A stretch of 63,159 nucleotides of DNA, from assembly GCA_964387985.1 (NCBI GenBank), contig CAYLZG010000008.1, positions 1-63,159 of the forward strand. Direction: 5' to 3'. The DNA is from an uncultured Anaerolineales bacterium (GTDB lineage: Bacteria > Chloroflexota > Anaerolineae > CG2-30-64-16). A model generated the notes under the pieces. It did not search any database. It had not been told where the DNA came from and worked only from the letters and a program-made list of their open reading frames with translations. Below are positions 1 to 63,159 of the stretch, piece by piece. The position numbers and the translations under genes were made by a program. Numbering within the stretch: position 1 is the first letter of the stretch; the number at the start of each line of letters is the position of its first letter.

Positions 1-27
1 TCACCTCTTCACGGAAGGGGGAGACGT

Positions 28-1209
28 ATGGAAGATATCATGGCCCTGGAAGGGCAGCATGTGTTGCAGACGTATGCGCGGCCGCCGTTCGTGCTGGACC
101 ACGGCCAGGGGTGCTGGGTGTACGACGCGGACGGCAACGCGTACCTGGACTGTGTGGCGGGCATTGCCGTCAACGCGCTAGGCCATGCGCACCCGGCCCT
201 CGTCGCCGCGCTGACCGGGCAGGCGGGCAAGCTATGGCACACATCCAACCTGTACCACACTGCGCCGCACGCCCGGCTTGCTGCACGGCTGTGCGCGGGC
301 AGCTTCGCAGACCGCGTCTTCTTCTGCAACTCGGGCGCGGAGGCAAACGAGGGCGCATTCAAGTTCGCGCGCAAGTGGGCGCATGACCACTATGGGCCGG
401 AGAAGCACGTCATCGTCGCGTTCACCAATGCGTTCCACGGGCGCACCTTCGGCGCATTGGCAGCAACCCCGCGCGAGAAGTACCAGGCGCCCTTCCGCCC
501 GCTGCTGCCCGGCGTGCGCATCGCCCCCTTCAACGACCTGGCCGGCGCCGCGGCCGCGTTCGACGACAGCGTGTGTGCGGCCATCGTCGAGCCGGTGCAG
601 GGCGAGGGCGGCGTCCACCCGGCGACGCCGGAGTTCCTCGCGGGCCTGCGCGACCTGTGCGACCGGCACAACGCGCTGCTGATCTTCGACGAGGTGCAGT
701 GCGGTGTCGGGCGCAGCGGCAAGCTGTGGGCGTACCAGGGCTACGGCGTCATCCCCGACCTGCTGACCGCCGCGAAGCCGCTCGCGGGCGGCCTGCCGAT
801 GGGCGCGATCCTGATGCGCGAGGCAGTCGCCGCGGTCATGCACCCGGGCGATCACGGCAGCACGTTTGCCGGCTCGCCACTCGTCGCCTCGGTCGCAGAG
901 GCCCTGCTCGACCAGGTGGACCGGCCCGAGTTCCTGGCGGAGGTGGCGGCCAAGGGCGAGTACCTCAAGGAGCGGCTGGAGGAACTCAACTCGCCGCACA
1001 TCACTGAGGTGCGCGGCCGCGGGCTGATGGTCGGTGCAGACCTGGACATCCCGGCGGCGGATGTCGTCAACACGGGGTATCGCCACGGCCTGCTGCTCGT
1101 CAACGCCGGCCCGCAGACGCTCCGCTTCGTGCCCCCGCTGATCATCACGCGTGCGGAGATCGACACGCTCATCGAGCGGCTGACGGCGATATTGACCGAA
1201 TTGGGGTGA
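28..1209 (+). CDS. argD: acetylornithine aminotransferase (class III PLP aminotransferase)
   Basis: 393-aa ORF with a GGGGGAG run 4 nt upstream of the ATG. Class-III aminotransferase motifs are present (FFCNSGAEANEGAFKFARKW, FDEVQCGVGRSGK). It sits in a cluster with argG and argJ. Confidence 0.9.
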   Translation: MEDIMALEGQHVLQTYARPPFVLDHGQGCWVYDADGNAYLDCVAGIAVNALGHAHPALVAALTGQAGKLWHTSNLYHTAPHARLAARLCAGSFADRVFFCNSGAEANEGAFKFARKWAHDHYGPEKHVIVAFTNAFHGRTFGALAATPREKYQAPFRPLLPGVRIAPFNDLAGAAAAFDDSVCAAIVEPVQGEGGVHPATPEFLAGLRDLCDRHNALLIFDEVQCGVGRSGKLWAYQGYGVIPDLLTAAKPLAGGLPMGAILMREAVAAVMHPGDHGSTFAGSPLVASVAEALLDQVDRPEFLAEVAAKGEYLKERLEELNSPHITEVRGRGLMVGADLDIPAADVVNTGYRHGLLLVNAGPQTLRFVPPLIITRAEIDTLIERLTAILTELG

Positions 1210-1213
1210 ACCC

Positions 1214-1237
1214 GGGGCGAACACGCAGGTTCGCCCC
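1214..1237 (+). terminator. perfect 9-bp stem-loop immediately after the argD stop
   Basis: GGGGCGAAC (1214-1222), 6-nt loop, GTTCGCCCC (1229-1237). There is no clear T-tract, so it may be a processing or attenuation hairpin rather than a full terminator. Confidence 0.4.
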
Positions 1238-1259
1238 TACACAAGATGGTGGACATGGG

Positions 1260-1838
1260 ATGATGGATATACATATACGCAAGGCCACTGAGGCCGACAT
1301 CGAGTCGATCCTGGCGATCATTAACGCTTATGCGGCGCAGAACCTGATGCTGCCCCGCACGCCGGAACAGATTCGCCGCGTGCTACATAAGTTCCTGGTG
1401 GCAGAGCAGGCGTCCCCCGGCGGGAGTCAACGCGTGGTCGGCTGCGGTTCCAACGTCGAGCTCACGCCTGAACTCACGGAGCTGCGCTCGCTGGCCGTCG
1501 CGCCGGACCAGCGCGGCACCGGCCTCGGCCGGCGGCTCGTCCACGCGCTCATCGAGCAGGCGCGCGCGGACGGGTACGACACGATCTGCGCGCTGACCCT
1601 GAGCGAGGAGTTCTTCAACCGCTGCGGCTTCACGATCGTGGATCGCTGGTCCATCTCCCCCAAAATCTGGCACGAGTGCGTGTACTGCCCGAAGTTCGAT
1701 GCGTGCGACGAGATCGCCGTGGCGATGAACCTGACCGAGACGGCCCCGGCCTTGGCTCCGCTCCCACCCGAAGTCAGCCTGGAGTTGTGGCAGGCGCTCA
1801 AGTTTGGCCGGCTGCAGATGCTCCGGCAAAAAGTATGA
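1260..1838 (+). CDS. GNAT-family N-acetyltransferase, ArgA-like short amino-acid N-acetyltransferase
   Basis: The ATG at 1260 (MMDIHIRKATEADIESIL...) lies downstream of the hairpin, whereas the track start at 1206 would run through it. A GNAT acetyl-CoA loop is present (QRGTGLGRRLV), as is a C-terminal CxxCPKFxxCDE motif that I recall from COG1246-type enzymes. The arg-cluster context fits. Confidence 0.7.
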   Translation: MMDIHIRKATEADIESILAIINAYAAQNLMLPRTPEQIRRVLHKFLVAEQASPGGSQRVVGCGSNVELTPELTELRSLAVAPDQRGTGLGRRLVHALIEQARADGYDTICALTLSEEFFNRCGFTIVDRWSISPKIWHECVYCPKFDACDEIAVAMNLTETAPALAPLPPEVSLELWQALKFGRLQMLRQKV

Positions 1839-1843
1839 TTGGG

Positions 1844-1915
1844 AACCGCGAAGACGCAAAGGCCGCGAAGGTTATCTAAAGAAAACAACTTTGCGCTCTT
1901 CGCGTCTTAGCGGTT
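1844..1915 (+). promoter_or_regulatory. structured leader with mutually exclusive pairings upstream of the next gene
   Basis: 1844-1857 (AACCGCGAAGACGC) pairs with 1902-1915 (GCGTCTTAGCGGTT) at 13 of 14 positions. The second CGCGAAG copy (1864-1870) can instead pair with CTTCGCG (1898-1904), which overlaps the first stem's right arm. Confidence 0.3.
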
Positions 1916-1929
1916 CAAAAAGGGGAAGC

Positions 1930-2970
1930 ATGACACATACGGTACGTATTGCGCTCGTCGGCCTGGGCAACGTGGGCCGCGCGTTCCTCGATTTGATGGT
2001 CGAGAAGGCCGCGTTGCTGGCCGAACGGCACGACCTGGCACTCGTCCTGACGGCCGCGGCGGACTCCTCTGCCGCGCTGCTGGACGGCCGCGGAATCGAT
2101 CCGGCCGCTTTGCGCGGCCACAAGGCCGGCGGCGGCCGCCTGGCAACCTTCCCCGGCGCGCTCCCCGACCTGCCCTCGCCGGAGATGGTGCGCCGCGCGG
2201 AAGCCGACATGGTGCTCGATGCCTCGCCGGTCAACCTGCGCGATGGCCAGCCGGGGCTGAACTGCGTGCGCATCGCGCTGGAACGGGGGCTGCCGGTCGT
2301 GCTGGCGAACAAGGGGCCGCTCGTTCTCGCCTTCAACGAACTGACCCAGACGGCCGCGGACCGCGGCCTGGGCCTGGCTTACAGCGCGACCGTGTGCGGA
2401 GCGCTGCCGGTGGTCAACATCGGCCAGCGCGACCTGGTGGCGTGCGACATCCGCTCGGTCGCGGGCATCTTCAACTCGACCAGCAATTCTATCCTCGCAG
2501 CCATGGCCCGCGGGGAGAGCTACGCCGACGCGCTGCACCAGGCGCAGGTGGACGGCATCGCGGAGGCCGACCCGAGCCTCGATGTCGAAGGGTGGGACAC
2601 AGCGAACAAGCTGGTCATCATCGCCAACAGCATCCTGCACATGCCTGCAACGCTGGCCGATGTGCAACCTGTCACGGGCATCACCGGCATCACGCCGGAA
2701 CAGATACAGACCGAGCAAGCGCGTGGCCGCGTGGTCAAGCTCGTTGCGCGCGCGACGCGAGATCAGGCCAGCGGCGCATACCGCCTGGCCGTCCAGCCAG
2801 AATGGCTGCCCGCCGGTGATTTCCTCGCCGGCGTCAGCGGCTGGGAGATGGGCATCGTTTTCGATACCGATATCATGGGGCTGCAACAGCTCAAAGTGGA
2901 CGAACGCGGCCCTGTGCCGACCGCTGGCGCGATGCTGCGCGATGTGATCCGGCTTGCGACTCAATCCTAA
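1930..2970 (+). CDS. homoserine dehydrogenase family protein (no ACT domain)
   Basis: The ATG at 1930 ([19 protein letters not shown]) gives an N-terminal Rossmann GxGxxG motif. Hom-like core motifs are present ([47 protein letters not shown]). Confidence 0.7.
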
Positions 2971-2990
2971 TCTCGAGGAGTATCCCCCCA

Positions 2991-4256
<1,266 letters not shown>

Positions 4257-4260
4257 CGCA

Positions 4261-4364
4261 AGAATTATGAATTACGAATGAGGAATTAGAGATGAGTAAC
4301 GAGTAGCGAGTAGGAAGTAATCGTCGTCTGTCCCGCTTTACTCTCTACTTGTTACTCGTTACTC
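4261..4364 (+). repeat. AT-rich heptamer-periodic element folding into a 27-bp hairpin (argG-argJ spacer)
   Basis: Nine consecutive 7-nt units: agaatta, tgaatta, cgaatga, ggaatta, gagatga, gtaacga, gtagcga, gtaggaa, gtaatcg. 4294-4320 pairs with 4338-4364 (23 Watson-Crick pairs, 3 G-T, 1 mismatch) around a 17-nt loop, followed by TTTGCTCGTTTGTG. Confidence 0.6.
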
Positions 4365-4389
4365 TTTGCTCGTTTGTGAGGAGCACATC

Positions 4390-5562
4390 ATGACCGACCA
4401 GATTCCACGCGGCTTCCGGTTCGCCGGTGTGGCGGCGGGCATCAAGAAGAGCGGCGCGGCGGACCTGGCGCTGATCATCAGCGACCGGCCGTGCAATGCA
4501 GCTGCCGTGTTCACGCGCAATGCGTTCCCCGCGGCGCCTGTGCAATACGACCGCGCACTGCTGACCGAACAGCCGGCCGGCTTGCGCGGCGTGGCCATCA
4601 ACTCCGGCTGCGCGAATGCATGCACAGGCGAGGACGGGCTGGCCGATGCAGCTGCGATGGCCGCCAGTGCAGAGGCAGCGGCCGGATTGCCGCCGAGGTC
4701 GGTCGCGGTGATGTCCACCGGCGTCATCGGCCCGCGGCTGCCGATGGCAAAGATCACCGTGGGGCTGGCCGCAGCGGCCGCGCAGCTCTCGCCGGACGGC
4801 TGGGACGTCGCCTCGCTCGCTATTATGACAACTGACACGCGACCGAAGGTGGCCTTCCGCCAGGTCGACGGCATCCGGTTGTTCGGCATGGCGAAGGGCG
4901 CGGGCATGATTCACCCGAACATGGCGACCATGCTCGCAACTGTCGTCACCGACGCGGACATTGCGGCGGATACGCTGGGCAGTCTGTTGCGCAAAGCGGT
5001 CGCGGGCAGCTTCAACAGCATCAGCATCGACGGCGACACCAGCACAAACGACACTTTGCTCCTGCTGGCAAACGGTGCGGCCGGGCCGGTGAATACCGAC
5101 CGGTTTGCAGCCACGCTGACCGACCTCTGCGCCGACCTCGCGCGGCAGATCGTGCGCGACGGCGAGGGCGCGACAAAGTTCATTACCGTCACGGTGCAGG
5201 GCGCAGCGTCGGATGAAGATGCAGGGCGCGCGGCGAAGGCCGTCGCCAACTCCCCGCTGGTCAAGACCGCTTTCTACGGCGGCGATGCCAACTGGGGCCG
5301 CATCCTCGCCGCGGTGGGGTATTCCGGCGCAGAGGTCGACCCCGCGCGCGCGGACTTGTGGATCGAGGGCGAACGCGGTAAGCTGCAACTGGTGGCCGCA
5401 GGCCAGCCGCTTGCCTATTCGGAAGAGCTGGCGACCGCCATCTTCCAGGGCGCGGAAATCAGCGTGACCGTGGAGCTGGGGCTGGCTGAGGGCCGTGCGA
5501 CCGTCTGGACGTGCGACCTGAGCCACGCATACGTGGATATCAACGGGAGCTACCGGACGTAG
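4390..5562 (+). CDS. argJ: bifunctional ornithine acetyltransferase / N-acetylglutamate synthase
   Basis: The ATG at 4390 follows a GAGGAG RBS. ArgJ hallmarks are present (GFRFAGVAAGIKKSG, autoprocessing region GMIHPNMATMLA, ANWGRILAAVG). Confidence 0.9.
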   Translation: MTDQIPRGFRFAGVAAGIKKSGAADLALIISDRPCNAAAVFTRNAFPAAPVQYDRALLTEQPAGLRGVAINSGCANACTGEDGLADAAAMAASAEAAAGLPPRSVAVMSTGVIGPRLPMAKITVGLAAAAAQLSPDGWDVASLAIMTTDTRPKVAFRQVDGIRLFGMAKGAGMIHPNMATMLATVVTDADIAADTLGSLLRKAVAGSFNSISIDGDTSTNDTLLLLANGAAGPVNTDRFAATLTDLCADLARQIVRDGEGATKFITVTVQGAASDEDAGRAAKAVANSPLVKTAFYGGDANWGRILAAVGYSGAEVDPARADLWIEGERGKLQLVAAGQPLAYSEELATAIFQGAEISVTVELGLAEGRATVWTCDLSHAYVDINGSYRT

Positions 5563-5589
5563 GACCATCTGTGAGTTGAGGAGGCTACA

Positions 5590-6549
5590 ATGAACTATCG
5601 ACGATTGGGACGCACTGGACTGAAGGTGTCGGAGTTGTGCCTGGGCACGATGCAGTGGGGCTGGACCGCGAACGAGGAAGAATCGTTCACGGTCATGGAC
5701 GCCTTCGTGGAGGCGGGCGGGAATTTCCTCGATACGGCGGACGTCTACTCCCGCTGGGTCGAGGGCAACCCGGGCGGCGTGTCGGAGCAGATCATCGGCC
5801 GCTGGCTGAAGGCGCGCGGCAACCGCCAGGATGTCGTTGTGGCGACGAAGGCGCGCGGGCGGATGTGGGACGGGCCCAACGGCGAAGGCCTGAGCCGCGG
5901 CCACCTGGTGCGTGCGTGCGAGGACTCGCTGCGCCGGCTGGGAACCGATTACATCGATCTGTACCAGACCCACTCGGATGACCGCGACACGCCGCTGGAC
6001 GAGACGCTGCGGGCCCTCGATGACCTCGTGCGGGCAGGCAAGGTGCGCTACGTGGGCTGCTCGAACTATCAGGCCTGGCGGCTGTGCGGTGCGCTATGGA
6101 CAAGCGAGAAGCACCGCCTGGTGCGGTTCGACTCCATCCAGCCGCACTACAACCTGGCACACCGCGCCGAGTTCGAGCGCGAGCTGCTGCCGCTCTGCAA
6201 CGACCAGGGCTTGGGCATCATCCCCTACAGCCCGCTTGCCGGCGGATTCCTGACGGGCAAGTACCGCCGCGACAGCGTGCCGGACAGCCAGCGGGCGGAA
6301 GGAATCAAGCAACGCTACTTCAACGACCGCGGCTTCGCCATCGTGGATGCGCTCGATCGCGTGGCGCAGGCGCATGGCAGCACGCCCACTGCGGTCGCGC
6401 TGGCTTGGCTCCTCGCGCAGCCGGGCATGACCGCGCCCATCATCGGCGCGAACTCACCGGAACAGCTCCACGCCAGCCTTACCGCGACCGAGCTGAAGCT
6501 CACCTCCGAGGATCTGGCAGCGCTGAACGACGCGAGCAAGTGGGAATAA
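5590..6549 (+). CDS. aldo/keto reductase
   Basis: 319 aa. AKR motifs are present ([50 protein letters not shown]). GAGGAGG RBS upstream. Confidence 0.85.
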
Positions 6550-6618
6550 CTTAACTCACCCCAGATTGTTGTCTGTGTTGTGCACACGGCTGACAAAAAC
6601 TTTACCTGTTTCGAGCAT

Positions 6619-6656
6619 GGCGGGCGGAGCATCATCTTCTGCCACTACCGCCCGCC
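6619..6656. terminator. GC-rich hairpin between convergent genes
   Basis: GGCGGGCGG (6619-6627) and CCGCCCGCC (6648-6656) with a 20-nt loop. The right arm overlaps the last codons and the TAG of the extended rhodanese frame. Confidence 0.35.
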
Positions 6657-7229
6657 AACCATTGGAAGTCCAGCCGCGATCCAGCCGGCTGTCCCTCCCT
6701 TGAGTGCCGCCACATCCGCAAATCCCATCTCCTGAAGCATTTGCGCCGCACGGGCGCTAGTCGATTCGCCCCCTCAGTCGCAACTTGTCACGATCGCCTG
6801 TCCACGATCCAGGTTTTGGGCCATTGCAGTGATTTCACCTAGTTTGACAAGCTGCGAACCCGGAATGTGTTGCTTTTCATACTGATCTGCCGTGCGGATC
6901 TCCCATACGAGAGGTGGGTTTGATTCGCCTAAACGGCGTTGCAGCTCAACCGGCGAAATGCGCGGCACTTCAGCTTGTGGTGACGCGGGCTTGACGACCG
7001 CCGTTGCCATAGCCGGATCAGGTGCAGCCGGGGCAATGGCCAATCTGGTCGGCGGCGCAGCCTGGGCAACGGGCTGCGAGGTCAAGCGCGTAAAGTTTGG
7101 CGTAATAACGACAGGCTGAGCCGAGATGTTCGCAGCTCCCGACGCTCCTGGACGCAACAGCAGCCAAATGCCCAAGGCAACCACCACCAGGCCAGCCGCC
7201 AACATAAGCACACCGACGGATCTCCGCAT
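6645..7229 (-). CDS. membrane-anchored rhodanese-domain protein with an in-frame TGA in the active-site loop (candidate selenoprotein, or nonsense pseudogene)
   Basis: The ATG at 7229 follows an AGGAAGG RBS and is followed by an N-terminal TM helix (VGVLMLAAGLVVVALGIWLLL). The track ORF stops at the TGA at 6774-6776. The same frame then continues for 43 codons, GGESTSARAAQMLQEMGFADVAALKGGTAGWIAAGLPMVGGR, to a TAG at 6645-6647. That stretch is the expected C-terminal half of a rhodanese fold. Confidence 0.65.
6774..6776 (-). other. in-frame TGA codon (Sec candidate or nonsense mutation)
   Basis: The local context reads VTS-C-D-TGA-G-G-E-S, which matches the rhodanese CxxGxxS loop spacing. I verified the frame triplet by triplet across 6645-6776. 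Confidence 0.7.
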
Positions 7230-7286
7230 CGTGACCTTCCTAACAGCGAATAAGCCGGAGGGGTCCGGCAATTCGAGTCCGTCCTA

Positions 7287-8465
7287 CTAACGACCCCACA
7301 TGAGGTAGCTCCAGGACAGTCCGTGCTGCGACGTGCTGCCACGCGTCACTAATGGCAGCCAGACCCGATAAAGGGCCGGGCTTGTAGTGACCGTTGCGGT
7401 GGACGTCGCAGTCTCCTCAGGCGTCGCGCTGGGCGTGAGCGTCGCGGTCGAAGTACCAGGCTCAGGTGTCAGCGTAACGGTCGGGGTCGACGTTACGGTT
7501 GACGTCGGAGTGGACGTGTGCGTAGCGGTCAGCGTGGAGGTCACAGTCGGTGTGTGCGTGGCGGTCGGCGTGGAGGTCACAGACGGCGTATTCGTCACGG
7601 TTGGAGTTTGGGTACGAGTCGGCGTACGCGTGGCCGTGCCCGTCTGGATCGGCGTGCGGGTTATCGTCGGTGTGCGCGTTACCGTCGATGTGGGGGTCAC
7701 CGTTGGCGTTCGGGTCACGGTCGAAGTAGGCGTCGGAGTCCACGTCTGGACCGGTGTCTCGGTGATGGTGCTGGTGGCGGTCGGCGTGAATGTCGACCCT
7801 GCATGCGGCGTGTAGGTCAGATACCCCGTCTTCAGCGTCATCGTGTACTTGATCGCCTGGGGCGAACTGACAAAACTACCGGGACTGGCACGAAAAGTGA
7901 TCGTCGTATCGGCAGTAGGCGTCCCGCCTGCCGGACAGTTCGGCACTGCCTTGGTTTGCACCGTGAACGACGCCAGAAGGCCTTGTGAGGCTGTAACATA
8001 AGGAGGCTGAATTAAGAGCAGGCCCGCCTGGATGTGAAGCACGTTGCCGGAAAGCGAGACCTTGGGGTTTGGATTGAATGCCGGAATCGAGGTCGGAGGC
8101 GCCGGCCAAAGACCGCCAGCCAGACTCATCAGCACCGGCGCTGTCGCGAATTTGCAGGCATCGAGCTGCAGGTCGATCTGCCAGGCTGCCTTTTCGCCGC
8201 TGCCGGCGTCACGCATGCGCACCTCGAAAGTGACGGCACTGTTACCGGGCGCGGGGATGGGGTTGCCGGCAGTCGCTTCTGCACCGCCCGGATGCGCGAT
8301 GAAGAACGTGGCAGGGTCGGCCGCGGGCACCAGAACGGCGCGCGTTTGTGCTCGACTCCCGGCCATCGGCTCCCCAGACGCGGCCTGGCCCACGGCGGGC
8401 AATGCCCAAGTTGCCAATAAGCCGATCAAAATCACAACAAGCAACCATGTGCTATGGCGTCTCAT
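7287..8465 (-). CDS. secreted divergent cohesin-like protein with long Thr/Pro linker and WLPLV tail
   Basis: The ATG at 8465 follows an AAGGAG RBS, with a signal peptide [28 protein letters not shown]. An N-terminal beta-sandwich resembles the neighbouring cohesin modules ([13 protein letters not shown]). About 150 aa of TPT repeats follow. The protein ends ...[12 protein letters not shown] plus 18 aa. Confidence 0.7.
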
Positions 8466-8890
8466 AGACGACTCCTTCGCATTGTATACAGTGGTATGGC
8501 CCACAGCCGTGACCGCCAGGCCTGCACCCGGATCAGGCAACTCGTTCCAACGAGCATCGACAGGGCAACAAGCGAGCTCAGCGGCCAACTCATCTCTGAG
8601 TCCATCACTTGAACGCGCACAAGCATGATCACACTCAAGGTACTACGGCAGGAATCGGAACTCAGAGGTGTCAATCAACAGGATGACCCAACGGCCTGTT
8701 TTACCAACGGTACTGGCATCAAGCACACAAGCTGAGAGAAAATCAGCTAGCCGGTGTCCAGCAGGAGAGGGTTGCTTTGGACAGCCTCGGCGCACAAAAG
8801 CCCCAAGACGCGAGACCGCCTCACGAGAGTCGATCTCTTGCTCAGAAAACAATTAAGCGTGAACACTCCCTTTTAGCAAGTACAGAAATG

Positions 8891-8919
8891 AGTATACTCC
8901 AACTCATGGGGCAACGCAA
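8891..8919 (-). promoter_or_regulatory. possible sigma-70-type promoter TTGCGT-N17-TATACT
   Basis: On the - strand the -35 is the reverse complement of 8914-8919 and the -10 is the reverse complement of 8891-8896, with exactly 17 nt between them. This would give a ~420-nt leader before the 8465 start. Confidence 0.3.
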
Positions 8920-8978
8920 AACTTTGAACTCCAGAGGAACGCAGATGGCGTTGCCAGCGAACGTCCTAAGGCGACGCT

Positions 8979-9609
8979 TCAACGACGCATGACCAAAGGC
9001 AGAAGAACCTTCCGGCCGCCGTTTGAAATGATCGTGAAGCGGCCGTCCAGGGCGGTCACATCATACTTGGTGCCGTCCGGCGTGCTGAGGATCGCGAGGG
9101 CGAAGGCGGCGGAGGACTGGTCGGGCGGCGGGGCATCCGGATTGGGGCACGCCACCTGTGTCTTGGCCGTTAGCGTCATCGTGGCGAGCCAGGCCACCTG
9201 AGGCTGTCGTGGAGCCAGCAAGGGCCACCTGCCCCAGATCAATGCGGATGGTGTTCCCGTTCTGCTGGATTTCGGGACCAATAGGGATCAGGGAACCCGG
9301 CACCATGTAATCGCCGAAGAGAATATCTTCGACTGTGGGAGTCTCGAATGTGCATGCATCCAGCAACAACCGGACTTGCCAACCCGCCTTTGGAGACGTG
9401 CCTGCATCGCGGACACCCACCTCGAACGCCACGGCTTGACCGCCGAGGACAGTGATCGGCACAACTGAGGCATCCTGGTGGCTCTCCACATGGGCCACAA
9501 AGAAAGTGGCCAACAGGCTTTGTGCCTGGCTCCGGATGCCGGGTGCCGGAGCCAGAAACCAACTAACCAGGAACAGGATCCCCATTATCTTCGCGCACTT
9601 TTTTCCCAT
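8979..9609 (-). pseudogene. small cohesin-like secreted protein, frameshifted near 9199
   Basis: Two track ORFs (9061..9624 and 8979..9281) in different frames together make one paralogue of the 7287-8465 N-terminal domain. The span is 631 nt (3n+1). The junction is gcc tca g|gtg gcc tgg; removing one G gives ...STTASVAWLATMTLTAKT..., which matches the xxLATIxFxA cohesin strand seen in neighbouring genes. The product ends KVLLPLVMRR. Confidence 0.6.
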
Positions 9610-9626
9610 GATCGCAGCTCCCAAAG

Positions 9627-9657
9627 AAAAGGGCCGGCGCGCTATGCCGGCCCTTTT
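9627..9657 (-). terminator. rho-independent terminator after the scaffoldin-like gene
   Basis: A 12-bp stem AAAAGGGCCGGC / GCCGGCCCTTTT with a 7-nt loop. On the - strand the hairpin is followed by TTTTCTTTGGG. It lies 59 nt past the TAG at 9716-9718. Confidence 0.65.
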
Positions 9658-9715
9658 ATGCTACCACAGCAACGGTTGCAGGCCAACTAGTCAGTCAGCC
9701 TGCAATCATGAACCT

Positions 9716-12700
9716 CTACCTGCTAATGAGCGGCAGGTAGATCCTGTAGATTATAGGAGCAGATGTGCTTGTCGGCGTCGCAGTCGGTTCCGGCGTGTTC
9801 GTCGGCGTGGCCGTTGGTTCCGGCGTGTTCGTCGACGTGGCCGTCGGTTCCGGCGTGTTCGTCGGCGTGGCCGTCGGCTCCGGCGTGTTCGTCGGTGTAG
9901 CCGTCGGTTCCGACGTGTTCGTCGGCGTCGCAGTCGGCGCCAGGACCTCTCCGAAGTTCACCGCCTTGTGTTGGCCGCCCACGATCGTGACAGAGACCGT
10001 GTCGGGTGATGTGCTGATGTAGCCTGCCGGCTGGGTCGCCTGGACTACCTTGTAGGCACCCGGAACGACACCGGAGAACTCGAACCAGCCCGTAGCGCCC
10101 ACCGAGTTAACTGTCTGCAGCAGCGCGTTGGTCGCAGCATTCCGGAGTTGGATCGCGACACCTGGAATACCAGCCGTCTCGCCCGCATCACGGATGCCGT
10201 TCCCATTGGTGTCGATGAAGACCCAGCCAAAGAGCCGCGGCGCTGTGTAGCCAAAGTCCACAGTGAGCTGGCTTTCACCGCGAGCCAGACTGACCGTCTC
10301 CGGGCTGTTACCTGTCGTCAGGAAGTGATTGGCAGGCACGGTGGTCGCATCCACTTTGACCTGATACTGGCCGGCCCGCAATCCATCAAACAGATACTTC
10401 CCGTCCGCGCCCGTCGTGGCCGACTTGTTGACGGCAGCACCGAACTCATCCGTGCCGGTCAGATCGACCTCGACGCCAGCCAGGCCAGGCTCACCCGCAT
10501 CCTGTGTACCGTTCGCATTGGTGTCATACCAAACCTGGTCCCCGATGCTGCTGAGCGCGTAGGGTTTGACACACAATGCGCCACCATAGACCAGTGGGAC
10601 CTGTTCCTGGCCGCGTGTATCCGTCGCCCGAACGTTCAGCAGGCTCAGCGGTGAACCACAGCCCACCTTCAGAGCTGTGAAGTCGATATGCGCGAGAACA
10701 CCATTGCCGCTGGGTCCCGGATTGGGGCCGAAGGAAATCTGGCCATACTCCAGGTTGCCCGCGGCATTATCGATGGTTGGCCCGATCTCGTTGATGGGCC
10801 TGACGGCGCTGATGAAGCCGCCATCGCGCACATCATCCACCTGGGCGATGCTCGCATTCCAGTTCAGCTCGAACTGGAAGCCGCCGAGATCATAGGCACA
10901 CTCGGCAACGACATCCACGGTGAACTGAGGATCAATTACGAAGATCTCCGCGCTCGCCGGCACCAGCTTGATGATGAATGGCTTGACCGCGATGCTGTTA
11001 CTCACTACCGTGTTGGGTTGCACGAACCCGTCGATGTCCGTCAAGATGACGTTGGACAACGTGAGGGAGGACGTGCCGGCCAGCGTCTTGCCGCGGAACT
11101 GGATCACCGCGAGCTTACCATCACCGCTCGGTCCATCCATGGCACCACTGCTGGCCGCACCCACCGAGATCGTCCCCGCCGCGTTGTCGATGATCGGGGC
11201 CGCTGGAATGAGGGTCCGTCCGGTGCTGCCAAGGAAGCCGCCATCGGTAACTCCCACGACTTCCATCAGAGCCGGGTTGAACGCCAGCTTGAACTGGTAG
11301 GCGCCAAGGTTGGATGCATCATCAACCCGAACCTCGACGTTGAACGCGTTGCGGACGCAGGCGGCCTGTGTCACCAAATGCACGTTGGCCGTAGGCAGCG
11401 GCTTGATGATCGCCTTGCCGTCCGTCACCGTCGCGTTCTGCTCGAAGCCCTTCGTCGAAGTCAGGATGACCCTGCTCAAGTCCAGCGGGCTGGTGCCCAC
11501 TCCGATTCCGCGGAAACGAATGGTGGCCAACTTGTGAGGGCCGCCGTTCGCACCCGCCTGGGCGCCACTGGAAATCTGACCATAGCTGATCAGGCCTGCG
11601 CTGACCGTCGGGCCCACCGGGGTTACCGTGCGGCCAGTGGCCGAAATCAGCGTGCCACCGGTCAACGACACATACTCCAACACGTCCTTGTCGTATGCGA
11701 GGTTGAACTGGAAGGCGCCGAGGTCCGCTGCAGCGCTCACCATAACATTCACATCAACGAAGTCGCCGATTTCCTTCGTCTGCGTGATCGGCTGGATGTA
11801 GACCTTGGCGACGGGCAACGCACTGACTGTGACTTGGCCCGAACTTGCGGTCGAGGGCTGCGCGTAACCAAGTGTCGTGGTTGCGATCTGATTGGAGAGT
11901 GTCAGAGGGGACGTACCAGTAGCCATCGCCTGGAAGTGCAGTGTCACCAGATCACCCGCGCCCTCAGGACCAGCGGCAGCCCCGGTGCTATACTCACCAT
12001 ACGCCACAACACCCGCCGACAGGCTAGTCGTCGGGAACACAGTACGGCCAGTGCTGTGCAGGAAGCCAGCAAGCGGATCGCTGGTCCCTATGAACTGGAG
12101 TTTTGCGGGATCATACGCCAGCTTGAACTCGAATGCGCCCAAGTCCACGGCGCCGTCAATGTGGATCTTGATGTAGACATCGTCACCAATGGTGACCGTC
12201 TGGTCCGCGGGCACAACGCTGAACTGTGCACTTGACAACTGCGCGACACGGACGACGCCGTCCACAGGCACACTGCCTTGCACGACACCGGCCGCAGTCG
12301 TCAAGATCACATTCGACAGATCGAGCGGGCTGGAACCAGATGCGATCGCTGTGAACTCGATGGTGGCGAGGACCTGCGGGCCACCGGTAGGACCAGTCGC
12401 AGCAGCTGAAAACTGGCCGTAGCTGATGGCACCTGGGGTGATCGTCGGGCCGAGTGCGGTAACTGTTCCCAGATAATTACCGCCTGTCAAGCCTTCATAG
12501 GAAAGCACGGTCGGGTTGAATGCCAGGTTAAACTGGAACGAACCCGAGTTCAACACATAGTCAGCCACCACATCCACCGTGAACGTATCCCCCAAGGTCA
12601 CATCCTTGGAGGCCGGAACGATGCGCACGTTGGTGATGGTTGATTCCACCTTTACGCTGCCGTTGGTGGTCGTGAACGGGAGGCCACCGAGGTTAGTCTT

Positions 12701-13177
12701 CGGTGCTGCTGCGAAGGTGAGCGATGAGGTGCCAGCAGCGACGGCTTCGAACGTGATGGTCGCCAAGACACCCGACCCATCCACGCCGCCACCCAGGCTG
12801 ATTCCACCAAAGGCCACGTTGCCCGGGCTCAGCACCGGGCCCACGCTGATTGCAGGCTGAGCCAGGAAGGCAGTAGCCCCGCTGACGCTCAGAGCGTGGA
12901 TCAGTGAGTTGTTGTAGACCAACTCTACCTGATACCCTTCCAATCCGATCACGTCTTCCACGCGAACGTCAACGGTGAAGGTTTCGCCCACGCGCGGGTT
13001 GGTGGCCGGACCAACCAGGCGCAACTCGGCAACGCTGCCTTGCGTGTTCGGCTGGGCGACCGGCGCGGCAATCGCCAAGCCACTGGAGCCAAGCAACAGC
13101 ACCAGCAGGATAACCAAGGCCCGGCCCAGTGATCCGCCATACCGGCGAAACGGCCGAGTAGGATTGGGTAGTTTCAT
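9716..13177 (-). CDS. scaffoldin-like protein: six tandem cohesin modules, two Cna-B/SdrD-type domains, [10 protein letters not shown] repeats and a YLPLISR tail
   Basis: The ATG at 13177 follows an AGGAGAAG RBS; the track's upstream extension overlaps the preceding gene. There is a signal/TM segment ([18 protein letters not shown]). Six ~135-aa repeats (roughly 10560-13030) each carry L(G/E)(A/G)(F/Y)(Q/E)F.LA(Y/F)(D/N)P and ..LATI.F.A blocks. Two SdrD-B-like units follow ([28 protein letters not shown]... and [17 protein letters not shown]...). The C-terminus is ...[12 protein letters not shown]. Confidence 0.85.
9769..9942 (-). repeat. 30-bp coding tandem repeat (5 full copies plus partial flanks)
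   Basis: The units at 9781-9810, 9811-9840, 9841-9870, 9871-9900 and 9901-9930 differ by 1-4 nt. They encode [10 protein letters not shown] decapeptides in the scaffoldin linker. Confidence 0.85.
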
Positions 13178-13232
13178 GAGAACTTCTCCTTGCGAATGGT
13201 CAACAGGCCGGATGCCCGCTGCGCTGAAGATA

Positions 13233-14336
13233 CTACTTGCCGGCGCCCCGCGTGCTCTTCCGTCCGCTGTGCCGCCAGAGAAAGATGCCGCCGGCGCCCA
13301 AAAGCGCGCCAAAGCCGATGAGAACAGGTCCGACGATGCTGCCAGTACCGCCTGAAGACGGCGGAGGCGGGGTCGCACCGGGCACGGTCGTGTCTTTCGG
13401 CGCAAAGATGGCCGTTTCGCCGGGTCGCGGGGTCAAGCTCGGCAGTGCGCGCGGCGTAACCGTCCCCAGAGCGATCGCGGTGCGCAAAGCATGGGCCGTG
13501 GCGGTCGCCACTTTAACGATCTGCGTTTCGATCGGTTCAGGGGTGTCCGTTGGTGTCTCCGGGGTCGGAGAGGCCAATGGAGTATCGGTGGCGCCCGTTA
13601 CCGCCACGGTTGAAGTCGATACGGCAGACGTCACAGACGTAGAGCTGTCGAAGGTAGCCGGCACTGTAACGTTCGGTGCCGCGGTTGCAGCCGGTGTTGG
13701 CCCAGCCACCTCGGTGGCCGGCGCCTCCATCGTGATCGTTGCCGGCGCGAGTGTTGCCGTTGGTAGAACAACATCGCCCGTGAAAACAACTTGTGCGCCT
13801 TGCACGGAGGCCGAAATCCCCGTTCCTTGCGTGTCGGCCAGCCGCACATCGGACAACACCAGGCTACCTTCGCCGGCCCGGAGGGCTGTGATGCTGAGGG
13901 TGACCAACACACCGTCACCGCTCGCGCCAGACGTCGTCCCGAGTGTCACCGCACCTGCGCTTACTCTGCCTGTCACCCGATCGTCCTTGATACCGACCGG
14001 AATTACCGTGCGGTTCGTACTGCCGATGAATGGGCCAAGCTTCGCTTCATCAATCTGAACCAAGGCTGGATCGTATGCGAAGACCAACTCAAAGGCGCCC
14101 AGGTCGTTGACACCTTCGACTGCTACGTTAACTTCAAAACGCTCGCCGGCCGCACGCGCGATCTCCGCAGGAGTCACCAGGATGGTGGCTTGCTCCTGCA
14201 GGGTTGGAGCCGCGCCGGTAACGACGGTCGAGCCGACCAAGCCAAAGAGAATCAGAGCCACCGTGATCGCACCCAGGCGAAGCCCACCGTGACTGGAAAA
14301 GATCCCTCCGGCTTGTACGCTTCCAACAAGCGGCAT
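13233..14336 (-). CDS. single-cohesin protein with Thr/Pro linker and C-terminal TM anchor (candidate anchoring scaffoldin)
   Basis: Signal/TM segment LGAITVALILFGLVGSTVV. One cohesin module (VNDLGAFELVFAYDPALVQI..., GVLVTLSITALRAG). T/P/A-rich linker. Tripartite C-terminus: PPSSGGTGS, then a hydrophobic helix IVGPVLIGFGALLGAGGIFLW, then a basic tail RHSGRKSTRGAGK. Confidence 0.8.
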   Translation of the reverse strand: MPLVGSVQAGGIFSSHGGLRLGAITVALILFGLVGSTVVTGAAPTLQEQATILVTPAEIARAAGERFEVNVAVEGVNDLGAFELVFAYDPALVQIDEAKLGPFIGSTNRTVIPVGIKDDRVTGRVSAGAVTLGTTSGASGDGVLVTLSITALRAGEGSLVLSDVRLADTQGTGISASVQGAQVVFTGDVVLPTATLAPATITMEAPATEVAGPTPAATAAPNVTVPATFDSSTSVTSAVSTSTVAVTGATDTPLASPTPETPTDTPEPIETQIVKVATATAHALRTAIALGTVTPRALPSLTPRPGETAIFAPKDTTVPGATPPPPSSGGTGSIVGPVLIGFGALLGAGGIFLWRHSGRKSTRGAGK

Positions 14337-14358
14337 AAATCCCTCATGTCCACAGACA

Positions 14359-14398
14359 CACTTCTACCCCAGCCCCAGTGAGGGCTGGGGTAGAAGTG
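14359..14398 (-). terminator. perfect 17-bp stem-loop
   Basis: CACTTCTACCCCAGCCC (14359-14375), loop CAGTGA, GGGCTGGGGTAGAAGTG (14382-14398). It lies between the dockerin gene stop and the 14336 start. Confidence 0.5.
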
Positions 14399-14430
14399 GG
14401 TTCGGTAGTGTAGCTTATTCAGGTGGAAGC

Positions 14431-14461
14431 GAGGTCACTGCGCACCTGGCGCAGTGACCTC
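14431..14461 (-). terminator. perfect 13-bp stem-loop 13 nt after the dockerin gene stop
   Basis: GAGGTCACTGCGC (14431-14443), loop ACCTG, GCGCAGTGACCTC (14449-14461). No T-tract follows. Confidence 0.5.
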
Positions 14462-14473
14462 ACTATCAGAGGT

Positions 14474-17400
14474 TCAGAAATGGCACGTGTCGCCGATATG
14501 GTTGATGACCTTCATGAAGTCGATCACGGTGATCACACCATCACCGTCCACATCGTATGCGGCCACCCAGTTCGGGCTGGCTGCCGTCTCTTGCCAGTGC
14601 GGCACCATCATCAAGACATCATTGACGGTGACCTCGGTGTCCTGGTCCCAATCGTAGTTCAGGTCGCAATTCGGGACGCAGGGATCAGTGCCCTTCAGCA
14701 TTTCCTGGATGTTGGTGTAGCCATCGGCATCCGGATCAGCAGTAGCATCGGCCACGGTCGCCTGGAGGCAATCGTACTTGACTTCATAGCCGTCAGGCAT
14801 GAGGTCGGCGTCGGTGTCCCTCTTCAGTGGATCGGTGCCGTAAACATCGATCTCATCACCGTCCTTCAGACCATCACCGTCGCTGTCAGCCTTCATTGGG
14901 TCAGTGCCCTTGGCGACTTCCTCGCCGTCCATCAGGCCGTCATCGTCGCTGTCAGGGTCCGTCGCGTAGGTGCGGTAGATGAAGAGCTCCTCGCCGTCCT
15001 TGAGCCCGTCATTGTCAGTGTCTGCCTTGGTGGGATCGGTCCCATAGTACTGGACCTCATCGCCATCACCGACCCGATCGCCATCGGTGTCGGCGTCGCA
15101 CGGATCGGTGCCAATCTTGACTTCATCCCCGTCCAGCAGGTAGTCGCCATCCGAGTCAGGGTTGCTGATGAGGGGGCAGGCACCCATTTCCTGGGCATCC
15201 GGCAGGCCGTCGTGGTCGAGATCGGATATGTCATCCAGGCCATTCTGCGGGTTATGGGGGTAGCCCATCTCGGACAACTGCCATTCGACGAAGTCGGTCA
15301 CGCCACCGTCATCGGTGTCCGGCATCGTGCAGCTCGTGGTATAGCCGTCCTCACCCAGTCTGCCTTCTTCCCCGTCGTCCAGGCCATCATTATCGGTGTC
15401 GGCCTTGGTCGGATCGCATGACTGCCAGCTGCCCGGGCCACCGGGGTACGGAGCAGGGACACGCCCATTAACTTCTACGCCATCGCTCCAGCCGTCATCG
15501 TCGGTGTCCCTGTCGCACGGATCGGTCTTGAGGCCGAATTCCTGCACATTTGTCAGAGTGTCACCATCCGCGTCCAAGGCTGCGTCGCCCGGAATGAGGG
15601 GGCTCAGCGAAGCGCATTGGCCATAGGTAACTTCCCACCCATCCGGCATACCGTCCTCGTCGGTGTCGGCAACGCACGGTTTGGTGCCAAGGGCCTTCTC
15701 TTCGACATTGGTCAGGCCATCCACGTCAGGATCGGCCGCTGCGTCGTCCACCAGCGCGTCCAGGCACGAGTTGGCGAGCTCGTAGCCGTCGAGCATGGTG
15801 TCGTCATCGGTGTCGATGTCACAGGGATCGGTGCCGGCATTCATCTCATCGATGTTCAGAGCGCCGTCGCCATCCGTGTCAGAGGCGTTGTTCGCCGTCA
15901 GCGGGCTCAGACAGGCATTGTGGATCTCGTAACCATCCAGCATACCGTCGTCGTCGCTGTCGGGATCACACGGCTCACTCTTGTTGATCTCCTCGATGTT
16001 GGTCGCGCCGTCATCGTCAGGGTCCGCATCCGCATCGTCTACCACCGGGTTGAGGCAGGGTCGGATCGTCTCATAGAGGTCCGGCAGCGCATCACCGTCG
16101 GTGTCACCATTGCACGGGTCGGTCTCATCACCGGAGTACGCCTCGCCGTCCCGGCCCAGGTATTCCGCCAGGTTGGTCAGGCCATCCGTATCCAAGTCCC
16201 CGCCAGCATCGTTGACAAGCACGTCGAGGGCGCAGCCAGCAGCTGCCTTATCGACCTCATACTTGTCGTCCATGCCATCCCCGTCGGTGTCATAGTAGCA
16301 TGGCTCGCTGACGTTGTATTCCTGAATATTGGTCAGGCCGTCGCCGTCAGGATCCGCAGCCGCGTCGTTCACCAGCGCGTCCAGGCAGTCGCGCATGAGC
16401 TCGTACCCATCGAGCATGCCATCTTCGTCGGTGTCGGCGACACACGGATCGGTGCCGGCCTTCATCTCCACGATATTGGTCGCGCCGTCGCTGTCCGGGT
16501 CACGGTTCCGGTCAGCAACCTTCGGATTGAGACAAGCATTGGCTAACTCGTAGCCGTCGTTCATGGTATCGTCATCGGTGTCGGCGTCGCAGGGATTGGT
16601 ATTATCCCCGGTGGGCGGGAACGTGAAATGATCCGCCGTCCCATCCGAATACTTCAGCGGCTCCAAGCCATCCTTGCCCAGGTATTCCGCGCCACTGAGA
16701 GCGCCATCGGCATCCGGATCTTTGTCGGCATCCGCCACGAGCGCGTTCAGGCACGCATTGCCGTCAGCATCTGTGGCGTAGAACGCCTCGAAGCCGTCAT
16801 TCATGCCATCGCCATCGGTGTCGATGTCGCAGGGATCGGAGCCAACCGTGAACTCATTCAAGCTGCCGAAGCCATCCAGGTCAGGGTCAAGGCCCTTATC
16901 GTCGACCACCGGGTTCAGACACGCATGGGCAGCCTCATAGGCATCGGGCATGCCGTCCGCGTCGGTGTCCTTGACGCAGGGGTTGGTCTTGAGAGCCATC
17001 TCCTGGATATTGGTCAGACCGTCTTCATCTGCGTCGTCATCGGCATCCGCCACGGTGGCATCCAAACATGCATTGGCCCACTCGTAGTCGTCGGTCATGC
17101 CGTCGCCATCAGAGTCGTTGCTGCACGGATTGGTGCCCATGAGGTATTCGTTCAGGCTGCCCTGGCCATCCCCATCCGGGTCTTCGCCTCTGTCGTCGAA
17201 GTACAGAGGATCCAGACACTCATGGGAGACCTCGAAACCGTCAGGCATGCCATCCGCGTCAGTGTCGGCAGCGCATGGGTCAGTGCCGGCCGCCATTTCC
17301 GCGATGTTGCTCAGGTCATCATCGTCGGGATCAGCGTTGGCATCAGCCGTGATCGGCTTCAGGCAGGGGTTCGCCACCTCATAGTCATCGGGCATGCCGT

Positions 17401-17968
17401 CGCCGTCGCTGTCCTTCGACAGGGGGTTGGTGAGATGGGTGTTTACTTCCGCCCCGTCCGACAATGTGTCACCATCGGTGTCAGCCTTCAGCGGATCGGT
17501 ATGGTACACGATCAGCTCGGACGAGTCCTTCAGTCCATCACCGTCGGTATCAGACTTCGTGGGGTCGGTGCCAGCCTGGAACTCGGCCAGGTTAGACAGG
17601 TTGTCACCGTCTTTGTCGCCGCCCGCATCCGTCGGATCCAGCGGGTCCAGCCCAAAGTTCTTTTCCCAACCGTCAGGCATCCCGTCGCCGTCCGTGTCCC
17701 ACTTGAGGGGATTGGTTTCACCGGCGTCCTGGATGGCGTTGGCATTAACATCTTCTTCATAGCCATCGCGCAAGCCATCTGCGTCCGTGTCGGGGTTGTT
17801 AGGGTTAGTGCCCCAGATCGTTTCAGCAGCATCGCAAAGGCCGTCGAAATCGGCATCGGGCGCAAGGGCCGGACACACAGGATCGGCCGCAAAGGCCGCA
17901 CCGGCTGTAAATGCCATGACCATCGCGACAATGGCCAACAGCGCAAGCCATTTCATCTTGGCGTGCAT
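14474..17968 (-). CDS. secreted Ca-binding thrombospondin-type-3-repeat protein with C-terminal dockerin
   Basis: The ATG at 17968 lies after a GGAGGAGAG RBS, with signal peptide MHAKMKWLALLAIVAMVMAFTAGAAFA. About 1050 aa consist of D.D.DG..D..E (TSP3) units organised in ~37-40-aa Cys-containing modules (..PC..DTD.DGM.DGYE....CL.P.V.DA..DPD.DGL(T/S)N..E...GT.PC). A C-terminal dockerin follows. Confidence 0.85.
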   Translation of the reverse strand: MHAKMKWLALLAIVAMVMAFTAGAAFAADPVCPALAPDADFDGLCDAAETIWGTNPNNPDTDADGLRDGYEEDVNANAIQDAGETNPLKWDTDGDGMPDGWEKNFGLDPLDPTDAGGDKDGDNLSNLAEFQAGTDPTKSDTDGDGLKDSSELIVYHTDPLKADTDGDTLSDGAEVNTHLTNPLSKDSDGDGMPDDYEVANPCLKPITADANADPDDDDLSNIAEMAAGTDPCAADTDADGMPDGFEVSHECLDPLYFDDRGEDPDGDGQGSLNEYLMGTNPCSNDSDGDGMTDDYEWANACLDATVADADDDADEDGLTNIQEMALKTNPCVKDTDADGMPDAYEAAHACLNPVVDDKGLDPDLDGFGSLNEFTVGSDPCDIDTDGDGMNDGFEAFYATDADGNACLNALVADADKDPDADGALSGAEYLGKDGLEPLKYSDGTADHFTFPPTGDNTNPCDADTDDDTMNDGYELANACLNPKVADRNRDPDSDGATNIVEMKAGTDPCVADTDEDGMLDGYELMRDCLDALVNDAAADPDGDGLTNIQEYNVSEPCYYDTDGDGMDDKYEVDKAAAGCALDVLVNDAGGDLDTDGLTNLAEYLGRDGEAYSGDETDPCNGDTDGDALPDLYETIRPCLNPVVDDADADPDDDGATNIEEINKSEPCDPDSDDDGMLDGYEIHNACLSPLTANNASDTDGDGALNIDEMNAGTDPCDIDTDDDTMLDGYELANSCLDALVDDAAADPDVDGLTNVEEKALGTKPCVADTDEDGMPDGWEVTYGQCASLSPLIPGDAALDADGDTLTNVQEFGLKTDPCDRDTDDDGWSDGVEVNGRVPAPYPGGPGSWQSCDPTKADTDNDGLDDGEEGRLGEDGYTTSCTMPDTDDGGVTDFVEWQLSEMGYPHNPQNGLDDISDLDHDGLPDAQEMGACPLISNPDSDGDYLLDGDEVKIGTDPCDADTDGDRVGDGDEVQYYGTDPTKADTDNDGLKDGEELFIYRTYATDPDSDDDGLMDGEEVAKGTDPMKADSDGDGLKDGDEIDVYGTDPLKRDTDADLMPDGYEVKYDCLQATVADATADPDADGYTNIQEMLKGTDPCVPNCDLNYDWDQDTEVTVNDVLMMVPHWQETAASPNWVAAYDVDGDGVITVIDFMKVINHIGDTCHF
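14477..14671 (-). other. dockerin module (two EF-hand-like segments)
   Basis: The sequence is DWDQDTEVTVNDVLMMVPHW ... DVDGDGVITVIDFMKVINHIG, i.e. duplicated D.D.D(G)..(T/V)..D loop-helix units typical of dockerins. It is the only such module in the window. Confidence 0.75.
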
Positions 17969-18399
17969 AGGACTCTCCTCCAAGGGTGCAGAAAAATGAG
18001 TGGTGGTAGAAAACCGATGCCGGTTACCATGAGATAGCCGGTAGAACGCAAAACGAAGTGAGACAAAGGTTACCCGATAATCACCTCCTTTGCAGCGTCA
18101 GTCTTGGTAGACCGGTGGGATATGCCCCAGATGAAACTGGCGAGCCGCGGGAAATCGCCGATGGGAAGCCAGAGAACATGGACTCTGGCAGGGTGGCCGA
18201 ACGTAATCACACACACTTCATCCTGTCAATCGGAATGGCGGTGACGCGGCCACCGTACAACGGTGCATAATGCACTTCCTACTCGCTTAGTCGCCAAGGG
18301 TAAGGCAATCCTTCGCAAATTTGTGCAGATTTGAGCAAGAATATCCGTTGAGATCACATGGCATCCGGTGGGAGCCCCAGGGAGCAACGCGCGTCGCCT

Positions 18400-20430
18400 C
18401 TATCCGGAGCCCAATCGGCCGCATTGCCGTTGATAGATCTGTCCGTCGGCGACCAGTGTGGAACAGAATTCTGCGTCGGCCTCCAGCTCAGTCCAGCCAC
18501 GCAGAGTGACGGCGATCAAAGCCGCGGAATACAGCCGCCCCAGACGTACAACGACAGTATGGTCTACCACGCTGACCAGCCCCATCGTGGTCAGCACATC
18601 GGAGAGCCGGCAGCCATGATTGAACTCCACGTACAGGTAGGCGCTGTCGGCTGCAATCGCGCCAGGGTTGCTCACCACCAATGTGGCCCCGCTGCGGCCG
18701 ATGGTGAGCTGACCCCCGGAATTGCCCAGCAGGGATAGTGTGGGCAACGCCCCAGTCGGGTCGGTGTCGCTGTCTGACGCGACAGTTCTGTCACGGGGAT
18801 CAGAGGTCGGGACCCGCACGCTGGGCAACGGTCCGCAAACATCGGGTAAGCGGATGCCATTGCTGACTGTAACGCAATGCAAATCAGCCGCGGGCTTGGC
18901 GACGGCAGGTGCGCGCACGGTCAAGCGCACGACGACCTGCTCGCCCGGTTGCAGGACGCCCAAGCTGATCCGCAAGCGGCCCTCAACGATACTGACGAGC
19001 CCCTTGCTGGCGGCAGCGCCGGCAAGATTCCAACCTGGTGGCAATGCATCGATCAGCGCGATGGGCTGCGATGCCAGATCTCCGTCATTGCGCACGACGA
19101 AGGCAAGTTGTGCCACCTTACCAGCGATCACCGGCTGCGGGCGGTCCTCCAGTGCCACCAAAATGCGGGCTTGAGGCCACGCGGTTGGCGAGGGTGACGG
19201 CAGCAGTGTCGCCGTGGGCGCGCGGCTCGGCGTGCTCGTTGGAGTGCTGGTCGACGGCACTCTGGTCGGCCACCAAGGCGTAACGGTCGGCACATCCATG
19301 GCCCCGCCAGAGGGCGTTGCCGTGCGCGTGCGAGTGGGTGGCACCAGTGTTGCGAGATTTGCAGTTGCTGTGGTTGTGGGAGTAGATGATCGCAGAGTGG
19401 GTGTGGCGCTGGACATACGCGTGGCAGTCGCTGTCGGAGGCAGCGGCGTCCAGGTAGGCTGCTCTGTCGGCTGAGTAACGGTCGGCGGGATCGAAGTAGG
19501 AGGCCGAGCCGTAGGTGTGGCGGTGGGAGTCGGCATCAGCGTGACAGTAGCAGTCGGTGTCGGCGTGGTGGTTGGCGTCGCCGTTGGCGCGTCGGTGGAT
19601 GTTGCGGTGGGCGAGGGCAGCAACGTCGGAGTAGCGGTCGGCACGGCGGTGGATGTCACCGTCGGAGTAGAAGTCGGGCGGGGCGTCATAGAGGGCGTAT
19701 GAGTTGGCACCCGGGTGCGCGTGGCTGTCGGTGAGCTTGTTGGCTGCGGAGTTGCGGTTGCGGTCGATGTATTCGTCGGCACTGGCGTTTCGGTTGCAGT
19801 GGCCGTCAGGGTAGGTGCAGAGGTACTAGTCTGCGTTGGTGTGGCTGTGTGTGTAGGCACCGGGCTCGGAGTGTGGGTGGGCATGCGAGTTGGAGTATGC
19901 GTGGCATGGGGCGTCGGCGTGAGCGTCGGCGGAAGAGGACTGCGGCTGACCACGAAAACGTTATCCCCGTACGTGCCAGGCTCCAGAAAGCCAAACAAGA
20001 TGCCAGCCGGCCCCAAAGCCGCACCACCAGGCCCGGGTCGCACCTGGACTGCCTCATACTCTGCTCCTGTCAGGATTAAACCGAGGTAGAAATGGCTGTA
20101 GGAGAGCTCAGTACTGAGCCTGAAGGTACCATCCGACCGGACGGCGGTTCCCCACAGGAACTCTTGCGGTCCTGCAGCCGTACCACCCATCAAGCGAATC
20201 GCAAAAGCCTGCGGGTTCTCGGGCGTCAGGCCATCCTGATCCTGAACCGTACCGGCAAATGTCCATGTGTCCGCGTCTGGCACCAGGTCGAGCTCAGCAA
20301 GGTCGATTCCAGGATTTGCAGGAGCCGCGCCGAAAACGACCATCGCAGCGAGCCACTGCAATGCCAGCAGCAGCAGACTGACCCCGATGATCGCAGTAAG
20401 CCGTTGGCGAGATAGCGCGCGTCGGCCCAC
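18400..20430 (-). CDS. secreted/anchored protein with ~250-aa Thr/Pro-rich region and DUF11-like C-terminal repeat domains
   Basis: GTG start after a GAGGGGA RBS, 34 nt downstream of the anti-sigma stop. Signal anchor [24 protein letters not shown]. Long TPTPT tract. The C-terminal beta-sandwich repeats resemble the 'conserved repeat domain' ([12 protein letters not shown]..., [12 protein letters not shown]). Confidence 0.65.
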
Positions 20431-20464
20431 TGTCCCCTCAAAGACCTAAAGAAGCACTCCTACC

Positions 20465-21922
20465 CTACTGGGCAGGCTCGTACACGATGACCGACTCAAG
20501 AGTAATACTGTTGCCAGCCGGATCCGTGGCAACCAGATTGATTGGGTTAGCGCCAAGCGCCAGAGGAAGCTCTTGCGAGAAATCTCCCTGTTCATCAACG
20601 ATTACCGGTTCACCGTTGGCGAACAGTGTAACCCCCGGTTCAGTGCTACCAGCGAGGGATACCGAACTCGTCGTAACCTGGGGGTCGGAAGGGCTGGTCA
20701 ACAACAGGGGGGGATGGGTATAATCTACAACGACAGTCTTGACCGGCGCAGCCAGGCTCGCCTCGCCCGTTGCTGTCTCCATGCTAGCCGTAATCCGATA
20801 GATGCCCTCGGAATCAGGAGTGAAATCGACCGCAGCCACTCCATCGTCGTTGGCGATCATCTCCTTCAACACGACATCGTTGACATAGAAGGCGACGCGA
20901 GCGCCAGGGAGCGTCTGAATCACCCAAGGCATCGAGGTCGTATTCACAAAGTAGCGCTCAGAGGCATTTTCGCCCCCACCATCTCTTTCCGCCAATGCGG
21001 TCGATGACATGCGAGGGGGTTGAGGGCGCACATTAACCTCGGGCACGGATTCGCCCAACCGCACCATCAACTCCCGGCCGGCCTCGATATCGAATGCCTT
21101 CCCGTCGAAGCTGACGCGCACCAAGCCCTTGTCGGTGGCGACGCGAGTCTTATCGGACTCCACACCAACCCGAAAGACGGTACCCTTTACATGAGCCACC
21201 AGACTAGGGGTGCTAACCTCGAACCGTTCGCCATTCTCCGGTCGCAAACGCTCAACTTGCGACCGCACCTCACCGCGCTCCAATCGCATTGCGACGACGA
21301 GCGGCTTGGAAGCCGAACGCGCCTGAAGTTCTTCCACCGTCAATTGCGCGCCCGAACCTACCGCCATCTTGCTGCCGTCAGAGAGCGCGATCTCAGCTTC
21401 GGTCGCGCTGTCGCTGCTGAGCTGGTCGCCCGGTCGCAGCCGAACTAGCTGACCGGGCGATACCGTGATCGAACGCATAAGCCCGGTGTCAATGAAAAGA
21501 CTCACGGGGCGGGCGATGTGTAACTCACCGTCAATCACGCTAAGGGTAGCGACCTGACTGCGCGGGTCCAGCGAAGCGAGTCTGCTCACCAGCACAGCAC
21601 CCAGCGTGAGAATCAGCACCGCACCCAGCGCGACCATCGCCAGGCGCAGTCCATATCCAGTGTGCGACGGCGAAACCTCGCGGCCTGGACGCGGAGCGGA
21701 CTGAGCGGATGGTGCAGACCTTCGCCACCAAGAGCGCTTTGCGCGCCGAGACGCCTGCGCGGCGAGCTCTTCCAGTATGATGCCGCGTAACCGGGCCACA
21801 TATTCCGGGCGCATCGGCAGCGGTGTACGCCTCAATGGGGCAAACGCAATCGCAAGCTCGTCCTCAACGTTGAGAGGAGTCTCTTGATTAGGTGCTAAGT
21901 CCTGCGAGACCATGTCGCTCAC
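20465..21922 (-). CDS. anti-sigma factor with FecR domain and extracytoplasmic Ig-like C-terminal domains
   Basis: The start (GTG at 21922 or ATG at 21913) overlaps or abuts the sigma gene's TGA at 21919-21921. The order is a cytoplasmic N-terminus, one TM helix (LRLAMVALGAVLILTLGAVLV), a FecR-like block (GELHIARP..., ALSDGSKMAVGSGAQLTV..., HVKGTVFRVGV), then two Ig-like beta domains. Confidence 0.75.
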   Translation of the reverse strand: MSDMVSQDLAPNQETPLNVEDELAIAFAPLRRTPLPMRPEYVARLRGIILEELAAQASRRAKRSWWRRSAPSAQSAPRPGREVSPSHTGYGLRLAMVALGAVLILTLGAVLVSRLASLDPRSQVATLSVIDGELHIARPVSLFIDTGLMRSITVSPGQLVRLRPGDQLSSDSATEAEIALSDGSKMAVGSGAQLTVEELQARSASKPLVVAMRLERGEVRSQVERLRPENGERFEVSTPSLVAHVKGTVFRVGVESDKTRVATDKGLVRVSFDGKAFDIEAGRELMVRLGESVPEVNVRPQPPRMSSTALAERDGGGENASERYFVNTTSMPWVIQTLPGARVAFYVNDVVLKEMIANDDGVAAVDFTPDSEGIYRITASMETATGEASLAAPVKTVVVDYTHPPLLLTSPSDPQVTTSSVSLAGSTEPGVTLFANGEPVIVDEQGDFSQELPLALGANPINLVATDPAGNSITLESVIVYEPAQ

Positions 21923-22533
21923 CTGTATCCGGGACTGGCATCCACAAGCCGTTCCCGCAGCGCCGCACGAGCTCGGGTCAAGAGCGATTCGACCGATTTC
22001 TCCGATCGCGCCATGATCTGCGCGAGCTCACTGACCGCTAACCCATCAATGTACTTGCCCACCAGCACGGTCCGATAATCAACGGGCAGCGCATGAAGAG
22101 CCTGTTCCAGAATCTGCTGCTGCGCTAACTCACCCTCGACCGATGGCGATGCACTGGCCAAATTCCCCAACTCATCAAACGTTTCGGATGAGAGCCGCTG
22201 GCGCGAGCGTTGCTGCTGGCGAACATAGTCCTGAACCTTATGCCGGGCAATAGCGCACAACCAGGTGTACAGGCTGCAGTCGCCCCGGTAACGTGGCAAC
22301 GAGCGTAGCGCCGCGACCATCGTCTCCTGCAAGACATCCTCCACATCCGGCGTGTTGTCACCGCCCATCGTCCGCCAGATGAAACGGTACAGCTTAGGCA
22401 CATAAGTCGCGAACAGGTCTTCAAGCGCGCGCTCATCACCTGCCCGAAGGCGCGCCACATAGGCGCGCTCATCGAGGCACCCCTCTGTTGTGCTATCGCG
22501 TTTCGCATCAGCTGAGATGCCGATAGTGATCAC
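21919..22533 (-). CDS. ECF-type RNA polymerase sigma-70 family factor
   Basis: 204 aa. Region 2 (LEDLFATYVPKLYRFIWRTMG...DVEDVLQETMVAALRSL, YTWLCAIARHKVQDYVR) and region 4 (LPVDYRTVLVGKYIDGLAVSELAQIMARSEKSVESLLTRAR) are both present. The exact start is uncertain; the longest frame begins with GTG. Confidence 0.85.
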   Translation of the reverse strand: MITIGISADAKRDSTTEGCLDERAYVARLRAGDERALEDLFATYVPKLYRFIWRTMGGDNTPDVEDVLQETMVAALRSLPRYRGDCSLYTWLCAIARHKVQDYVRQQQRSRQRLSSETFDELGNLASASPSVEGELAQQQILEQALHALPVDYRTVLVGKYIDGLAVSELAQIMARSEKSVESLLTRARAALRERLVDASPGYR

Positions 22534-22687
22534 AATCTCTGTGCACCTAATAAGTCGTTAGAGAGTGCCTGAATCCTGCGAACAACCTGACAATCGAACT
22601 GCGCAAGCGGTCAGTAATGTATAAGGCACAGGCCAACCCAGAAAGGAGTGCGAGTCAAGGACTGAGTCCAATATTACCTTGATTATA

Positions 22688-22716
22688 GGAGTTCTGCAAA
22701 TGTACTGGGAGTTCTG
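22688..22716. promoter_or_regulatory. direct repeat GGAGTTCTG x2, 20 bp apart, in the divergent intergenic region
   Basis: Identical 9-mers at 22688-22696 and 22708-22716, i.e. two helical turns apart, between the sigma gene and the PKS promoter. Confidence 0.3.
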
Positions 22717-22741
22717 AGAGAGAACATACAGAGATAGCTGC

Positions 22742-22770
22742 TTGACAGGCCGGATACTTTGCGCTATAGT
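22742..22770 (+). promoter_or_regulatory. near-consensus sigma-70 promoter TTGACA-N17-TATAGT for the PKS operon
   Basis: -35 at 22742-22747 and -10 at 22765-22770 with an exact 17-nt spacer. It lies ~80 nt upstream of the ATG at 22850, which is preceded by a GGAG RBS. The surrounding spacer is AT-rich. Confidence 0.55.
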
Positions 22771-22849
22771 CGTACAAAGTCAGAACATTGGGCTGTTTAG
22801 AGTACGGCGCGTTTCTCTTCGTTTGGAGTCAATTTTAATGGAGTAAAAC

Positions 22850-25800
22850 ATGCGTGTATTCGAATTTGTAGTCCTGACTCCTTCTCCATTGAATGATCCT
22901 TCGGTGGCAATTGCTGCGAATCGTGCCGGGGCTCTGGGTGTGCTCAACCTGGAATTTGCTAACGATGGCGTTGCTGCCAGGCAGGCCATTTCCGAACTGA
23001 TCCGTTATACCGACAAAGAATGCGGCGTTCGGTTTGACAGTTCCTCCACTACATTTGTCAAGGAACTACTTCCCGCCATACCTGGGCAGATCACCGTCGC
23101 AATCCTTACTTGCTCTGATCCGAAGCAGTGGGAAGATCTGGTGCCTGTTCTCCACCAGCATGGGCTAAAGATTTGGCTGGAGGTCACGAACGTCTCCATG
23201 GCCAAGTACGCTGAAGCTCTGGACGTCGACGGTTTGATTGCAAAAGGACACGAGAGCACCGGCTGGATTCACGAAGAGACAACTTTCATCCTCCTCCAGC
23301 GCATAGTGGCTTCCACCGTGCTACCGGTCCTGGCATATGGCGGAATCGGGTTGCATAACGTCGCGGCGTGTAAAGTTGCCGGTGCTTCAGGTGTGGTGCT
23401 CGATACACAACTGGCCCTGACGCGCGAATCATCCCTCCCCGAGCCGGCTCGGGAGACAATTGCTGCCATGGATGGCAGTGAAACCCTCTGTCTCGGGGCC
23501 GAAGTCGGCCTCCAGTTCCGCAGTTACGCGCGCCCCGGCAGCAGTGTCGTGCAGCGACTGCGTGCGCTCGCCGTCGACTTGAGCCAAAATGGCGATATGC
23601 CGGAGAACAAGCAGATAGCCTGGCACAATGCGCTTACTGCCCAGGTGGGTTGGAACTCACCTGATGAGAACCTCTGGCCTCTCGGACAGGACGTGGCCTT
23701 TGCCGCGTCGCTTGCGCAAAGATACAGCACCGTCGGCGGCGTTCTCGAAGCGATGCGCGAGGCACTGAGAGAGCACCTGGATCAGGCGGCCGCTTCATCA
23801 CCTTGGGCGGAGAACACGCCGCTGGCCAAAGCCCACGGCTGCCGCTACCCGATCTTTCAGGGTCCCATGACCCGCGTGAGCGACACTGCTGAATTCGCCC
23901 TGCGGGTGGCAGAGAATGGAGGCCTGCCGTTCCTGGCCCTTGCCCTTATGCGTGGCCCCGATGTCGAGACTCTGCTCGCCGAGACCCAGCGTCTCTTGGG
24001 CGACCGACCGTGGGGGGTCGGGGTCTTGGGCTTTACACCGTTAGCACTCCGCCAGGAGCAGTTGCAGGTCATCCACAAGTTCCGGCCTGCGTGTGCGCTG
24101 ATTGCAGGCGGGAGACCCGACCAGGCGCAGGAGCTGGAGGCTAGTGGTATTGCCACCTATCTGCATGTCCCTTCGCCAGGTCTGCTACGCCTGTACCTCC
24201 AAGCCGGCGCGCGCCGCTTCATCTTCGAGGGCCTGGAGTGCGGAGGACATGTCGGTCCACGCAGCAGCTTTGTCCTCTGGGAAACAGCAGTAGAAATTAT
24301 CAGTAACGAGGTCCCTGCCGCTGATCTGAAGGATTGTGAAGTGATGTTTGCAGGAGGCATACATGATAGGGTCTCCGCGGCCATGGTTGCGACAGTCGCC
24401 GCGCCACTCGCTGCGCGGGGAGTATGCATTGGGGTGTTGATGGGCACTGCTTATCTATTTACCGAGGAGGTGGTCAGTTCGGGTGCCATCTTGCAGCGTT
24501 TCCAACAAGAAGCACTGCGCTGCAACACCACGGTGCGCCTCGAATCTGGCCCCGGATACGAAACTCGATGTGTTTCTACTCCCTTCGTGAATACCTTTAA
24601 CCAGGAGAAGCTGCGCTTGATTCGTGAGGGTAAGTCACCGCAGGACATACGCGAGGCTCTCGAGGAATTCAACGTGGGGCGTCTGCGCATTGCGGCAAAG
24701 GGTATCGCTCACCAGTCACAACCAGACCACAATTCTGCGGGTCGCAAATACGTGAGCGTCGGCGAGGAAGTGCAGCACCGAGATGGCCTTTATATGATTG
24801 GCCAGGTGGCCGCGCTACACAATCAGCCGTTCAGCATGGCCGAGCTGCATCACGAAGTCGCGGAGGAAAGCGCCGCCTTGTTAAGAGCGCTTGCCGACAT
24901 GGAATCCACACCGACGACGAAGGCAGCCCAAGCTCCGGCCCAGATCGCCATCGTGGGAATGAGCGCGATTCTGCCCAAGGCCGGCGATCTGCAGACATAC
25001 TGGGAGAACATTCTTAACGGCGTTGACGGCATCACCGAAATCCCCAAAGAGCGCTGGGATGCCGATCTGTACTACAGTACGGACCGCAATGCTCGCGACA
25101 AGATCTACTCGCGGTGGGGTGGGTTCATCGACGCAGTCACTTTCAATCCGGTGGAGTTCGGCATCCCTCCCAACTCGTTGTCATCGATTGACCCTATGCA
25201 TCTGCTGGCTCTTGTGGCCACGCGCGAGGCTCTAAGAGACGCCGGCTATCAGAGCCGCCCTTTTGAGCGGAGCCGGACGTCCGTCATCCTCGGTGCCAGC
25301 GGCGGCACAGGCGACCTCGGCGCAGACTATCTTCTCCGGTCAGGCCTCCCACTGCTGTTCGGCGATAAAGGGTTTGACCTCGCAGCCGGTGCCGGTGACG
25401 CGCTGCCGGAATGGACGGAGGATTCTTTCGCCGGACTGCTGCCGAACGTGTCGGCAGGCCGGATCGCCAACCGCTTCGACCTGGGTGGCGTGAACTTTGT
25501 GGTCGACGCGGCTTGCGCATCGTCACTGGCTGCCGTCCACCTGGCGGTCAGGGAACTGGTGGCCGGCAACAGTGACATTGTCATTACCGGCGGCGTCGAC
25601 ACGGCGCAGAATCCCTTCAGCTACCTGTGCTTCAGCAAGACACGGGCTCTCTCGCCCACGGGCCAACCGCGGGTCTTCGACGCAGAGGGCGATGGCATCG
25701 TGATCAGCGAGGGCGTGGCCATGCTAGTCCTCAAGCGACTGGCGGATGCGGAGCGAGACGGAGACCGCGTCTACGCGGTGATTCAGGCGGTGTCGGGCTC

Positions 25801-28800
25801 CAGCGACGGTCGGGCCATGGGAATGACGGCGCCGCGGCCAGAAGGCCAGATGCTTGCGCTGCGGCGGGCTTACGACGACGCGGGGTATGATCCCACCACC
25901 GTCGGCCTGTTCGAAGCTCATGGTACAGGCACAGTAGTCGGCGATCGCACCGAAGCCCAATCGCTGGCGCGATTCCTCGAATCCCACGGCGCGCAGCCCG
26001 GCAGACATGCTATCGGCTCAGTGAAATCGATGATCGGGCATACGAAGGCTACTGCAGGCGTAGCCGGTCTGGCAAAGGTCGCACTGTCGCTCTACCACAA
26101 AATCCTGCCGCCTACTCTGCGTGTGAGCCGGCCGAATCCCAATGTGCAGTTCGGAAAGACACCGCTCTATGTCAACTCCGAAATGCGACCGTGGCTCCGG
26201 GACCTGGCGGGTCATCCGCGACGCGCAGGCGTCAGCGCCTTTGGTTTCGGCGGCACCAACTTCCACGCTGCCGTAGAGGAATACACGGGGGACTTCCTCG
26301 CGAAGAAGCGGGAAGCTCCCAGCCAACAGTGGTCCAGTGAGCTCTTCCTGTGGAGAGCGGCTTCCAAACAGCAACTGGCGGAGCAGCTGCTTGTCCTGAT
26401 GCAAGGCATCGACCAGGGTGCCCAGCCGAGATTGCTCGACCTGGCCTACACCCTCGCGAAGCATGCCGCCGAAGCTCCCGCGCCTGGCCAGACGCTGGCC
26501 ATCGTTGCCGGCTCGCTCCCGGATCTGAGACAGAAACTAGCGTCTGCTGAGATAGGCCTTCGCCAGACCGGCCAGGATCCGATACGCCTTAATGCTGCGC
26601 AAGGAATCTACTTTAGCGACGAACCTTTGGCGCGAACAGGCAAGGTGGCTTTCTTATTCCCAGGTCAGGGTTCTCAGTACGTGAATATGCTGCGTGACCT
26701 GGCCGTCCATTTCCCTGAGGTACGCGAGACTTTCGAGCAGGCCGACCAAGAGCTGGCGCAACGCTTCCCCGGGAGATTGAGCAACATCATCTTCCCGCCC
26801 CCCGCGTTCACCGATCAGGAACGGCAACTGCAGTCCGACGAATTGACGCAGACCGATCGCGCGCAGCCGTCATTAGGAGCGGCAGGCGCCGCCTTGCTGC
26901 GGTTGCTGGAAACCCTGGGCGTGAAGCCTGAGATGGTTGCCGGCCACAGCTATGGCGAATATGTGGCGCTATGGGCTGCAGAAGTCATTGATTTCCGTAC
27001 CCTTGCCACACTGTCGGAGGCGCGGGGACGGTTCATTATCGAAGCCGCAGCGGGCGACCTGGGCACGATGGCCGCGGTGCGTGCCCCTGCGGATAAGATT
27101 GCCCCCATCATTGCAGCCGTCGACGGCGTGTGGGTCGCGAATCTGAACGCTCCTACCCAGACTGCCATATCCGGCACGCGTGATGGCATCGCTGAAGCCG
27201 TGCGCCGGCTCGAGGCTGCAGAAATCACCGTTCGGCATTTGCCGGTTGCGTGTGGCTTCCATTCGCCGCTCGTGGCGCCGGCCCGAGATAAGCTGGCAGA
27301 AGTGCTGGCGCAGCAGCAGTTCAAAGCCGCCGTCGTGCCGGTATTCTCCAACACAACCGCGAAGCCATATCCGACGGAGCCGGAGGCCATCCGTGCACTG
27401 TTGTCGGAGCATCTGGTGCGGCCCGTGCGTTTCGCAGATGAGATCGAGGCGATGTATGAGGCGGGAGCGCGCATTTTCGTCGAGATAGGACCGCGCAATG
27501 TACTGAGCGGACTCACCGCACTCACCCTAGGCGACCGGCCACATCTCGCAATCGTAACCGATTTCCCCGGTCGCGCAGGCTTGCCGAGTTTGCTCAACGC
27601 ACTGGGCCAGCTTGCAGCCCAGGCTGTACCTGTGCAGCTGGGACGGCTCTTCCGAGGACGCGGAGCCCACACGCTGGATTTGGTCAGGTTGGCACAGAAT
27701 TCGGGCAGGGAGAAGCCCTCGGCGACTACCTGGTTGGTAGACGGCGCCAGAGCCCGTCCCGCGGGAACGCCTGCTACCGCGAAGGGCAAGCCGGCTATCG
27801 AACTGCCGGCGGCGTCAGCAGCTGCTCCGTTCGCACCGCCCCAGCCAGCGCGCAACGGCCAAGATCCCAATCCTGCTATGGACCAGTTGATCGCACCACG
27901 GTTGCCGGCGTCTTCAACGGTAGAGAGGGCTGCATCAACAGGACAGCCTATGACATCTGCCGCAAACGAAAACTCGGCAGATGTGATGATACAGTTCCAG
28001 CACCTGATGAGTCGCTTTCTGGAAACCGAGCGCAATGTCATGTTGGCCTACCTCAGTGGCAACGGTGTCGCTCCGCAAGAGTCGCAGGCGAAACCGGAGA
28101 CGGCCCAGACCGCAGCGCCGCTTTCCGCCGTCCAGGCCCAGGCCACGGCACTGCCCGCACCTGTAACACGCGGGGCTGAATCCTCTATGCCAGTCGCCAC
28201 TGAGCGTGCGCTCACTGAACAGGCAACCACCGAGCCCCCGGCATCTGAACCGGTCGCGGTAAGCAATTCCGCAGCTGCCCCACTTGCGTTCGATAGAGAA
28301 GGCCTATCCCAACACCTCCTGAAAATCGTCAGTGAACGAACGGGCTACCCACCGGACATGCTGGATTTGGACGTGGATATCGAGGCCAAGCTGGGTATCG
28401 ACTCGATCAAACGCGTCGAGATACTGGGCGCCTTGCGCCGAAGTTATCTCCCGGCTGACCGGCAGTCAGACCCGGAAGCAATGGAGCGACTGACTGGCAT
28501 CAAGACCTTGGGCGGAATCATTGACTGGTTCGAACGCGCCCTGCAGAAATCAATCGTCCAGGCTAGCCAGGACAAAGAGGTTTTCCAGGGACCTCTCTCA
28601 CCAAGCGAGACCTCACGGCGCCTCGACGCGAGCGAGTACTTGTCTACCGAGTCTAACAAGCTTGGTCAGGCAAAGAAGATCGCCGCGGGGACAACCGTGC
28701 CCCGGTCTCTGGTTGCGATTCATCCCATCCCACCAGTTGGTAGCACAACAGAAGTGTTTCCTGCGGATCGCTGTATCGTCATTACGGTCGATGGTTTCGG

Positions 28801-31246
28801 TGTGGCCGAGATACTGGCCACGCAGATTCGCGGCCTGGGTGGCCGAGCGGTTCTGGTGAAAGCTATTAATAATCCGACCGATACGGTTCCGGGCGCGCAC
28901 TGCGTGGATCTGGATGACCCGTCACGCGTGGCGGAGTTCATCCAACGGTTGCGCGAGGAACACGGTCCAATCGGGGGCCTGGTGCACCTATTGCCCTTGC
29001 GGGAGCAGCAGGCCATGGCCAGCATGGACCTTGCTCTGTGGCGGGAGCAGGCACGGAGGCAGGTGAAGAGCCTGTTCTACCTTTCCCGCGCCGCAGCGAG
29101 CGATTTGAAGCAAGCAGGCAAGGGGGGCCCGGCCTGGCTCGTGGCCGTTTCGGCGATGGGTGGCAGCTTTGCGATGGACCCGACCGGCACACATCCATTT
29201 CTGCCACTCCAAGCTGGCCTGGCCGGACTCGTCAAGTCGCTGGCCCAGGAATGGCCCTCGGTACGCTGCAAAGCAATCGACGTAGATTTGAGGAATTCGC
29301 CAGCCAGTTTCACAGCATGGGTGCTGGCGGAGATGGTCGCAAACGACGGCATGGTCGAGGTAGGCTACGGTGCCGCAGGCCGCCAGACCTTACAGCCGGT
29401 AGCTACTCCGCTGGATGAAGCTGGAGCCCAATTCCTGAGCATCGAACAGGATTGGGTCATCCTGGTGACCGGGGGCGCACGCGGCATCACGGCCGAAGTG
29501 GTCTGCGAGCTCGCCGAGCATTACCAGCCAACTCTGCTGTTGGTGGGTTCCTCGCCACTGCCTGAGACCGAGGAATCGCCTCAGACCGCGGGGCTGACTT
29601 CTCCTCAGGAGCTCAAGCTGGCGCTGATGGCCCAGCTACGCCAAGCGGGCGAAGAGGTATCGCTGGCCAACGTGGAAACGGCATACGGACACCTCTTGAG
29701 GGCGCGCGAGATACGCCAAAATCTGGCACGTATTGAGCGGGCCGGAGCCAGAATCCGTTACTACCAGGTCGACGTGCGAGGCCAGGGTGCGCTGCGCACG
29801 TTGATCGCCGGGATCTACAGCGAGTACGGCCGGCTCGATGGCGTCATCCACGGGGCAGGGATCATCGAGGATAAACTCATCGAAGATAAGCTGCCTGAGT
29901 CATTCGATCGGGTGTTCGATACGAAGGCCGACAGCGCCTTTGCCTTGAGCCAGGCATTGCAGCCCGAGTCGCTCAGGTTCCTCGCCTTTTTCTCGTCAGC
30001 GGCCGGAGCATTCGGCAACCGCGGCCAGGCAGACTATGCGGCCACTAACGAAGTGGTCAACAAACTGGCCATGCTCCTTGACAGAAGTTGGCCAGGCCGC
30101 GTCGTCTCAATCAATTGGGGCCCATGGCTGAAGACCGGGATGGTCTCTAAGGAACTAGAGCAGCAGTTCGCGGCACGCGGCATCGAGCTAATCTCGCTGG
30201 CTGCCGGACGGAAGCTCTTTGAGCGCGAGCTGCGCCTGGGTCGAAAGGGTGAAGTGGAGGTCGTCCTGGCGGGCGGGACGTGGGGCGTTCCGTCACCAGA
30301 TGGAGTCACGTCGCACCGAGATGTGGGGGGAGGCAAGCTGGCCAAGGGATACGCGGCGCCGCTACTGGTGGGGGCTATCTTCTCCAGTGCCGAGATGGGC
30401 GCCGTCCGTGTGCTGCGGCAATTAGATCTGGCCCACGACCTCTACTTGAATGACCATCGGCTAGATGGGAAGCCTGTTTTCCCGTTCGCAATGGCGATGG
30501 AGTTAGTGTCGGAGGTGGCGCAGCATGGCTGGCCGGACCTGAAGGTCGGCTCATTGCGCGGGCTTCAGGTGCTGCGCGGTATCGTCTTGAGTAATGGCAA
30601 GCGGCCGATTGAGGTCTTCGCGAAAGCCGCGACTGCGCCGTCGCCCGACTGGAAGGGGATCGATGTCCACGTGGAAATCGCCGACCCCGACGAACCAGGC
30701 AAACCCTTCTACCGCGGGATCGTCGAGCTGGTAGACCGGCTGCCGCTTCCCCCGCAGCGGTCGCTCTCAAGGAACGGCCTGCAGCCGTTTCCCATGACCA
30801 TACCTGAGGCCTACGGTCGCTGGTTGTTCCATGGGCCGTTATTCCAGGGCATCGCGAATATACACGGCATTTCTCCAGAACTCATGGTGGCAACTTGTTT
30901 GCCATCGTCGCCAGGACGCTGTTTGACCGGAGAGACGGAGGGCACATGGTTGATCGATCCGGTTGTTTTCGATAGCGCCCTCCAGTTGATCATTCTCTGG
31001 ATGAGGACGTATCAAGATGCGACTCCCCTGCCATCCCGCTTCTCTAGATACAGAATCTTCGGACCGCCATCGGATGCTCCGGTTGAATGCTACCTGCGGG
31101 TCCCGGTGCAACCATTGAGCCCGGTCGTGTCGTTGGACATCGACTTTGTCGGCCGCGAGGGGCAACTGCTGGGCGTGCTTGAAGGCATGGAATGCCCTTC
31201 CAGCAAAGCCCTGAATCGACTCACCGGAGGCACAATCCGCTCCTGA
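22850..31246 (+). CDS. PUFA-synthase-like type I iterative PKS/FAS: NMO-like domain, NMO/PfaD-type ER, KS, AT, ACP, KR, DH
   Basis: 2798 aa. The first TIM-barrel NMO-like domain looks degenerate (KGHESTGW instead of GGH). The second is canonical (FQGPMTRVSD, ECGGH with His467 at 24248-24250). KS: DAACASS with Cys889 at 25514-25516, plus EAHGTGT and GHTKA. AT: GHSYGE with Ser1367 at 26948-26950. ACP: LGIDSIKRVEILG with Ser1852 at 28403-28405. KR: VTGGARGIT and QADYAATN. DH: H(2536)RLDGKPVFP. Confidence 0.95.
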   Translation: MRVFEFVVLTPSPLNDPSVAIAANRAGALGVLNLEFANDGVAARQAISELIRYTDKECGVRFDSSSTTFVKELLPAIPGQITVAILTCSDPKQWEDLVPVLHQHGLKIWLEVTNVSMAKYAEALDVDGLIAKGHESTGWIHEETTFILLQRIVASTVLPVLAYGGIGLHNVAACKVAGASGVVLDTQLALTRESSLPEPARETIAAMDGSETLCLGAEVGLQFRSYARPGSSVVQRLRALAVDLSQNGDMPENKQIAWHNALTAQVGWNSPDENLWPLGQDVAFAASLAQRYSTVGGVLEAMREALREHLDQAAASSPWAENTPLAKAHGCRYPIFQGPMTRVSDTAEFALRVAENGGLPFLALALMRGPDVETLLAETQRLLGDRPWGVGVLGFTPLALRQEQLQVIHKFRPACALIAGGRPDQAQELEASGIATYLHVPSPGLLRLYLQAGARRFIFEGLECGGHVGPRSSFVLWETAVEIISNEVPAADLKDCEVMFAGGIHDRVSAAMVATVAAPLAARGVCIGVLMGTAYLFTEEVVSSGAILQRFQQEALRCNTTVRLESGPGYETRCVSTPFVNTFNQEKLRLIREGKSPQDIREALEEFNVGRLRIAAKGIAHQSQPDHNSAGRKYVSVGEEVQHRDGLYMIGQVAALHNQPFSMAELHHEVAEESAALLRALADMESTPTTKAAQAPAQIAIVGMSAILPKAGDLQTYWENILNGVDGITEIPKERWDADLYYSTDRNARDKIYSRWGGFIDAVTFNPVEFGIPPNSLSSIDPMHLLALVATREALRDAGYQSRPFERSRTSVILGASGGTGDLGADYLLRSGLPLLFGDKGFDLAAGAGDALPEWTEDSFAGLLPNVSAGRIANRFDLGGVNFVVDAACASSLAAVHLAVRELVAGNSDIVITGGVDTAQNPFSYLCFSKTRALSPTGQPRVFDAEGDGIVISEGVAMLVLKRLADAERDGDRVYAVIQAVSGSSDGRAMGMTAPRPEGQMLALRRAYDDAGYDPTTVGLFEAHGTGTVVGDRTEAQSLARFLESHGAQPGRHAIGSVKSMIGHTKATAGVAGLAKVALSLYHKILPPTLRVSRPNPNVQFGKTPLYVNSEMRPWLRDLAGHPRRAGVSAFGFGGTNFHAAVEEYTGDFLAKKREAPSQQWSSELFLWRAASKQQLAEQLLVLMQGIDQGAQPRLLDLAYTLAKHAAEAPAPGQTLAIVAGSLPDLRQKLASAEIGLRQTGQDPIRLNAAQGIYFSDEPLARTGKVAFLFPGQGSQYVNMLRDLAVHFPEVRETFEQADQELAQRFPGRLSNIIFPPPAFTDQERQLQSDELTQTDRAQPSLGAAGAALLRLLETLGVKPEMVAGHSYGEYVALWAAEVIDFRTLATLSEARGRFIIEAAAGDLGTMAAVRAPADKIAPIIAAVDGVWVANLNAPTQTAISGTRDGIAEAVRRLEAAEITVRHLPVACGFHSPLVAPARDKLAEVLAQQQFKAAVVPVFSNTTAKPYPTEPEAIRALLSEHLVRPVRFADEIEAMYEAGARIFVEIGPRNVLSGLTALTLGDRPHLAIVTDFPGRAGLPSLLNALGQLAAQAVPVQLGRLFRGRGAHTLDLVRLAQNSGREKPSATTWLVDGARARPAGTPATAKGKPAIELPAASAAAPFAPPQPARNGQDPNPAMDQLIAPRLPASSTVERAASTGQPMTSAANENSADVMIQFQHLMSRFLETERNVMLAYLSGNGVAPQESQAKPETAQTAAPLSAVQAQATALPAPVTRGAESSMPVATERALTEQATTEPPASEPVAVSNSAAAPLAFDREGLSQHLLKIVSERTGYPPDMLDLDVDIEAKLGIDSIKRVEILGALRRSYLPADRQSDPEAMERLTGIKTLGGIIDWFERALQKSIVQASQDKEVFQGPLSPSETSRRLDASEYLSTESNKLGQAKKIAAGTTVPRSLVAIHPIPPVGSTTEVFPADRCIVITVDGFGVAEILATQIRGLGGRAVLVKAINNPTDTVPGAHCVDLDDPSRVAEFIQRLREEHGPIGGLVHLLPLREQQAMASMDLALWREQARRQVKSLFYLSRAAASDLKQAGKGGPAWLVAVSAMGGSFAMDPTGTHPFLPLQAGLAGLVKSLAQEWPSVRCKAIDVDLRNSPASFTAWVLAEMVANDGMVEVGYGAAGRQTLQPVATPLDEAGAQFLSIEQDWVILVTGGARGITAEVVCELAEHYQPTLLLVGSSPLPETEESPQTAGLTSPQELKLALMAQLRQAGEEVSLANVETAYGHLLRAREIRQNLARIERAGARIRYYQVDVRGQGALRTLIAGIYSEYGRLDGVIHGAGIIEDKLIEDKLPESFDRVFDTKADSAFALSQALQPESLRFLAFFSSAAGAFGNRGQADYAATNEVVNKLAMLLDRSWPGRVVSINWGPWLKTGMVSKELEQQFAARGIELISLAAGRKLFERELRLGRKGEVEVVLAGGTWGVPSPDGVTSHRDVGGGKLAKGYAAPLLVGAIFSSAEMGAVRVLRQLDLAHDLYLNDHRLDGKPVFPFAMAMELVSEVAQHGWPDLKVGSLRGLQVLRGIVLSNGKRPIEVFAKAATAPSPDWKGIDVHVEIADPDEPGKPFYRGIVELVDRLPLPPQRSLSRNGLQPFPMTIPEAYGRWLFHGPLFQGIANIHGISPELMVATCLPSSPGRCLTGETEGTWLIDPVVFDSALQLIILWMRTYQDATPLPSRFSRYRIFGPPSDAPVECYLRVPVQPLSPVVSLDIDFVGREGQLLGVLEGMECPSSKALNRLTGGTIRS

Positions 31247-31288
31247 CATACGAATGGCCGGCACTCAGATCACTGTGTCTCGATTTGG

Positions 31289-34200
31289 TTGGAGGATCGA
31301 GTGAGCGTGTTACGGATCAACCACACAAAAGATGAACAGCAGACAGGCGGCGACATCGCGATTATCGGCATGGCGTGTCTGTTTCCGGGCGCCCCTGACC
31401 TTGATACTTACTGGCAAAACATCATCTCGAAGGTGGATGCTGTCACCGATCCGCCGCCAGAATCCTGGGATCCGGCCGTGTTCTATGACCCTGAGTCAGA
31501 CTCAAATGACCGCGTCTACTGCAAACGCGGAGGTTTTATCAGTCCGCTTGCGTACTTCAATCCGGCAAAGCACGGCATCATGCCGAAGGCGGTAGAAGGT
31601 GGGGAGCCCGACCAGTGGCTGGCATTACAGGTCGCTCGCGCTGCCTTTGACGATGCTGGCTACGGCGATGAAATCCCCGAGCACAAGCACACGGCCGTTG
31701 TCATTGGCAAGGGCACGTATCTCAACCGGGGCAACCTTAGCGCGGCGCAACATGGGATCGTCACCGATCAGACGCTGGACATCCTGAAAACCCTGCATCC
31801 CGAGCTGACTGCCGAGGATCTCAAGGCGATTCGTCGTGAACTGAAGCAGCACTTGCCCCCATTCAACGCCGATACAGCCTCGGGGCTGATTCCTAATGTT
31901 CTGGCAGGGCGAATTGCCAACCGGCTAGACCTCATGGGCCCGAGCTACACAGTAGACGCTGCCTGTGCCTCATCTTTGATCGCCGTAGACATCGCCATGC
32001 GCGACCTGCAAACCGGCCGGTGTGATTTGGCCCTGGTTGGCGGCTCTCATGTTGTCACGCCGGTGCCGGTGCTCATGCTCTTCTGCCAGCTCGGTGCATT
32101 GTCGCGGCGGCAGGAGATCCGACCCTTCGACAAGAAGGCGGATGGTACAATCCTCGGCGAAGGTGTCGGCATGGTGGTGCTGAAGCGACGCGCCGATGCC
32201 GAGCGCGATGGGAACCGCATCTATGCGTTCATCAAGGGTGTAGGCACTGCCAGTGATGGCCGTGGTTTGAGCGTAATGGCTCCGCGCCTCGAAGGCGAGG
32301 TTGAGGCTATCGCCCGCGCGTATCGCAGCGCAGGCGTATCGCCCAACACGATAGGATTGATCGAAGCACACGGGACGGCGACATCGGTTGGAGACACCGC
32401 GGAAGTCAGGGCGCTAGCCCAGGTGTTTGGAGAGGAAGCCCGCACTTCGCGACGGATCGGCCTGGGCTCCGTCAAGTCGATGATCAGTCACCTGATGCCT
32501 GCCGCCGGCATTGCGGCGTTGATCAAGACTGCCCTCGCCCTCTACCACAGAGTACTACCTCCGACGCTCCATGTGGACGAACCTAACCCCGAGCTTCACC
32601 TGGAGAAGACACCCTTTTACATCAATACCGAGACCCGTCCGTGGATTCATGGTTCACAGGAGTCCCTCCGGCGAGCCGCCGTCAGTGCGTTCGGCTTTGG
32701 GGGGATCAATGCGCATGTGGTCTTAGAGGAAGCCGACCTTGCTGACGCGGCCGGTTTCCGCAGTCGCCAGTTGTCCTGGGATACCGAGGTTCTCCTTCTA
32801 TACGGCTCGTCCCGTGAGGACATTCTCGAGCAGGTAAGGGCGCTGGCTATGTTCCTTGAGAGAGCACCCGGTGTTGTCCTGCGCGACCTGGCCTATACAC
32901 TGAATACCACCCGTGCTAACGCTCCCGGGTCAACGTGCCTTGCTATTGTCGCATCGAGCATCCCCGAAGTGCAGGACAAGCTGGACCGGGCGCTGAAGAA
33001 ACTCTCTGATCCCCAGGTCGGTCAGATCAAGACGCGAGATGGAGTTTACTGGACCGCGCAACCTCTGAATTCGCCAGGGGCCGTCGCCTTCCTGTTCCCC
33101 GGAGAGGGCAGCCAGTACGTGAACATGCTGGCGGACCTCTGTATCCACTTCCCTGAGGTACGTGCTCAGTTCGATTTGATCGATCGTATATTTGCCGGAC
33201 ATGCTCGCAACTTCGTGCCCAGCGACTACCTTTTCCCGCCACCTGCTTTCGCTTCAGAAGCTCAGAACGCTGATGAGACGCGTATCTGGCAGATGGAATG
33301 TGCGGTCGAAGCCGTGCTGACTGCCAACCGAGCGCTGACTTTCTTACTTGACCGTTTGCATGTTCGGCCTTCAGCGGTCGTCGGGCACAGTACGGGAGAG
33401 TACTCAGCCATGCTGGCCTCCGGTATGATCCGGGCCGACGATGAGTCTACTTTACGCGAATTTGCGCTGGGCCTGAACAACTTACATCAGGAGTCGGCCG
33501 GAGATAGCGGTATCCCCGCCGCAGCGCTGCTGGCTGTTGCCGGTGATTCAGGGCATGTCGCTGCCACCATTGCAGAAGGCGAAGAACAGCTCTTCATCGC
33601 AATGGCCAACTGCCCGCACCAAACCGTCATTGCGGGGCCTGAGGCGGCGATCGCGAGAGCTGCCGAGAAGTTGCATGCTGCCGGACTTATCACAGAACGG
33701 TTGCCGTTCGACAGACCGTATCACACACCGCAATTCGAGGGAGCGGCTAAACGGCTCGAACCATTCTTTGCACGTTGGTTGGTTGCAGGTCGGGATATCG
33801 TTACCTATTCATGTACGACTGCGGCGCCTTTCCCAACTGACCTGGTCCAGGCGAGGCAGATCGCAGTCGATCATTGGCTACGTCCGGTTGCATTCTCGCA
33901 GACCATTGAAGCCATGTACGCCGATGGCGTGCGCATATTCATCGAGGTGGGATCGAAGGGCAATCTAAGTGCATTTGTGGATGACATTCTTCGCGGTCGC
34001 CCTCATGTGGCCGTTCCCGCCGACGTGATCCACCGTTCAGGAATCACGCAGTTGAACCACCTGGTGGCTCTGCTGGCAATTCATGCTGTGCCCATGCAGC
34101 TGGACTACCTTTATCGTCACCGTACCCCTGTCAAGCTGGACCTGGAGCGGCCGGAAGACCCGTATCATGCCGGCCCGACGCAGGGCGTTGGGATGAAACT

Positions 34201-36739
34201 TCCTACCGGCTGGCCTGCCATGCATCTGTCGGAGACTTCCGCCCAGCAACTCCTTGCGCGCCCAGAAGCCGGACCATTGACTAGTGCACCGGATTCATCC
34301 AGCGCCGTATCGATGCCTGTGCCCGAGTGGTCGGCGCCAATCCCGGCGACCAGGACCTTCCCGCGCACGCTCTCCAGCGAGCCTGCACCTGTGGCCGCAG
34401 AACAGGTGTTGAGCGCCCACTTTAGTACGATGGAGCGATTCCTGACGACACAGCAAGACGTCATGCAAGCATACCTGGCACAAAGCTCGCCTGGGAACGA
34501 CCCGCCAACCGTGGGCAGCACTCGACCGGATGACGAACAGCTGGTGTCCTCACCAGCTGCCTCGTCCACAGATGATTGCCCTCTTCCGCAGGCAACTGCC
34601 CCCCTGGCCGCTGATCAGTCGCAACGCTCAGATGGCATCAACTCACCGCCAGGAAGTGCACTCAGCGCTGATGCCGCGTCTGCGATCCTGGTACGGCTGG
34701 TTAGTGAGCGTACGGGATACCCCGCCGAGATGCTGGAGCTGAATCTGGATCTGGAGGCCAACCTGGGTATAGACTCTATCAAGCGCGTGGAGATTCTTGG
34801 AGCGTTCCGAAAAGAGATCGGCTTGGGTCAACCGTCTGATATGGAAGCTCTGGCCTCAGCCAAAACGCTGCAGGCGATCATCAATCTGCTGTCGTCTTCC
34901 GAGGCAGGTTCGCATGACCACGTACCGGCGGTTGTCTCACCTCCGACGGTCAGTAAAGCATTGCATCCAGGCATATCCGTATTGTCCGCACCGGTCGATC
35001 CGGGCTGGCCGGCTTCGCTGCCGTTGCTCGGACGTGTGATCGCATATCGACCAGGCAAAGAACTGACGGCTCGCTATGAGATCAACCCCGAAGAACACCG
35101 GTTTCTGCTCGACCACACGCTCGGCAGGCATGTATCGGTGGAAGATCCGGAACTCCGCGGCCTGCCTGTGATGCCTCTCACCATGAGCATGGAACTGCTG
35201 GCAGAGACGGCCGCGGCGTTGGCGCCCGGCCTTCTCCTGACCGGCATGCGCGACGTGCGGGCAACCCGTTGGATTATTGTTGACAGGGAACCCCTGACTC
35301 TGGAGCTTATCGCCACCCGAGAAGAGGGCGGTCCAGAAGAGCGCGTCCATGTACAGCTATATGAGGCGAGCGCAGGCAACGGTAGCGAGCGAACGATGCC
35401 CATTGTCGAAGGGACAATGCTCTACGCCGGAAGCTATCCGGCTCCTCCGGCACTCGCGCCCTTTGCGCCTCAGGACGCGCAACCTTCAAAGTGGACCTCT
35501 GACCAGTTGTACTCGGAAGTCATGTTTCACGGCCCGACGTTCCGTGGCGTTGTCTCGATAGATCGGACCGGCTCGGATGGCACGATAGCAACGCTGCTGG
35601 TCCTCCACAAACAGGGGCTGCTTCGGTCCCTGCCGCAGCCCGCGCTGATAATCGATCCCGTGCTGCTCGACCAGCCTGGCCAAGTCGTTGGCTTCTGGAC
35701 AGCTGAACATCTTGACACCGGACGCGTGATATTTCCCTTTCACTTGCGGGCGCTTCACTTCTACGCGGCGATGCCGGAGGCGGGCCGGCGTCTGGAATGC
35801 CGAGCGCGTATTGATCTGATCGGTGACCTGCAGGTGCGATCAGACCTGGATGTGGTGGACCCGGATCGCGGTTTGTTGCTTCGGTTTGAGCATTGGGAGG
35901 ATCGGCGTTTTGAGCTGCCAGGCGCATTCTTCCGCTTCTTGATGTCGCCGCGAGATGTGATGTTGAGCCAACCCTGGCTTAGCGGAGAGCAACTACAAGC
36001 GGATCCCGGGCACCAGTTGTACCGGGTTGATCTGGACGCATTTGCGGAGGATTTCTTCACCTCATCCGGCGGCATCTGGCAACAGATGCTCGCAGGACTG
36101 ATTCTGAGCCGTCGCGAGAGAGTGCTCTGGCACAGTCTGACCAAGCCTGAACGGCAGCGCGTCGAATGGCTGTTGGGCCGCCTGGCAGCCAAGGACGCCG
36201 TGCGCTCCTCAGTTAAGGAACGCCATGGTTTGGTGTTGGCACCGGCAGATATCGAGATCCTGCCGGATAACGCGGGACGCCCGGTTGTGGCCGGTAACTG
36301 GCTCCAGCGGCTTGGGGTTCAATACCAAGTTTCAATCGCACACACGGCACGCGTGGCAATCGCTGGGGCTTCTGATTCTGTTGCAGGGATTGGGGTGGAT
36401 GTCGAGCATGCCGAGCACATGCGGGCAGAAGTGAGTGCAGTCGCGTTCACATCCTATGAGCAGGCTCTGCTGCACAGGGAAGGACTGCCCAGCGAGGAAC
36501 TGTGGCCCTTGCGACTCTGGTGTGCCAAAGAAGCGGCAGCGAAAGCGGTCGGATATGGAATGCAGGGCGGGCCGCAGAGCCTGGAAGCCAAAGAGCTGGA
36601 CCCAGCATGTGGGGTGGTTGAGATCGCGCTGACAGGAGCGCTGCTCAGAATGGTACCGCAGGCAAGCGGCAGCATCCTGAGCGTGGGCACTGCGCGACAG
36701 GGAGAGTTCATAGCGGCACTATCCGTCCTCCACTCATAA
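31289..36739 (+). CDS. second PKS subunit: KS, AT, ACP, DH and a C-terminal Sfp-type phosphopantetheinyl transferase
   Basis: 1816 aa in the longest frame; the likely real start is the GTG at 31301 or 31307, after GGAGGA. KS: DAACASS with Cys226 at 31964-31966, plus EAHGTAT. AT: GHSTGEY with Ser701 at 33389-33391. ACP: LGIDSIKRVEILG with Ser1163 at 34775-34777. DH: LLDHTLGRHV...PVMPLTMSMELLAE. PPTase: GIGVDVEHAE ... WCAKEAAAKA. I found no KR Rossmann motif. Confidence 0.9.
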   Translation: MEDRVSVLRINHTKDEQQTGGDIAIIGMACLFPGAPDLDTYWQNIISKVDAVTDPPPESWDPAVFYDPESDSNDRVYCKRGGFISPLAYFNPAKHGIMPKAVEGGEPDQWLALQVARAAFDDAGYGDEIPEHKHTAVVIGKGTYLNRGNLSAAQHGIVTDQTLDILKTLHPELTAEDLKAIRRELKQHLPPFNADTASGLIPNVLAGRIANRLDLMGPSYTVDAACASSLIAVDIAMRDLQTGRCDLALVGGSHVVTPVPVLMLFCQLGALSRRQEIRPFDKKADGTILGEGVGMVVLKRRADAERDGNRIYAFIKGVGTASDGRGLSVMAPRLEGEVEAIARAYRSAGVSPNTIGLIEAHGTATSVGDTAEVRALAQVFGEEARTSRRIGLGSVKSMISHLMPAAGIAALIKTALALYHRVLPPTLHVDEPNPELHLEKTPFYINTETRPWIHGSQESLRRAAVSAFGFGGINAHVVLEEADLADAAGFRSRQLSWDTEVLLLYGSSREDILEQVRALAMFLERAPGVVLRDLAYTLNTTRANAPGSTCLAIVASSIPEVQDKLDRALKKLSDPQVGQIKTRDGVYWTAQPLNSPGAVAFLFPGEGSQYVNMLADLCIHFPEVRAQFDLIDRIFAGHARNFVPSDYLFPPPAFASEAQNADETRIWQMECAVEAVLTANRALTFLLDRLHVRPSAVVGHSTGEYSAMLASGMIRADDESTLREFALGLNNLHQESAGDSGIPAAALLAVAGDSGHVAATIAEGEEQLFIAMANCPHQTVIAGPEAAIARAAEKLHAAGLITERLPFDRPYHTPQFEGAAKRLEPFFARWLVAGRDIVTYSCTTAAPFPTDLVQARQIAVDHWLRPVAFSQTIEAMYADGVRIFIEVGSKGNLSAFVDDILRGRPHVAVPADVIHRSGITQLNHLVALLAIHAVPMQLDYLYRHRTPVKLDLERPEDPYHAGPTQGVGMKLPTGWPAMHLSETSAQQLLARPEAGPLTSAPDSSSAVSMPVPEWSAPIPATRTFPRTLSSEPAPVAAEQVLSAHFSTMERFLTTQQDVMQAYLAQSSPGNDPPTVGSTRPDDEQLVSSPAASSTDDCPLPQATAPLAADQSQRSDGINSPPGSALSADAASAILVRLVSERTGYPAEMLELNLDLEANLGIDSIKRVEILGAFRKEIGLGQPSDMEALASAKTLQAIINLLSSSEAGSHDHVPAVVSPPTVSKALHPGISVLSAPVDPGWPASLPLLGRVIAYRPGKELTARYEINPEEHRFLLDHTLGRHVSVEDPELRGLPVMPLTMSMELLAETAAALAPGLLLTGMRDVRATRWIIVDREPLTLELIATREEGGPEERVHVQLYEASAGNGSERTMPIVEGTMLYAGSYPAPPALAPFAPQDAQPSKWTSDQLYSEVMFHGPTFRGVVSIDRTGSDGTIATLLVLHKQGLLRSLPQPALIIDPVLLDQPGQVVGFWTAEHLDTGRVIFPFHLRALHFYAAMPEAGRRLECRARIDLIGDLQVRSDLDVVDPDRGLLLRFEHWEDRRFELPGAFFRFLMSPRDVMLSQPWLSGEQLQADPGHQLYRVDLDAFAEDFFTSSGGIWQQMLAGLILSRRERVLWHSLTKPERQRVEWLLGRLAAKDAVRSSVKERHGLVLAPADIEILPDNAGRPVVAGNWLQRLGVQYQVSIAHTARVAIAGASDSVAGIGVDVEHAEHMRAEVSAVAFTSYEQALLHREGLPSEELWPLRLWCAKEAAAKAVGYGMQGGPQSLEAKELDPACGVVEIALTGALLRMVPQASGSILSVGTARQGEFIAALSVLHS

Positions 36740-36762
36740 AGCATTATCGCGAAAGGTAACCT

Positions 36763-37041
36763 ATGAAGCGCAGCTATGAAGAAGTCCGATCAGATATCGT
36801 GCTGTTGTTGAGGCGGCTGGCTGATGATTGGGAGTACGATGGTGAGATTACCGAGGACACGCGTATGTTGGCCGATCTCGGATTTGAGTCGCTGGATGTG
36901 GTAGTTCTAGGTTCTGTAATTCAGGAACACTATGACCAAGTGCTGCCCTTCCCCGAGTTTTTCGCAGAAATTGGGCAGCGAGCCGTCGGTGACGTTACCG
37001 TTGGTGAATGGGTAACCTTTGTCTGCGAGCATCTATCATGA
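36763..37041 (+). CDS. stand-alone acyl carrier protein
   Basis: 92 aa, acidic, four-helix-sized. The attachment motif is DLGFES(43)LDVV, with the Ser at 36889-36891. Its stop overlaps the next start (ATGA at 37038-37041). Confidence 0.8.
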   Translation: MKRSYEEVRSDIVLLLRRLADDWEYDGEITEDTRMLADLGFESLDVVVLGSVIQEHYDQVLPFPEFFAEIGQRAVGDVTVGEWVTFVCEHLS

Positions 37042-38642
37042 GAAAGAAGACTGTCCTGATCGGGCTCGATGGCGCGACCTTCGCAGCTCTTGACCCACTA
37101 ATGGACGCCGGTGTGATGCCCTTTCTCAAGGGATTCATGGCGTCAGGGGCCCGTGCGCCACTGCACACAGTGATCCCGGCGTTAACACCGCCAGCCTGGA
37201 CCTCATTGATGACCGGGCGTAGCCCTGGTCAGCATGGCGTATTTGACTTCTTCCGCAAAGTCGCACCGGGAAGTCAGCACGTTCGGTTCAATACCTCGCA
37301 TGACGTAGCAGTTGAGACGATCTGGTCTATGGCCAACCGCTACGGTAAGCAGGTAATAGTTCTCAATTTCCCACTGATGTTTCCGGCTCCTCCTCTGGAT
37401 GGTTACATCGTGCCAGGCTGGATGCCGTGGCGCCAGCTGAGACATGGCTGCCACCCATCTGGGTTATTCGATCGACTTAAGGCTTTGCCAGGCTTCGACG
37501 CACGTGAGCTGGCCATGGATATGACCTTGGAGGAAAAGGCGCTCGAGGGCTGTGATGCCGGGGAGTACGAGGACTGGATACAACTGCATATCCGGCGCGA
37601 GCAACAGTGGCTTCAGATTCTCAGAATGCTCATGCGAGAAGAGCTCTGGGACCTGACCGCAGTCCTCTTTGACGGGGTGGATAAGCTGCAGCACCTCTTC
37701 TGGCGCTTCCTGGACCCGAAACTGGTCCCGGCTGCGCTGCCTGCAGATGAGGAACGCGTGCGGCAAAGCCTCCTGGGTTACTTCCGGCAACTGGATCGCA
37801 TATTGGCGGAGATCATCGAACTCGCAGGAGAGGGCGCGACGGTCGTCCTGGCGTCCGACCACGGCTTTGGTGCTCAGACTGGGACCTTTTTTGTGAACAC
37901 CTGGCTTGAGCAGAACGGCTTCCTGGCATGGGCCGATGGAAAGGTGGTCACACCCGAGCCCGACAAACTAGGAATCTCACAACTCGCGCGTCACGTTTAT
38001 CAGCTCGATTGGTCGCGCACCATGGCCTACGCTTCCACACCCAGCAGCAACGGAATTCACATTGTACAGGATGACGGCAGCGGAATTGGTGTTCCACCCA
38101 CACACTACCAGGACTTCCGAACCCAGTTGATGACAGAACTACTGAGCTTCCGGGATTCTGCAACCGGGCGCCCGGTGGTCTCGCGCATCTGGACGCGTGA
38201 GGAGGCGTTTTCCGGGCCGTTTATGAATCTGGCGCCCGACCTAACTCTGCTTCTGAGCGACGGCGGTCTGCTGTCGATCCTGGCTTCGGATGCTCCTTAT
38301 AAAACGAGACCCCAACCGAGCGGCACACATGGACTGGAAGGCGTTTTTGTGGCGGCGGGGCCGGGGATACGAAAGGGCGTGGTCCTGCCCCAACTGCGGA
38401 TCCTCGACGTGGCGCCGGTGGTGCTCCATAGCCTCGGTCTGCCGGTCCCCGTCGAGTTGGAAGGACGCGTGCCAGCTCAGGCTTATGAAAACAACATAGG
38501 GGTGGACTACGCCCGCCTCTCGTTGCCTTCAGTTCAGCAGCCATCATCAGCTGAGTCTGCTAAAAACGGAGGCGCAGAACTCACTGAAGAAGATGAAAGA
38601 GAACTTCTCAGGCGAATGCGTGCGCTTGGATACATTTCGTAA
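37038..38642 (+). CDS. alkaline-phosphatase-superfamily enzyme (type I phosphodiesterase / nucleotide pyrophosphatase-like)
   Basis: The ATG at 37038 is translationally coupled to the ACP gene. Core metal and nucleophile motifs are present: VLIGLDGATF, ALTPPAWTSLMTG (Thr nucleophile context) and LASDHGFG. Confidence 0.75.
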   Translation: MRKKTVLIGLDGATFAALDPLMDAGVMPFLKGFMASGARAPLHTVIPALTPPAWTSLMTGRSPGQHGVFDFFRKVAPGSQHVRFNTSHDVAVETIWSMANRYGKQVIVLNFPLMFPAPPLDGYIVPGWMPWRQLRHGCHPSGLFDRLKALPGFDARELAMDMTLEEKALEGCDAGEYEDWIQLHIRREQQWLQILRMLMREELWDLTAVLFDGVDKLQHLFWRFLDPKLVPAALPADEERVRQSLLGYFRQLDRILAEIIELAGEGATVVLASDHGFGAQTGTFFVNTWLEQNGFLAWADGKVVTPEPDKLGISQLARHVYQLDWSRTMAYASTPSSNGIHIVQDDGSGIGVPPTHYQDFRTQLMTELLSFRDSATGRPVVSRIWTREEAFSGPFMNLAPDLTLLLSDGGLLSILASDAPYKTRPQPSGTHGLEGVFVAAGPGIRKGVVLPQLRILDVAPVVLHSLGLPVPVELEGRVPAQAYENNIGVDYARLSLPSVQQPSSAESAKNGGAELTEEDERELLRRMRALGYIS

Positions 38643-38673
38643 GGAATCTGTCACCAGAACCGCAGGAGGAGTC

Positions 38674-39495
38674 ATGGCTAAGGCACTTGTCAATGGCCTC
38701 AACATCCACTACTACCAGGTCGGTGAAGGGCCCGATCTTGTTTTGCTCCATGGCCTGACAGGGAATCTGGCAGTATGGCACTTCACATTGGTGCCGCGGC
38801 TCCGCGATGAGTATCGCATCACCACCTACGATCTGCGCGGGCATGGCCGCAGCGATATGCCCGCCACCGGCTACAGCACAGATTACTTGGCAGCAGACCT
38901 GCTCGCCTTGATGGACCACCTCGAGATCGAGAAAGCACATTTGGTGGGTCACAGCTTGGGCGCGGACATTGCCCTGCATCTTGCCATGCTTCATCCTGAA
39001 CGTGTAGACAAGATCGTTGCCATTGAAGCCGGCCTCGCGGCGCTTGTAGAGATGCGCAAACATCCTGACTGGCCTGGTTGGGCCGAATGGGGGCGAGCAC
39101 TGGAACAATATACGGGCATTCGCGCTCCGAGAGAGAAGTGGACCGACGTGCGCTACATGCTCGAGGAAAGCCTGAAAGCGCCGATCTATTTTGGTCCGGC
39201 GCGCGGACTGCCGCGTAAGGGAGATGCTCTGCGAAAGCTGCTGGACACAACGACCCTCGTCGATGATTACCAGGATGCATCTGGCCTGACCGTGGAGACC
39301 ATCTCGGGCATCCGAAACCCCGTATTACTGATGTATGGCGGCGATTCGGCATATCTGGGCACCTATGAAATCCTTTGGGAGGCGTTGCCCAATGTCGACG
39401 CAGTGATCCTCGAAAACTGCGCGCACTTCGGCGCGCTTGAGCGCCCAGATGAAGTAGTTGCCGCTGTACGACCCTTCCTCAAACGCGATAAGTAA
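38674..39495 (+). CDS. alpha/beta-fold hydrolase
   Basis: The ATG at 38674 follows an AGGAGGAG RBS. It has an HG oxyanion motif (LLHGLTGN), a nucleophile elbow (GHSLGA) and a C-terminal His context (CAHFG). Confidence 0.8.
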   Translation: MAKALVNGLNIHYYQVGEGPDLVLLHGLTGNLAVWHFTLVPRLRDEYRITTYDLRGHGRSDMPATGYSTDYLAADLLALMDHLEIEKAHLVGHSLGADIALHLAMLHPERVDKIVAIEAGLAALVEMRKHPDWPGWAEWGRALEQYTGIRAPREKWTDVRYMLEESLKAPIYFGPARGLPRKGDALRKLLDTTTLVDDYQDASGLTVETISGIRNPVLLMYGGDSAYLGTYEILWEALPNVDAVILENCAHFGALERPDEVVAAVRPFLKRDK

Positions 39496-39514
39496 CGAAC
39501 ACAGACCAAGGTGA

Positions 39515-40387
39515 ATGGATGTGACAATGCAAGACGCTATTCTGATCACCGGCGCCTCCACGGGTCTGGGCCTGGAAACGGCAGTCTACCTTGCGCAGCG
39601 AGGGTTCTGCGTCTATGCTACCATGCGAGACTTGGACAATCGAGCGGCATTGGATGATGCCGCCGCGAAGCAAGGGGTGAACCTCAATGTCCTGAAACTG
39701 GATATCTCAAACCAGGGCGATATAGAGTCTGCCGTGGCCAAGGTCGTAGAAGAGTCAGGCAGCATCTATGGCCTTGTAAATAATGCTGGGATTGGACTAC
39801 GAGGCTACTTCGAGGACCTTTCTGACGCTGAAATCCGTGAGCTCTTTGAGGTTAATGTATTCGGTACAATGGCTGTGACTCGCGCCGTGCTGCCATTCAT
39901 GCGTCAGGCCAAGCGTGGTCGCATCATCATCATCAGTTCGGTCGGCGGTCGAATTGCATCCCTGGCTGTCAGCGCTTACTGCGCCACCAAATTCGCCCAG
40001 GAAGGGTTTGGTGAGGCTCTTGCCCAGGAGGTTGTTCCGTTTGGGATATATGTGTCTCTAGTAGAGCCTGCCATCATTAAGACCGAGCGGTGGAGTACCA
40101 ATCGGGCAGTTGCCCAGGGAGCTCTGAAACCAACCAGCCCGTACAGCGGATGGTTCCGCGTATCGGAGCGCCTCGCTGACCGACTGGTGGATACCTCTCC
40201 TACGAAGGCGATGGACGTGGCAAAGTGCGTCTATACTATTCTTACATCGTCGCGTCCTCGGCTGCGTTATGGTGTCGGGAGCCGTGCCAGGCTCGTTACG
40301 AGTCTGAGGCGCTACGTGCCGGAAGCCCTTTTCGAGCGTCTGTACTTCGGTGAAGCCGTGCGGCGAGTGACCAAGCCCAGAGGATAG
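39515..40387 (+). CDS. short-chain dehydrogenase/reductase (classical SDR)
   Basis: TGASTGLG cofactor motif, NNAG, and the catalytic S...YCATK motif. Confidence 0.85.
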   Translation: MDVTMQDAILITGASTGLGLETAVYLAQRGFCVYATMRDLDNRAALDDAAAKQGVNLNVLKLDISNQGDIESAVAKVVEESGSIYGLVNNAGIGLRGYFEDLSDAEIRELFEVNVFGTMAVTRAVLPFMRQAKRGRIIIISSVGGRIASLAVSAYCATKFAQEGFGEALAQEVVPFGIYVSLVEPAIIKTERWSTNRAVAQGALKPTSPYSGWFRVSERLADRLVDTSPTKAMDVAKCVYTILTSSRPRLRYGVGSRARLVTSLRRYVPEALFERLYFGEAVRRVTKPRG

Positions 40388-40404
40388 GCCAGGAGCTGAC
40401 TCTC

Positions 40405-41694
40405 GTGGCGCGATTTCTTTTCACTGTCTGGCCCTTTGCGGGTCACTATTACCCGGATATCGCCATTGCTCATGCATTGCGAGAGCGGGGCCATGCGGTT
40501 GCGTTCTACACCGGCGCGCGCGCACTTGCAACCATTGAGAATGAAGGCTTTAAGTGTTTTCCCTTCAGATGCGTTGACGAAGCGACGATTGAACGTCTGA
40601 TGTTCGCCCGACAACGGCTGTCGCTAGATTGGAGTAACGCCGGCCGACTGAGCACTACGCTACGCTCGTGGTTGGTCGACACAATTCCACTTCAGATCGA
40701 AGACCAAGAGGAAATCCTGGCTACCTGGCGACCGGATGTTGTTGCCTGTGACCCGACGATGTGGGGTCCCATCCTCATACTGCACGAAAAACTCGGCATT
40801 CCGGTCGCCGTGTCCTCATTCATTCCAGCGTGTCTGGTGCCGGGACCAGATGCACCCCCTTTTGGTCTGGGCCTGCCGCGACCGCACAACTGGAAAACCC
40901 GTCTCATCGCCAAGACCGTTGCCTGGGCAACTGAGTTCCTGGCATTTGGCTTCAGACGAGCCGCGCAAGCAATGCGTGAACAGTACGGACTTCCGCCCCT
41001 GACAATGTCGGTGACGGCCTTCACCGGACAAATGCCGCTTTATTTGGTGCCCAGCGTTCCTGAGTTCGACTACCAACGCCGGGATTTACCCTCTTCCGTT
41101 CACTATACCGGAGCTTGTCTGTGGAATAGACCGCATGGAGAGCCATCGCCAGGTTGGCTTGCCACACTGCCGCGCGACCGGCCCTGGGTTCACGTAACCG
41201 AGGGGACGATGCACGTCGAGAACCCATTCCTGCTGCGCGCGGCTGCTCAGGGCCTGGCAAACCTGCATATGGAAATTGTGATGACGGCAGCCAGTGATTA
41301 CGAACCGCATGAATTAGACCTGGGGCCCCGGGCCCCCAATATCCATGTGGCCCGCTGGATATCGCATAGCGACCTGTTACCCAATACCGCAGTCATAGTA
41401 ACCACCGGTGGTGCGGGGACCATCATGGCTGCGCTGGCTGCGGGAGTGCCCATTATCGTGGTGCCGACCGAGTGGGATAAGCCCGAGAATGCACAGCGCG
41501 TGGTGGAAATCGGTGCAGGGTTACGGCTTGAGCCACGGCTCTGCACACCGGAACGTCTCCGTGCTGCGGTCGAACGCGTGTTGTGTGATCCTACCTATCG
41601 CACGAACGCCGGCCGGATGGCGAATCTGCTGAGAAGTTACGGTGGGCCGGCACGTGCGGCAGAACTCCTCGAAGAACTTGGAAAGGCCAGTTGA
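40405..41694 (+). CDS. GT1-family (MGT/UDP-glycosyltransferase-like) glycosyltransferase
   Basis: GTG start. N-terminal FTVWPFAGHYYP and a C-terminal nucleotide-sugar motif (VTTGGAGTIMAALAAGVPIIVVPTEWDKPENA). Confidence 0.85.
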   Translation: MARFLFTVWPFAGHYYPDIAIAHALRERGHAVAFYTGARALATIENEGFKCFPFRCVDEATIERLMFARQRLSLDWSNAGRLSTTLRSWLVDTIPLQIEDQEEILATWRPDVVACDPTMWGPILILHEKLGIPVAVSSFIPACLVPGPDAPPFGLGLPRPHNWKTRLIAKTVAWATEFLAFGFRRAAQAMREQYGLPPLTMSVTAFTGQMPLYLVPSVPEFDYQRRDLPSSVHYTGACLWNRPHGEPSPGWLATLPRDRPWVHVTEGTMHVENPFLLRAAAQGLANLHMEIVMTAASDYEPHELDLGPRAPNIHVARWISHSDLLPNTAVIVTTGGAGTIMAALAAGVPIIVVPTEWDKPENAQRVVEIGAGLRLEPRLCTPERLRAAVERVLCDPTYRTNAGRMANLLRSYGGPARAAELLEELGKAS

Positions 41695-43847
41695 TGCATC
41701 TGCTACTCACTACCCGACTGGGAAAAGCTATCCGGATCGCGCTGCTCTGTATAGTAACCCTGTCTTTAGCTAAGTCCGTCTCGGCTGATCCGGCAGGGCC
41801 ATTGCTTCCTACTCAGTTTCGGTTGGCTACGCCACAAGGTTTCGGTGACCGGCAAAACAGCATGGCATGGTCGATGCAGTGGTGGCGTGGAAAGCTCTAT
41901 ATCGGAACGGGGCGCTCATACGGCTGTGTCCGCCAGGCAATCATGAGTACCTACTTCTCCTTGATTAAGTATCCACCGCTTGATCCCGAGCTGGAATGCA
42001 CCGCCTCAGCGCAAGACCTGATGCTCCAAGGGGAGATCTGGCGTTTCACGCCAGAGAGCAACACGTGGGAGCGCGTCTACCAGTCGCCACTAGTACCGCT
42101 CGGTGATACGGGCAAAACGGTCGCCGTCGATGTGGGCTACCGGTCCATGACCATTTTCACTGAATCTGACGGAACCGAGGCGCTCTATGTAGGCGGCTTT
42201 ACCTCGCGCGACTTCAATCCCGGTGTCCCGCCGCCCAGGATTTTGCGCACAACAGACGGCGCAAATTTCGAGGCTGTCCCGCAAGACGTAGGGACTCTAT
42301 TGGGGGATCTGGATGAGCTGGAAGGCATCACGATTACCGGATTCAACCGGATGGAGGTCCACAAGGGGCGCCTCTATGTGATCGCAGGTGGCGCCTTTGG
42401 GCATGGCGCGTTGCTGGAGGCCGAGAAACCGGCAGACGGTAACGATAGCTTTCAGATTGTGACACCGGCAGGAATGACGATCACCGGCGTTGCCTCGTAC
42501 AATGGCCAGCTTTATGTGGCGCAAGGCTCCAATCCACTACCTGACCGGCCGCCTTTCACCGTCTATCGAACGTACCCGACAGGGAGTCCTCCGTACGGCT
42601 ATATCCCAGTTCTGAGGTCAGCAGGGTACCGTGAGAATGGCAGCAAATCTGTTGCCACCCTGTACGTGTTCAACAATAGGCTGTGGGTGGGCACGAACCG
42701 ACCGGTGGAACTCCTGCGCATCAACCCGGACAACTCGTGGGACCTCATCATGGGCACGGGCCGCCTTACTCCAGAGGGGCCCAAATATCCACTCAGCGGC
42801 ATCGGTGATGGCTTCGCATGGCCTCTGAACATCCATATCCACCAGATGCAGGGCCACAACGGTTGGCTGTATGCAGGCACAAACGACCAGAGCAGTTCGG
42901 GAGTATGGCATCTCGTGCCATGGATCGAGGATCTATTGAGAGCCAACTACGGCTTTGACCTGTACGCTACGCAGGAGGGCTGGTACTTCTACCTGATCAC
43001 CAGAACAGGCCTTGAGCGTTACTCACTCAGCTATTCGGCCCGGACTATGGCATCTACGCCTGGTGGCATGTATCTGGGAACCATGAACGATAGCTATGGC
43101 TTGCAGTTGTGGCGGGGAACCGTGGGAAAAGATGAACTCTTTTTGCCGCTTCTTTCAGCCGGTGGCACCACACCTGTGCGAAGTGCAGCCGGTCTCAATT
43201 CAACCGAATTCCGGATTCGAACTGCAGATCTCGCTGCACCAGCCAGATTGCAGCTCGATAATTCTGCTCGCGGCCTGATCCTGTCCTGGGAACCCGTCGA
43301 AGGTGGGGTAACATATGGGGTTTACCGATCGGATTTTGCTGTAAACGAAGACTTGGCGGCGCTTGCGCCTGAGTTGGCCGAGGCCTTTCCCGGTCCTTTC
43401 CGACGCATCGCCTCAACCGGTAAAGCCCACTATCTGGATGTGACCGCAATACCGGGACAGACTTACCAGTACTACGTCGTCACAGAACAAGGGAACAGGA
43501 CATCGCGCGGGTCGAACTTCGTTCAAGCCCCAGTGGTCACCGAACCGGCCACAGTAAAGGCCTTGCAGGAGTTGATTGCTGCTTGGGCCACACACTCTGT
43601 CGCGGCGGAGAAAAGTTCAACTCGTTTGTTTCGAGCGTCTTTTGAAGGCCTCAACGAGGCCCTTCTGTCGGGTGACTTAAGCGAAGCTGCCAGCAGGCAA
43701 CAAGAGCTCAGCGAAATCCTGGCGGGCGATTCGAGTGGTTTGCCCTCTTGGAGAGCAACGGATATCGCAGCGCTGATGGAGAGATTTGAGCGACGGTTGC
43801 ATCTCGCGCGGATGGGCTTGATTGACATCCGGGAACTACTAAAGTAG
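41694..43847 (+). CDS. secreted hypothetical protein (repeat/propeller-like N-terminal region, FN3-like domain, helical C-terminus)
   Basis: The ATG at 41694 overlaps the GT gene's TGA (41692-41694). It has a signal peptide (IALLCIVTLSLAKSVSA). The FN3-like block is LILSWEPVEGGVTYGVYRS...YQYYVV. I recognise no enzymatic motif. Confidence 0.55.
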   Translation: MHLLLTTRLGKAIRIALLCIVTLSLAKSVSADPAGPLLPTQFRLATPQGFGDRQNSMAWSMQWWRGKLYIGTGRSYGCVRQAIMSTYFSLIKYPPLDPELECTASAQDLMLQGEIWRFTPESNTWERVYQSPLVPLGDTGKTVAVDVGYRSMTIFTESDGTEALYVGGFTSRDFNPGVPPPRILRTTDGANFEAVPQDVGTLLGDLDELEGITITGFNRMEVHKGRLYVIAGGAFGHGALLEAEKPADGNDSFQIVTPAGMTITGVASYNGQLYVAQGSNPLPDRPPFTVYRTYPTGSPPYGYIPVLRSAGYRENGSKSVATLYVFNNRLWVGTNRPVELLRINPDNSWDLIMGTGRLTPEGPKYPLSGIGDGFAWPLNIHIHQMQGHNGWLYAGTNDQSSSGVWHLVPWIEDLLRANYGFDLYATQEGWYFYLITRTGLERYSLSYSARTMASTPGGMYLGTMNDSYGLQLWRGTVGKDELFLPLLSAGGTTPVRSAAGLNSTEFRIRTADLAAPARLQLDNSARGLILSWEPVEGGVTYGVYRSDFAVNEDLAALAPELAEAFPGPFRRIASTGKAHYLDVTAIPGQTYQYYVVTEQGNRTSRGSNFVQAPVVTEPATVKALQELIAAWATHSVAAEKSSTRLFRASFEGLNEALLSGDLSEAASRQQELSEILAGDSSGLPSWRATDIAALMERFERRLHLARMGLIDIRELLK

Positions 43848-43865
43848 CTGCAGGGGGAATCAGGA

Positions 43866-44879
43866 ATGTGCACGGGAGGGAGAGCCTCCGTATCAACGGA
43901 CCAGATACGAGGGCGGGACGAACCGTACATGGATCGGCTGGCAGAAGTGAAGGTCGATCCGATTTTCATCATTGGAGACCACAGATCTGGTACAACCTTG
44001 CTCTACCAGCTTCTGGACGCCTCCAAGTGTTTCAATGTGGTTACTGCCTACCACCTGATTCACTACCATGAACTTCTATACAATCACTTTCAAGGTAAGG
44101 AGCTGCTTGCCAAGGAATCGCTGCATCGGCGTTTTGCTGCTGCAGGCCTGACTGACCGGCTCATTGACGGGGTGCGGGTTACGCCTGAGCTTCCAGAGGA
44201 GTATGGGTTCAGGCTGAAAGCCTCCGGACCACGGCCCCAGGTACGGCGCGAAACAGTAACGCCTCTGGTTGAGTTGTTCAGAAAAGTTCAACTCATTACC
44301 GTTCCTGAGCGCCCGCTCCTGCTCAAGAATCCCTGGGATGCTCTGGGCTTCGTTCGCGTGAAACAGCTCTTTCCCGCTGCACGCTTCGTCTTTATCCATC
44401 GTCATCCAGTGTGTGTGATCAGTTCCCAACTCAAAGCGCTGCGTTCACTCTTTGCTGAGAAAAACGGCTATGTAGCACTTATCGATCCGTGGTACGAGCA
44501 GATATTCAACAGACCGATCCAACTGGCGGTGATAAGGCTGCTGAGCGGGAAACGCTTTGGCATCGGTTTAGCTACTACGATGAGACACGTTACGAAAGTC
44601 GCGAGCTATTACCTTCGTAACATTGATGTTCTCTCTCCTGAGGAATATGCAGTCATAAGGTATGAGGATTTGTGCGAGGCGCCTGATGTCACGATCGGGA
44701 ACCTGCTATCATTTCTTCAGGCACAACCGTCCTCGTCGGGCGATTATGCCAGCTACATTCGCTCTCGGTCTACCTCTCTGCTTCCAGAAGTAATCGCGAG
44801 GGAGCAGCGTGTTCTCAAAAGGCTGGCTATCTACTGTGACCGGTTCGGATACCAGCGCACGCAGGTCCTGGTAGGTTAG
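43866..44879 (+). CDS. sulfotransferase-family protein
   Basis: A 5'-PSB-like PAPS loop (FIIGDHRSGTTLLYQLL) and a 3'-PB-like region (FVFIHRHPVCVISS). An alternative start is the ATG at 43929. Confidence 0.7.
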   Translation: MCTGGRASVSTDQIRGRDEPYMDRLAEVKVDPIFIIGDHRSGTTLLYQLLDASKCFNVVTAYHLIHYHELLYNHFQGKELLAKESLHRRFAAAGLTDRLIDGVRVTPELPEEYGFRLKASGPRPQVRRETVTPLVELFRKVQLITVPERPLLLKNPWDALGFVRVKQLFPAARFVFIHRHPVCVISSQLKALRSLFAEKNGYVALIDPWYEQIFNRPIQLAVIRLLSGKRFGIGLATTMRHVTKVASYYLRNIDVLSPEEYAVIRYEDLCEAPDVTIGNLLSFLQAQPSSSGDYASYIRSRSTSLLPEVIAREQRVLKRLAIYCDRFGYQRTQVLVG

Positions 44880-44883
44880 GAGT

Positions 44884-46203
44884 TTGGACGTGCATTCTAG
44901 CCGGTTTTTTGCTCTGAAAGGTGCCTGCCGCTCCCTCAGGCTGCCAGGCACGCGTAGCCGCGCTTCAAACAACCATCCCGGTCCCCGGCCTCGCATTGGC
45001 TCCATCCTGCTGATCTGTGCTCTCTCTATCTTTGTTGCAGGGTGCCGGGTTTCATCCAGACCAGCCAAAACTATCAGTCCAACCCCCACATCGCGTAGTG
45101 CAGCGACAGTGCCACACGTTCCTACCATCTCGGCTACCGAGCTGCCGGCCAAGAGTCCTCCCATCCAAGGCAGGCCTGTCGTCGAGAGCATTACGCCCCT
45201 GGTTACCGATGTCGGCGGACGTGTGGACTGGCTGCCGAAAAGCGAACTTATCGCCTATGACAAGTTAAGCAGGTCCGGCTACTTTGATGTCTGGACCATG
45301 CGAGCAGATGGTTCCGCACAGAAATGCCTGACCTGTGCCAATAAGGAGGTTCCACAGCGCCACAAAGGCAATCCGGCCTGGCATCCTTCTGGCAAGTACA
45401 TCCTGCTCCAGGCCCTCGATGACAGTATCACAGGGCCTCTGGAGAATACGGAGGCCTATCGGATCTATACCAATCCCGGTGCTGGTTTCGGCAGTACTCT
45501 TTGGTTGATAACCTCGGACGGAAGACAGGCATGGCAGATGACTAGCAGCAGTGATGGGCTTGGCATCCTGCACCCTCACTTTTCCCGTACCGGTGATCAG
45601 GTGGTCTGGGCTCGGATGACGAGTACTGACTTACTGCCTTTGGGGACCTGGGACATAATGATAGCAGACTTCGTTATTGAAGGGGGCACTCCCGCACTTC
45701 GCCATCCACGAAGTCTGGTGCCTGGAGATTTCCAATGGTACGAAACACATGAGTTTACTTGGGACGACCAGGGGCTCTTGTTTACGGCCATGCCTCGTCG
45801 GGGCAATGCGAACGACTTTGATCTTTACCGGCTGGATCTGGCTAGCGGCGCCGTAATGCCGCTGACTTCCAGCGCAGTGAAGGCTTGGGACGAGCACGGC
45901 CACCTGTTTCCCGACGGCCAGCATATCGTCTGGATATCGAGTATGGGCGCCATTGAGAACGTGCCGCTCAATCAGTTGAACGTGAAGACAGACTTGTGGC
46001 TCATGGACGTCAATGGCGATAACCAGGTCAAGCTTACCGGTTTCAACGACCCCTCATCTCCCCACTACCGACAAGCGCGGGTCATTGCCTCCGACATAAG
46101 TTTGAGCTCCGACGGGACGCGGCTAGTTGCCTATCTGCAGGTCGATTCTACCGCAAGCAGGCCGGGCGAAATCGACTTGATCCAGATCTCTTGGACTCAG
46201 TGA
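44884..46203 (+). CDS. lipoprotein with TolB/PD40-like beta-propeller
   Basis: Lipobox-like LSIFVAGC. Repeated propeller-blade motifs (FDVWTMRADGS, NPAWHPSGKYILL, LWLITSDGRQ, PHFSRTGDQVVW, LWLMDVNGDN). The start is ambiguous: TTG at 44884 or GTG at 44890, after TAGGAG. Confidence 0.65.
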   Translation: MDVHSSRFFALKGACRSLRLPGTRSRASNNHPGPRPRIGSILLICALSIFVAGCRVSSRPAKTISPTPTSRSAATVPHVPTISATELPAKSPPIQGRPVVESITPLVTDVGGRVDWLPKSELIAYDKLSRSGYFDVWTMRADGSAQKCLTCANKEVPQRHKGNPAWHPSGKYILLQALDDSITGPLENTEAYRIYTNPGAGFGSTLWLITSDGRQAWQMTSSSDGLGILHPHFSRTGDQVVWARMTSTDLLPLGTWDIMIADFVIEGGTPALRHPRSLVPGDFQWYETHEFTWDDQGLLFTAMPRRGNANDFDLYRLDLASGAVMPLTSSAVKAWDEHGHLFPDGQHIVWISSMGAIENVPLNQLNVKTDLWLMDVNGDNQVKLTGFNDPSSPHYRQARVIASDISLSSDGTRLVAYLQVDSTASRPGEIDLIQISWTQ

Positions 46204-46209
46204 GGGATC

Positions 46210-46983
46210 ATGAGACAATCAATTATCGATGATCGGTACGAACGCAAGATGCTGCACCCCTGGACGCAGGAATTGTATGGGTACAGCGATTTCTATAACT
46301 TCGGCTATTGGCAGGAACATACGCGAGATCAAAGGGAAGCCTGTGAGAATCTCGTCGATAAACTGATGAGCTACGTGCCGCGTCGCGAGGGGCTGATTGT
46401 CGATGTAGCATGCGGCATGGGGGCGACCACGCGACATCTGCTGCACTACTACCAACCAAGCCAGGTGATCGGCATTAATATCTCCAGGCAGCAGCTCCAG
46501 CGTAGTCAAATGAACGCTCCAGGCTGCACGTTCACAATGATGGATGCTACGCAGCTTGCGTTTCCCGATCAGAGTATCGATAACATGATTTGCGTTGAGG
46601 CAGCATTCCATTTCAACACTCGAGCGTCATTTCTCGCGGAAGCATTTCGAGTTCTAAAACCAGGAGGTCACGTCGTCCTGTCGGACATTCTGACTTATTC
46701 CTGGGCGGCAAGGGTGAACTTCCGGACGCCAATGCACAACTATGTCGCAGATCTCGATCAATATGTGGCGACCTACCGCGACATTGGCTTCGATGAAGTT
46801 CAGGTGCTAGATGCCACAACCGAGTGTTGGCGTCGCTTTCTGGCCAATGCCAGGAGGTTCAGACAACAAAAAGTGCACGCGAAAGAGATGAGCCGGGGTG
46901 CCGCTCTGGGGATATCTTTCCGTCAGAGAGTCGCAGCGGCTGGACTGCATTACTACCTGCTCGCGTCAGCACTGAAGCCATAA
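46210..46983 (+). CDS. class I SAM-dependent methyltransferase
   Basis: Motif I VDVACGMGATT, plus LKPGGHVVLSD. The N-terminal DFYNFGYW block resembles lipid and natural-product methyltransferases. Confidence 0.85.
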   Translation: MRQSIIDDRYERKMLHPWTQELYGYSDFYNFGYWQEHTRDQREACENLVDKLMSYVPRREGLIVDVACGMGATTRHLLHYYQPSQVIGINISRQQLQRSQMNAPGCTFTMMDATQLAFPDQSIDNMICVEAAFHFNTRASFLAEAFRVLKPGGHVVLSDILTYSWAARVNFRTPMHNYVADLDQYVATYRDIGFDEVQVLDATTECWRRFLANARRFRQQKVHAKEMSRGAALGISFRQRVAAAGLHYYLLASALKP

Positions 46984-47002
46984 GAGCGATGGAAGGACCC
47001 GC

Positions 47003-48367
47003 ATGAGAAGAGAATTCAACTCCTCATTCCTAACGCATATGACGTCGTTTGTTGCGACCGTGCTTGCGGTATTTTGTCTCTTGCTGCTTGCCTGGCACCC
47101 TATCTCTGCTGCTCCTCTCGAGCCTCCGTCTGGGGATCGTTGCAAGTGGTCCGGTGAAACCTACGCTGACTTTTACGTTCCACCGGAGTTAGGCGACGTC
47201 ACAGCGGAGCGCTTAGGGGAGATTGTGCGCGCAGAGCACGTACTAAGCATGACTCGCGAGCAAGTTGCAACCATGGTTGGCTTGTCCTCCAGTCCCTATG
47301 GCGCGGCAATATATCGCATTCTATATGTCAGTCAAGATACCTTGGGCCAGTATCACACCGTGTCGGGTTTGATCGTTGTGCCGGTTGGAATCGTGCCGGC
47401 AGGAGGCTTCCCGATCGTTGCAGCCGGCCATCCGACGAGTGGCTTGGCTGATTCGTGTGCGCCATCGCGCAACTCGTCACCGCCCATCTTGTTGCTGCCC
47501 TGGGTCGCTCAAGGCTACGTTGTGTCTGCTTCAGACTATCAGGGGCTTGGTACACCTGGCCTGCACCCATATGGGGTGGGTGCGGTAGCCGGCCAAAACC
47601 TGCTAGATGCAGCCAGAGCCGCGCTGCGCTTCTGCGACAGCGAGCACGACGTGGCCCAAAGCGCCAGCAACCGGATCATCCTGGAGGGCCACTCCCAGGG
47701 GGGACAGGCGGCTCTCTTCGCCCACCAGATATGGCCCGCACACGCGCCAGAGCTGAATATCCTAGGCACTATCGCCTTCGCTCCGGGTTCAGAAATGCAT
47801 CTCCTGGCCAAGGAAATGGCCGATAGCTACCTTTCAACGCTTGCCGCACCCGTAGCTCTGGCCATGTATGCACAATCAGAGTATTACGGGGCAGCTGCGG
47901 ACCTCGCGTCGTGGATGAAGGAGCCATACGTGTCGGAGTTGCCACTGCGCGTCGAACAGGAGTGCATTGTGCCCCTGGTCGCATGGTTTGGATGGCGACC
48001 CTCGAACGTTTTCCCCAACCTGCTATTACAGTCCGTGGCACAAGACGAATGGGAAAAACTTGAACCGTGGAACACCTATCTGGAAATGAATACACCAGGG
48101 AACTATCATAGCGACGTCCCTGTTCTTGTCATCCACGGCGGTGCGGATACAACGGTGCCTGTGAAGGCGAGCGAGTGGCTGAGTATCCGGTTGTGCCATC
48201 ACGAGACACCCACAAAACTCAGCATCTACCCGGATGGCAGACATAACGCACCCATATATGCCATGCCTGAAGCCCTTCAGTGGGCGGCCGATCGGCTTGC
48301 AGGCAAGCCGCCGGTGGGTAGCTGTATTGTCCCAACGTCGGTGTACCTGCCGCTCGTATCACATTAG
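47003..48367 (+). CDS. secreted lipase/esterase (alpha/beta hydrolase) with YLPLVSH tail
   Basis: GGAAGGA RBS. Signal anchor (VATVLAVFCLLLLAW...ISA). Nucleophile elbow EGHSQGG. The C-terminus is ...PTSVYLPLVSH. Confidence 0.7.
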   Translation: MRREFNSSFLTHMTSFVATVLAVFCLLLLAWHPISAAPLEPPSGDRCKWSGETYADFYVPPELGDVTAERLGEIVRAEHVLSMTREQVATMVGLSSSPYGAAIYRILYVSQDTLGQYHTVSGLIVVPVGIVPAGGFPIVAAGHPTSGLADSCAPSRNSSPPILLLPWVAQGYVVSASDYQGLGTPGLHPYGVGAVAGQNLLDAARAALRFCDSEHDVAQSASNRIILEGHSQGGQAALFAHQIWPAHAPELNILGTIAFAPGSEMHLLAKEMADSYLSTLAAPVALAMYAQSEYYGAAADLASWMKEPYVSELPLRVEQECIVPLVAWFGWRPSNVFPNLLLQSVAQDEWEKLEPWNTYLEMNTPGNYHSDVPVLVIHGGADTTVPVKASEWLSIRLCHHETPTKLSIYPDGRHNAPIYAMPEALQWAADRLAGKPPVGSCIVPTSVYLPLVSH

Positions 48368-48540
48368 CGTGCCGAGTAATCACAGTTGAGGTGTCGATCA
48401 GCGGAGCATTTCGACAGCGAGGTTGCTGCGTGATAACCGGAGCCAGCGAAGTCCAGACGTGCGGTCGAGGCCCCCGAGCTAGGGTAAGAGAACGTGTTTG
48501 CAGCAAGGCAGATTGAGACAATTTCCTGAACAGGTGATTG

Positions 48541-49998
48541 ATGACAACGAATTATCCGAATTACAGTTTGACCGCACCGGCACGACGTCAGGCTTCCACG
48601 ACCACTAAGTTGCTTTACGGCGTCGGTGATATCGCGACTGCCATCAAGTCCGTACTATTCAACCTCTTCACTTTGTTCTTCTATACTTCGGTGATAGGAC
48701 TGCCGGGAGCGTTGGTGGGGATTGCGACCTCGATTGGGCTCATGGCCGATGCATTTCTTGCCCCTTATCTGGGGCACATCTCCGATAACTCCCGGTTACG
48801 CCTGGGACGTCGCCACAGCTTTATGCTTGCTGGCGGACTATGCATGGGTATCAGTCTATGGAGCTTCTTCAGCCCACCTCCGAATCTGTCAGAAGCTGCC
48901 CTTCTTGTCTGGCTGCTCATCACAGGCAGCTTGGTACGCATCACCGCGTCGGTATTCGGCGTACCCTACTTTGCGTTGGGTGCAGAACTCAGTCAAGACT
49001 ATGAGGGTCGCACACAGGTTACAGCCATACGCGGCGGCCTCGCACTGCTTGGAACGCTACTGACCGCTGGGTTGTCGTTCGTTTTGTTCTTTCCGAGCAC
49101 TGGTTCTGGCCTCGATCCAAAGCTCAACCCCAGCGCCTACTCGGACATGGGGCTGGCTGCAGGAGTCGCTGTTACAGCCGTCGCGCTGATTGCGTACGTC
49201 GCTACTCTGCCCTGGCGGTCGGCAGCTAGCCCCAGAAATGACGCCCGAACGATGCCGATGGGTTTTCTGACCAGCTTTCGACAGATCCTGCGCTTGGGCG
49301 CCTTCCGACCCATATTCCTGTCAGCCTCGCTGTTCTTCTTCGCCGTGGTTGTAAACGGGGTGTTGATGATTCATTTCGTCACCTACTACGCCGGAGTCAC
49401 GGACAGCCGCGCACTGAGCAGCCTGCAGGTGGCGCTCTACCTGGGTAGCCTGGCAGGGGTTCTAAGCTGGTTCATACTCAACAAAAGGTTCTCGATCGAA
49501 AAACAGCGGCTCTATGTTGCTTCGGCGATTCTCACCGGTCTACTTATGCTTGGCGCCAGTGTGCTTCTCGGCGAAGGGAATATGCTGGGTACCGGTAATG
49601 TAACCGCGCTCACGGTCGGGCATAGTCTGGCAGGGCTTGTGAGCAGCGTACTCTGGTTCATCCCAACGTCCATGGTCGCTGACACGATAGACCAGGATGA
49701 ACTAATGACCGGTCAGCGCCGAGAAGGCGTGTTCTTCGGGCTCTTCTTCTTCGGACAAAAGCTCGCCACCGCACTCGCCGCGCTAACGGCTGGCTTCCTG
49801 CTTGACTGGTTCGCTGGACTTGTGCCGGGCACCGTGCAGCAACCAGCGCTCACAATCCAGCGTATCGGGTTGATCTACAGCCTCCTGCCCGCGCTTGCGT
49901 TGTTTGCTGCTGCCGCCTTAATGATGCGCTATCCGCTCAACCGGGGCCTGGTGGCAGCAATCCGAGCAGAACTGGATGGCCGGTTTGCAACGCAGTGA
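48541..49998 (+). CDS. MFS transporter, glycoside-pentoside-hexuronide (GPH)-like
   Basis: The ATG at 48541 follows AGGTGA. About 12 hydrophobic segments. The loop 2-3 motif is GHISDNSRLRLGRRHSF. It resembles MelB/LplT-type carriers. Confidence 0.8.
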   Translation: MTTNYPNYSLTAPARRQASTTTKLLYGVGDIATAIKSVLFNLFTLFFYTSVIGLPGALVGIATSIGLMADAFLAPYLGHISDNSRLRLGRRHSFMLAGGLCMGISLWSFFSPPPNLSEAALLVWLLITGSLVRITASVFGVPYFALGAELSQDYEGRTQVTAIRGGLALLGTLLTAGLSFVLFFPSTGSGLDPKLNPSAYSDMGLAAGVAVTAVALIAYVATLPWRSAASPRNDARTMPMGFLTSFRQILRLGAFRPIFLSASLFFFAVVVNGVLMIHFVTYYAGVTDSRALSSLQVALYLGSLAGVLSWFILNKRFSIEKQRLYVASAILTGLLMLGASVLLGEGNMLGTGNVTALTVGHSLAGLVSSVLWFIPTSMVADTIDQDELMTGQRREGVFFGLFFFGQKLATALAALTAGFLLDWFAGLVPGTVQQPALTIQRIGLIYSLLPALALFAAAALMMRYPLNRGLVAAIRAELDGRFATQ

Positions 49999-50103
49999 CC
50001 CGCATCTGCGCCACCACGGTCTTCGACCTGTCACAGCGCATCGAGTCGACACAATCTGGGCTTTTCTGCTGCGGAACGGCAGAAATCCTAATTGGAGGCA
50101 AAC

Positions 50104-51348
50104 ATGAAGCATAGAGCTCTCTACCATCGATTGGTCCTCGTGACCGTTGTCTTGGCGTTATTGTTGGCGTCGAACGCCGCAGCCAGCGTGTCTGGCTTGA
50201 GTACTATCGTCAGGACCCAGGAGCCCGTGGTGATCCTGGGCAGCGAGTTGCCCGCGTTCCTGGGTGTCCCGGTGACGCAATTGCACGTTTACGCTTTCGA
50301 TGCAAACCAATGGGTGCGGCTCCCCGCCCAGGTAGATGAGATCGATCTGGGGGACAAGTATGTGGAATTAGAAGACGGCTTACTCGATGCCAATGACCAG
50401 ATCGTTTTCATGGCGAGGGACCTCGGTGAGTTATCGGGAGGACGCGCGCCGGCAATCGGCGACGGGAGCCTTGCGCTCTCTTGGTACGAGGCCAAAGTCA
50501 GCGATCCAACACATTCCGGAGCTCAGGGCTGGGCCTACGTTGTGCGAACTGGCTCTGCGCCTCCAGGGGGCACTCCGGACTACGTAAGCTGGAATGCGGC
50601 AGAGCACCGGATCATGGGGAGCAACTACACGCTGGGCTTTGAAAGTCCGCGGCCATGGCTAGACTACCTCGCTCTTGGCTCGAGTGGCGTCGACATCCTT
50701 GACCGCGCACCTAAATACCGTTTCTGTCGGGCGTTGCTCTGTTTGAATGAGAACCTGGCCCCGGATACGCCGGACGGACTGGTCAAAGATGGACCGGTGC
50801 GCGTCATCCTGCGCGAGGGGCGCATCATAGCTTATGGATGGATGGCGTCTTCTGAGATCCCGCTCACGATTCCGTCCGTCGTCGCGCCTGACTGGCTGCG
50901 CTTCTCTGTTGATCTCAACTCTGCCGCGACAGGAGCCCTCTATTATAACCAGGCTGTGCCGGGTGGCGTCTTAGTCGACGGTTCGCCGGATGCTGTACCC
51001 GAATTGCCTTTGAGCACCTGGAATCAGATCAGCCATAGCACGGGAACGTTTGTGCATGTGTTTGACGTTAGCGAGTTAGGCGGCGCCCCGATCAACTACT
51101 ATCTTGACAGTTCTGCCATCGACAACCAAGATTCCGGTGACAAGATGCACTTCGGTGATTCGGGGGTCCGGGTGGATATGCCGAACCTGAGCTTTACATT
51201 CCGAACCGTGTTCTACTTCCTGAACGGTCCGCAGCCCAATGTGGGTGCAGACTATGCCAGCTATTACAACCAGCCGCTCCAGGTCGACACGCAGTGGCAA
51301 CAGCTGATTCTGCCACCGCGTCAGTATTTGCCACTGGTGCTGCAGTGA
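50104..51348 (+). CDS. secreted hypothetical protein with YLPLVLQ tail
   Basis: The ATG at 50104 lies 5 nt after GGAGG. It has a signal peptide (LVLVTVVLALLLASNAAASV). I see no recognisable catalytic motif. The C-terminus is ...LPPRQYLPLVLQ. Confidence 0.55.
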   Translation: MKHRALYHRLVLVTVVLALLLASNAAASVSGLSTIVRTQEPVVILGSELPAFLGVPVTQLHVYAFDANQWVRLPAQVDEIDLGDKYVELEDGLLDANDQIVFMARDLGELSGGRAPAIGDGSLALSWYEAKVSDPTHSGAQGWAYVVRTGSAPPGGTPDYVSWNAAEHRIMGSNYTLGFESPRPWLDYLALGSSGVDILDRAPKYRFCRALLCLNENLAPDTPDGLVKDGPVRVILREGRIIAYGWMASSEIPLTIPSVVAPDWLRFSVDLNSAATGALYYNQAVPGGVLVDGSPDAVPELPLSTWNQISHSTGTFVHVFDVSELGGAPINYYLDSSAIDNQDSGDKMHFGDSGVRVDMPNLSFTFRTVFYFLNGPQPNVGADYASYYNQPLQVDTQWQQLILPPRQYLPLVLQ

Positions 51349-51474
51349 CTTCGTCACAGTTTGGCTTACTCTCCAGGCCAGTTCCTGTATGGCATGTGAG
51401 ACCAACTGGATCTGCAACTTCCATGGAGCATTGATGGCGCCAGGCGTTCAGGATAGCAACGACGGATCAATACT

Positions 51475-52611
51475 ATGGTGAAGCGACTCATTGCGATCAT
51501 GCAAAAGGAACTCGCGCAGGTGCTGCGGGACAGGCGCACGCTGTTAATCCAGCTCATGTTGCCGGTTCTCATGCTTTTCCTGTTCGGCTACGCGGTCGAG
51601 GTTCAGGTTGACCACCAGTCCCTTGTGGTGGTCGACCTGAGCAAGGACCGCCGGTCGGCAGCCTATCTGAATGCGATGGTGAACAGTGGCTACTTCGATG
51701 TTACCGCCTATGCCGACAGCGAAGCTGAAGCTCGCAAGCTGATCGATAATGGACAGGCTCGGGCAGGAGTTATAATTCCCCCCGGTTTCAGCACAGCCAT
51801 CGAGCGTAACCTTGGAGCACAGGTGCTCGTAATGATAGATGGATCCGACCTACTCGCCAGTCAATCGGCCCTCAATGCTGCCTTGGCCACGGGGCAAAAC
51901 TTTGCAGCCAGTGTCGCGCTGGAGCGGATTGCGCGTACCCCCCAGGGATCCCGGATGGAACAAACTTCGCCCGTTGACGTGAGATTTAGGATCCTATACA
52001 ACCCCGCATTGAGCAGCATTGTCTTCATGATACCGGGAGTGGTAGGTCTCATCCTCCAGCAGCAAACACTGTTATTGACAGCCTATGCCGTGGTACGAGA
52101 GCGCGAAGCTGGAACGATAGAGCAACTACTGGTTACGCCGATCCGCTCATGGGAGTTGATGCTGGGCAAGATGCTGCCGAGCGTACTTATCACGCTGGTC
52201 AACGTCGTAACAATCCTTGCCATCGGCATGTTCTGGTTCAAGGTCCCTTTCGTCGGCGACCTCCGCCTGTTTTTCGCCTTGAGCTTCCTCTTTATTTTCG
52301 CGTCCCTTGGCTTGGGACTGCTGGTGTCAACTGTTGCCACAACACAGAGACAGGCTCAGCAACTGGCCAACGTGATTATCTTGCCCGCCTTCATGCTTTC
52401 TGGCTACATCTTTCCCCGCGAGGCGATGCCGCCGGCGATACGGACGCTGGGCAGCCTAATTCCACTGACATATTACCTGCCGATCAGCCGCGGGATCATG
52501 ATCAAGGGCGTCGGCTTCAACTCAGTGCGAGATGACGCTCTCGTCTTGTTGATCTTTGGGCTGGTCGTCTTCGCCCTGAGCGCGCGTTCTTTTCGGACGC
52601 GATTGGATTAG
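51475..52611 (+). CDS. ABC-2-type exporter permease (YbhS/YbhR-like)
   Basis: N-terminal KELAQVLRDRRTLLIQLMLPVLMLFLFGYA, a large extracytoplasmic loop, then 5 further TM segments. This is the typical ABC-2 architecture. Confidence 0.85.
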   Translation: MVKRLIAIMQKELAQVLRDRRTLLIQLMLPVLMLFLFGYAVEVQVDHQSLVVVDLSKDRRSAAYLNAMVNSGYFDVTAYADSEAEARKLIDNGQARAGVIIPPGFSTAIERNLGAQVLVMIDGSDLLASQSALNAALATGQNFAASVALERIARTPQGSRMEQTSPVDVRFRILYNPALSSIVFMIPGVVGLILQQQTLLLTAYAVVREREAGTIEQLLVTPIRSWELMLGKMLPSVLITLVNVVTILAIGMFWFKVPFVGDLRLFFALSFLFIFASLGLGLLVSTVATTQRQAQQLANVIILPAFMLSGYIFPREAMPPAIRTLGSLIPLTYYLPISRGIMIKGVGFNSVRDDALVLLIFGLVVFALSARSFRTRLD

Positions 52612-52614
52612 GTC

Positions 52615-53622
52615 ATGGCCGAGCAGTTCGCGATTTCTGTTGATGGATTGACAAAGGTCTTTCGGAGCAGGCAACGCGGCCGCGTTGCCGCAGTGGATCA
52701 CCTGGATCTGAAGATCTCAATGGGCGAACTCTATGGCCTAATCGGTCCTGATGGCGCAGGTAAGTCCACCACCGTCCGCTTATTGGTCGGCCTCTTGAAA
52801 CCAACCAGTGGATCAATCCGCCTACTGGGCACGGAGACGCGCTCTCAGTATCAACTGCGTCGACTGAAATCCCAGATTGGCTACATGTCACAACGCGCAA
52901 ACCTGTACGGTGACCTTACCGTCATCGAAAATCTGCGGCTCTTCGCTCGGCTGCAGGCCGTCGGAGCGAGGATGCAGGAGTTGCGGGCTGCCACCTTATT
53001 GGATCTGGCTGGCCTGCAGGGTGTCGAGGATCGGCTGGGTCGTCAGCTTTCCGGCGGCATGCGGCAGAAGCTGGCCTTGGCCTGTGTATTGATCCATTCT
53101 CCCCAGATTCTGTTCCTTGATGAGCCTACACTCGGTGTGGATCCCTTGAGCCGGCGCGAGTTCTGGCACCTGCTGACTAAGCTACGTTCGGACCAAGGGA
53201 CAACCATATTCGTGTGCACACCGTACATGGACGAAGCCGAACAATGCCAGCGTGTGGGGTTGCTCTATCATGGTACACTACTTGCGGAGGGAACTTCGAA
53301 GGAGATCCGACAGCGCCTTGCCGGCCAGCTCCTTGACGGCAGGCCCAGCAACCTGCGTGCGGCCAAAAATCTGGTAGCGTCGCTGCCGGGTGTCCTCGAG
53401 GTCCAAACCTTTGGCGACCGGCTTCGGGTCTTTGTGGACGATTCTAACCTGCGGGCCCCCGAACTGGCGACCGAGTTGGTGCGTCAGGGAATAGCTATGC
53501 AAGATCTCAGGCAGGTGCAACCCAGGCTCGAAGAGGCATTCATCTCGCTGGTGAAGGGGCAAACCTCCGCACAATCCGCTGCGGGCCAGCAATCCCCTGA
53601 ACGGCAGACGCAGTATCGGTAG
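52615..53622 (+). CDS. ABC transporter ATP-binding protein
   Basis: Walker A GPDGAGKST, signature LSGGMRQKLAL and Walker B ILFLDEPT. Confidence 0.9.
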   Translation: MAEQFAISVDGLTKVFRSRQRGRVAAVDHLDLKISMGELYGLIGPDGAGKSTTVRLLVGLLKPTSGSIRLLGTETRSQYQLRRLKSQIGYMSQRANLYGDLTVIENLRLFARLQAVGARMQELRAATLLDLAGLQGVEDRLGRQLSGGMRQKLALACVLIHSPQILFLDEPTLGVDPLSRREFWHLLTKLRSDQGTTIFVCTPYMDEAEQCQRVGLLYHGTLLAEGTSKEIRQRLAGQLLDGRPSNLRAAKNLVASLPGVLEVQTFGDRLRVFVDDSNLRAPELATELVRQGIAMQDLRQVQPRLEEAFISLVKGQTSAQSAAGQQSPERQTQYR

Positions 53623-53629
53623 TTGGCCC

Positions 53630-54601
53630 ATGGATGAAACTGCAATAGCTGTTGTGAACTTAACTAAGGTCTTTGGCGGAGACCGCCGAAGGCCGGCGTT
53701 CAGGGCTGTCGATGGTGTCAGCTTTACGGTGCCCAGAGGCGAGGTTTTCGGCTGCCTTGGCCCCAACGGCGCGGGCAAGACAACGACAATTCGAATACTG
53801 CTGGGATTGATGCGACCAACCGGGGGCACGGTGCGAGTGTTAGGGCTGGTGTTGCCTGAGGCGGCGAAAAATCTTCATGCGCGGATCGGCTACATGTCGC
53901 AGCAATTCACACTCTACGATGAACTGACGACAGCTGAGAACCTTCGCTTCTATGGACGGGCCTATGGCCTCTCGGGAAAGCAGTTGCGCTCTCGCTTTGC
54001 AAGAATGATCGAGTTGGCACGTTTGGCAGGCCTGGAGCATGAACTGGCTAAGGACTTACCTGGAGGCTGGCGTCAACGACTTGCGCTCATGTGCGCCATT
54101 GTCCATGATCCGGAGTTGGTCTTTCTAGACGAGCCTACGGCGGGGGTAGACCCGTTGGCGCGGCGCGAGTTATGGGAGCTGATCTACGATCTCGCTGACC
54201 AAGGCAAGACGATTTTCGTTACGACTCACTACATGGATGAAGCCGAGTTGTGTCAACGCTTATCCTTCATGGCCAATGGAAAGATCGCAGCCATTGGCAC
54301 TCCGGAGGAGCTGAAGCGCACTCATGTGCGTGGCGATATTGTCGAAATTGCCTGCGATCAGCCTGAGCAGGCGGTGGCGGTGCTTTCCCGTGCGCGCGCA
54401 GGCCGTGCACTTCAAATCAACTCACTTAGCCAATGTGGTTCCACCGTGCGCCTCGCAGTGCCCGATGCACGTGCAGTGCAAGGCATCATCAGGGAGCATC
54501 TGGCCGCGGCCGGTGTTCAACTCTCGGCAGTAGAGGCCGGCGCAGTCACTATCGAGGATGTGTTCATCTCAGTGACTCAAGCGGCCGGGGATGAGGGGTA
54601 A
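53630..54601 (+). CDS. ABC transporter ATP-binding protein (second copy)
   Basis: Walker A GPNGAGKTT, signature LPGGWRQRLAL and Walker B LVFLDEPT. Confidence 0.9.
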   Translation: MDETAIAVVNLTKVFGGDRRRPAFRAVDGVSFTVPRGEVFGCLGPNGAGKTTTIRILLGLMRPTGGTVRVLGLVLPEAAKNLHARIGYMSQQFTLYDELTTAENLRFYGRAYGLSGKQLRSRFARMIELARLAGLEHELAKDLPGGWRQRLALMCAIVHDPELVFLDEPTAGVDPLARRELWELIYDLADQGKTIFVTTHYMDEAELCQRLSFMANGKIAAIGTPEELKRTHVRGDIVEIACDQPEQAVAVLSRARAGRALQINSLSQCGSTVRLAVPDARAVQGIIREHLAAAGVQLSAVEAGAVTIEDVFISVTQAAGDEG

Positions 54602-54604
54602 TCT

Positions 54605-55921
54605 ATGACGCTCTGTTTCCGACCGGAAATCGCCTTGCTGGCATCGGTCTTCATGCTGGCCAGTTGCCAACCGGCAGCGATCGTGTCAAGTCGAGACGCG
54701 AAGACTGAGGTGCGGGCGTATGGTGTGTTCCGCGCCGATGAGATTCTGGTCAGCTCCCAAACTGCGGGGACGATCGAGTGGCTTGGAGCCAATGAAGGCA
54801 GCACAGTGTCCCAGGGCGATGTATTGGCACGTCTAGAAACAAACCTGGTTGATGCGCAGATTGCGCAGGCTATGGCCGCTCTGGAAACAGCCAAGGCTCA
54901 ACTGGCAGGAGTAAAGGAAGGTGCTCGACCGGAAGAGATCGCCGTGGCCGACTCAGCGGTCAGGCGCGCTGAGGAAGAGGTCGCCGCCTCTGAAAAGTCC
55001 GTTGAGCTTGCCAGAGGATCTGTTGCGGGTGCCGAGGCTAAGCTCCAGGTGGCGCTGGCGGAACAGAACAGAATCAACGCAGGTGCTAGCCCGCAAGATA
55101 TCATCAGTGCACAAGAACGTGCCAAGACGGCCCAAGACCGGCTGGCTCCACTCGGGCGAATGCGAGAGAATGTGGGAGGAGGGGAACAGGGTGGGATCTT
55201 GCCTCCTGGCAGTCACGACGCGGCTCAAGCAACCCTTGCCCAGGCCGAACTCAGTGCAACGATCGCCGGGCTTCAGGTGGAGAATCTGCAGGCAGGGCCT
55301 CATCTTCAGGACCTTGAGGCCGCCCGCGCGACAGTAGATGCGGCACGGGCTGGGCTCAACGCCACCCAACTGAAAGTCACAGAAGCTGAAGCACGCCTGG
55401 AGGCCGCACGGGCTCGCTTACGGCAGGCGCGGGCGCAAGCCGACCTACTGAGGGAGGGGGCCAGTCCTGAACAAGTAGCCGTGGCTGAAGCACCTGTGCG
55501 CATCGCGATGGCCTCGTTGCGGGTCCTGGAGGTCCGTCGTGCACAGGCGACACTAACGGCCCCGCGCGCTGGCCTGATCCTGGAACGGAACGTCGACGTT
55601 GGTGAGGAGGTCCTGGTGGGAACGGTTTTGTATCACCTGAGTGACTTGAAGACCTTGGAACTCACGGTCTATGTTGCCGGCGGCGATATCAGCCGAATTC
55701 GCGCCGGCCAAGGCGTCAGGATCACGACAGGATCGCTCCCGGGGAGAAGGTTTGACGGCGAAGTTAACCACGTCTCACCGCAGGCAGAGTTTACCCCTAA
55801 TGCGCTGAATGGCTCTGGCGCCGAGACCAGCGAGGTATTCGCGGTAACGATTCGAGTCGCCAATCCGGACGGTGTGCTCCGGCCCGGCATGCCCAGCGAG
55901 GCAGAATTCACCGGGCTGTGA
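54605..55921 (+). CDS. HlyD-family periplasmic adaptor (lipobox-like N-terminus)
   Basis: N-terminal MLASC. A barrel-sandwich lipoyl half (GDVLARLE), a long Ala/Glu/Arg coiled coil, and a C-terminal beta-barrel (FDGEVNHVSPQAEFTPN...VFAVTIRVANPDGVLRPGM). Confidence 0.8.
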   Translation: MTLCFRPEIALLASVFMLASCQPAAIVSSRDAKTEVRAYGVFRADEILVSSQTAGTIEWLGANEGSTVSQGDVLARLETNLVDAQIAQAMAALETAKAQLAGVKEGARPEEIAVADSAVRRAEEEVAASEKSVELARGSVAGAEAKLQVALAEQNRINAGASPQDIISAQERAKTAQDRLAPLGRMRENVGGGEQGGILPPGSHDAAQATLAQAELSATIAGLQVENLQAGPHLQDLEAARATVDAARAGLNATQLKVTEAEARLEAARARLRQARAQADLLREGASPEQVAVAEAPVRIAMASLRVLEVRRAQATLTAPRAGLILERNVDVGEEVLVGTVLYHLSDLKTLELTVYVAGGDISRIRAGQGVRITTGSLPGRRFDGEVNHVSPQAEFTPNALNGSGAETSEVFAVTIRVANPDGVLRPGMPSEAEFTGL

Positions 55922-55938
55922 GGTGGCCGGAGAAAGCG

Positions 55939-57402
55939 ATGAAACGCGCACTTGCTATAGCTCTCCTAATGCTGGCCCTACTCCTGGTTATCGGGACCTT
56001 GGCCGGTCGTCGCTTCGGCCTACCGGTTCCGCAACGAGAAGGCATTCGCGACCTGTTTGCACCACGGACGGGGGCGGACCCAGCGCTGGCTGTCGATGAT
56101 GCCTATGCAAATAGGCCGGTCGGTGGGGCGGTTAAGGTTGAGGGCGTGCTCCGGGCTGAAGTAGAGATTGCCATAAGCGCCGAAGTAGCCGGACGCATTG
56201 TCTTGTTGGGTGCTAATGTGGGCGATGCTGTCAACGCCGGTGACCTGTTGGTCCGCCTGAGCGATGAACTTCTCATGGTTCAGATTGAACAGGCGGAGGC
56301 AGCCATTCAGGCAGTCAAAGCAAACCTGGCACTTGCGCAGGCCGGCGTTCGGCAGCAGGAACTGGTTGCCACCAACGCCACCGTAGATGGCGCAAATGCC
56401 TTGGTCGGGGCAGCTGAGGCCGGCGCTCTAGCCGCAGCGGCCGGTGTTGATGCCGCAGCAGCCAGTGTCAGGGTCGCCCAGGCGAAGTACGAAAGATTAG
56501 CCGCAGGCGCGACGCCGACCGAACTCGAACTAGCCGAGAAAAATGTGGAATTGGCGCGTATCCAGCTTTGGGCTGCTCAGGCAACCAGAGACGCAGTTCG
56601 CAACGGCATTGGCTTTCCCCTCACTATTCCAGTCGTGATTAATGGGGAGACCTTAGGTACAATTGCCGTGCCGAATCCTCTCGGTCCTGCGCAGGCCGAC
56701 GTCGAAGCTGCCGAAGCTCGGATTGTGGATGCAGAAGGTGCCATCCGCGTGGCAGAGCTTGCAGTTGCGAAACTGCGCAACGGAGCAAACCGTGAAGAAC
56801 TCGCGGTGGCCCAAACAGCGGTTAAACAGGCAGAGGCAGACTTCCAGCTTGCCGGACTGGCGCAGGAGCAGGGACACCAAGCGATCGAAATCGCGCGGGC
56901 TCAGTTGGAGCAAGCTGAGGCGCAGCGTAGCCTATCGTTGGCAGGCTCTCGGCCCGCAGACATCGTGATTGCGCAAGCCAAGGCAGCAGAAGCACAAGCT
57001 CAGCGAGACATTTTAAACGTGTCTGCGGCGAAGCTATCGCTTACAGCGCCGATCGCCGGCATCATCTCACAACGATTTGTCCATGAGGGCGAAGTCATCG
57101 TGCCCGGGACCCCCCTGTTCGTCGTATCGGCGTTGGACCCTGTTGTGTTGATGGTCTATGCGGATGAGAGTAGTCTCGCTCGTATAAACCTCGGTCAGAT
57201 CGTTGATGTTAGCGCAGAGGCCTACCCGGGCAAGGTGTTCGAAGGACAAGTCATCCATGTCGCCTCTGAGGGGGAGTTTACTCCCCGCACCGTTCAGGCT
57301 CAGGATGTGAGTTCGTCCATCGTTTTCGCAGTGCGCATACGGGTGCCGAATAACGATCAGCAACTGCGCCCAGGCATGTGGGCGACAGCTTACTTCCGGT
57401 GA
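55939..57402 (+). CDS. HlyD-family periplasmic adaptor (second, TM-anchored)
   Basis: The ATG at 55939 follows GGAGAAAG. TM segment ALAIALLMLALLLVIG. It has the same lipoyl / coiled-coil / beta-barrel layout as the first adaptor (FEGQVIHVASEGEFTPR...VFAVRIRVPNNDQQLRPGM). Confidence 0.8.
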   Translation: MKRALAIALLMLALLLVIGTLAGRRFGLPVPQREGIRDLFAPRTGADPALAVDDAYANRPVGGAVKVEGVLRAEVEIAISAEVAGRIVLLGANVGDAVNAGDLLVRLSDELLMVQIEQAEAAIQAVKANLALAQAGVRQQELVATNATVDGANALVGAAEAGALAAAAGVDAAAASVRVAQAKYERLAAGATPTELELAEKNVELARIQLWAAQATRDAVRNGIGFPLTIPVVINGETLGTIAVPNPLGPAQADVEAAEARIVDAEGAIRVAELAVAKLRNGANREELAVAQTAVKQAEADFQLAGLAQEQGHQAIEIARAQLEQAEAQRSLSLAGSRPADIVIAQAKAAEAQAQRDILNVSAAKLSLTAPIAGIISQRFVHEGEVIVPGTPLFVVSALDPVVLMVYADESSLARINLGQIVDVSAEAYPGKVFEGQVIHVASEGEFTPRTVQAQDVSSSIVFAVRIRVPNNDQQLRPGMWATAYFR

Positions 57403-57464
57403 GGTCTGCCATTGTAGTGACCAGGACTACACTGCAGCGCCGTGTTACATGTTCCGACGGTCCA

Positions 57465-57490
57465 GACGAACCGCTGTAACGCGGTTCGTC
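57465..57490 (+). terminator. 10-bp stem-loop after the transporter operon
   Basis: GACGAACCGC (57465-57474), loop TGTAAC, GCGGTTCGTC (57481-57490). The T-tract is weak. Confidence 0.4.
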
Positions 57491-57512
57491 GTTATCCGCT
57501 TCAGGAGGAATC

Positions 57513-58964
57513 ATGCGCACCACTCACGCGCCGGTCTGCCTGGCTCTGTTGCTGACATTGCTTTGTACTCATGTGCACTTTGCAAGTGCAGATCTGGAAG
57601 TTGATGAGTCGGTCGTTGGAGACGCGAGTTTCTCGGGCGTGCTTGAAGCATACCGCGATGCTGAGGGCACGCTTTACGTGAGCGACTGGACTGCGGGCGA
57701 GGTCATCGTGATCGATCCGTTGTCCGAGACCCTGATCCGCTACAATACCCCGTTTGCGGTCGGTGATGCCAAGCCTGATGCTGCCGGTTCGATGATCTGG
57801 TGGAGTGATTTCTACGGAAGTATCGGCCGCATCGACACCGGCACTGCAACGCTTGATTATTGGGATTTCACAGATGTGATCCCTGGACCCTTTGCCCTTG
57901 ATACCTCAGGCAGCCTGTTATGGTTCGCGGACCTGGCATACCCCGCCATCAACTTATTGAGCTTCGAGCCTGAATACCAGCCCGGAACTGGTCGGTTGTG
58001 CCGTTACGCTGTAGGCGGCAGCAGCGCGTATGTTATCGAGCATAATGGACAAGTCTGGATGGGATGGACGGGACAAATCGTTCGCTTCGACCCCGACGCC
58101 GCGTATTCCGACGTTGAGAAGCTCCGGTGGTGGGTCCTTCCAGAGGCTGCATCGGAAGTGGACAGCCTCGCCTATGATGCAGACGGGACGCTTTGGTGGG
58201 CGGATGCGAATGCCGGGCGATTGGGCCGCCTGTCGCCTGAGACCAATCAGGCCGTGACATACGGCCTGCTGGTGGACAGCAGGCCCAAGATGCTTGTGCC
58301 GGACGAAGGGGTCATTTGGTACTCAGACCAGGGAGGCAGAGTCGGTTTTCTGGATCCTGCCCGTGCTATAGGACTGCCTGCCGTCCCGGATCCCGATAGC
58401 GATGCCGCAGGATATTCTGAGCCGCCGATTTGTACTCTTCATGACAGGCACGGGCCCATCGCTGTGGACGTCAGCAGGCCGGCGCCCCTCAGTCTCGCGC
58501 CCGCGAACTGGGTCGCGGCCACGGGCGCTCCGATAGGGACGCAGGTCTATCATGCGGCGCCGGCAGGAACTCAAAGCGTTCCGTGGGGAATTGTCGCCAG
58601 CGCCGGACGCCTCTGGACCGTCGATGCCGTCCGGGCTGTGCTTGCACGCACTCCACATCTCCCGCTCCAACCCGAGGTGGCCATCGCACGCTCGGGCACC
58701 GGCATCTCCCTCCTATGGGCGACAGACCCAAGTGTAGCTAAGTACCAGGTGTGGCGGAGCAGCGCCCCATACTTCAGACCTGGCGATGCCAGCAATCCGG
58801 CGTTACTGGGGCAGCCGGCGGCCAGCCCGTTTCCCGATCCGGATGTTCCCCTTCCCGGCTCGGACCGCTATTACGTACTCAGGGCCGTCGGCACCAACGG
58901 CTTGCTCTCGGCGCCGTCTTCCTCCGTCGGTGTTTTTTCTTTTGAACTGGTACGTGGCTCCTGA
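57513..58964 (+). CDS. secreted beta-propeller protein (Vgb/streptogramin-lyase-like repeats) with C-terminal FN3-like domain
   Basis: AGGAGG RBS and a signal peptide (VCLALLLTLLCTHVHFASA). Repeated blade motifs (LYVSDWTAGEVIVIDP, IWWSDFYGSIGRID, LLWFADLAYPAINLL, LWWADANAGRLGRL, IWYSDQGGRVGFLD). The FN3-like tail is ISLLWATDPSVAKYQVWRS...RYYVLRAV. Confidence 0.6.
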   Translation: MRTTHAPVCLALLLTLLCTHVHFASADLEVDESVVGDASFSGVLEAYRDAEGTLYVSDWTAGEVIVIDPLSETLIRYNTPFAVGDAKPDAAGSMIWWSDFYGSIGRIDTGTATLDYWDFTDVIPGPFALDTSGSLLWFADLAYPAINLLSFEPEYQPGTGRLCRYAVGGSSAYVIEHNGQVWMGWTGQIVRFDPDAAYSDVEKLRWWVLPEAASEVDSLAYDADGTLWWADANAGRLGRLSPETNQAVTYGLLVDSRPKMLVPDEGVIWYSDQGGRVGFLDPARAIGLPAVPDPDSDAAGYSEPPICTLHDRHGPIAVDVSRPAPLSLAPANWVAATGAPIGTQVYHAAPAGTQSVPWGIVASAGRLWTVDAVRAVLARTPHLPLQPEVAIARSGTGISLLWATDPSVAKYQVWRSSAPYFRPGDASNPALLGQPAASPFPDPDVPLPGSDRYYVLRAVGTNGLLSAPSSSVGVFSFELVRGS

Positions 58965-59007
58965 TCCGGCTGTTAAGCGATGTGATCCGACCCTAACCGT
59001 AAACGCA

Positions 59008-59039
59008 TAGGCTCTCCTGCTGCGCAGCAGGAGAGCCTA
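59008..59039. terminator. bidirectional terminator: 30-nt perfect palindrome between convergent genes
   Basis: AGGCTCTCCTGCTGC (59009-59023) is the exact reverse complement of GCAGCAGGAGAGCCT (59024-59038). A further T-A pair extends it to 59008 and 59039. Confidence 0.6.
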
Positions 59040-59124
59040 GCGGCTGATTTACTTGCCCGGGGGCTGTGTGCCTGGAGAACGCGCTACCCGCCGGGCAAGA
59101 CTCATGCGTCAGGCTCCCTACCTG

Positions 59125-62100
59125 CTACTGGATCTCTCCGATGATCCCGAAGTAATCATTGTAGGGTTCGTCAGGTGGCGTCGATACTGCAGCAGTATCG
59201 ATGCCGATCAGCAAGGGATTGTTGAACGTCAGCAATCCACCCAGGTTCAGCCCCTTGGCGCACAACGGAGGCGTGTACAGATCGGTATTCTTCGTGACCT
59301 CATCCACCGCAGTGCTTCCCGCGGCTTCAGCGGTGACCTGAGCATCGTCGGTCTGCCCGGCGGCTCCGCACACCGCACCCGCTTGCAATCCGGACCACGT
59401 CACATTCTTAACTCCGAACACGAACCCGGCCTCATCTGCCTCGCACTGCGAGTTGTCCAGGCTCATCTCGGTATCGAGTGACAGGTCCAAGCACGCGGCG
59501 TACAGATTGCAATCCGCGCCGCTGGCAACATTCGTAGCAAAGCAACTCGGAATCGCAGCGATATCGGCGCTCGTGCTGTCCACATCCCGGTCAACGACGA
59601 TGGCCACCGACATATCGTTCAACAGCAGCGAGGTATCCAGGGTGGATTTCGGGGCTGCTGCCGTGTTCTCGTCGATGCCAAACTGCGGCGGGATGCTTTG
59701 CTTGGCGCAGAACAGCAAGTTTTGGCTTGCGCTAAGGTTGAGGACCGGCGTGTTCTTGCAGAGCTGCCGTTCCGCAACCGTGCCCAGGATACCCTGCACC
59801 GGGATGGTATCGCAGTTGTCTCCCTTGATGCCGTGGCATGCGCCCTGCTCGGTGCCCTGGAGGACCAGGTCGGCATTGGTAAGCGACTCACAATCGTCCC
59901 CGCGGATCGCGTGACAGATGCCTTGCGTCACTGCTGTGCTCACCCAGTTAGTGGTCCCATCCTCATTCAGGATCGTCAGAGTTTCGCAATCGGCGGGCAG
60001 GAGGTTGCCGATATTCTTCCCTGTCGGGTTGCAACTGGTCTTCAACCCGCCAGATTCGGCCTGGCTGGCGAAAAACTGGTTGATAGTATCGTCTGCCAAC
60101 ACGATGAACCCGTTCTGAGTTGCATTGCCCTGCGCGGGACCAGGAGCCTGTGCAGGCGACAGCACGGCACCCGGGGTCTGGTCCACGCTCGGGTCTACCA
60201 CCTGGGTTTCGAACGAGGAACCGAACGCCGCAGTCATGCCTGCGGTGGTGATCTCGATATCGGGCGGCGATGGTGAGAAGGCCGCGCGCCCGAACTCCTC
60301 GACCTCCTGCGGGTCGATTTTCACTCCCGTGATCCCGACCGCGTCAGGTTGGCTTGCTCCGGCGGCCGCCTGGAAGTCCGCGAGTTGGAAGTCGACGCTG
60401 ACGAAGTCGAATACATCGGTGGCGTCGACAAAGCCTAAGGTGAACACCTCGATCAGGAACCCCGCGGCACCCTCAAAGAAGCTACAGACTGCGGCACCCC
60501 AGCAGTTGATCTCGTTGTCGGTTTGCCAGATGGCGCTATCATTTTCCAGCGACTCACCGCCAGAGCCAGGGTAAACCAGTTGACCGATGACGAACGACTT
60601 CATGTCCTCCGGCGGCGGCGTATTTGTCTCGATGGAGGTCTCAGTCACGCCGTAGGTAAAGACGGGATCGATGATCTTGGTGATCGCCGTGATGTCAATC
60701 ACCGTTTCTGCGAGGCACTCACCGAAGATACCTTCCGTCTCGCAGCTATTGCTTGCTCTCATGGTGACGGTGATATCGGGCAGTTCCACCTTGACGCTGA
60801 TCTGATCCTCTGCCAGGATTGCGTCACAGTCGTACTGCGTCCCGAATGCGATATCGGCGATGGTCAGAGGAGCCGTCACAGAGCAGGAGCAGTCCGGGTC
60901 AACTGTGATATCTCCGAGCTCCATCCCCCTGATCGTGGCGTCGGCTCTGGATTTGAACTCATCGATCGCGTCAACACAGATCTTGTCGAAGACGGCATCG
61001 ATGGCCGACTCTTCAAGGCCGGCGACAAACGCATTGGGCACCTCTGTCGCCAGGATCGAAGCATAGCTGCCTCGCGTCTTGTTCATCGCCTTCTGCAAAC
61101 GTTCTTCCACCTGGGCAGCCAGAGCGGCTGACTTCTGAGGTGAAAGAATATTCCCTGTGGCAAAGATGTGCGAGTCGAACGCGCGATTCCCCAGGTCGTC
61201 GCTGGCATCCGCGATTGCTCGGTTGGTGCCAGTCTGGAACACGCCAAGCGGCTGGTTGCCACTCGCTGGAATGTTGAAGGCGACCCGAGGCAACGCCTCG
61301 ACGAAGTCAAGTACATACTGATCCGCGGTGTTGATGCCGTCGCCCGGCATAAATGCTACTTGCCCGGCAATGTCGACCGGGGCGCCGTTCAGCTTCAGGC
61401 TGGCGATCATACGGCCGTGCTCGACCTTACCGGTTACGGACACCGGCGCGTCGACAACTGCCTGCTCGGCCGGCGTCTCGAGCGTGACCTCCAAGGCCGC
61501 CACCGTGCCTGAATCGGCAATGTCATCCTGCAAGCATGCTGATGTAAGCGGAGACCGCACTGGGATAGGGGCACCGTCAACATAGATGATGTGGCCCCCA
61601 CCGCCCAGGTTCTTCAGAACCATCGTCACTGTGTTGGAGGCTGCGACGGGGTTGCCGATCATGGTTGTCTTGGCATCCACCACCAGATCCAGCACCTCGA
61701 CCATCTGTCCGTCGACGTTTACTGTGCCGCTGAAGGGACCGCCAGGGAAGTCTGTTGCCGGGTCGATGCCCAAGGCCGGCAGGATTTCCACGCCGTCTAC
61801 CTTGATCACCAGGCTCTTGACGTTAACCAGCGGAATGGCTGCCGTAAACTCGATGACGTCCCCGGAAGAGACGCTGATGACCGCGCCGTCAGGCTCCATC
61901 ACCTGCAAGTACGGAATGTTCGAGCAGTAAGCCTCGGCGATCGTGTCGCCGTCCCGGGCCGTGACGTGCAGCAGCGGTACCGGAGCGAATACCTGGTGCT
62001 TGGTCCAGTTCTTGCTGACGTCGGTGGTCCATTTCCAATCATACTCACTAATCCGGCTGGCCAGATGTGCCTCGTCCCCCGGTTTGACATCGGGCAGAAC

Positions 62101-63159
62101 GCCCAGAAGTTCCCCATCTGAGGAAACGGCCAGGAACTCGGCGCTAACGACTGTATCAGGTCCATCGCCAGTCACTGCGTAATTCACCCTGTGCCAACCG
62201 GTGCAGTCGCCGCCAGGGCGGCCGTTCTTATACGGAAGGCTGCAGGTCACGGCCAGACTCGAATCCGCTCCACTGCAGCTGGCATCGGCCAGGTCGGTGG
62301 TGCCGTCGCAGTCGTTGTCTTCGCCGTCACTGCAAGTCGCACCGCTCGGCCCCTCGAACGCTGCAGGCAGTGGGAAGGCGTTACACATGGTGCCCGAGCC
62401 GTCCGCCGTACAGACTTTCGTGCCGCCATTCATGCAAGCGCCGACCCCCACATCACAGGCGGCACCGACATCGAAGCCATTATCAACAATGTCGTCGAGG
62501 TCGTTGTCGATCCCGTCACAAATTTCCGTGGAGGCAACAGGCGCACAATCTGTGTCGCCAACATCCGTGGTTCCGTCACAGTCGTTATCCAGGCCGTCGG
62601 AGCAGCTATTGCCGATGCCCCATTTCTCCTGCTTGGGGTTGCCGGCCGTCGCGGTGCAGACGGTGCCTGAACCATCGGCTGAGCAGATCGAGGTGCCGTT
62701 ACGCGCGCAAATGCCGATGCCGACCGTACATGTGGAGCCTACCGCAGGGAAGAAACCGTCATCCACGGACCCATTGCGATCGTTGTCGTAGCCATCGCAG
62801 ATCTCGGGGATGTTGGCACAATCAGGCGCATCGAGGATATCCACCAGGGTGTCGCAGTCGTTGTCCAGGGTGTCCACGCAGCTTTGAGGAACAGACCAGT
62901 TCTCTGGCTTGGGAAGCTTGAGGCCGGTGTTGGGCACCGGACAAACAAGAGAGAGGTTATCGTTACTGCACACATATATGCTGCCGGTAGCGCAGCTTAC
63001 GCCAGGGTTGGTAGGAATCGTGCAGGCACCCCCCGGTTCAAGCTGACCGCCCGCAACACAGTCATTGTCAACGCCGTCACCGCACAATTCCGGCGCGCCA
63101 AGATAGATCGTGTTGTTGCCGTCATTGCAGTCGAATGGAGTGCATACTCCGTCCCCATC
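59125..63159 (-). CDS. giant secreted protein with N-terminal Cys-rich DNDCD (MopE-like putative metal-binding) repeats; 5' end outside the window
   Basis: The frame stays open from 63087 to the window edge (DGDGVCTPFDCNDGNNTIYLGAPE-LCGDGVDNDC...). There are at least 6 copies of C..(D/G).DND(C/L/R)(D/N)G..D motifs (SCVDTLDNDCDTLVD, ICDGYDNDRNGSVDDGF, SCSDGLDNDCDGTTD, ICDGIDNDLDDIVDNGF, TCSDGEDNDCDGTTD), followed by ~1000 aa without motifs I recognise. Confidence 0.7.
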   Translation of the reverse strand, partial: DGDGVCTPFDCNDGNNTIYLGAPELCGDGVDNDCVAGGQLEPGGACTIPTNPGVSCATGSIYVCSNDNLSLVCPVPNTGLKLPKPENWSVPQSCVDTLDNDCDTLVDILDAPDCANIPEICDGYDNDRNGSVDDGFFPAVGSTCTVGIGICARNGTSICSADGSGTVCTATAGNPKQEKWGIGNSCSDGLDNDCDGTTDVGDTDCAPVASTEICDGIDNDLDDIVDNGFDVGAACDVGVGACMNGGTKVCTADGSGTMCNAFPLPAAFEGPSGATCSDGEDNDCDGTTDLADASCSGADSSLAVTCSLPYKNGRPGGDCTGWHRVNYAVTGDGPDTVVSAEFLAVSSDGELLGVLPDVKPGDEAHLASRISEYDWKWTTDVSKNWTKHQVFAPVPLLHVTARDGDTIAEAYCSNIPYLQVMEPDGAVISVSSGDVIEFTAAIPLVNVKSLVIKVDGVEILPALGIDPATDFPGGPFSGTVNVDGQMVEVLDLVVDAKTTMIGNPVAASNTVTMVLKNLGGGGHIIYVDGAPIPVRSPLTSACLQDDIADSGTVAALEVTLETPAEQAVVDAPVSVTGKVEHGRMIASLKLNGAPVDIAGQVAFMPGDGINTADQYVLDFVEALPRVAFNIPASGNQPLGVFQTGTNRAIADASDDLGNRAFDSHIFATGNILSPQKSAALAAQVEERLQKAMNKTRGSYASILATEVPNAFVAGLEESAIDAVFDKICVDAIDEFKSRADATIRGMELGDITVDPDCSCSVTAPLTIADIAFGTQYDCDAILAEDQISVKVELPDITVTMRASNSCETEGIFGECLAETVIDITAITKIIDPVFTYGVTETSIETNTPPPEDMKSFVIGQLVYPGSGGESLENDSAIWQTDNEINCWGAAVCSFFEGAAGFLIEVFTLGFVDATDVFDFVSVDFQLADFQAAAGASQPDAVGITGVKIDPQEVEEFGRAAFSPSPPDIEITTAGMTAAFGSSFETQVVDPSVDQTPGAVLSPAQAPGPAQGNATQNGFIVLADDTINQFFASQAESGGLKTSCNPTGKNIGNLLPADCETLTILNEDGTTNWVSTAVTQGICHAIRGDDCESLTNADLVLQGTEQGACHGIKGDNCDTIPVQGILGTVAERQLCKNTPVLNLSASQNLLFCAKQSIPPQFGIDENTAAAPKSTLDTSLLLNDMSVAIVVDRDVDSTSADIAAIPSCFATNVASGADCNLYAACLDLSLDTEMSLDNSQCEADEAGFVFGVKNVTWSGLQAGAVCGAAGQTDDAQVTAEAAGSTAVDEVTKNTDLYTPPLCAKGLNLGGLLTFNNPLLIGIDTAAVSTPPDEPYNDYFGIIGEIQ

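Follow-up and report, generated by a model that had tools for sequence, protein, structure and literature searches.

The window analyzed here, a 63,159-nt stretch from an uncultured Anaerolineales bacterium, contains two polyketide synthases followed by 11 co-oriented genes (36763-49998, + strand), as defined by ORF calling, translations, junction inspection, and Pfam. This raises the question of what happens to the chain that the synthases build. The original prediction, whose gene content and order agreed with our ORFs, translations, and Pfam matches, offered two readings: (a) a glycosylated lipid with additional sulfation and methylation, made by a logic like that of heterocyst glycolipids, and (b) a CurM-like chain release performed in trans. 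On sequence grounds, the reading that we favor, somewhat guardedly, is that 36763-57402 represents the post-assembly half of a conserved two-PKS-module lipid cluster, which would release the chain, create or expose a hydroxyl, attach a sugar, and export the product to the envelope.

Both predicted gene overlaps were present on junction inspection. At ATGA (37038-37041), the stop codon of the upstream gene overlaps the AlkP/NPP start, and at TGATG (41692-41696), the GT1 stop overlaps the ATG of the gene for a 717-amino-acid (aa) protein. The tailoring genes had been placed directly behind the megasynthases; the ATGA overlap is real, but its upstream partner is a gene for a 92-aa acyl carrier protein (ACP) that had been overlooked. 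Among 72 related loci, 30 have exactly this 4-nt ACP/AlkP overlap, and roughly 50 come within ~8 nt of it. Because it recurs across related loci, we regard it as a conserved feature and not chance. The gap between the hydrolase and AlkP genes is typically 1 to 20 nt in related loci. The original prediction had not recognized that conservation within the block is highest for ACP-AlkP-hydrolase. Gaps of 3 to 30 nt had been described for the remaining junctions, and most are indeed 4 to 28 nt, except for 173 nt between the lipase and MFS genes and 81 nt upstream of the sulfotransferase gene, given its homologue-supported start. The cluster also extends beyond 50000, to 57402.

Table 1. Features of the lipid cluster, in window coordinates.
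Feature	Position	Strand	Domains, matches, or remarks
PKS1 megasynthase	22850..31246	+	ER(NMO)-KS-AT-ACP-KR-DH; Pfam; upstream of tailoring block
PKS2 megasynthase	31289..36739	+	KS-AT-ACP-DH-like-PPTase; Pfam, sequence inspection
Discrete acyl carrier protein, 92 aa	36763..37041	+	PF00550, E 6e-5
AlkP-superfamily NPP/PhnA-like metalloenzyme	37038..38642	+	PF01663, E 1e-35
Alpha/beta-fold serine hydrolase	38671..39495	+	GHSLG; PF00561, E 5e-32; start 38671 homologue supported
Classical SDR ketoreductase	39515..40387	+	PF00106, E 5e-49
GT1-family glycosyltransferase	40405..41694	+	EryCIII/UDPGT-like; PF06722, PF00201
717-aa extracytoplasmic protein	41694..43847	+	N-terminal hydrophobic helix, beta-propeller, Ig/FN3-like sandwich, C-terminal helical bundle
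PAPS-type sulfotransferase	43929..44879	+	PF13469, E 4e-20; ORF opens 43866, homologue-supported start 43929
Beta-propeller lipoprotein	44884..46203	+	VAGC lipobox; weakly PD40/Tricorn-like; PD40/TolB matches weak, under curated cutoffs
SAM-dependent methyltransferase	46210..46983	+	PF08241
Secreted LIP-family lipase/esterase	47003..48367	+	PF03583, E 1e-25; signal peptide by inspection
MFS_2/GPH-family transporter	48541..49998	+	PF13347, E 3e-76; TIGR00792 score under cutoff
Downstream continuation	50104..57402	+	Secreted unknown protein, ABC-2 permease, two DrrA-like ATPases, two HlyD-type adaptors; Pfam and NCBIfam
Secreted unknown protein	50104-51348	+	First gene of downstream continuation

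At least 178 species-level genomes, belonging to 8 or more phyla, carry the cluster family; one carrier, Paludisphaera soli JC670 (L025), is in culture. Its core is PKS1-PKS2-ACP-AlkP/NPP-hydrolase-SDR-GT1-717-aa propeller, and dozens of species across many phyla keep the run from ACP to propeller co-linear with the two synthases. Gene occurrence was counted in the 49 loci (genomes) with full flanks, and the counts are lower bounds, as no flank exceeded 10 kb and contigs were often short: ACP in 48, a PKS homologue and the hydrolase in 44 each, SDR in 38, GT1 in 31, the 717-aa propeller in 30, the MFS transporter in 17, the sulfotransferase in 6, the PD40-like lipoprotein in 5, the methyltransferase in 2, and the lipase in none. 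We class the sulfotransferase, methyltransferase, and lipase as accessories of particular lineages, outside the conserved pathway. Decoration genes in related loci vary with lineage and include sulfotransferase, several methyltransferase families, FAAL, PapA-like, arylsulfotransferase, and sulfatase genes. The genes of the downstream continuation recur in loci L001, L073, and L085, the last of which is the closest organizational twin of the window. We found no paper describing this widespread bacterial lipid gene cluster, which is apparently new to the literature.

AlkP is the block's most conserved protein, and ACP-AlkP its most conserved element. AlkP has 2661 homologues at an E value of ≤1e-30, with 57 to 70% identity between phyla, and identity is 50 to 70% over at least 8 phyla with synteny kept. 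The Thr nucleophile context that had been predicted is borne out: Thr50 lies within an invariant LTPPAWTS motif, D11, D274-H275, and H431 are also invariant, and all NPP-type metal ligands are retained. PDB and Foldseek searches returned matches to PhnA, NPP, and ENPP6/7 only. The enzyme shares its fold, bimetal ligands, and Thr nucleophile with this NPP/PhnA branch (Xac NPP, ENPP6, ENPP7, and phosphonoacetate hydrolase), yet identity is just 12 to 18%, with sequence similarity mainly in the N-terminal 110 residues. Unlike that branch, the cluster enzyme is a cytoplasmic protein obligately paired with an ACP; a large helical insert also sets it apart, as does the conserved RLRALGY(I/V)E tail at its C terminus. 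We know of no characterized member of the cluster type. Our best guess is that it performs phosphodiester chemistry on the phosphopantetheine arm of the ACP, in release or recycling, or frees the acceptor by taking off a phospho group.

How, then, might the finished chain leave the synthase? Sequence inspection found Cys-His-His in the PKS1 KS and GHSYG in the PKS1 AT, and the ER of the two-module synthase is of the PfaD type by Pfam. Neither Pfam nor inspection detected a KR, TE, or reductase domain in PKS2, or a thioester-reductase domain or gene anywhere in the cluster. Because it has no KR, PKS2 (KS-AT-ACP-DH) would leave a beta-keto or enoyl thioester. The discrete ACP carries a phosphopantetheine serine, Ser43, that is invariant in 74 homologues. 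The alpha/beta hydrolase is a Ser-His-Asp enzyme whose best PDB match is the esterase 5egn, and it scores 21.5 bits against PF00975 (thioesterase), under the gathering score. It is the probable release enzyme, which would free the chain from its carrier by hydrolytic cleavage of the thioester or by transacylation. One point against our model is that the DH-like domain of PKS2, annotated as PS-DH on its homologues in loci L085 and L170, lacks an explanation if no KR serves it.

Because it has no reductive release domain, the cluster is not a heterocyst glycolipid system, and the logic invoked in reading (a) falls at a defining step. Both the cluster and the Nostocales system (hglE/F/G/D/C/A/B, hglT, and devBCA/hgdBC) combine a PUFA-synthase-type PKS (PfaD-like ER, KS-AT-ACP-KR-DH) and then a glycosyltransferase with an ABC/HlyD-type exporter, and the Nostocales product is a long-alkyl-chain envelope glycolipid, as we propose here. 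However, the cluster does not have HglB-type thioester-reductase release, its synthase has two fused modules with a PPTase at the end, and its exporter is of the ABC-2/DrrA type, scoring 113 bits against the DevA model (cutoff, 296) and 64 against the DevB model (cutoff, 129). To our knowledge, the ACP-AlkP-hydrolase triad, the 717-aa propeller, and the sulfotransferase are all absent from hgl islands. One paper (PMC11804610) treats relatives of hgl outside cyanobacteria only as PUFA-type PKSs.

Without a thioester-reductase domain or gene in the cluster, the sugar is less likely to be attached to a terminal alcohol than to a secondary hydroxyl that a ketoreductase has made. The nearest solved relative of the SDR is 17beta-hydroxysteroid dehydrogenase 1 (3e-33), with FabG behind, and it matches the 3-ketodihydrosphingosine reductase model (KdsR) under the NCBIfam cutoff. 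This 17beta-HSD-like enzyme may convert a lipid ketone to a secondary alcohol, although it could instead be a trans-KR acting on the ACP-bound chain. The GT1, whose best PDB matches (CalG4, CalG1, Kcn28, and OleD) are all natural-product glycosyltransferases, would then glycosylate the secondary hydroxyl. Glycosylation may not be universal, because GT1 is absent within 10 kb in about one-third of full-flank loci.

The rhamnolipid pathway comprises the SDR RhlG, the alpha/beta-hydrolase acyltransferase RhlA, which acts on hydroxyacyl-ACP, the GT1 rhamnosyltransferase RhlB, and a linked MFS. The same four classes are represented in the cluster (a carrier-bound chain, an alpha/beta-fold enzyme, an SDR, and a GT1 acting on a chain hydroxyl), plus an MFS, and the comparison offers a reductase-free route for release and glycosylation; the likeness drawn here is one of enzyme class. 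In contrast to rhamnolipids, the chain here comes from a dedicated PKS, and an obligate AlkP and extracytoplasmic propellers are added.

The MFS_2 transporter, which may be a flippase or exporter of the glycolipid, would move the product outward together with the ABC-2/HlyD system. By NCBIfam, the permease is ABC-2/DrrB-like, and the subfamily closest to the ATPases is DrrA (daunorubicin resistance). Such exporters, with a GT1 nearest the enediyne and macrolide enzymes CalG and OleD, would also fit a secreted specialized polyketide glycoside, an antibiotic or signal made by the same enzymes, with the transporters serving export and self-protection; the lineage-variable decoration genes are likewise typical of specialized metabolism. 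We consider such a product possible but rather unlikely. The wide, even distribution and high conservation of the core are more typical of a physiological lipid, several partners in the cluster are secreted or are lipoproteins, its MFS is of the GPH/lysolipid type, and the two-module PKS with its PfaD-type ER resembles secondary-lipid synthases.

Does the sulfotransferase take part in release or in decoration? Under reading (b), it would sulfate the ACP-bound chain at its beta-hydroxyl, after which the hydrolase would cleave the thioester and decarboxylative elimination would yield a terminal alkene. The terminal ACP-ST-TE of CurM/OLS likewise belongs to a PKS setting and pairs a PAPS-type Sulfotransfer_3 enzyme with an alpha/beta-fold hydrolase, and neither system has a classical release domain elsewhere; without a TE or reductase domain, the cluster needs an unusual release mechanism. 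The single sulfotransferase sequence finds the CurM sulfotransferase as its best PDB match, albeit a weak one (E value of 0.0016, three short patches), and loci L032, L073, and L074 have the order ACP-AlkP-hydrolase-ST, with the sulfotransferase directly behind the hydrolase. Release cannot depend on this enzyme, however, because it is missing from most clusters that retain the ACP, AlkP, and hydrolase. Unlike its CurM/OLS counterparts, it is discrete, its place in the cluster differs between lineages, and in the window it lies five genes from the ACP. The hydrolase belongs to PF00561 and not to PF00975, and PKS2 has no KR to supply the beta-hydroxyl. The sulfotransferase family profile, compared against the PDB, matches TPST1 (2e-9) no less well than the CurM (1.5e-8) or OLS (7e-7) sulfotransferase, which leaves the enzyme no closer to CurM/OLS than to tyrosine sulfotransferases. 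We regard reading (b) as very improbable.

The best PDB matches of this profile are tyrosylprotein sulfotransferases 1 and 2, which would fit a RaxST/TPST-like enzyme modifying tyrosines of a protein or peptide, with the propeller lipoprotein or another exported protein as its target. The lipoprotein had been called TolB-like; its lipobox is present, but its family matches are weak (Table 1). A PD40-like lipoprotein gene lies directly behind the sulfotransferase in the window and in loci L001, L003, L085, L086, and L087, the sulfotransferase stop overlapping the lipoprotein start in L001 and L087, and export genes of the ABC and HlyD types follow downstream. At ~40 bits, though, the TPST matches are remote and not above those to other Sulfotransfer_3 enzymes; the profile also has remote matches to the uncharacterized PDB entries 2zq5 and 2z6v. 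Many family members adjoin GT1 or polysaccharide genes, as in the polysaccharide loci L002 and L100, without a PD40-like gene, and neither a gene for a RaxX-like peptide nor an ABC exporter of the peptidase type was seen. Tyrosine sulfation is thus an improbable role.

The sulfotransferase is an optional accessory that most likely decorates the sugar rather than aiding chain release. Its PAPS-binding motifs, RSGTT and R158/S166, are invariant among homologues. GT1 is its most frequent neighbor: of 32 loci with a GT1, 18 have it within 300 nt of the sulfotransferase (hydrolase, 3/12; ACP, 2/10), and several GT1-linked sulfotransferases have no PKS in the surrounding sequence examined (e.g., Pleurocapsales L088 and L126). 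No GT1 was found near the sulfotransferase in L060 (10-kb flanks) or in L032, whose contig ends ~1.7 kb past it. In L087, a PAPS synthase and a CysQ-like phosphatase are encoded directly upstream. PAPS-dependent O-sulfation would most likely fall on the sugar and less likely on a free hydroxyl of the glycolipid. Of the two predicted products, the glycolipid of reading (a) has the better, if partial, support, with sulfation and methylation as optional decorations instead of conserved steps.

The sulfolipid-1 locus of Mycobacterium tuberculosis encodes Stf0, Pks2, PapA1/PapA2, and MmpL8. As we propose for the window, its sulfated envelope glycolipid combines an acyl chain from a PKS with a sugar on which a PAPS sulfotransferase acts, and PapA-like condensation-domain acyltransferases adjoin the sulfotransferase in L003 and L126, two relatives of the cluster. 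The window, in contrast, has no PapA-like gene and no MmpL, and its sugar would be placed on a lipid hydroxyl by the GT1 and not acylated.

Outside the cell, the lipase and both secreted propeller proteins may handle the product. The 717-aa protein belongs to no Pfam or NCBIfam family, and every named one of its 283 homologues is a "hypothetical protein"; its AF2 model (pLDDT 87) returns generic propellers only in Foldseek. It also weighs against the glycolipid model that this protein and AlkP, both core, are given no firm role. The secreted lipase, a further optional decoration, has no homologue among 168 related loci and is specific to the lineage of the window. The methyltransferase most likely O-methylates the sugar. 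Its best solved match is 3bus (depositor name "Methyltransferase"), which we take to be RebM, with MitM also near; solved relatives include a D-glucose O-methyltransferase, matched more weakly than 3bus, and lipid O-methyltransferase models score under cutoff. An orthologue (49%) is found in locus L090, which repeats the order SDR-GT1-propeller-ST-PD40-MT.

All genes called between 22850 and 57402 lie on the forward strand of the window. Two megasynthases, PKS1 and PKS2, are followed at 36763-49998 by a tailoring block with genes for an ACP, an AlkP/NPP-family enzyme (AlkP), an alpha/beta hydrolase, an SDR, a GT1 glycosyltransferase, a 717-aa propeller protein, a sulfotransferase (ST), a PD40-like lipoprotein, a methyltransferase (MT), a lipase and an MFS transporter. 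Both KS domains have a Cys-His-His triad and both AT domains a GHSxG motif. Pfam and sequence inspection found no thioesterase or thioester-reductase domain in either megasynthase or in the tailoring genes.

Positions of the features discussed, in the window and in related loci from other genomes and metagenomes (L numbers)
Sequence	Feature	Position	Strand	Content
Window	Surface-protein genes	9716-20430	-	Cohesin, dockerin, bacterial TSP3, SdrD-B, SpaA and DUF11 domains
Window	FecR-like anti-sigma	20465-21922	-	Ig-like domains
Window	ECF sigma factor	21919-22533	-	
Window	PKS1	22850-31246	+	ER (NMO), KS, AT, ACP, KR, DH (PS-DH) (Pfam)
Window	PKS2	31289-36739	+	KS, AT, ACP, DH-like region, PPTase; no KR (Pfam)
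Window	Discrete ACP	36763-37041	+	92 aa, PF00550
Window	ATGA overlap	37038-37041	+	ACP/AlkP junction
Window	TGATG overlap	41692-41696	+	
Window	ST start	43929	+	Homologue-supported
Window	Downstream continuation	to 57402	+	Secreted unknown protein, ABC-2 permease, two DrrA-like ATPases, two HlyD adaptors
Window	Secreted protein	57513-58964	+	Weak virginiamycin-B-lyase/SGL-type propeller matches
Window	1320-aa ORF	59125-63087	-	Faint MopE-like motif
L074	Six-gene cassette	9687-15667		ACP-AlkP-hydrolase-ST-SDR-GT1
L087	PAPS module	7294-10987		Fused PUA/ATP-sulfurylase/APS-kinase, CysQ-like gene, ST homologue
L003	Distant AlkP paralogue	6224-7711		
L060	Distant AlkP paralogue	19627-21027		
L087	Distant AlkP paralogue	3407-4819		
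L001	Arylsulfotransferase	13205-14923		PF05935
L086	Arylsulfotransferase	13290-15170		PF05935
L170	Sulfatase	20374-21605		PF00884
L072	Sulfatase	2729-4066		PF00884

The gene families named in the original prediction were all present, with Pfam matches to the predicted families, and inspection of the junctions confirmed both gene overlaps. The upstream partner in the ATGA overlap is the discrete ACP, a gene that the prediction had missed, and the cluster does not stop at 50000 but continues into exporter genes. Close packing holds for gaps of 4-28 nt, but 173 nt separate the lipase and MFS genes and 81 nt precede ST when its homologue-supported start (43929) is taken. The protein described as a TolB-like lipoprotein does carry a lipobox (VAGC), but its PD40/TolB matches fall below cutoffs. 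No tailoring protein reached a curated NCBIfam cutoff, and therefore no equivalog names can be assigned. Rfam gave zero matches across the whole window, and no stable RNA structure was found in the 173-nt gap (z-score 0.12). In a scan of 36-52 kb, promoters and terminators were no more frequent than in shuffled sequence and no terminator lay between genes, a result that adds nothing for or against co-transcription to what gene spacing indicates.

At E≤1e-30, public data contain 2661 relatives of the AlkP protein, and the best of them match it at 57-70% identity along all 534 residues. Those named by source belong to Chloroflexi, Dehalococcoidia, Deltaproteobacteria and Acidobacteriota. The top GTDB relative of AlkP is a Dehalococcoidia MAG (60%), and named homologues are from Chloroflexi, Anaerolineae and Caldilineales; Chloroflexota is inferred from these for the window. 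Scanning one genome per GTDB species identified 178 carriers, from which we retrieved 80 loci. Carriers include Chloroflexota (Dehalococcoidia, Anaerolineae, Ardenticatenaceae, Thermomicrobiaceae and Chloroflexia), Acidobacteriota (Bryobacteraceae, Vicinamibacterales and Luteitalea), Planctomycetota such as the cultured Paludisphaera soli JC670, Thermodesulfobacteriota, Solirubrobacterales, and some Gamma- and Alphaproteobacteria.

We searched the retrieved loci with all window proteins by tblastn and counted genes in the 49 AlkP-anchored loci with 9 kb or more on either side (full-flank loci). PKS1/PKS2 were present in 44, ACP in 48, the hydrolase in 44, SDR in 38, GT1 in 31 and the 717-aa protein in 30; MFS was found in 17, ST in 6, the PD40-like lipoprotein in 5, MT in 2 and the lipase in none. 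These counts therefore define a core of PKS1-PKS2-ACP-AlkP-hydrolase-SDR-GT1-propeller, which is usually also the exact gene order in the related loci by tblastn; the cultured Paludisphaera soli JC670 (L025) carries this whole core. One Bryobacterales locus (L074) has a six-gene cassette with no PKS within 10 kb, flanked by housekeeping genes (seryl-tRNA synthetase, adenylosuccinate synthetase and PheST); the cassette is therefore separable from the synthases and can exist as a unit. The order in the window is echoed by its closest organizational twins, L085 and L090, the latter reading SDR-GT1-propeller-ST-PD40-MT.

Full-text searching of the literature found no description of this cluster. 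Its architecture is not among types A-T of Shulse and Allen (2011), and a 2026 survey (PMC13291983) lists only a handful of characterized secondary-lipid synthase products. We classify the cluster as belonging to the PKS-derived glycolipid kind, with a sulfated and methylated product predicted for the window. A link to the long-chain 1,2-diols of Thermomicrobium was not adopted, the sole evidence being one Thermomicrobiaceae MAG with the cluster (L047); a link to the long-chain hydroxy fatty acids of Isosphaeraceae was weighed and likewise not taken up.

No part of the cluster is better conserved, or less well explained, than the ACP-AlkP pair. ACP and AlkP occur together in 48 of the 49 full-flank genomes, across many phyla. 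Of 72 loci, 30 have the exact 4-nt overlap (ATGA or GTGA) and roughly 50 have a junction within about 8 nt of it; AlkP and the hydrolase are usually spaced by 1-20 nt. Ser43 of ACP is invariant across 74 sequences. In an alignment of 14 AlkP relatives, D11, T50 (within LTPPAWTS), D274-H275 and H431 are invariant; these correspond to NPP-type metal ligands and a threonine nucleophile, so AlkP has an NPP-type bimetal site with a Thr nucleophile. AlkP scores 124 bits on PF01663 (gathering score, 23), and Foldseek matched it to PhnA, ENPP6 and Xac NPP at E of about 1e-13; the AF2 model used is mediocre (pLDDT, 69.5) and recovers the generic NPP/PhnA fold only. The predicted fold and active site point to chemistry on phosphodiesters or phosphomonoesters. 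A conserved RLRALGY(I/V)E tail was also observed at the AlkP C terminus.

The AlkP gene comes right after the PPTase domain of PKS2, via the ACP gene, and its pairing with ACP is obligatory. These features suggest, as speculation, that the target of AlkP is the phosphopantetheine arm, where it could cleave the phosphodiester, or else a phospho-intermediate. We know of no function for a small ACP translationally coupled to an NPP-type enzyme in this way. It is conceivable, although we consider it rather unlikely, that ACP, AlkP and the adjacent hydrolase perform an undescribed carrier-protein offloading or head-group chemistry that defines a multiphylum family of envelope glycolipids (sulfated and methylated here), hitherto unnoticed or counted among orphan environmental lipids. 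Such a family would span Chloroflexota, Acidobacteriota, Planctomycetota, Thermodesulfobacteriota, Solirubrobacterales and some Proteobacteria. The pair lies slightly beyond the emphasis of the original prediction and is the point of greatest interest; its study could reveal a new way of unloading a carrier protein. Three related loci (L003, L060 and L087) have, alongside GT1, propeller and ST genes, a second and distant AlkP paralogue of about 470-495 aa, which is about 25% identical and shows a weak sulfatase-family signal.

ST matches PF13469 (Sulfotransfer_3) at 73 bits (gathering score, 27), and 29 family members all keep R19-S20-G21-T22-T23 and R158/S166. Judged by these motifs, ST is an intact PAPS-type enzyme with both the 5′-phosphosulfate loop and the 3′-phosphate-binding Arg/Ser. 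Directly upstream of the ST homologue in L087, and overlapping it, lie a fused PUA/ATP-sulfurylase/APS-kinase gene and a CysQ-like gene of the inositol-phosphatase family; together they constitute a self-contained unit that supplies PAPS and removes PAP. ST is an accessory gene with a variable position in the cluster: it comes after the propeller gene in the window, L003 and L017, after SDR in L016, after the hydrolase in L032, L073 and L074, and before PKS1 in L060.

One possibility raised for the window was that the discrete ST and hydrolase release the chain in trans in the manner of CurM and OLS, giving a terminal alkene. All testable defining features of that route fail. Rather than being coupled to a terminal ACP and thioesterase, ST is discrete and lies 6.9 kb and five genes downstream of ACP, and it cannot be obligatory for release, as only 6 of the 49 full-flank clusters with retained ACP and hydrolase carry it. 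The ST family profile finds solved structures only remotely and in short patches, with no preference for the PKS-embedded CurM and OLS enzymes over TPST (E-values: TPST1, 2e-9; CurM ST, 1.5e-8; TPST2, 2e-7; OLS ST, 7e-7), and the single-sequence match to CurM ST amounts to 21 bits in three patches. The hydrolase scores 21.5 bits on PF00975, the type I thioesterase family expected of a partner, below the gathering score of 26.4. PKS2 has no terminal-module KR to make a beta-hydroxyacyl-ACP; a KR acting in trans may supply the beta-hydroxyl. We therefore reject CurM-like sulfonation-dependent release on the grounds of the uncoupled ST, its lack of CurM/OLS affinity, the non-PF00975 hydrolase and the missing terminal KR.

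The genomic neighbors of ST point elsewhere. A neighbor-joining tree of 91 sulfotransferases splits roughly into cluster-type sequences and those neighboring distant GT1 or polysaccharide genes; it has no support values and is therefore used qualitatively only. An ST-anchored metagenome scan added 80 loci. Among the 25 ST loci with at least 3 kb on each side, GT1 was present in 12, a PD40-like gene in 6, the propeller in 5, PKS in 4 and AlkP in 2. Counting all ST loci that have the gene in question, GT1 lies within 300 nt of ST in 18 of 32, the hydrolase in 3 of 12 and ACP in 2 of 10. Many of the adjacent GT1 genes are just 22-31% identical to the window GT1, and several ST-GT1 loci are PKS-free in the available sequence, including L088 (a Pleurocapsales cyanobacterium) and L126 (DegT aminotransferase, unannotated ORF, LpxD-like acyltransferase, GT1, ST, PapA-like acyltransferase, LCP). 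Wzx, GT4 and FkbM genes accompany other family members, which lie in polysaccharide loci (L002 and L100). Given this adjacency across contexts, it is sugar-transfer machinery with which ST has a conserved partnership, rather than a carrier protein or thioesterase, and ST is best investigated as an enzyme that decorates a glycoside, not as a CurM-type olefin-forming device. Its second constant partner is a beta-propeller lipoprotein encoded immediately downstream (window, L001, L003, L085, L086 and L087).

The other route envisaged for the window, in which a PKS-made lipid is glycosylated as in heterocyst glycolipid (hgl) synthesis and then sulfated and methylated, is supported in outline: GT1 is small-molecule-like, MT has sugar-type matches and L085 and L090 share the gene order. 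GT1 is CAZy GT1-like (PF06722/PF00201) and resembles CalG4, CalG1, Kcn28 and OleD in a PDB search, with a further match at 9e-11 to 9ke1, an entry named "Rhamnosyltransferase". The best solved match of MT is 3bus (depositor name, "Methyltransferase"), which we take to be RebM, a sugar O-methyltransferase; MitM and a D-glucose O-methyltransferase also match, and lipid O-methyltransferase models fall below cutoff. The hydrolase, at 111.9 bits on PF00561 and with esterases and epoxide hydrolases as best solved relatives, is an Abhydrolase_1 serine hydrolase. SDR, a 290-aa classical SDR, has 17beta-hydroxysteroid dehydrogenases as best solved relatives, with FabG behind; its match to KdsR, the model for 3-ketodihydrosphingosine reductase, stays under the NCBIfam cutoff. 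The 717-aa protein is confidently modeled (AF2; pLDDT, 87) as an N-terminal helix, a beta-propeller, an Ig-like sandwich and a helical bundle, for which Foldseek returned generic beta-propellers only and no informative relatives.

The heterocyst analogy itself is incomplete. The PUFA-synthase-type PKS with a PfaD-like ER is shared, as seen in PKS1, whereas HglB-type reductive release to a fatty alcohol is absent: no NAD_binding_4/TER domain was found in PKS1, PKS2 or the tailoring genes, where SDR is the only reductase. Models for the DevBCA/HgdBC exporter score below cutoff in the window (DevA, 113.6 versus 295.8 bits; DevB, 64.4 versus 129 bits), and the window exporter is a functional analogue only. 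To our knowledge, the core also includes components lacking from hgl islands. The same classes of enzyme (ACP, alpha/beta-fold enzyme, SDR, GT1 and MFS) serve rhamnolipid synthesis, and the RhlA/RhlB/RhlG logic matches the window cassette by class alone, at the Pfam/PDB level.

Taken together, the release, glycosylation and export sequence probably runs as follows. PKS2 would leave a beta-keto or enoyl thioester, the hydrolase would take the chain off its carrier, and SDR would make a secondary alcohol for GT1 to glycosylate; in this lineage the sugar would then be O-sulfated and O-methylated. The MFS_2/GPH transporter and the ABC-2/HlyD system would export the product, which the two secreted propeller proteins and the lipase may act on or bind outside the cell. 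The cluster family is common in hard-to-culture soil, sediment and subsurface bacteria, with more than 2600 close relatives of the AlkP gene in public data. Knowing the product would give function to many "hypothetical" and "alkaline phosphatase family" genes and could tie orphan environmental lipids to their producers.

Related loci vary in what they add to the core: second SDRs and unrelated methyltransferases (L001 and L169), PapA-like acyltransferases (L003), FAAL-type adenylating enzymes with an outer-membrane barrel (L060), and large CARDB-repeat surface proteins between AlkP and the hydrolase (L017, L169 and L170). PAPS-independent arylsulfotransferases (L001 and L086) and sulfatases (L170 and L072) lie in or beside the cluster; sulfate-ester chemistry therefore recurs via nonhomologous enzymes.

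Within the window, the secreted protein encoded after the exporter genes has propeller matches below the Pfam cutoff, and the MopE-like motif is the only family signal in the 1320-aa ORF. The ECF sigma factor and FecR-like anti-sigma genes diverge from PKS1 over a 317-nt intergenic region, and the pair could regulate the cluster. Beyond them, the large surface-protein genes give a cellulosome-like architecture beside the lipid cluster, and CARDB/DUF11 giants are inserted into the cluster itself in its close relatives L017, L169 and L170.
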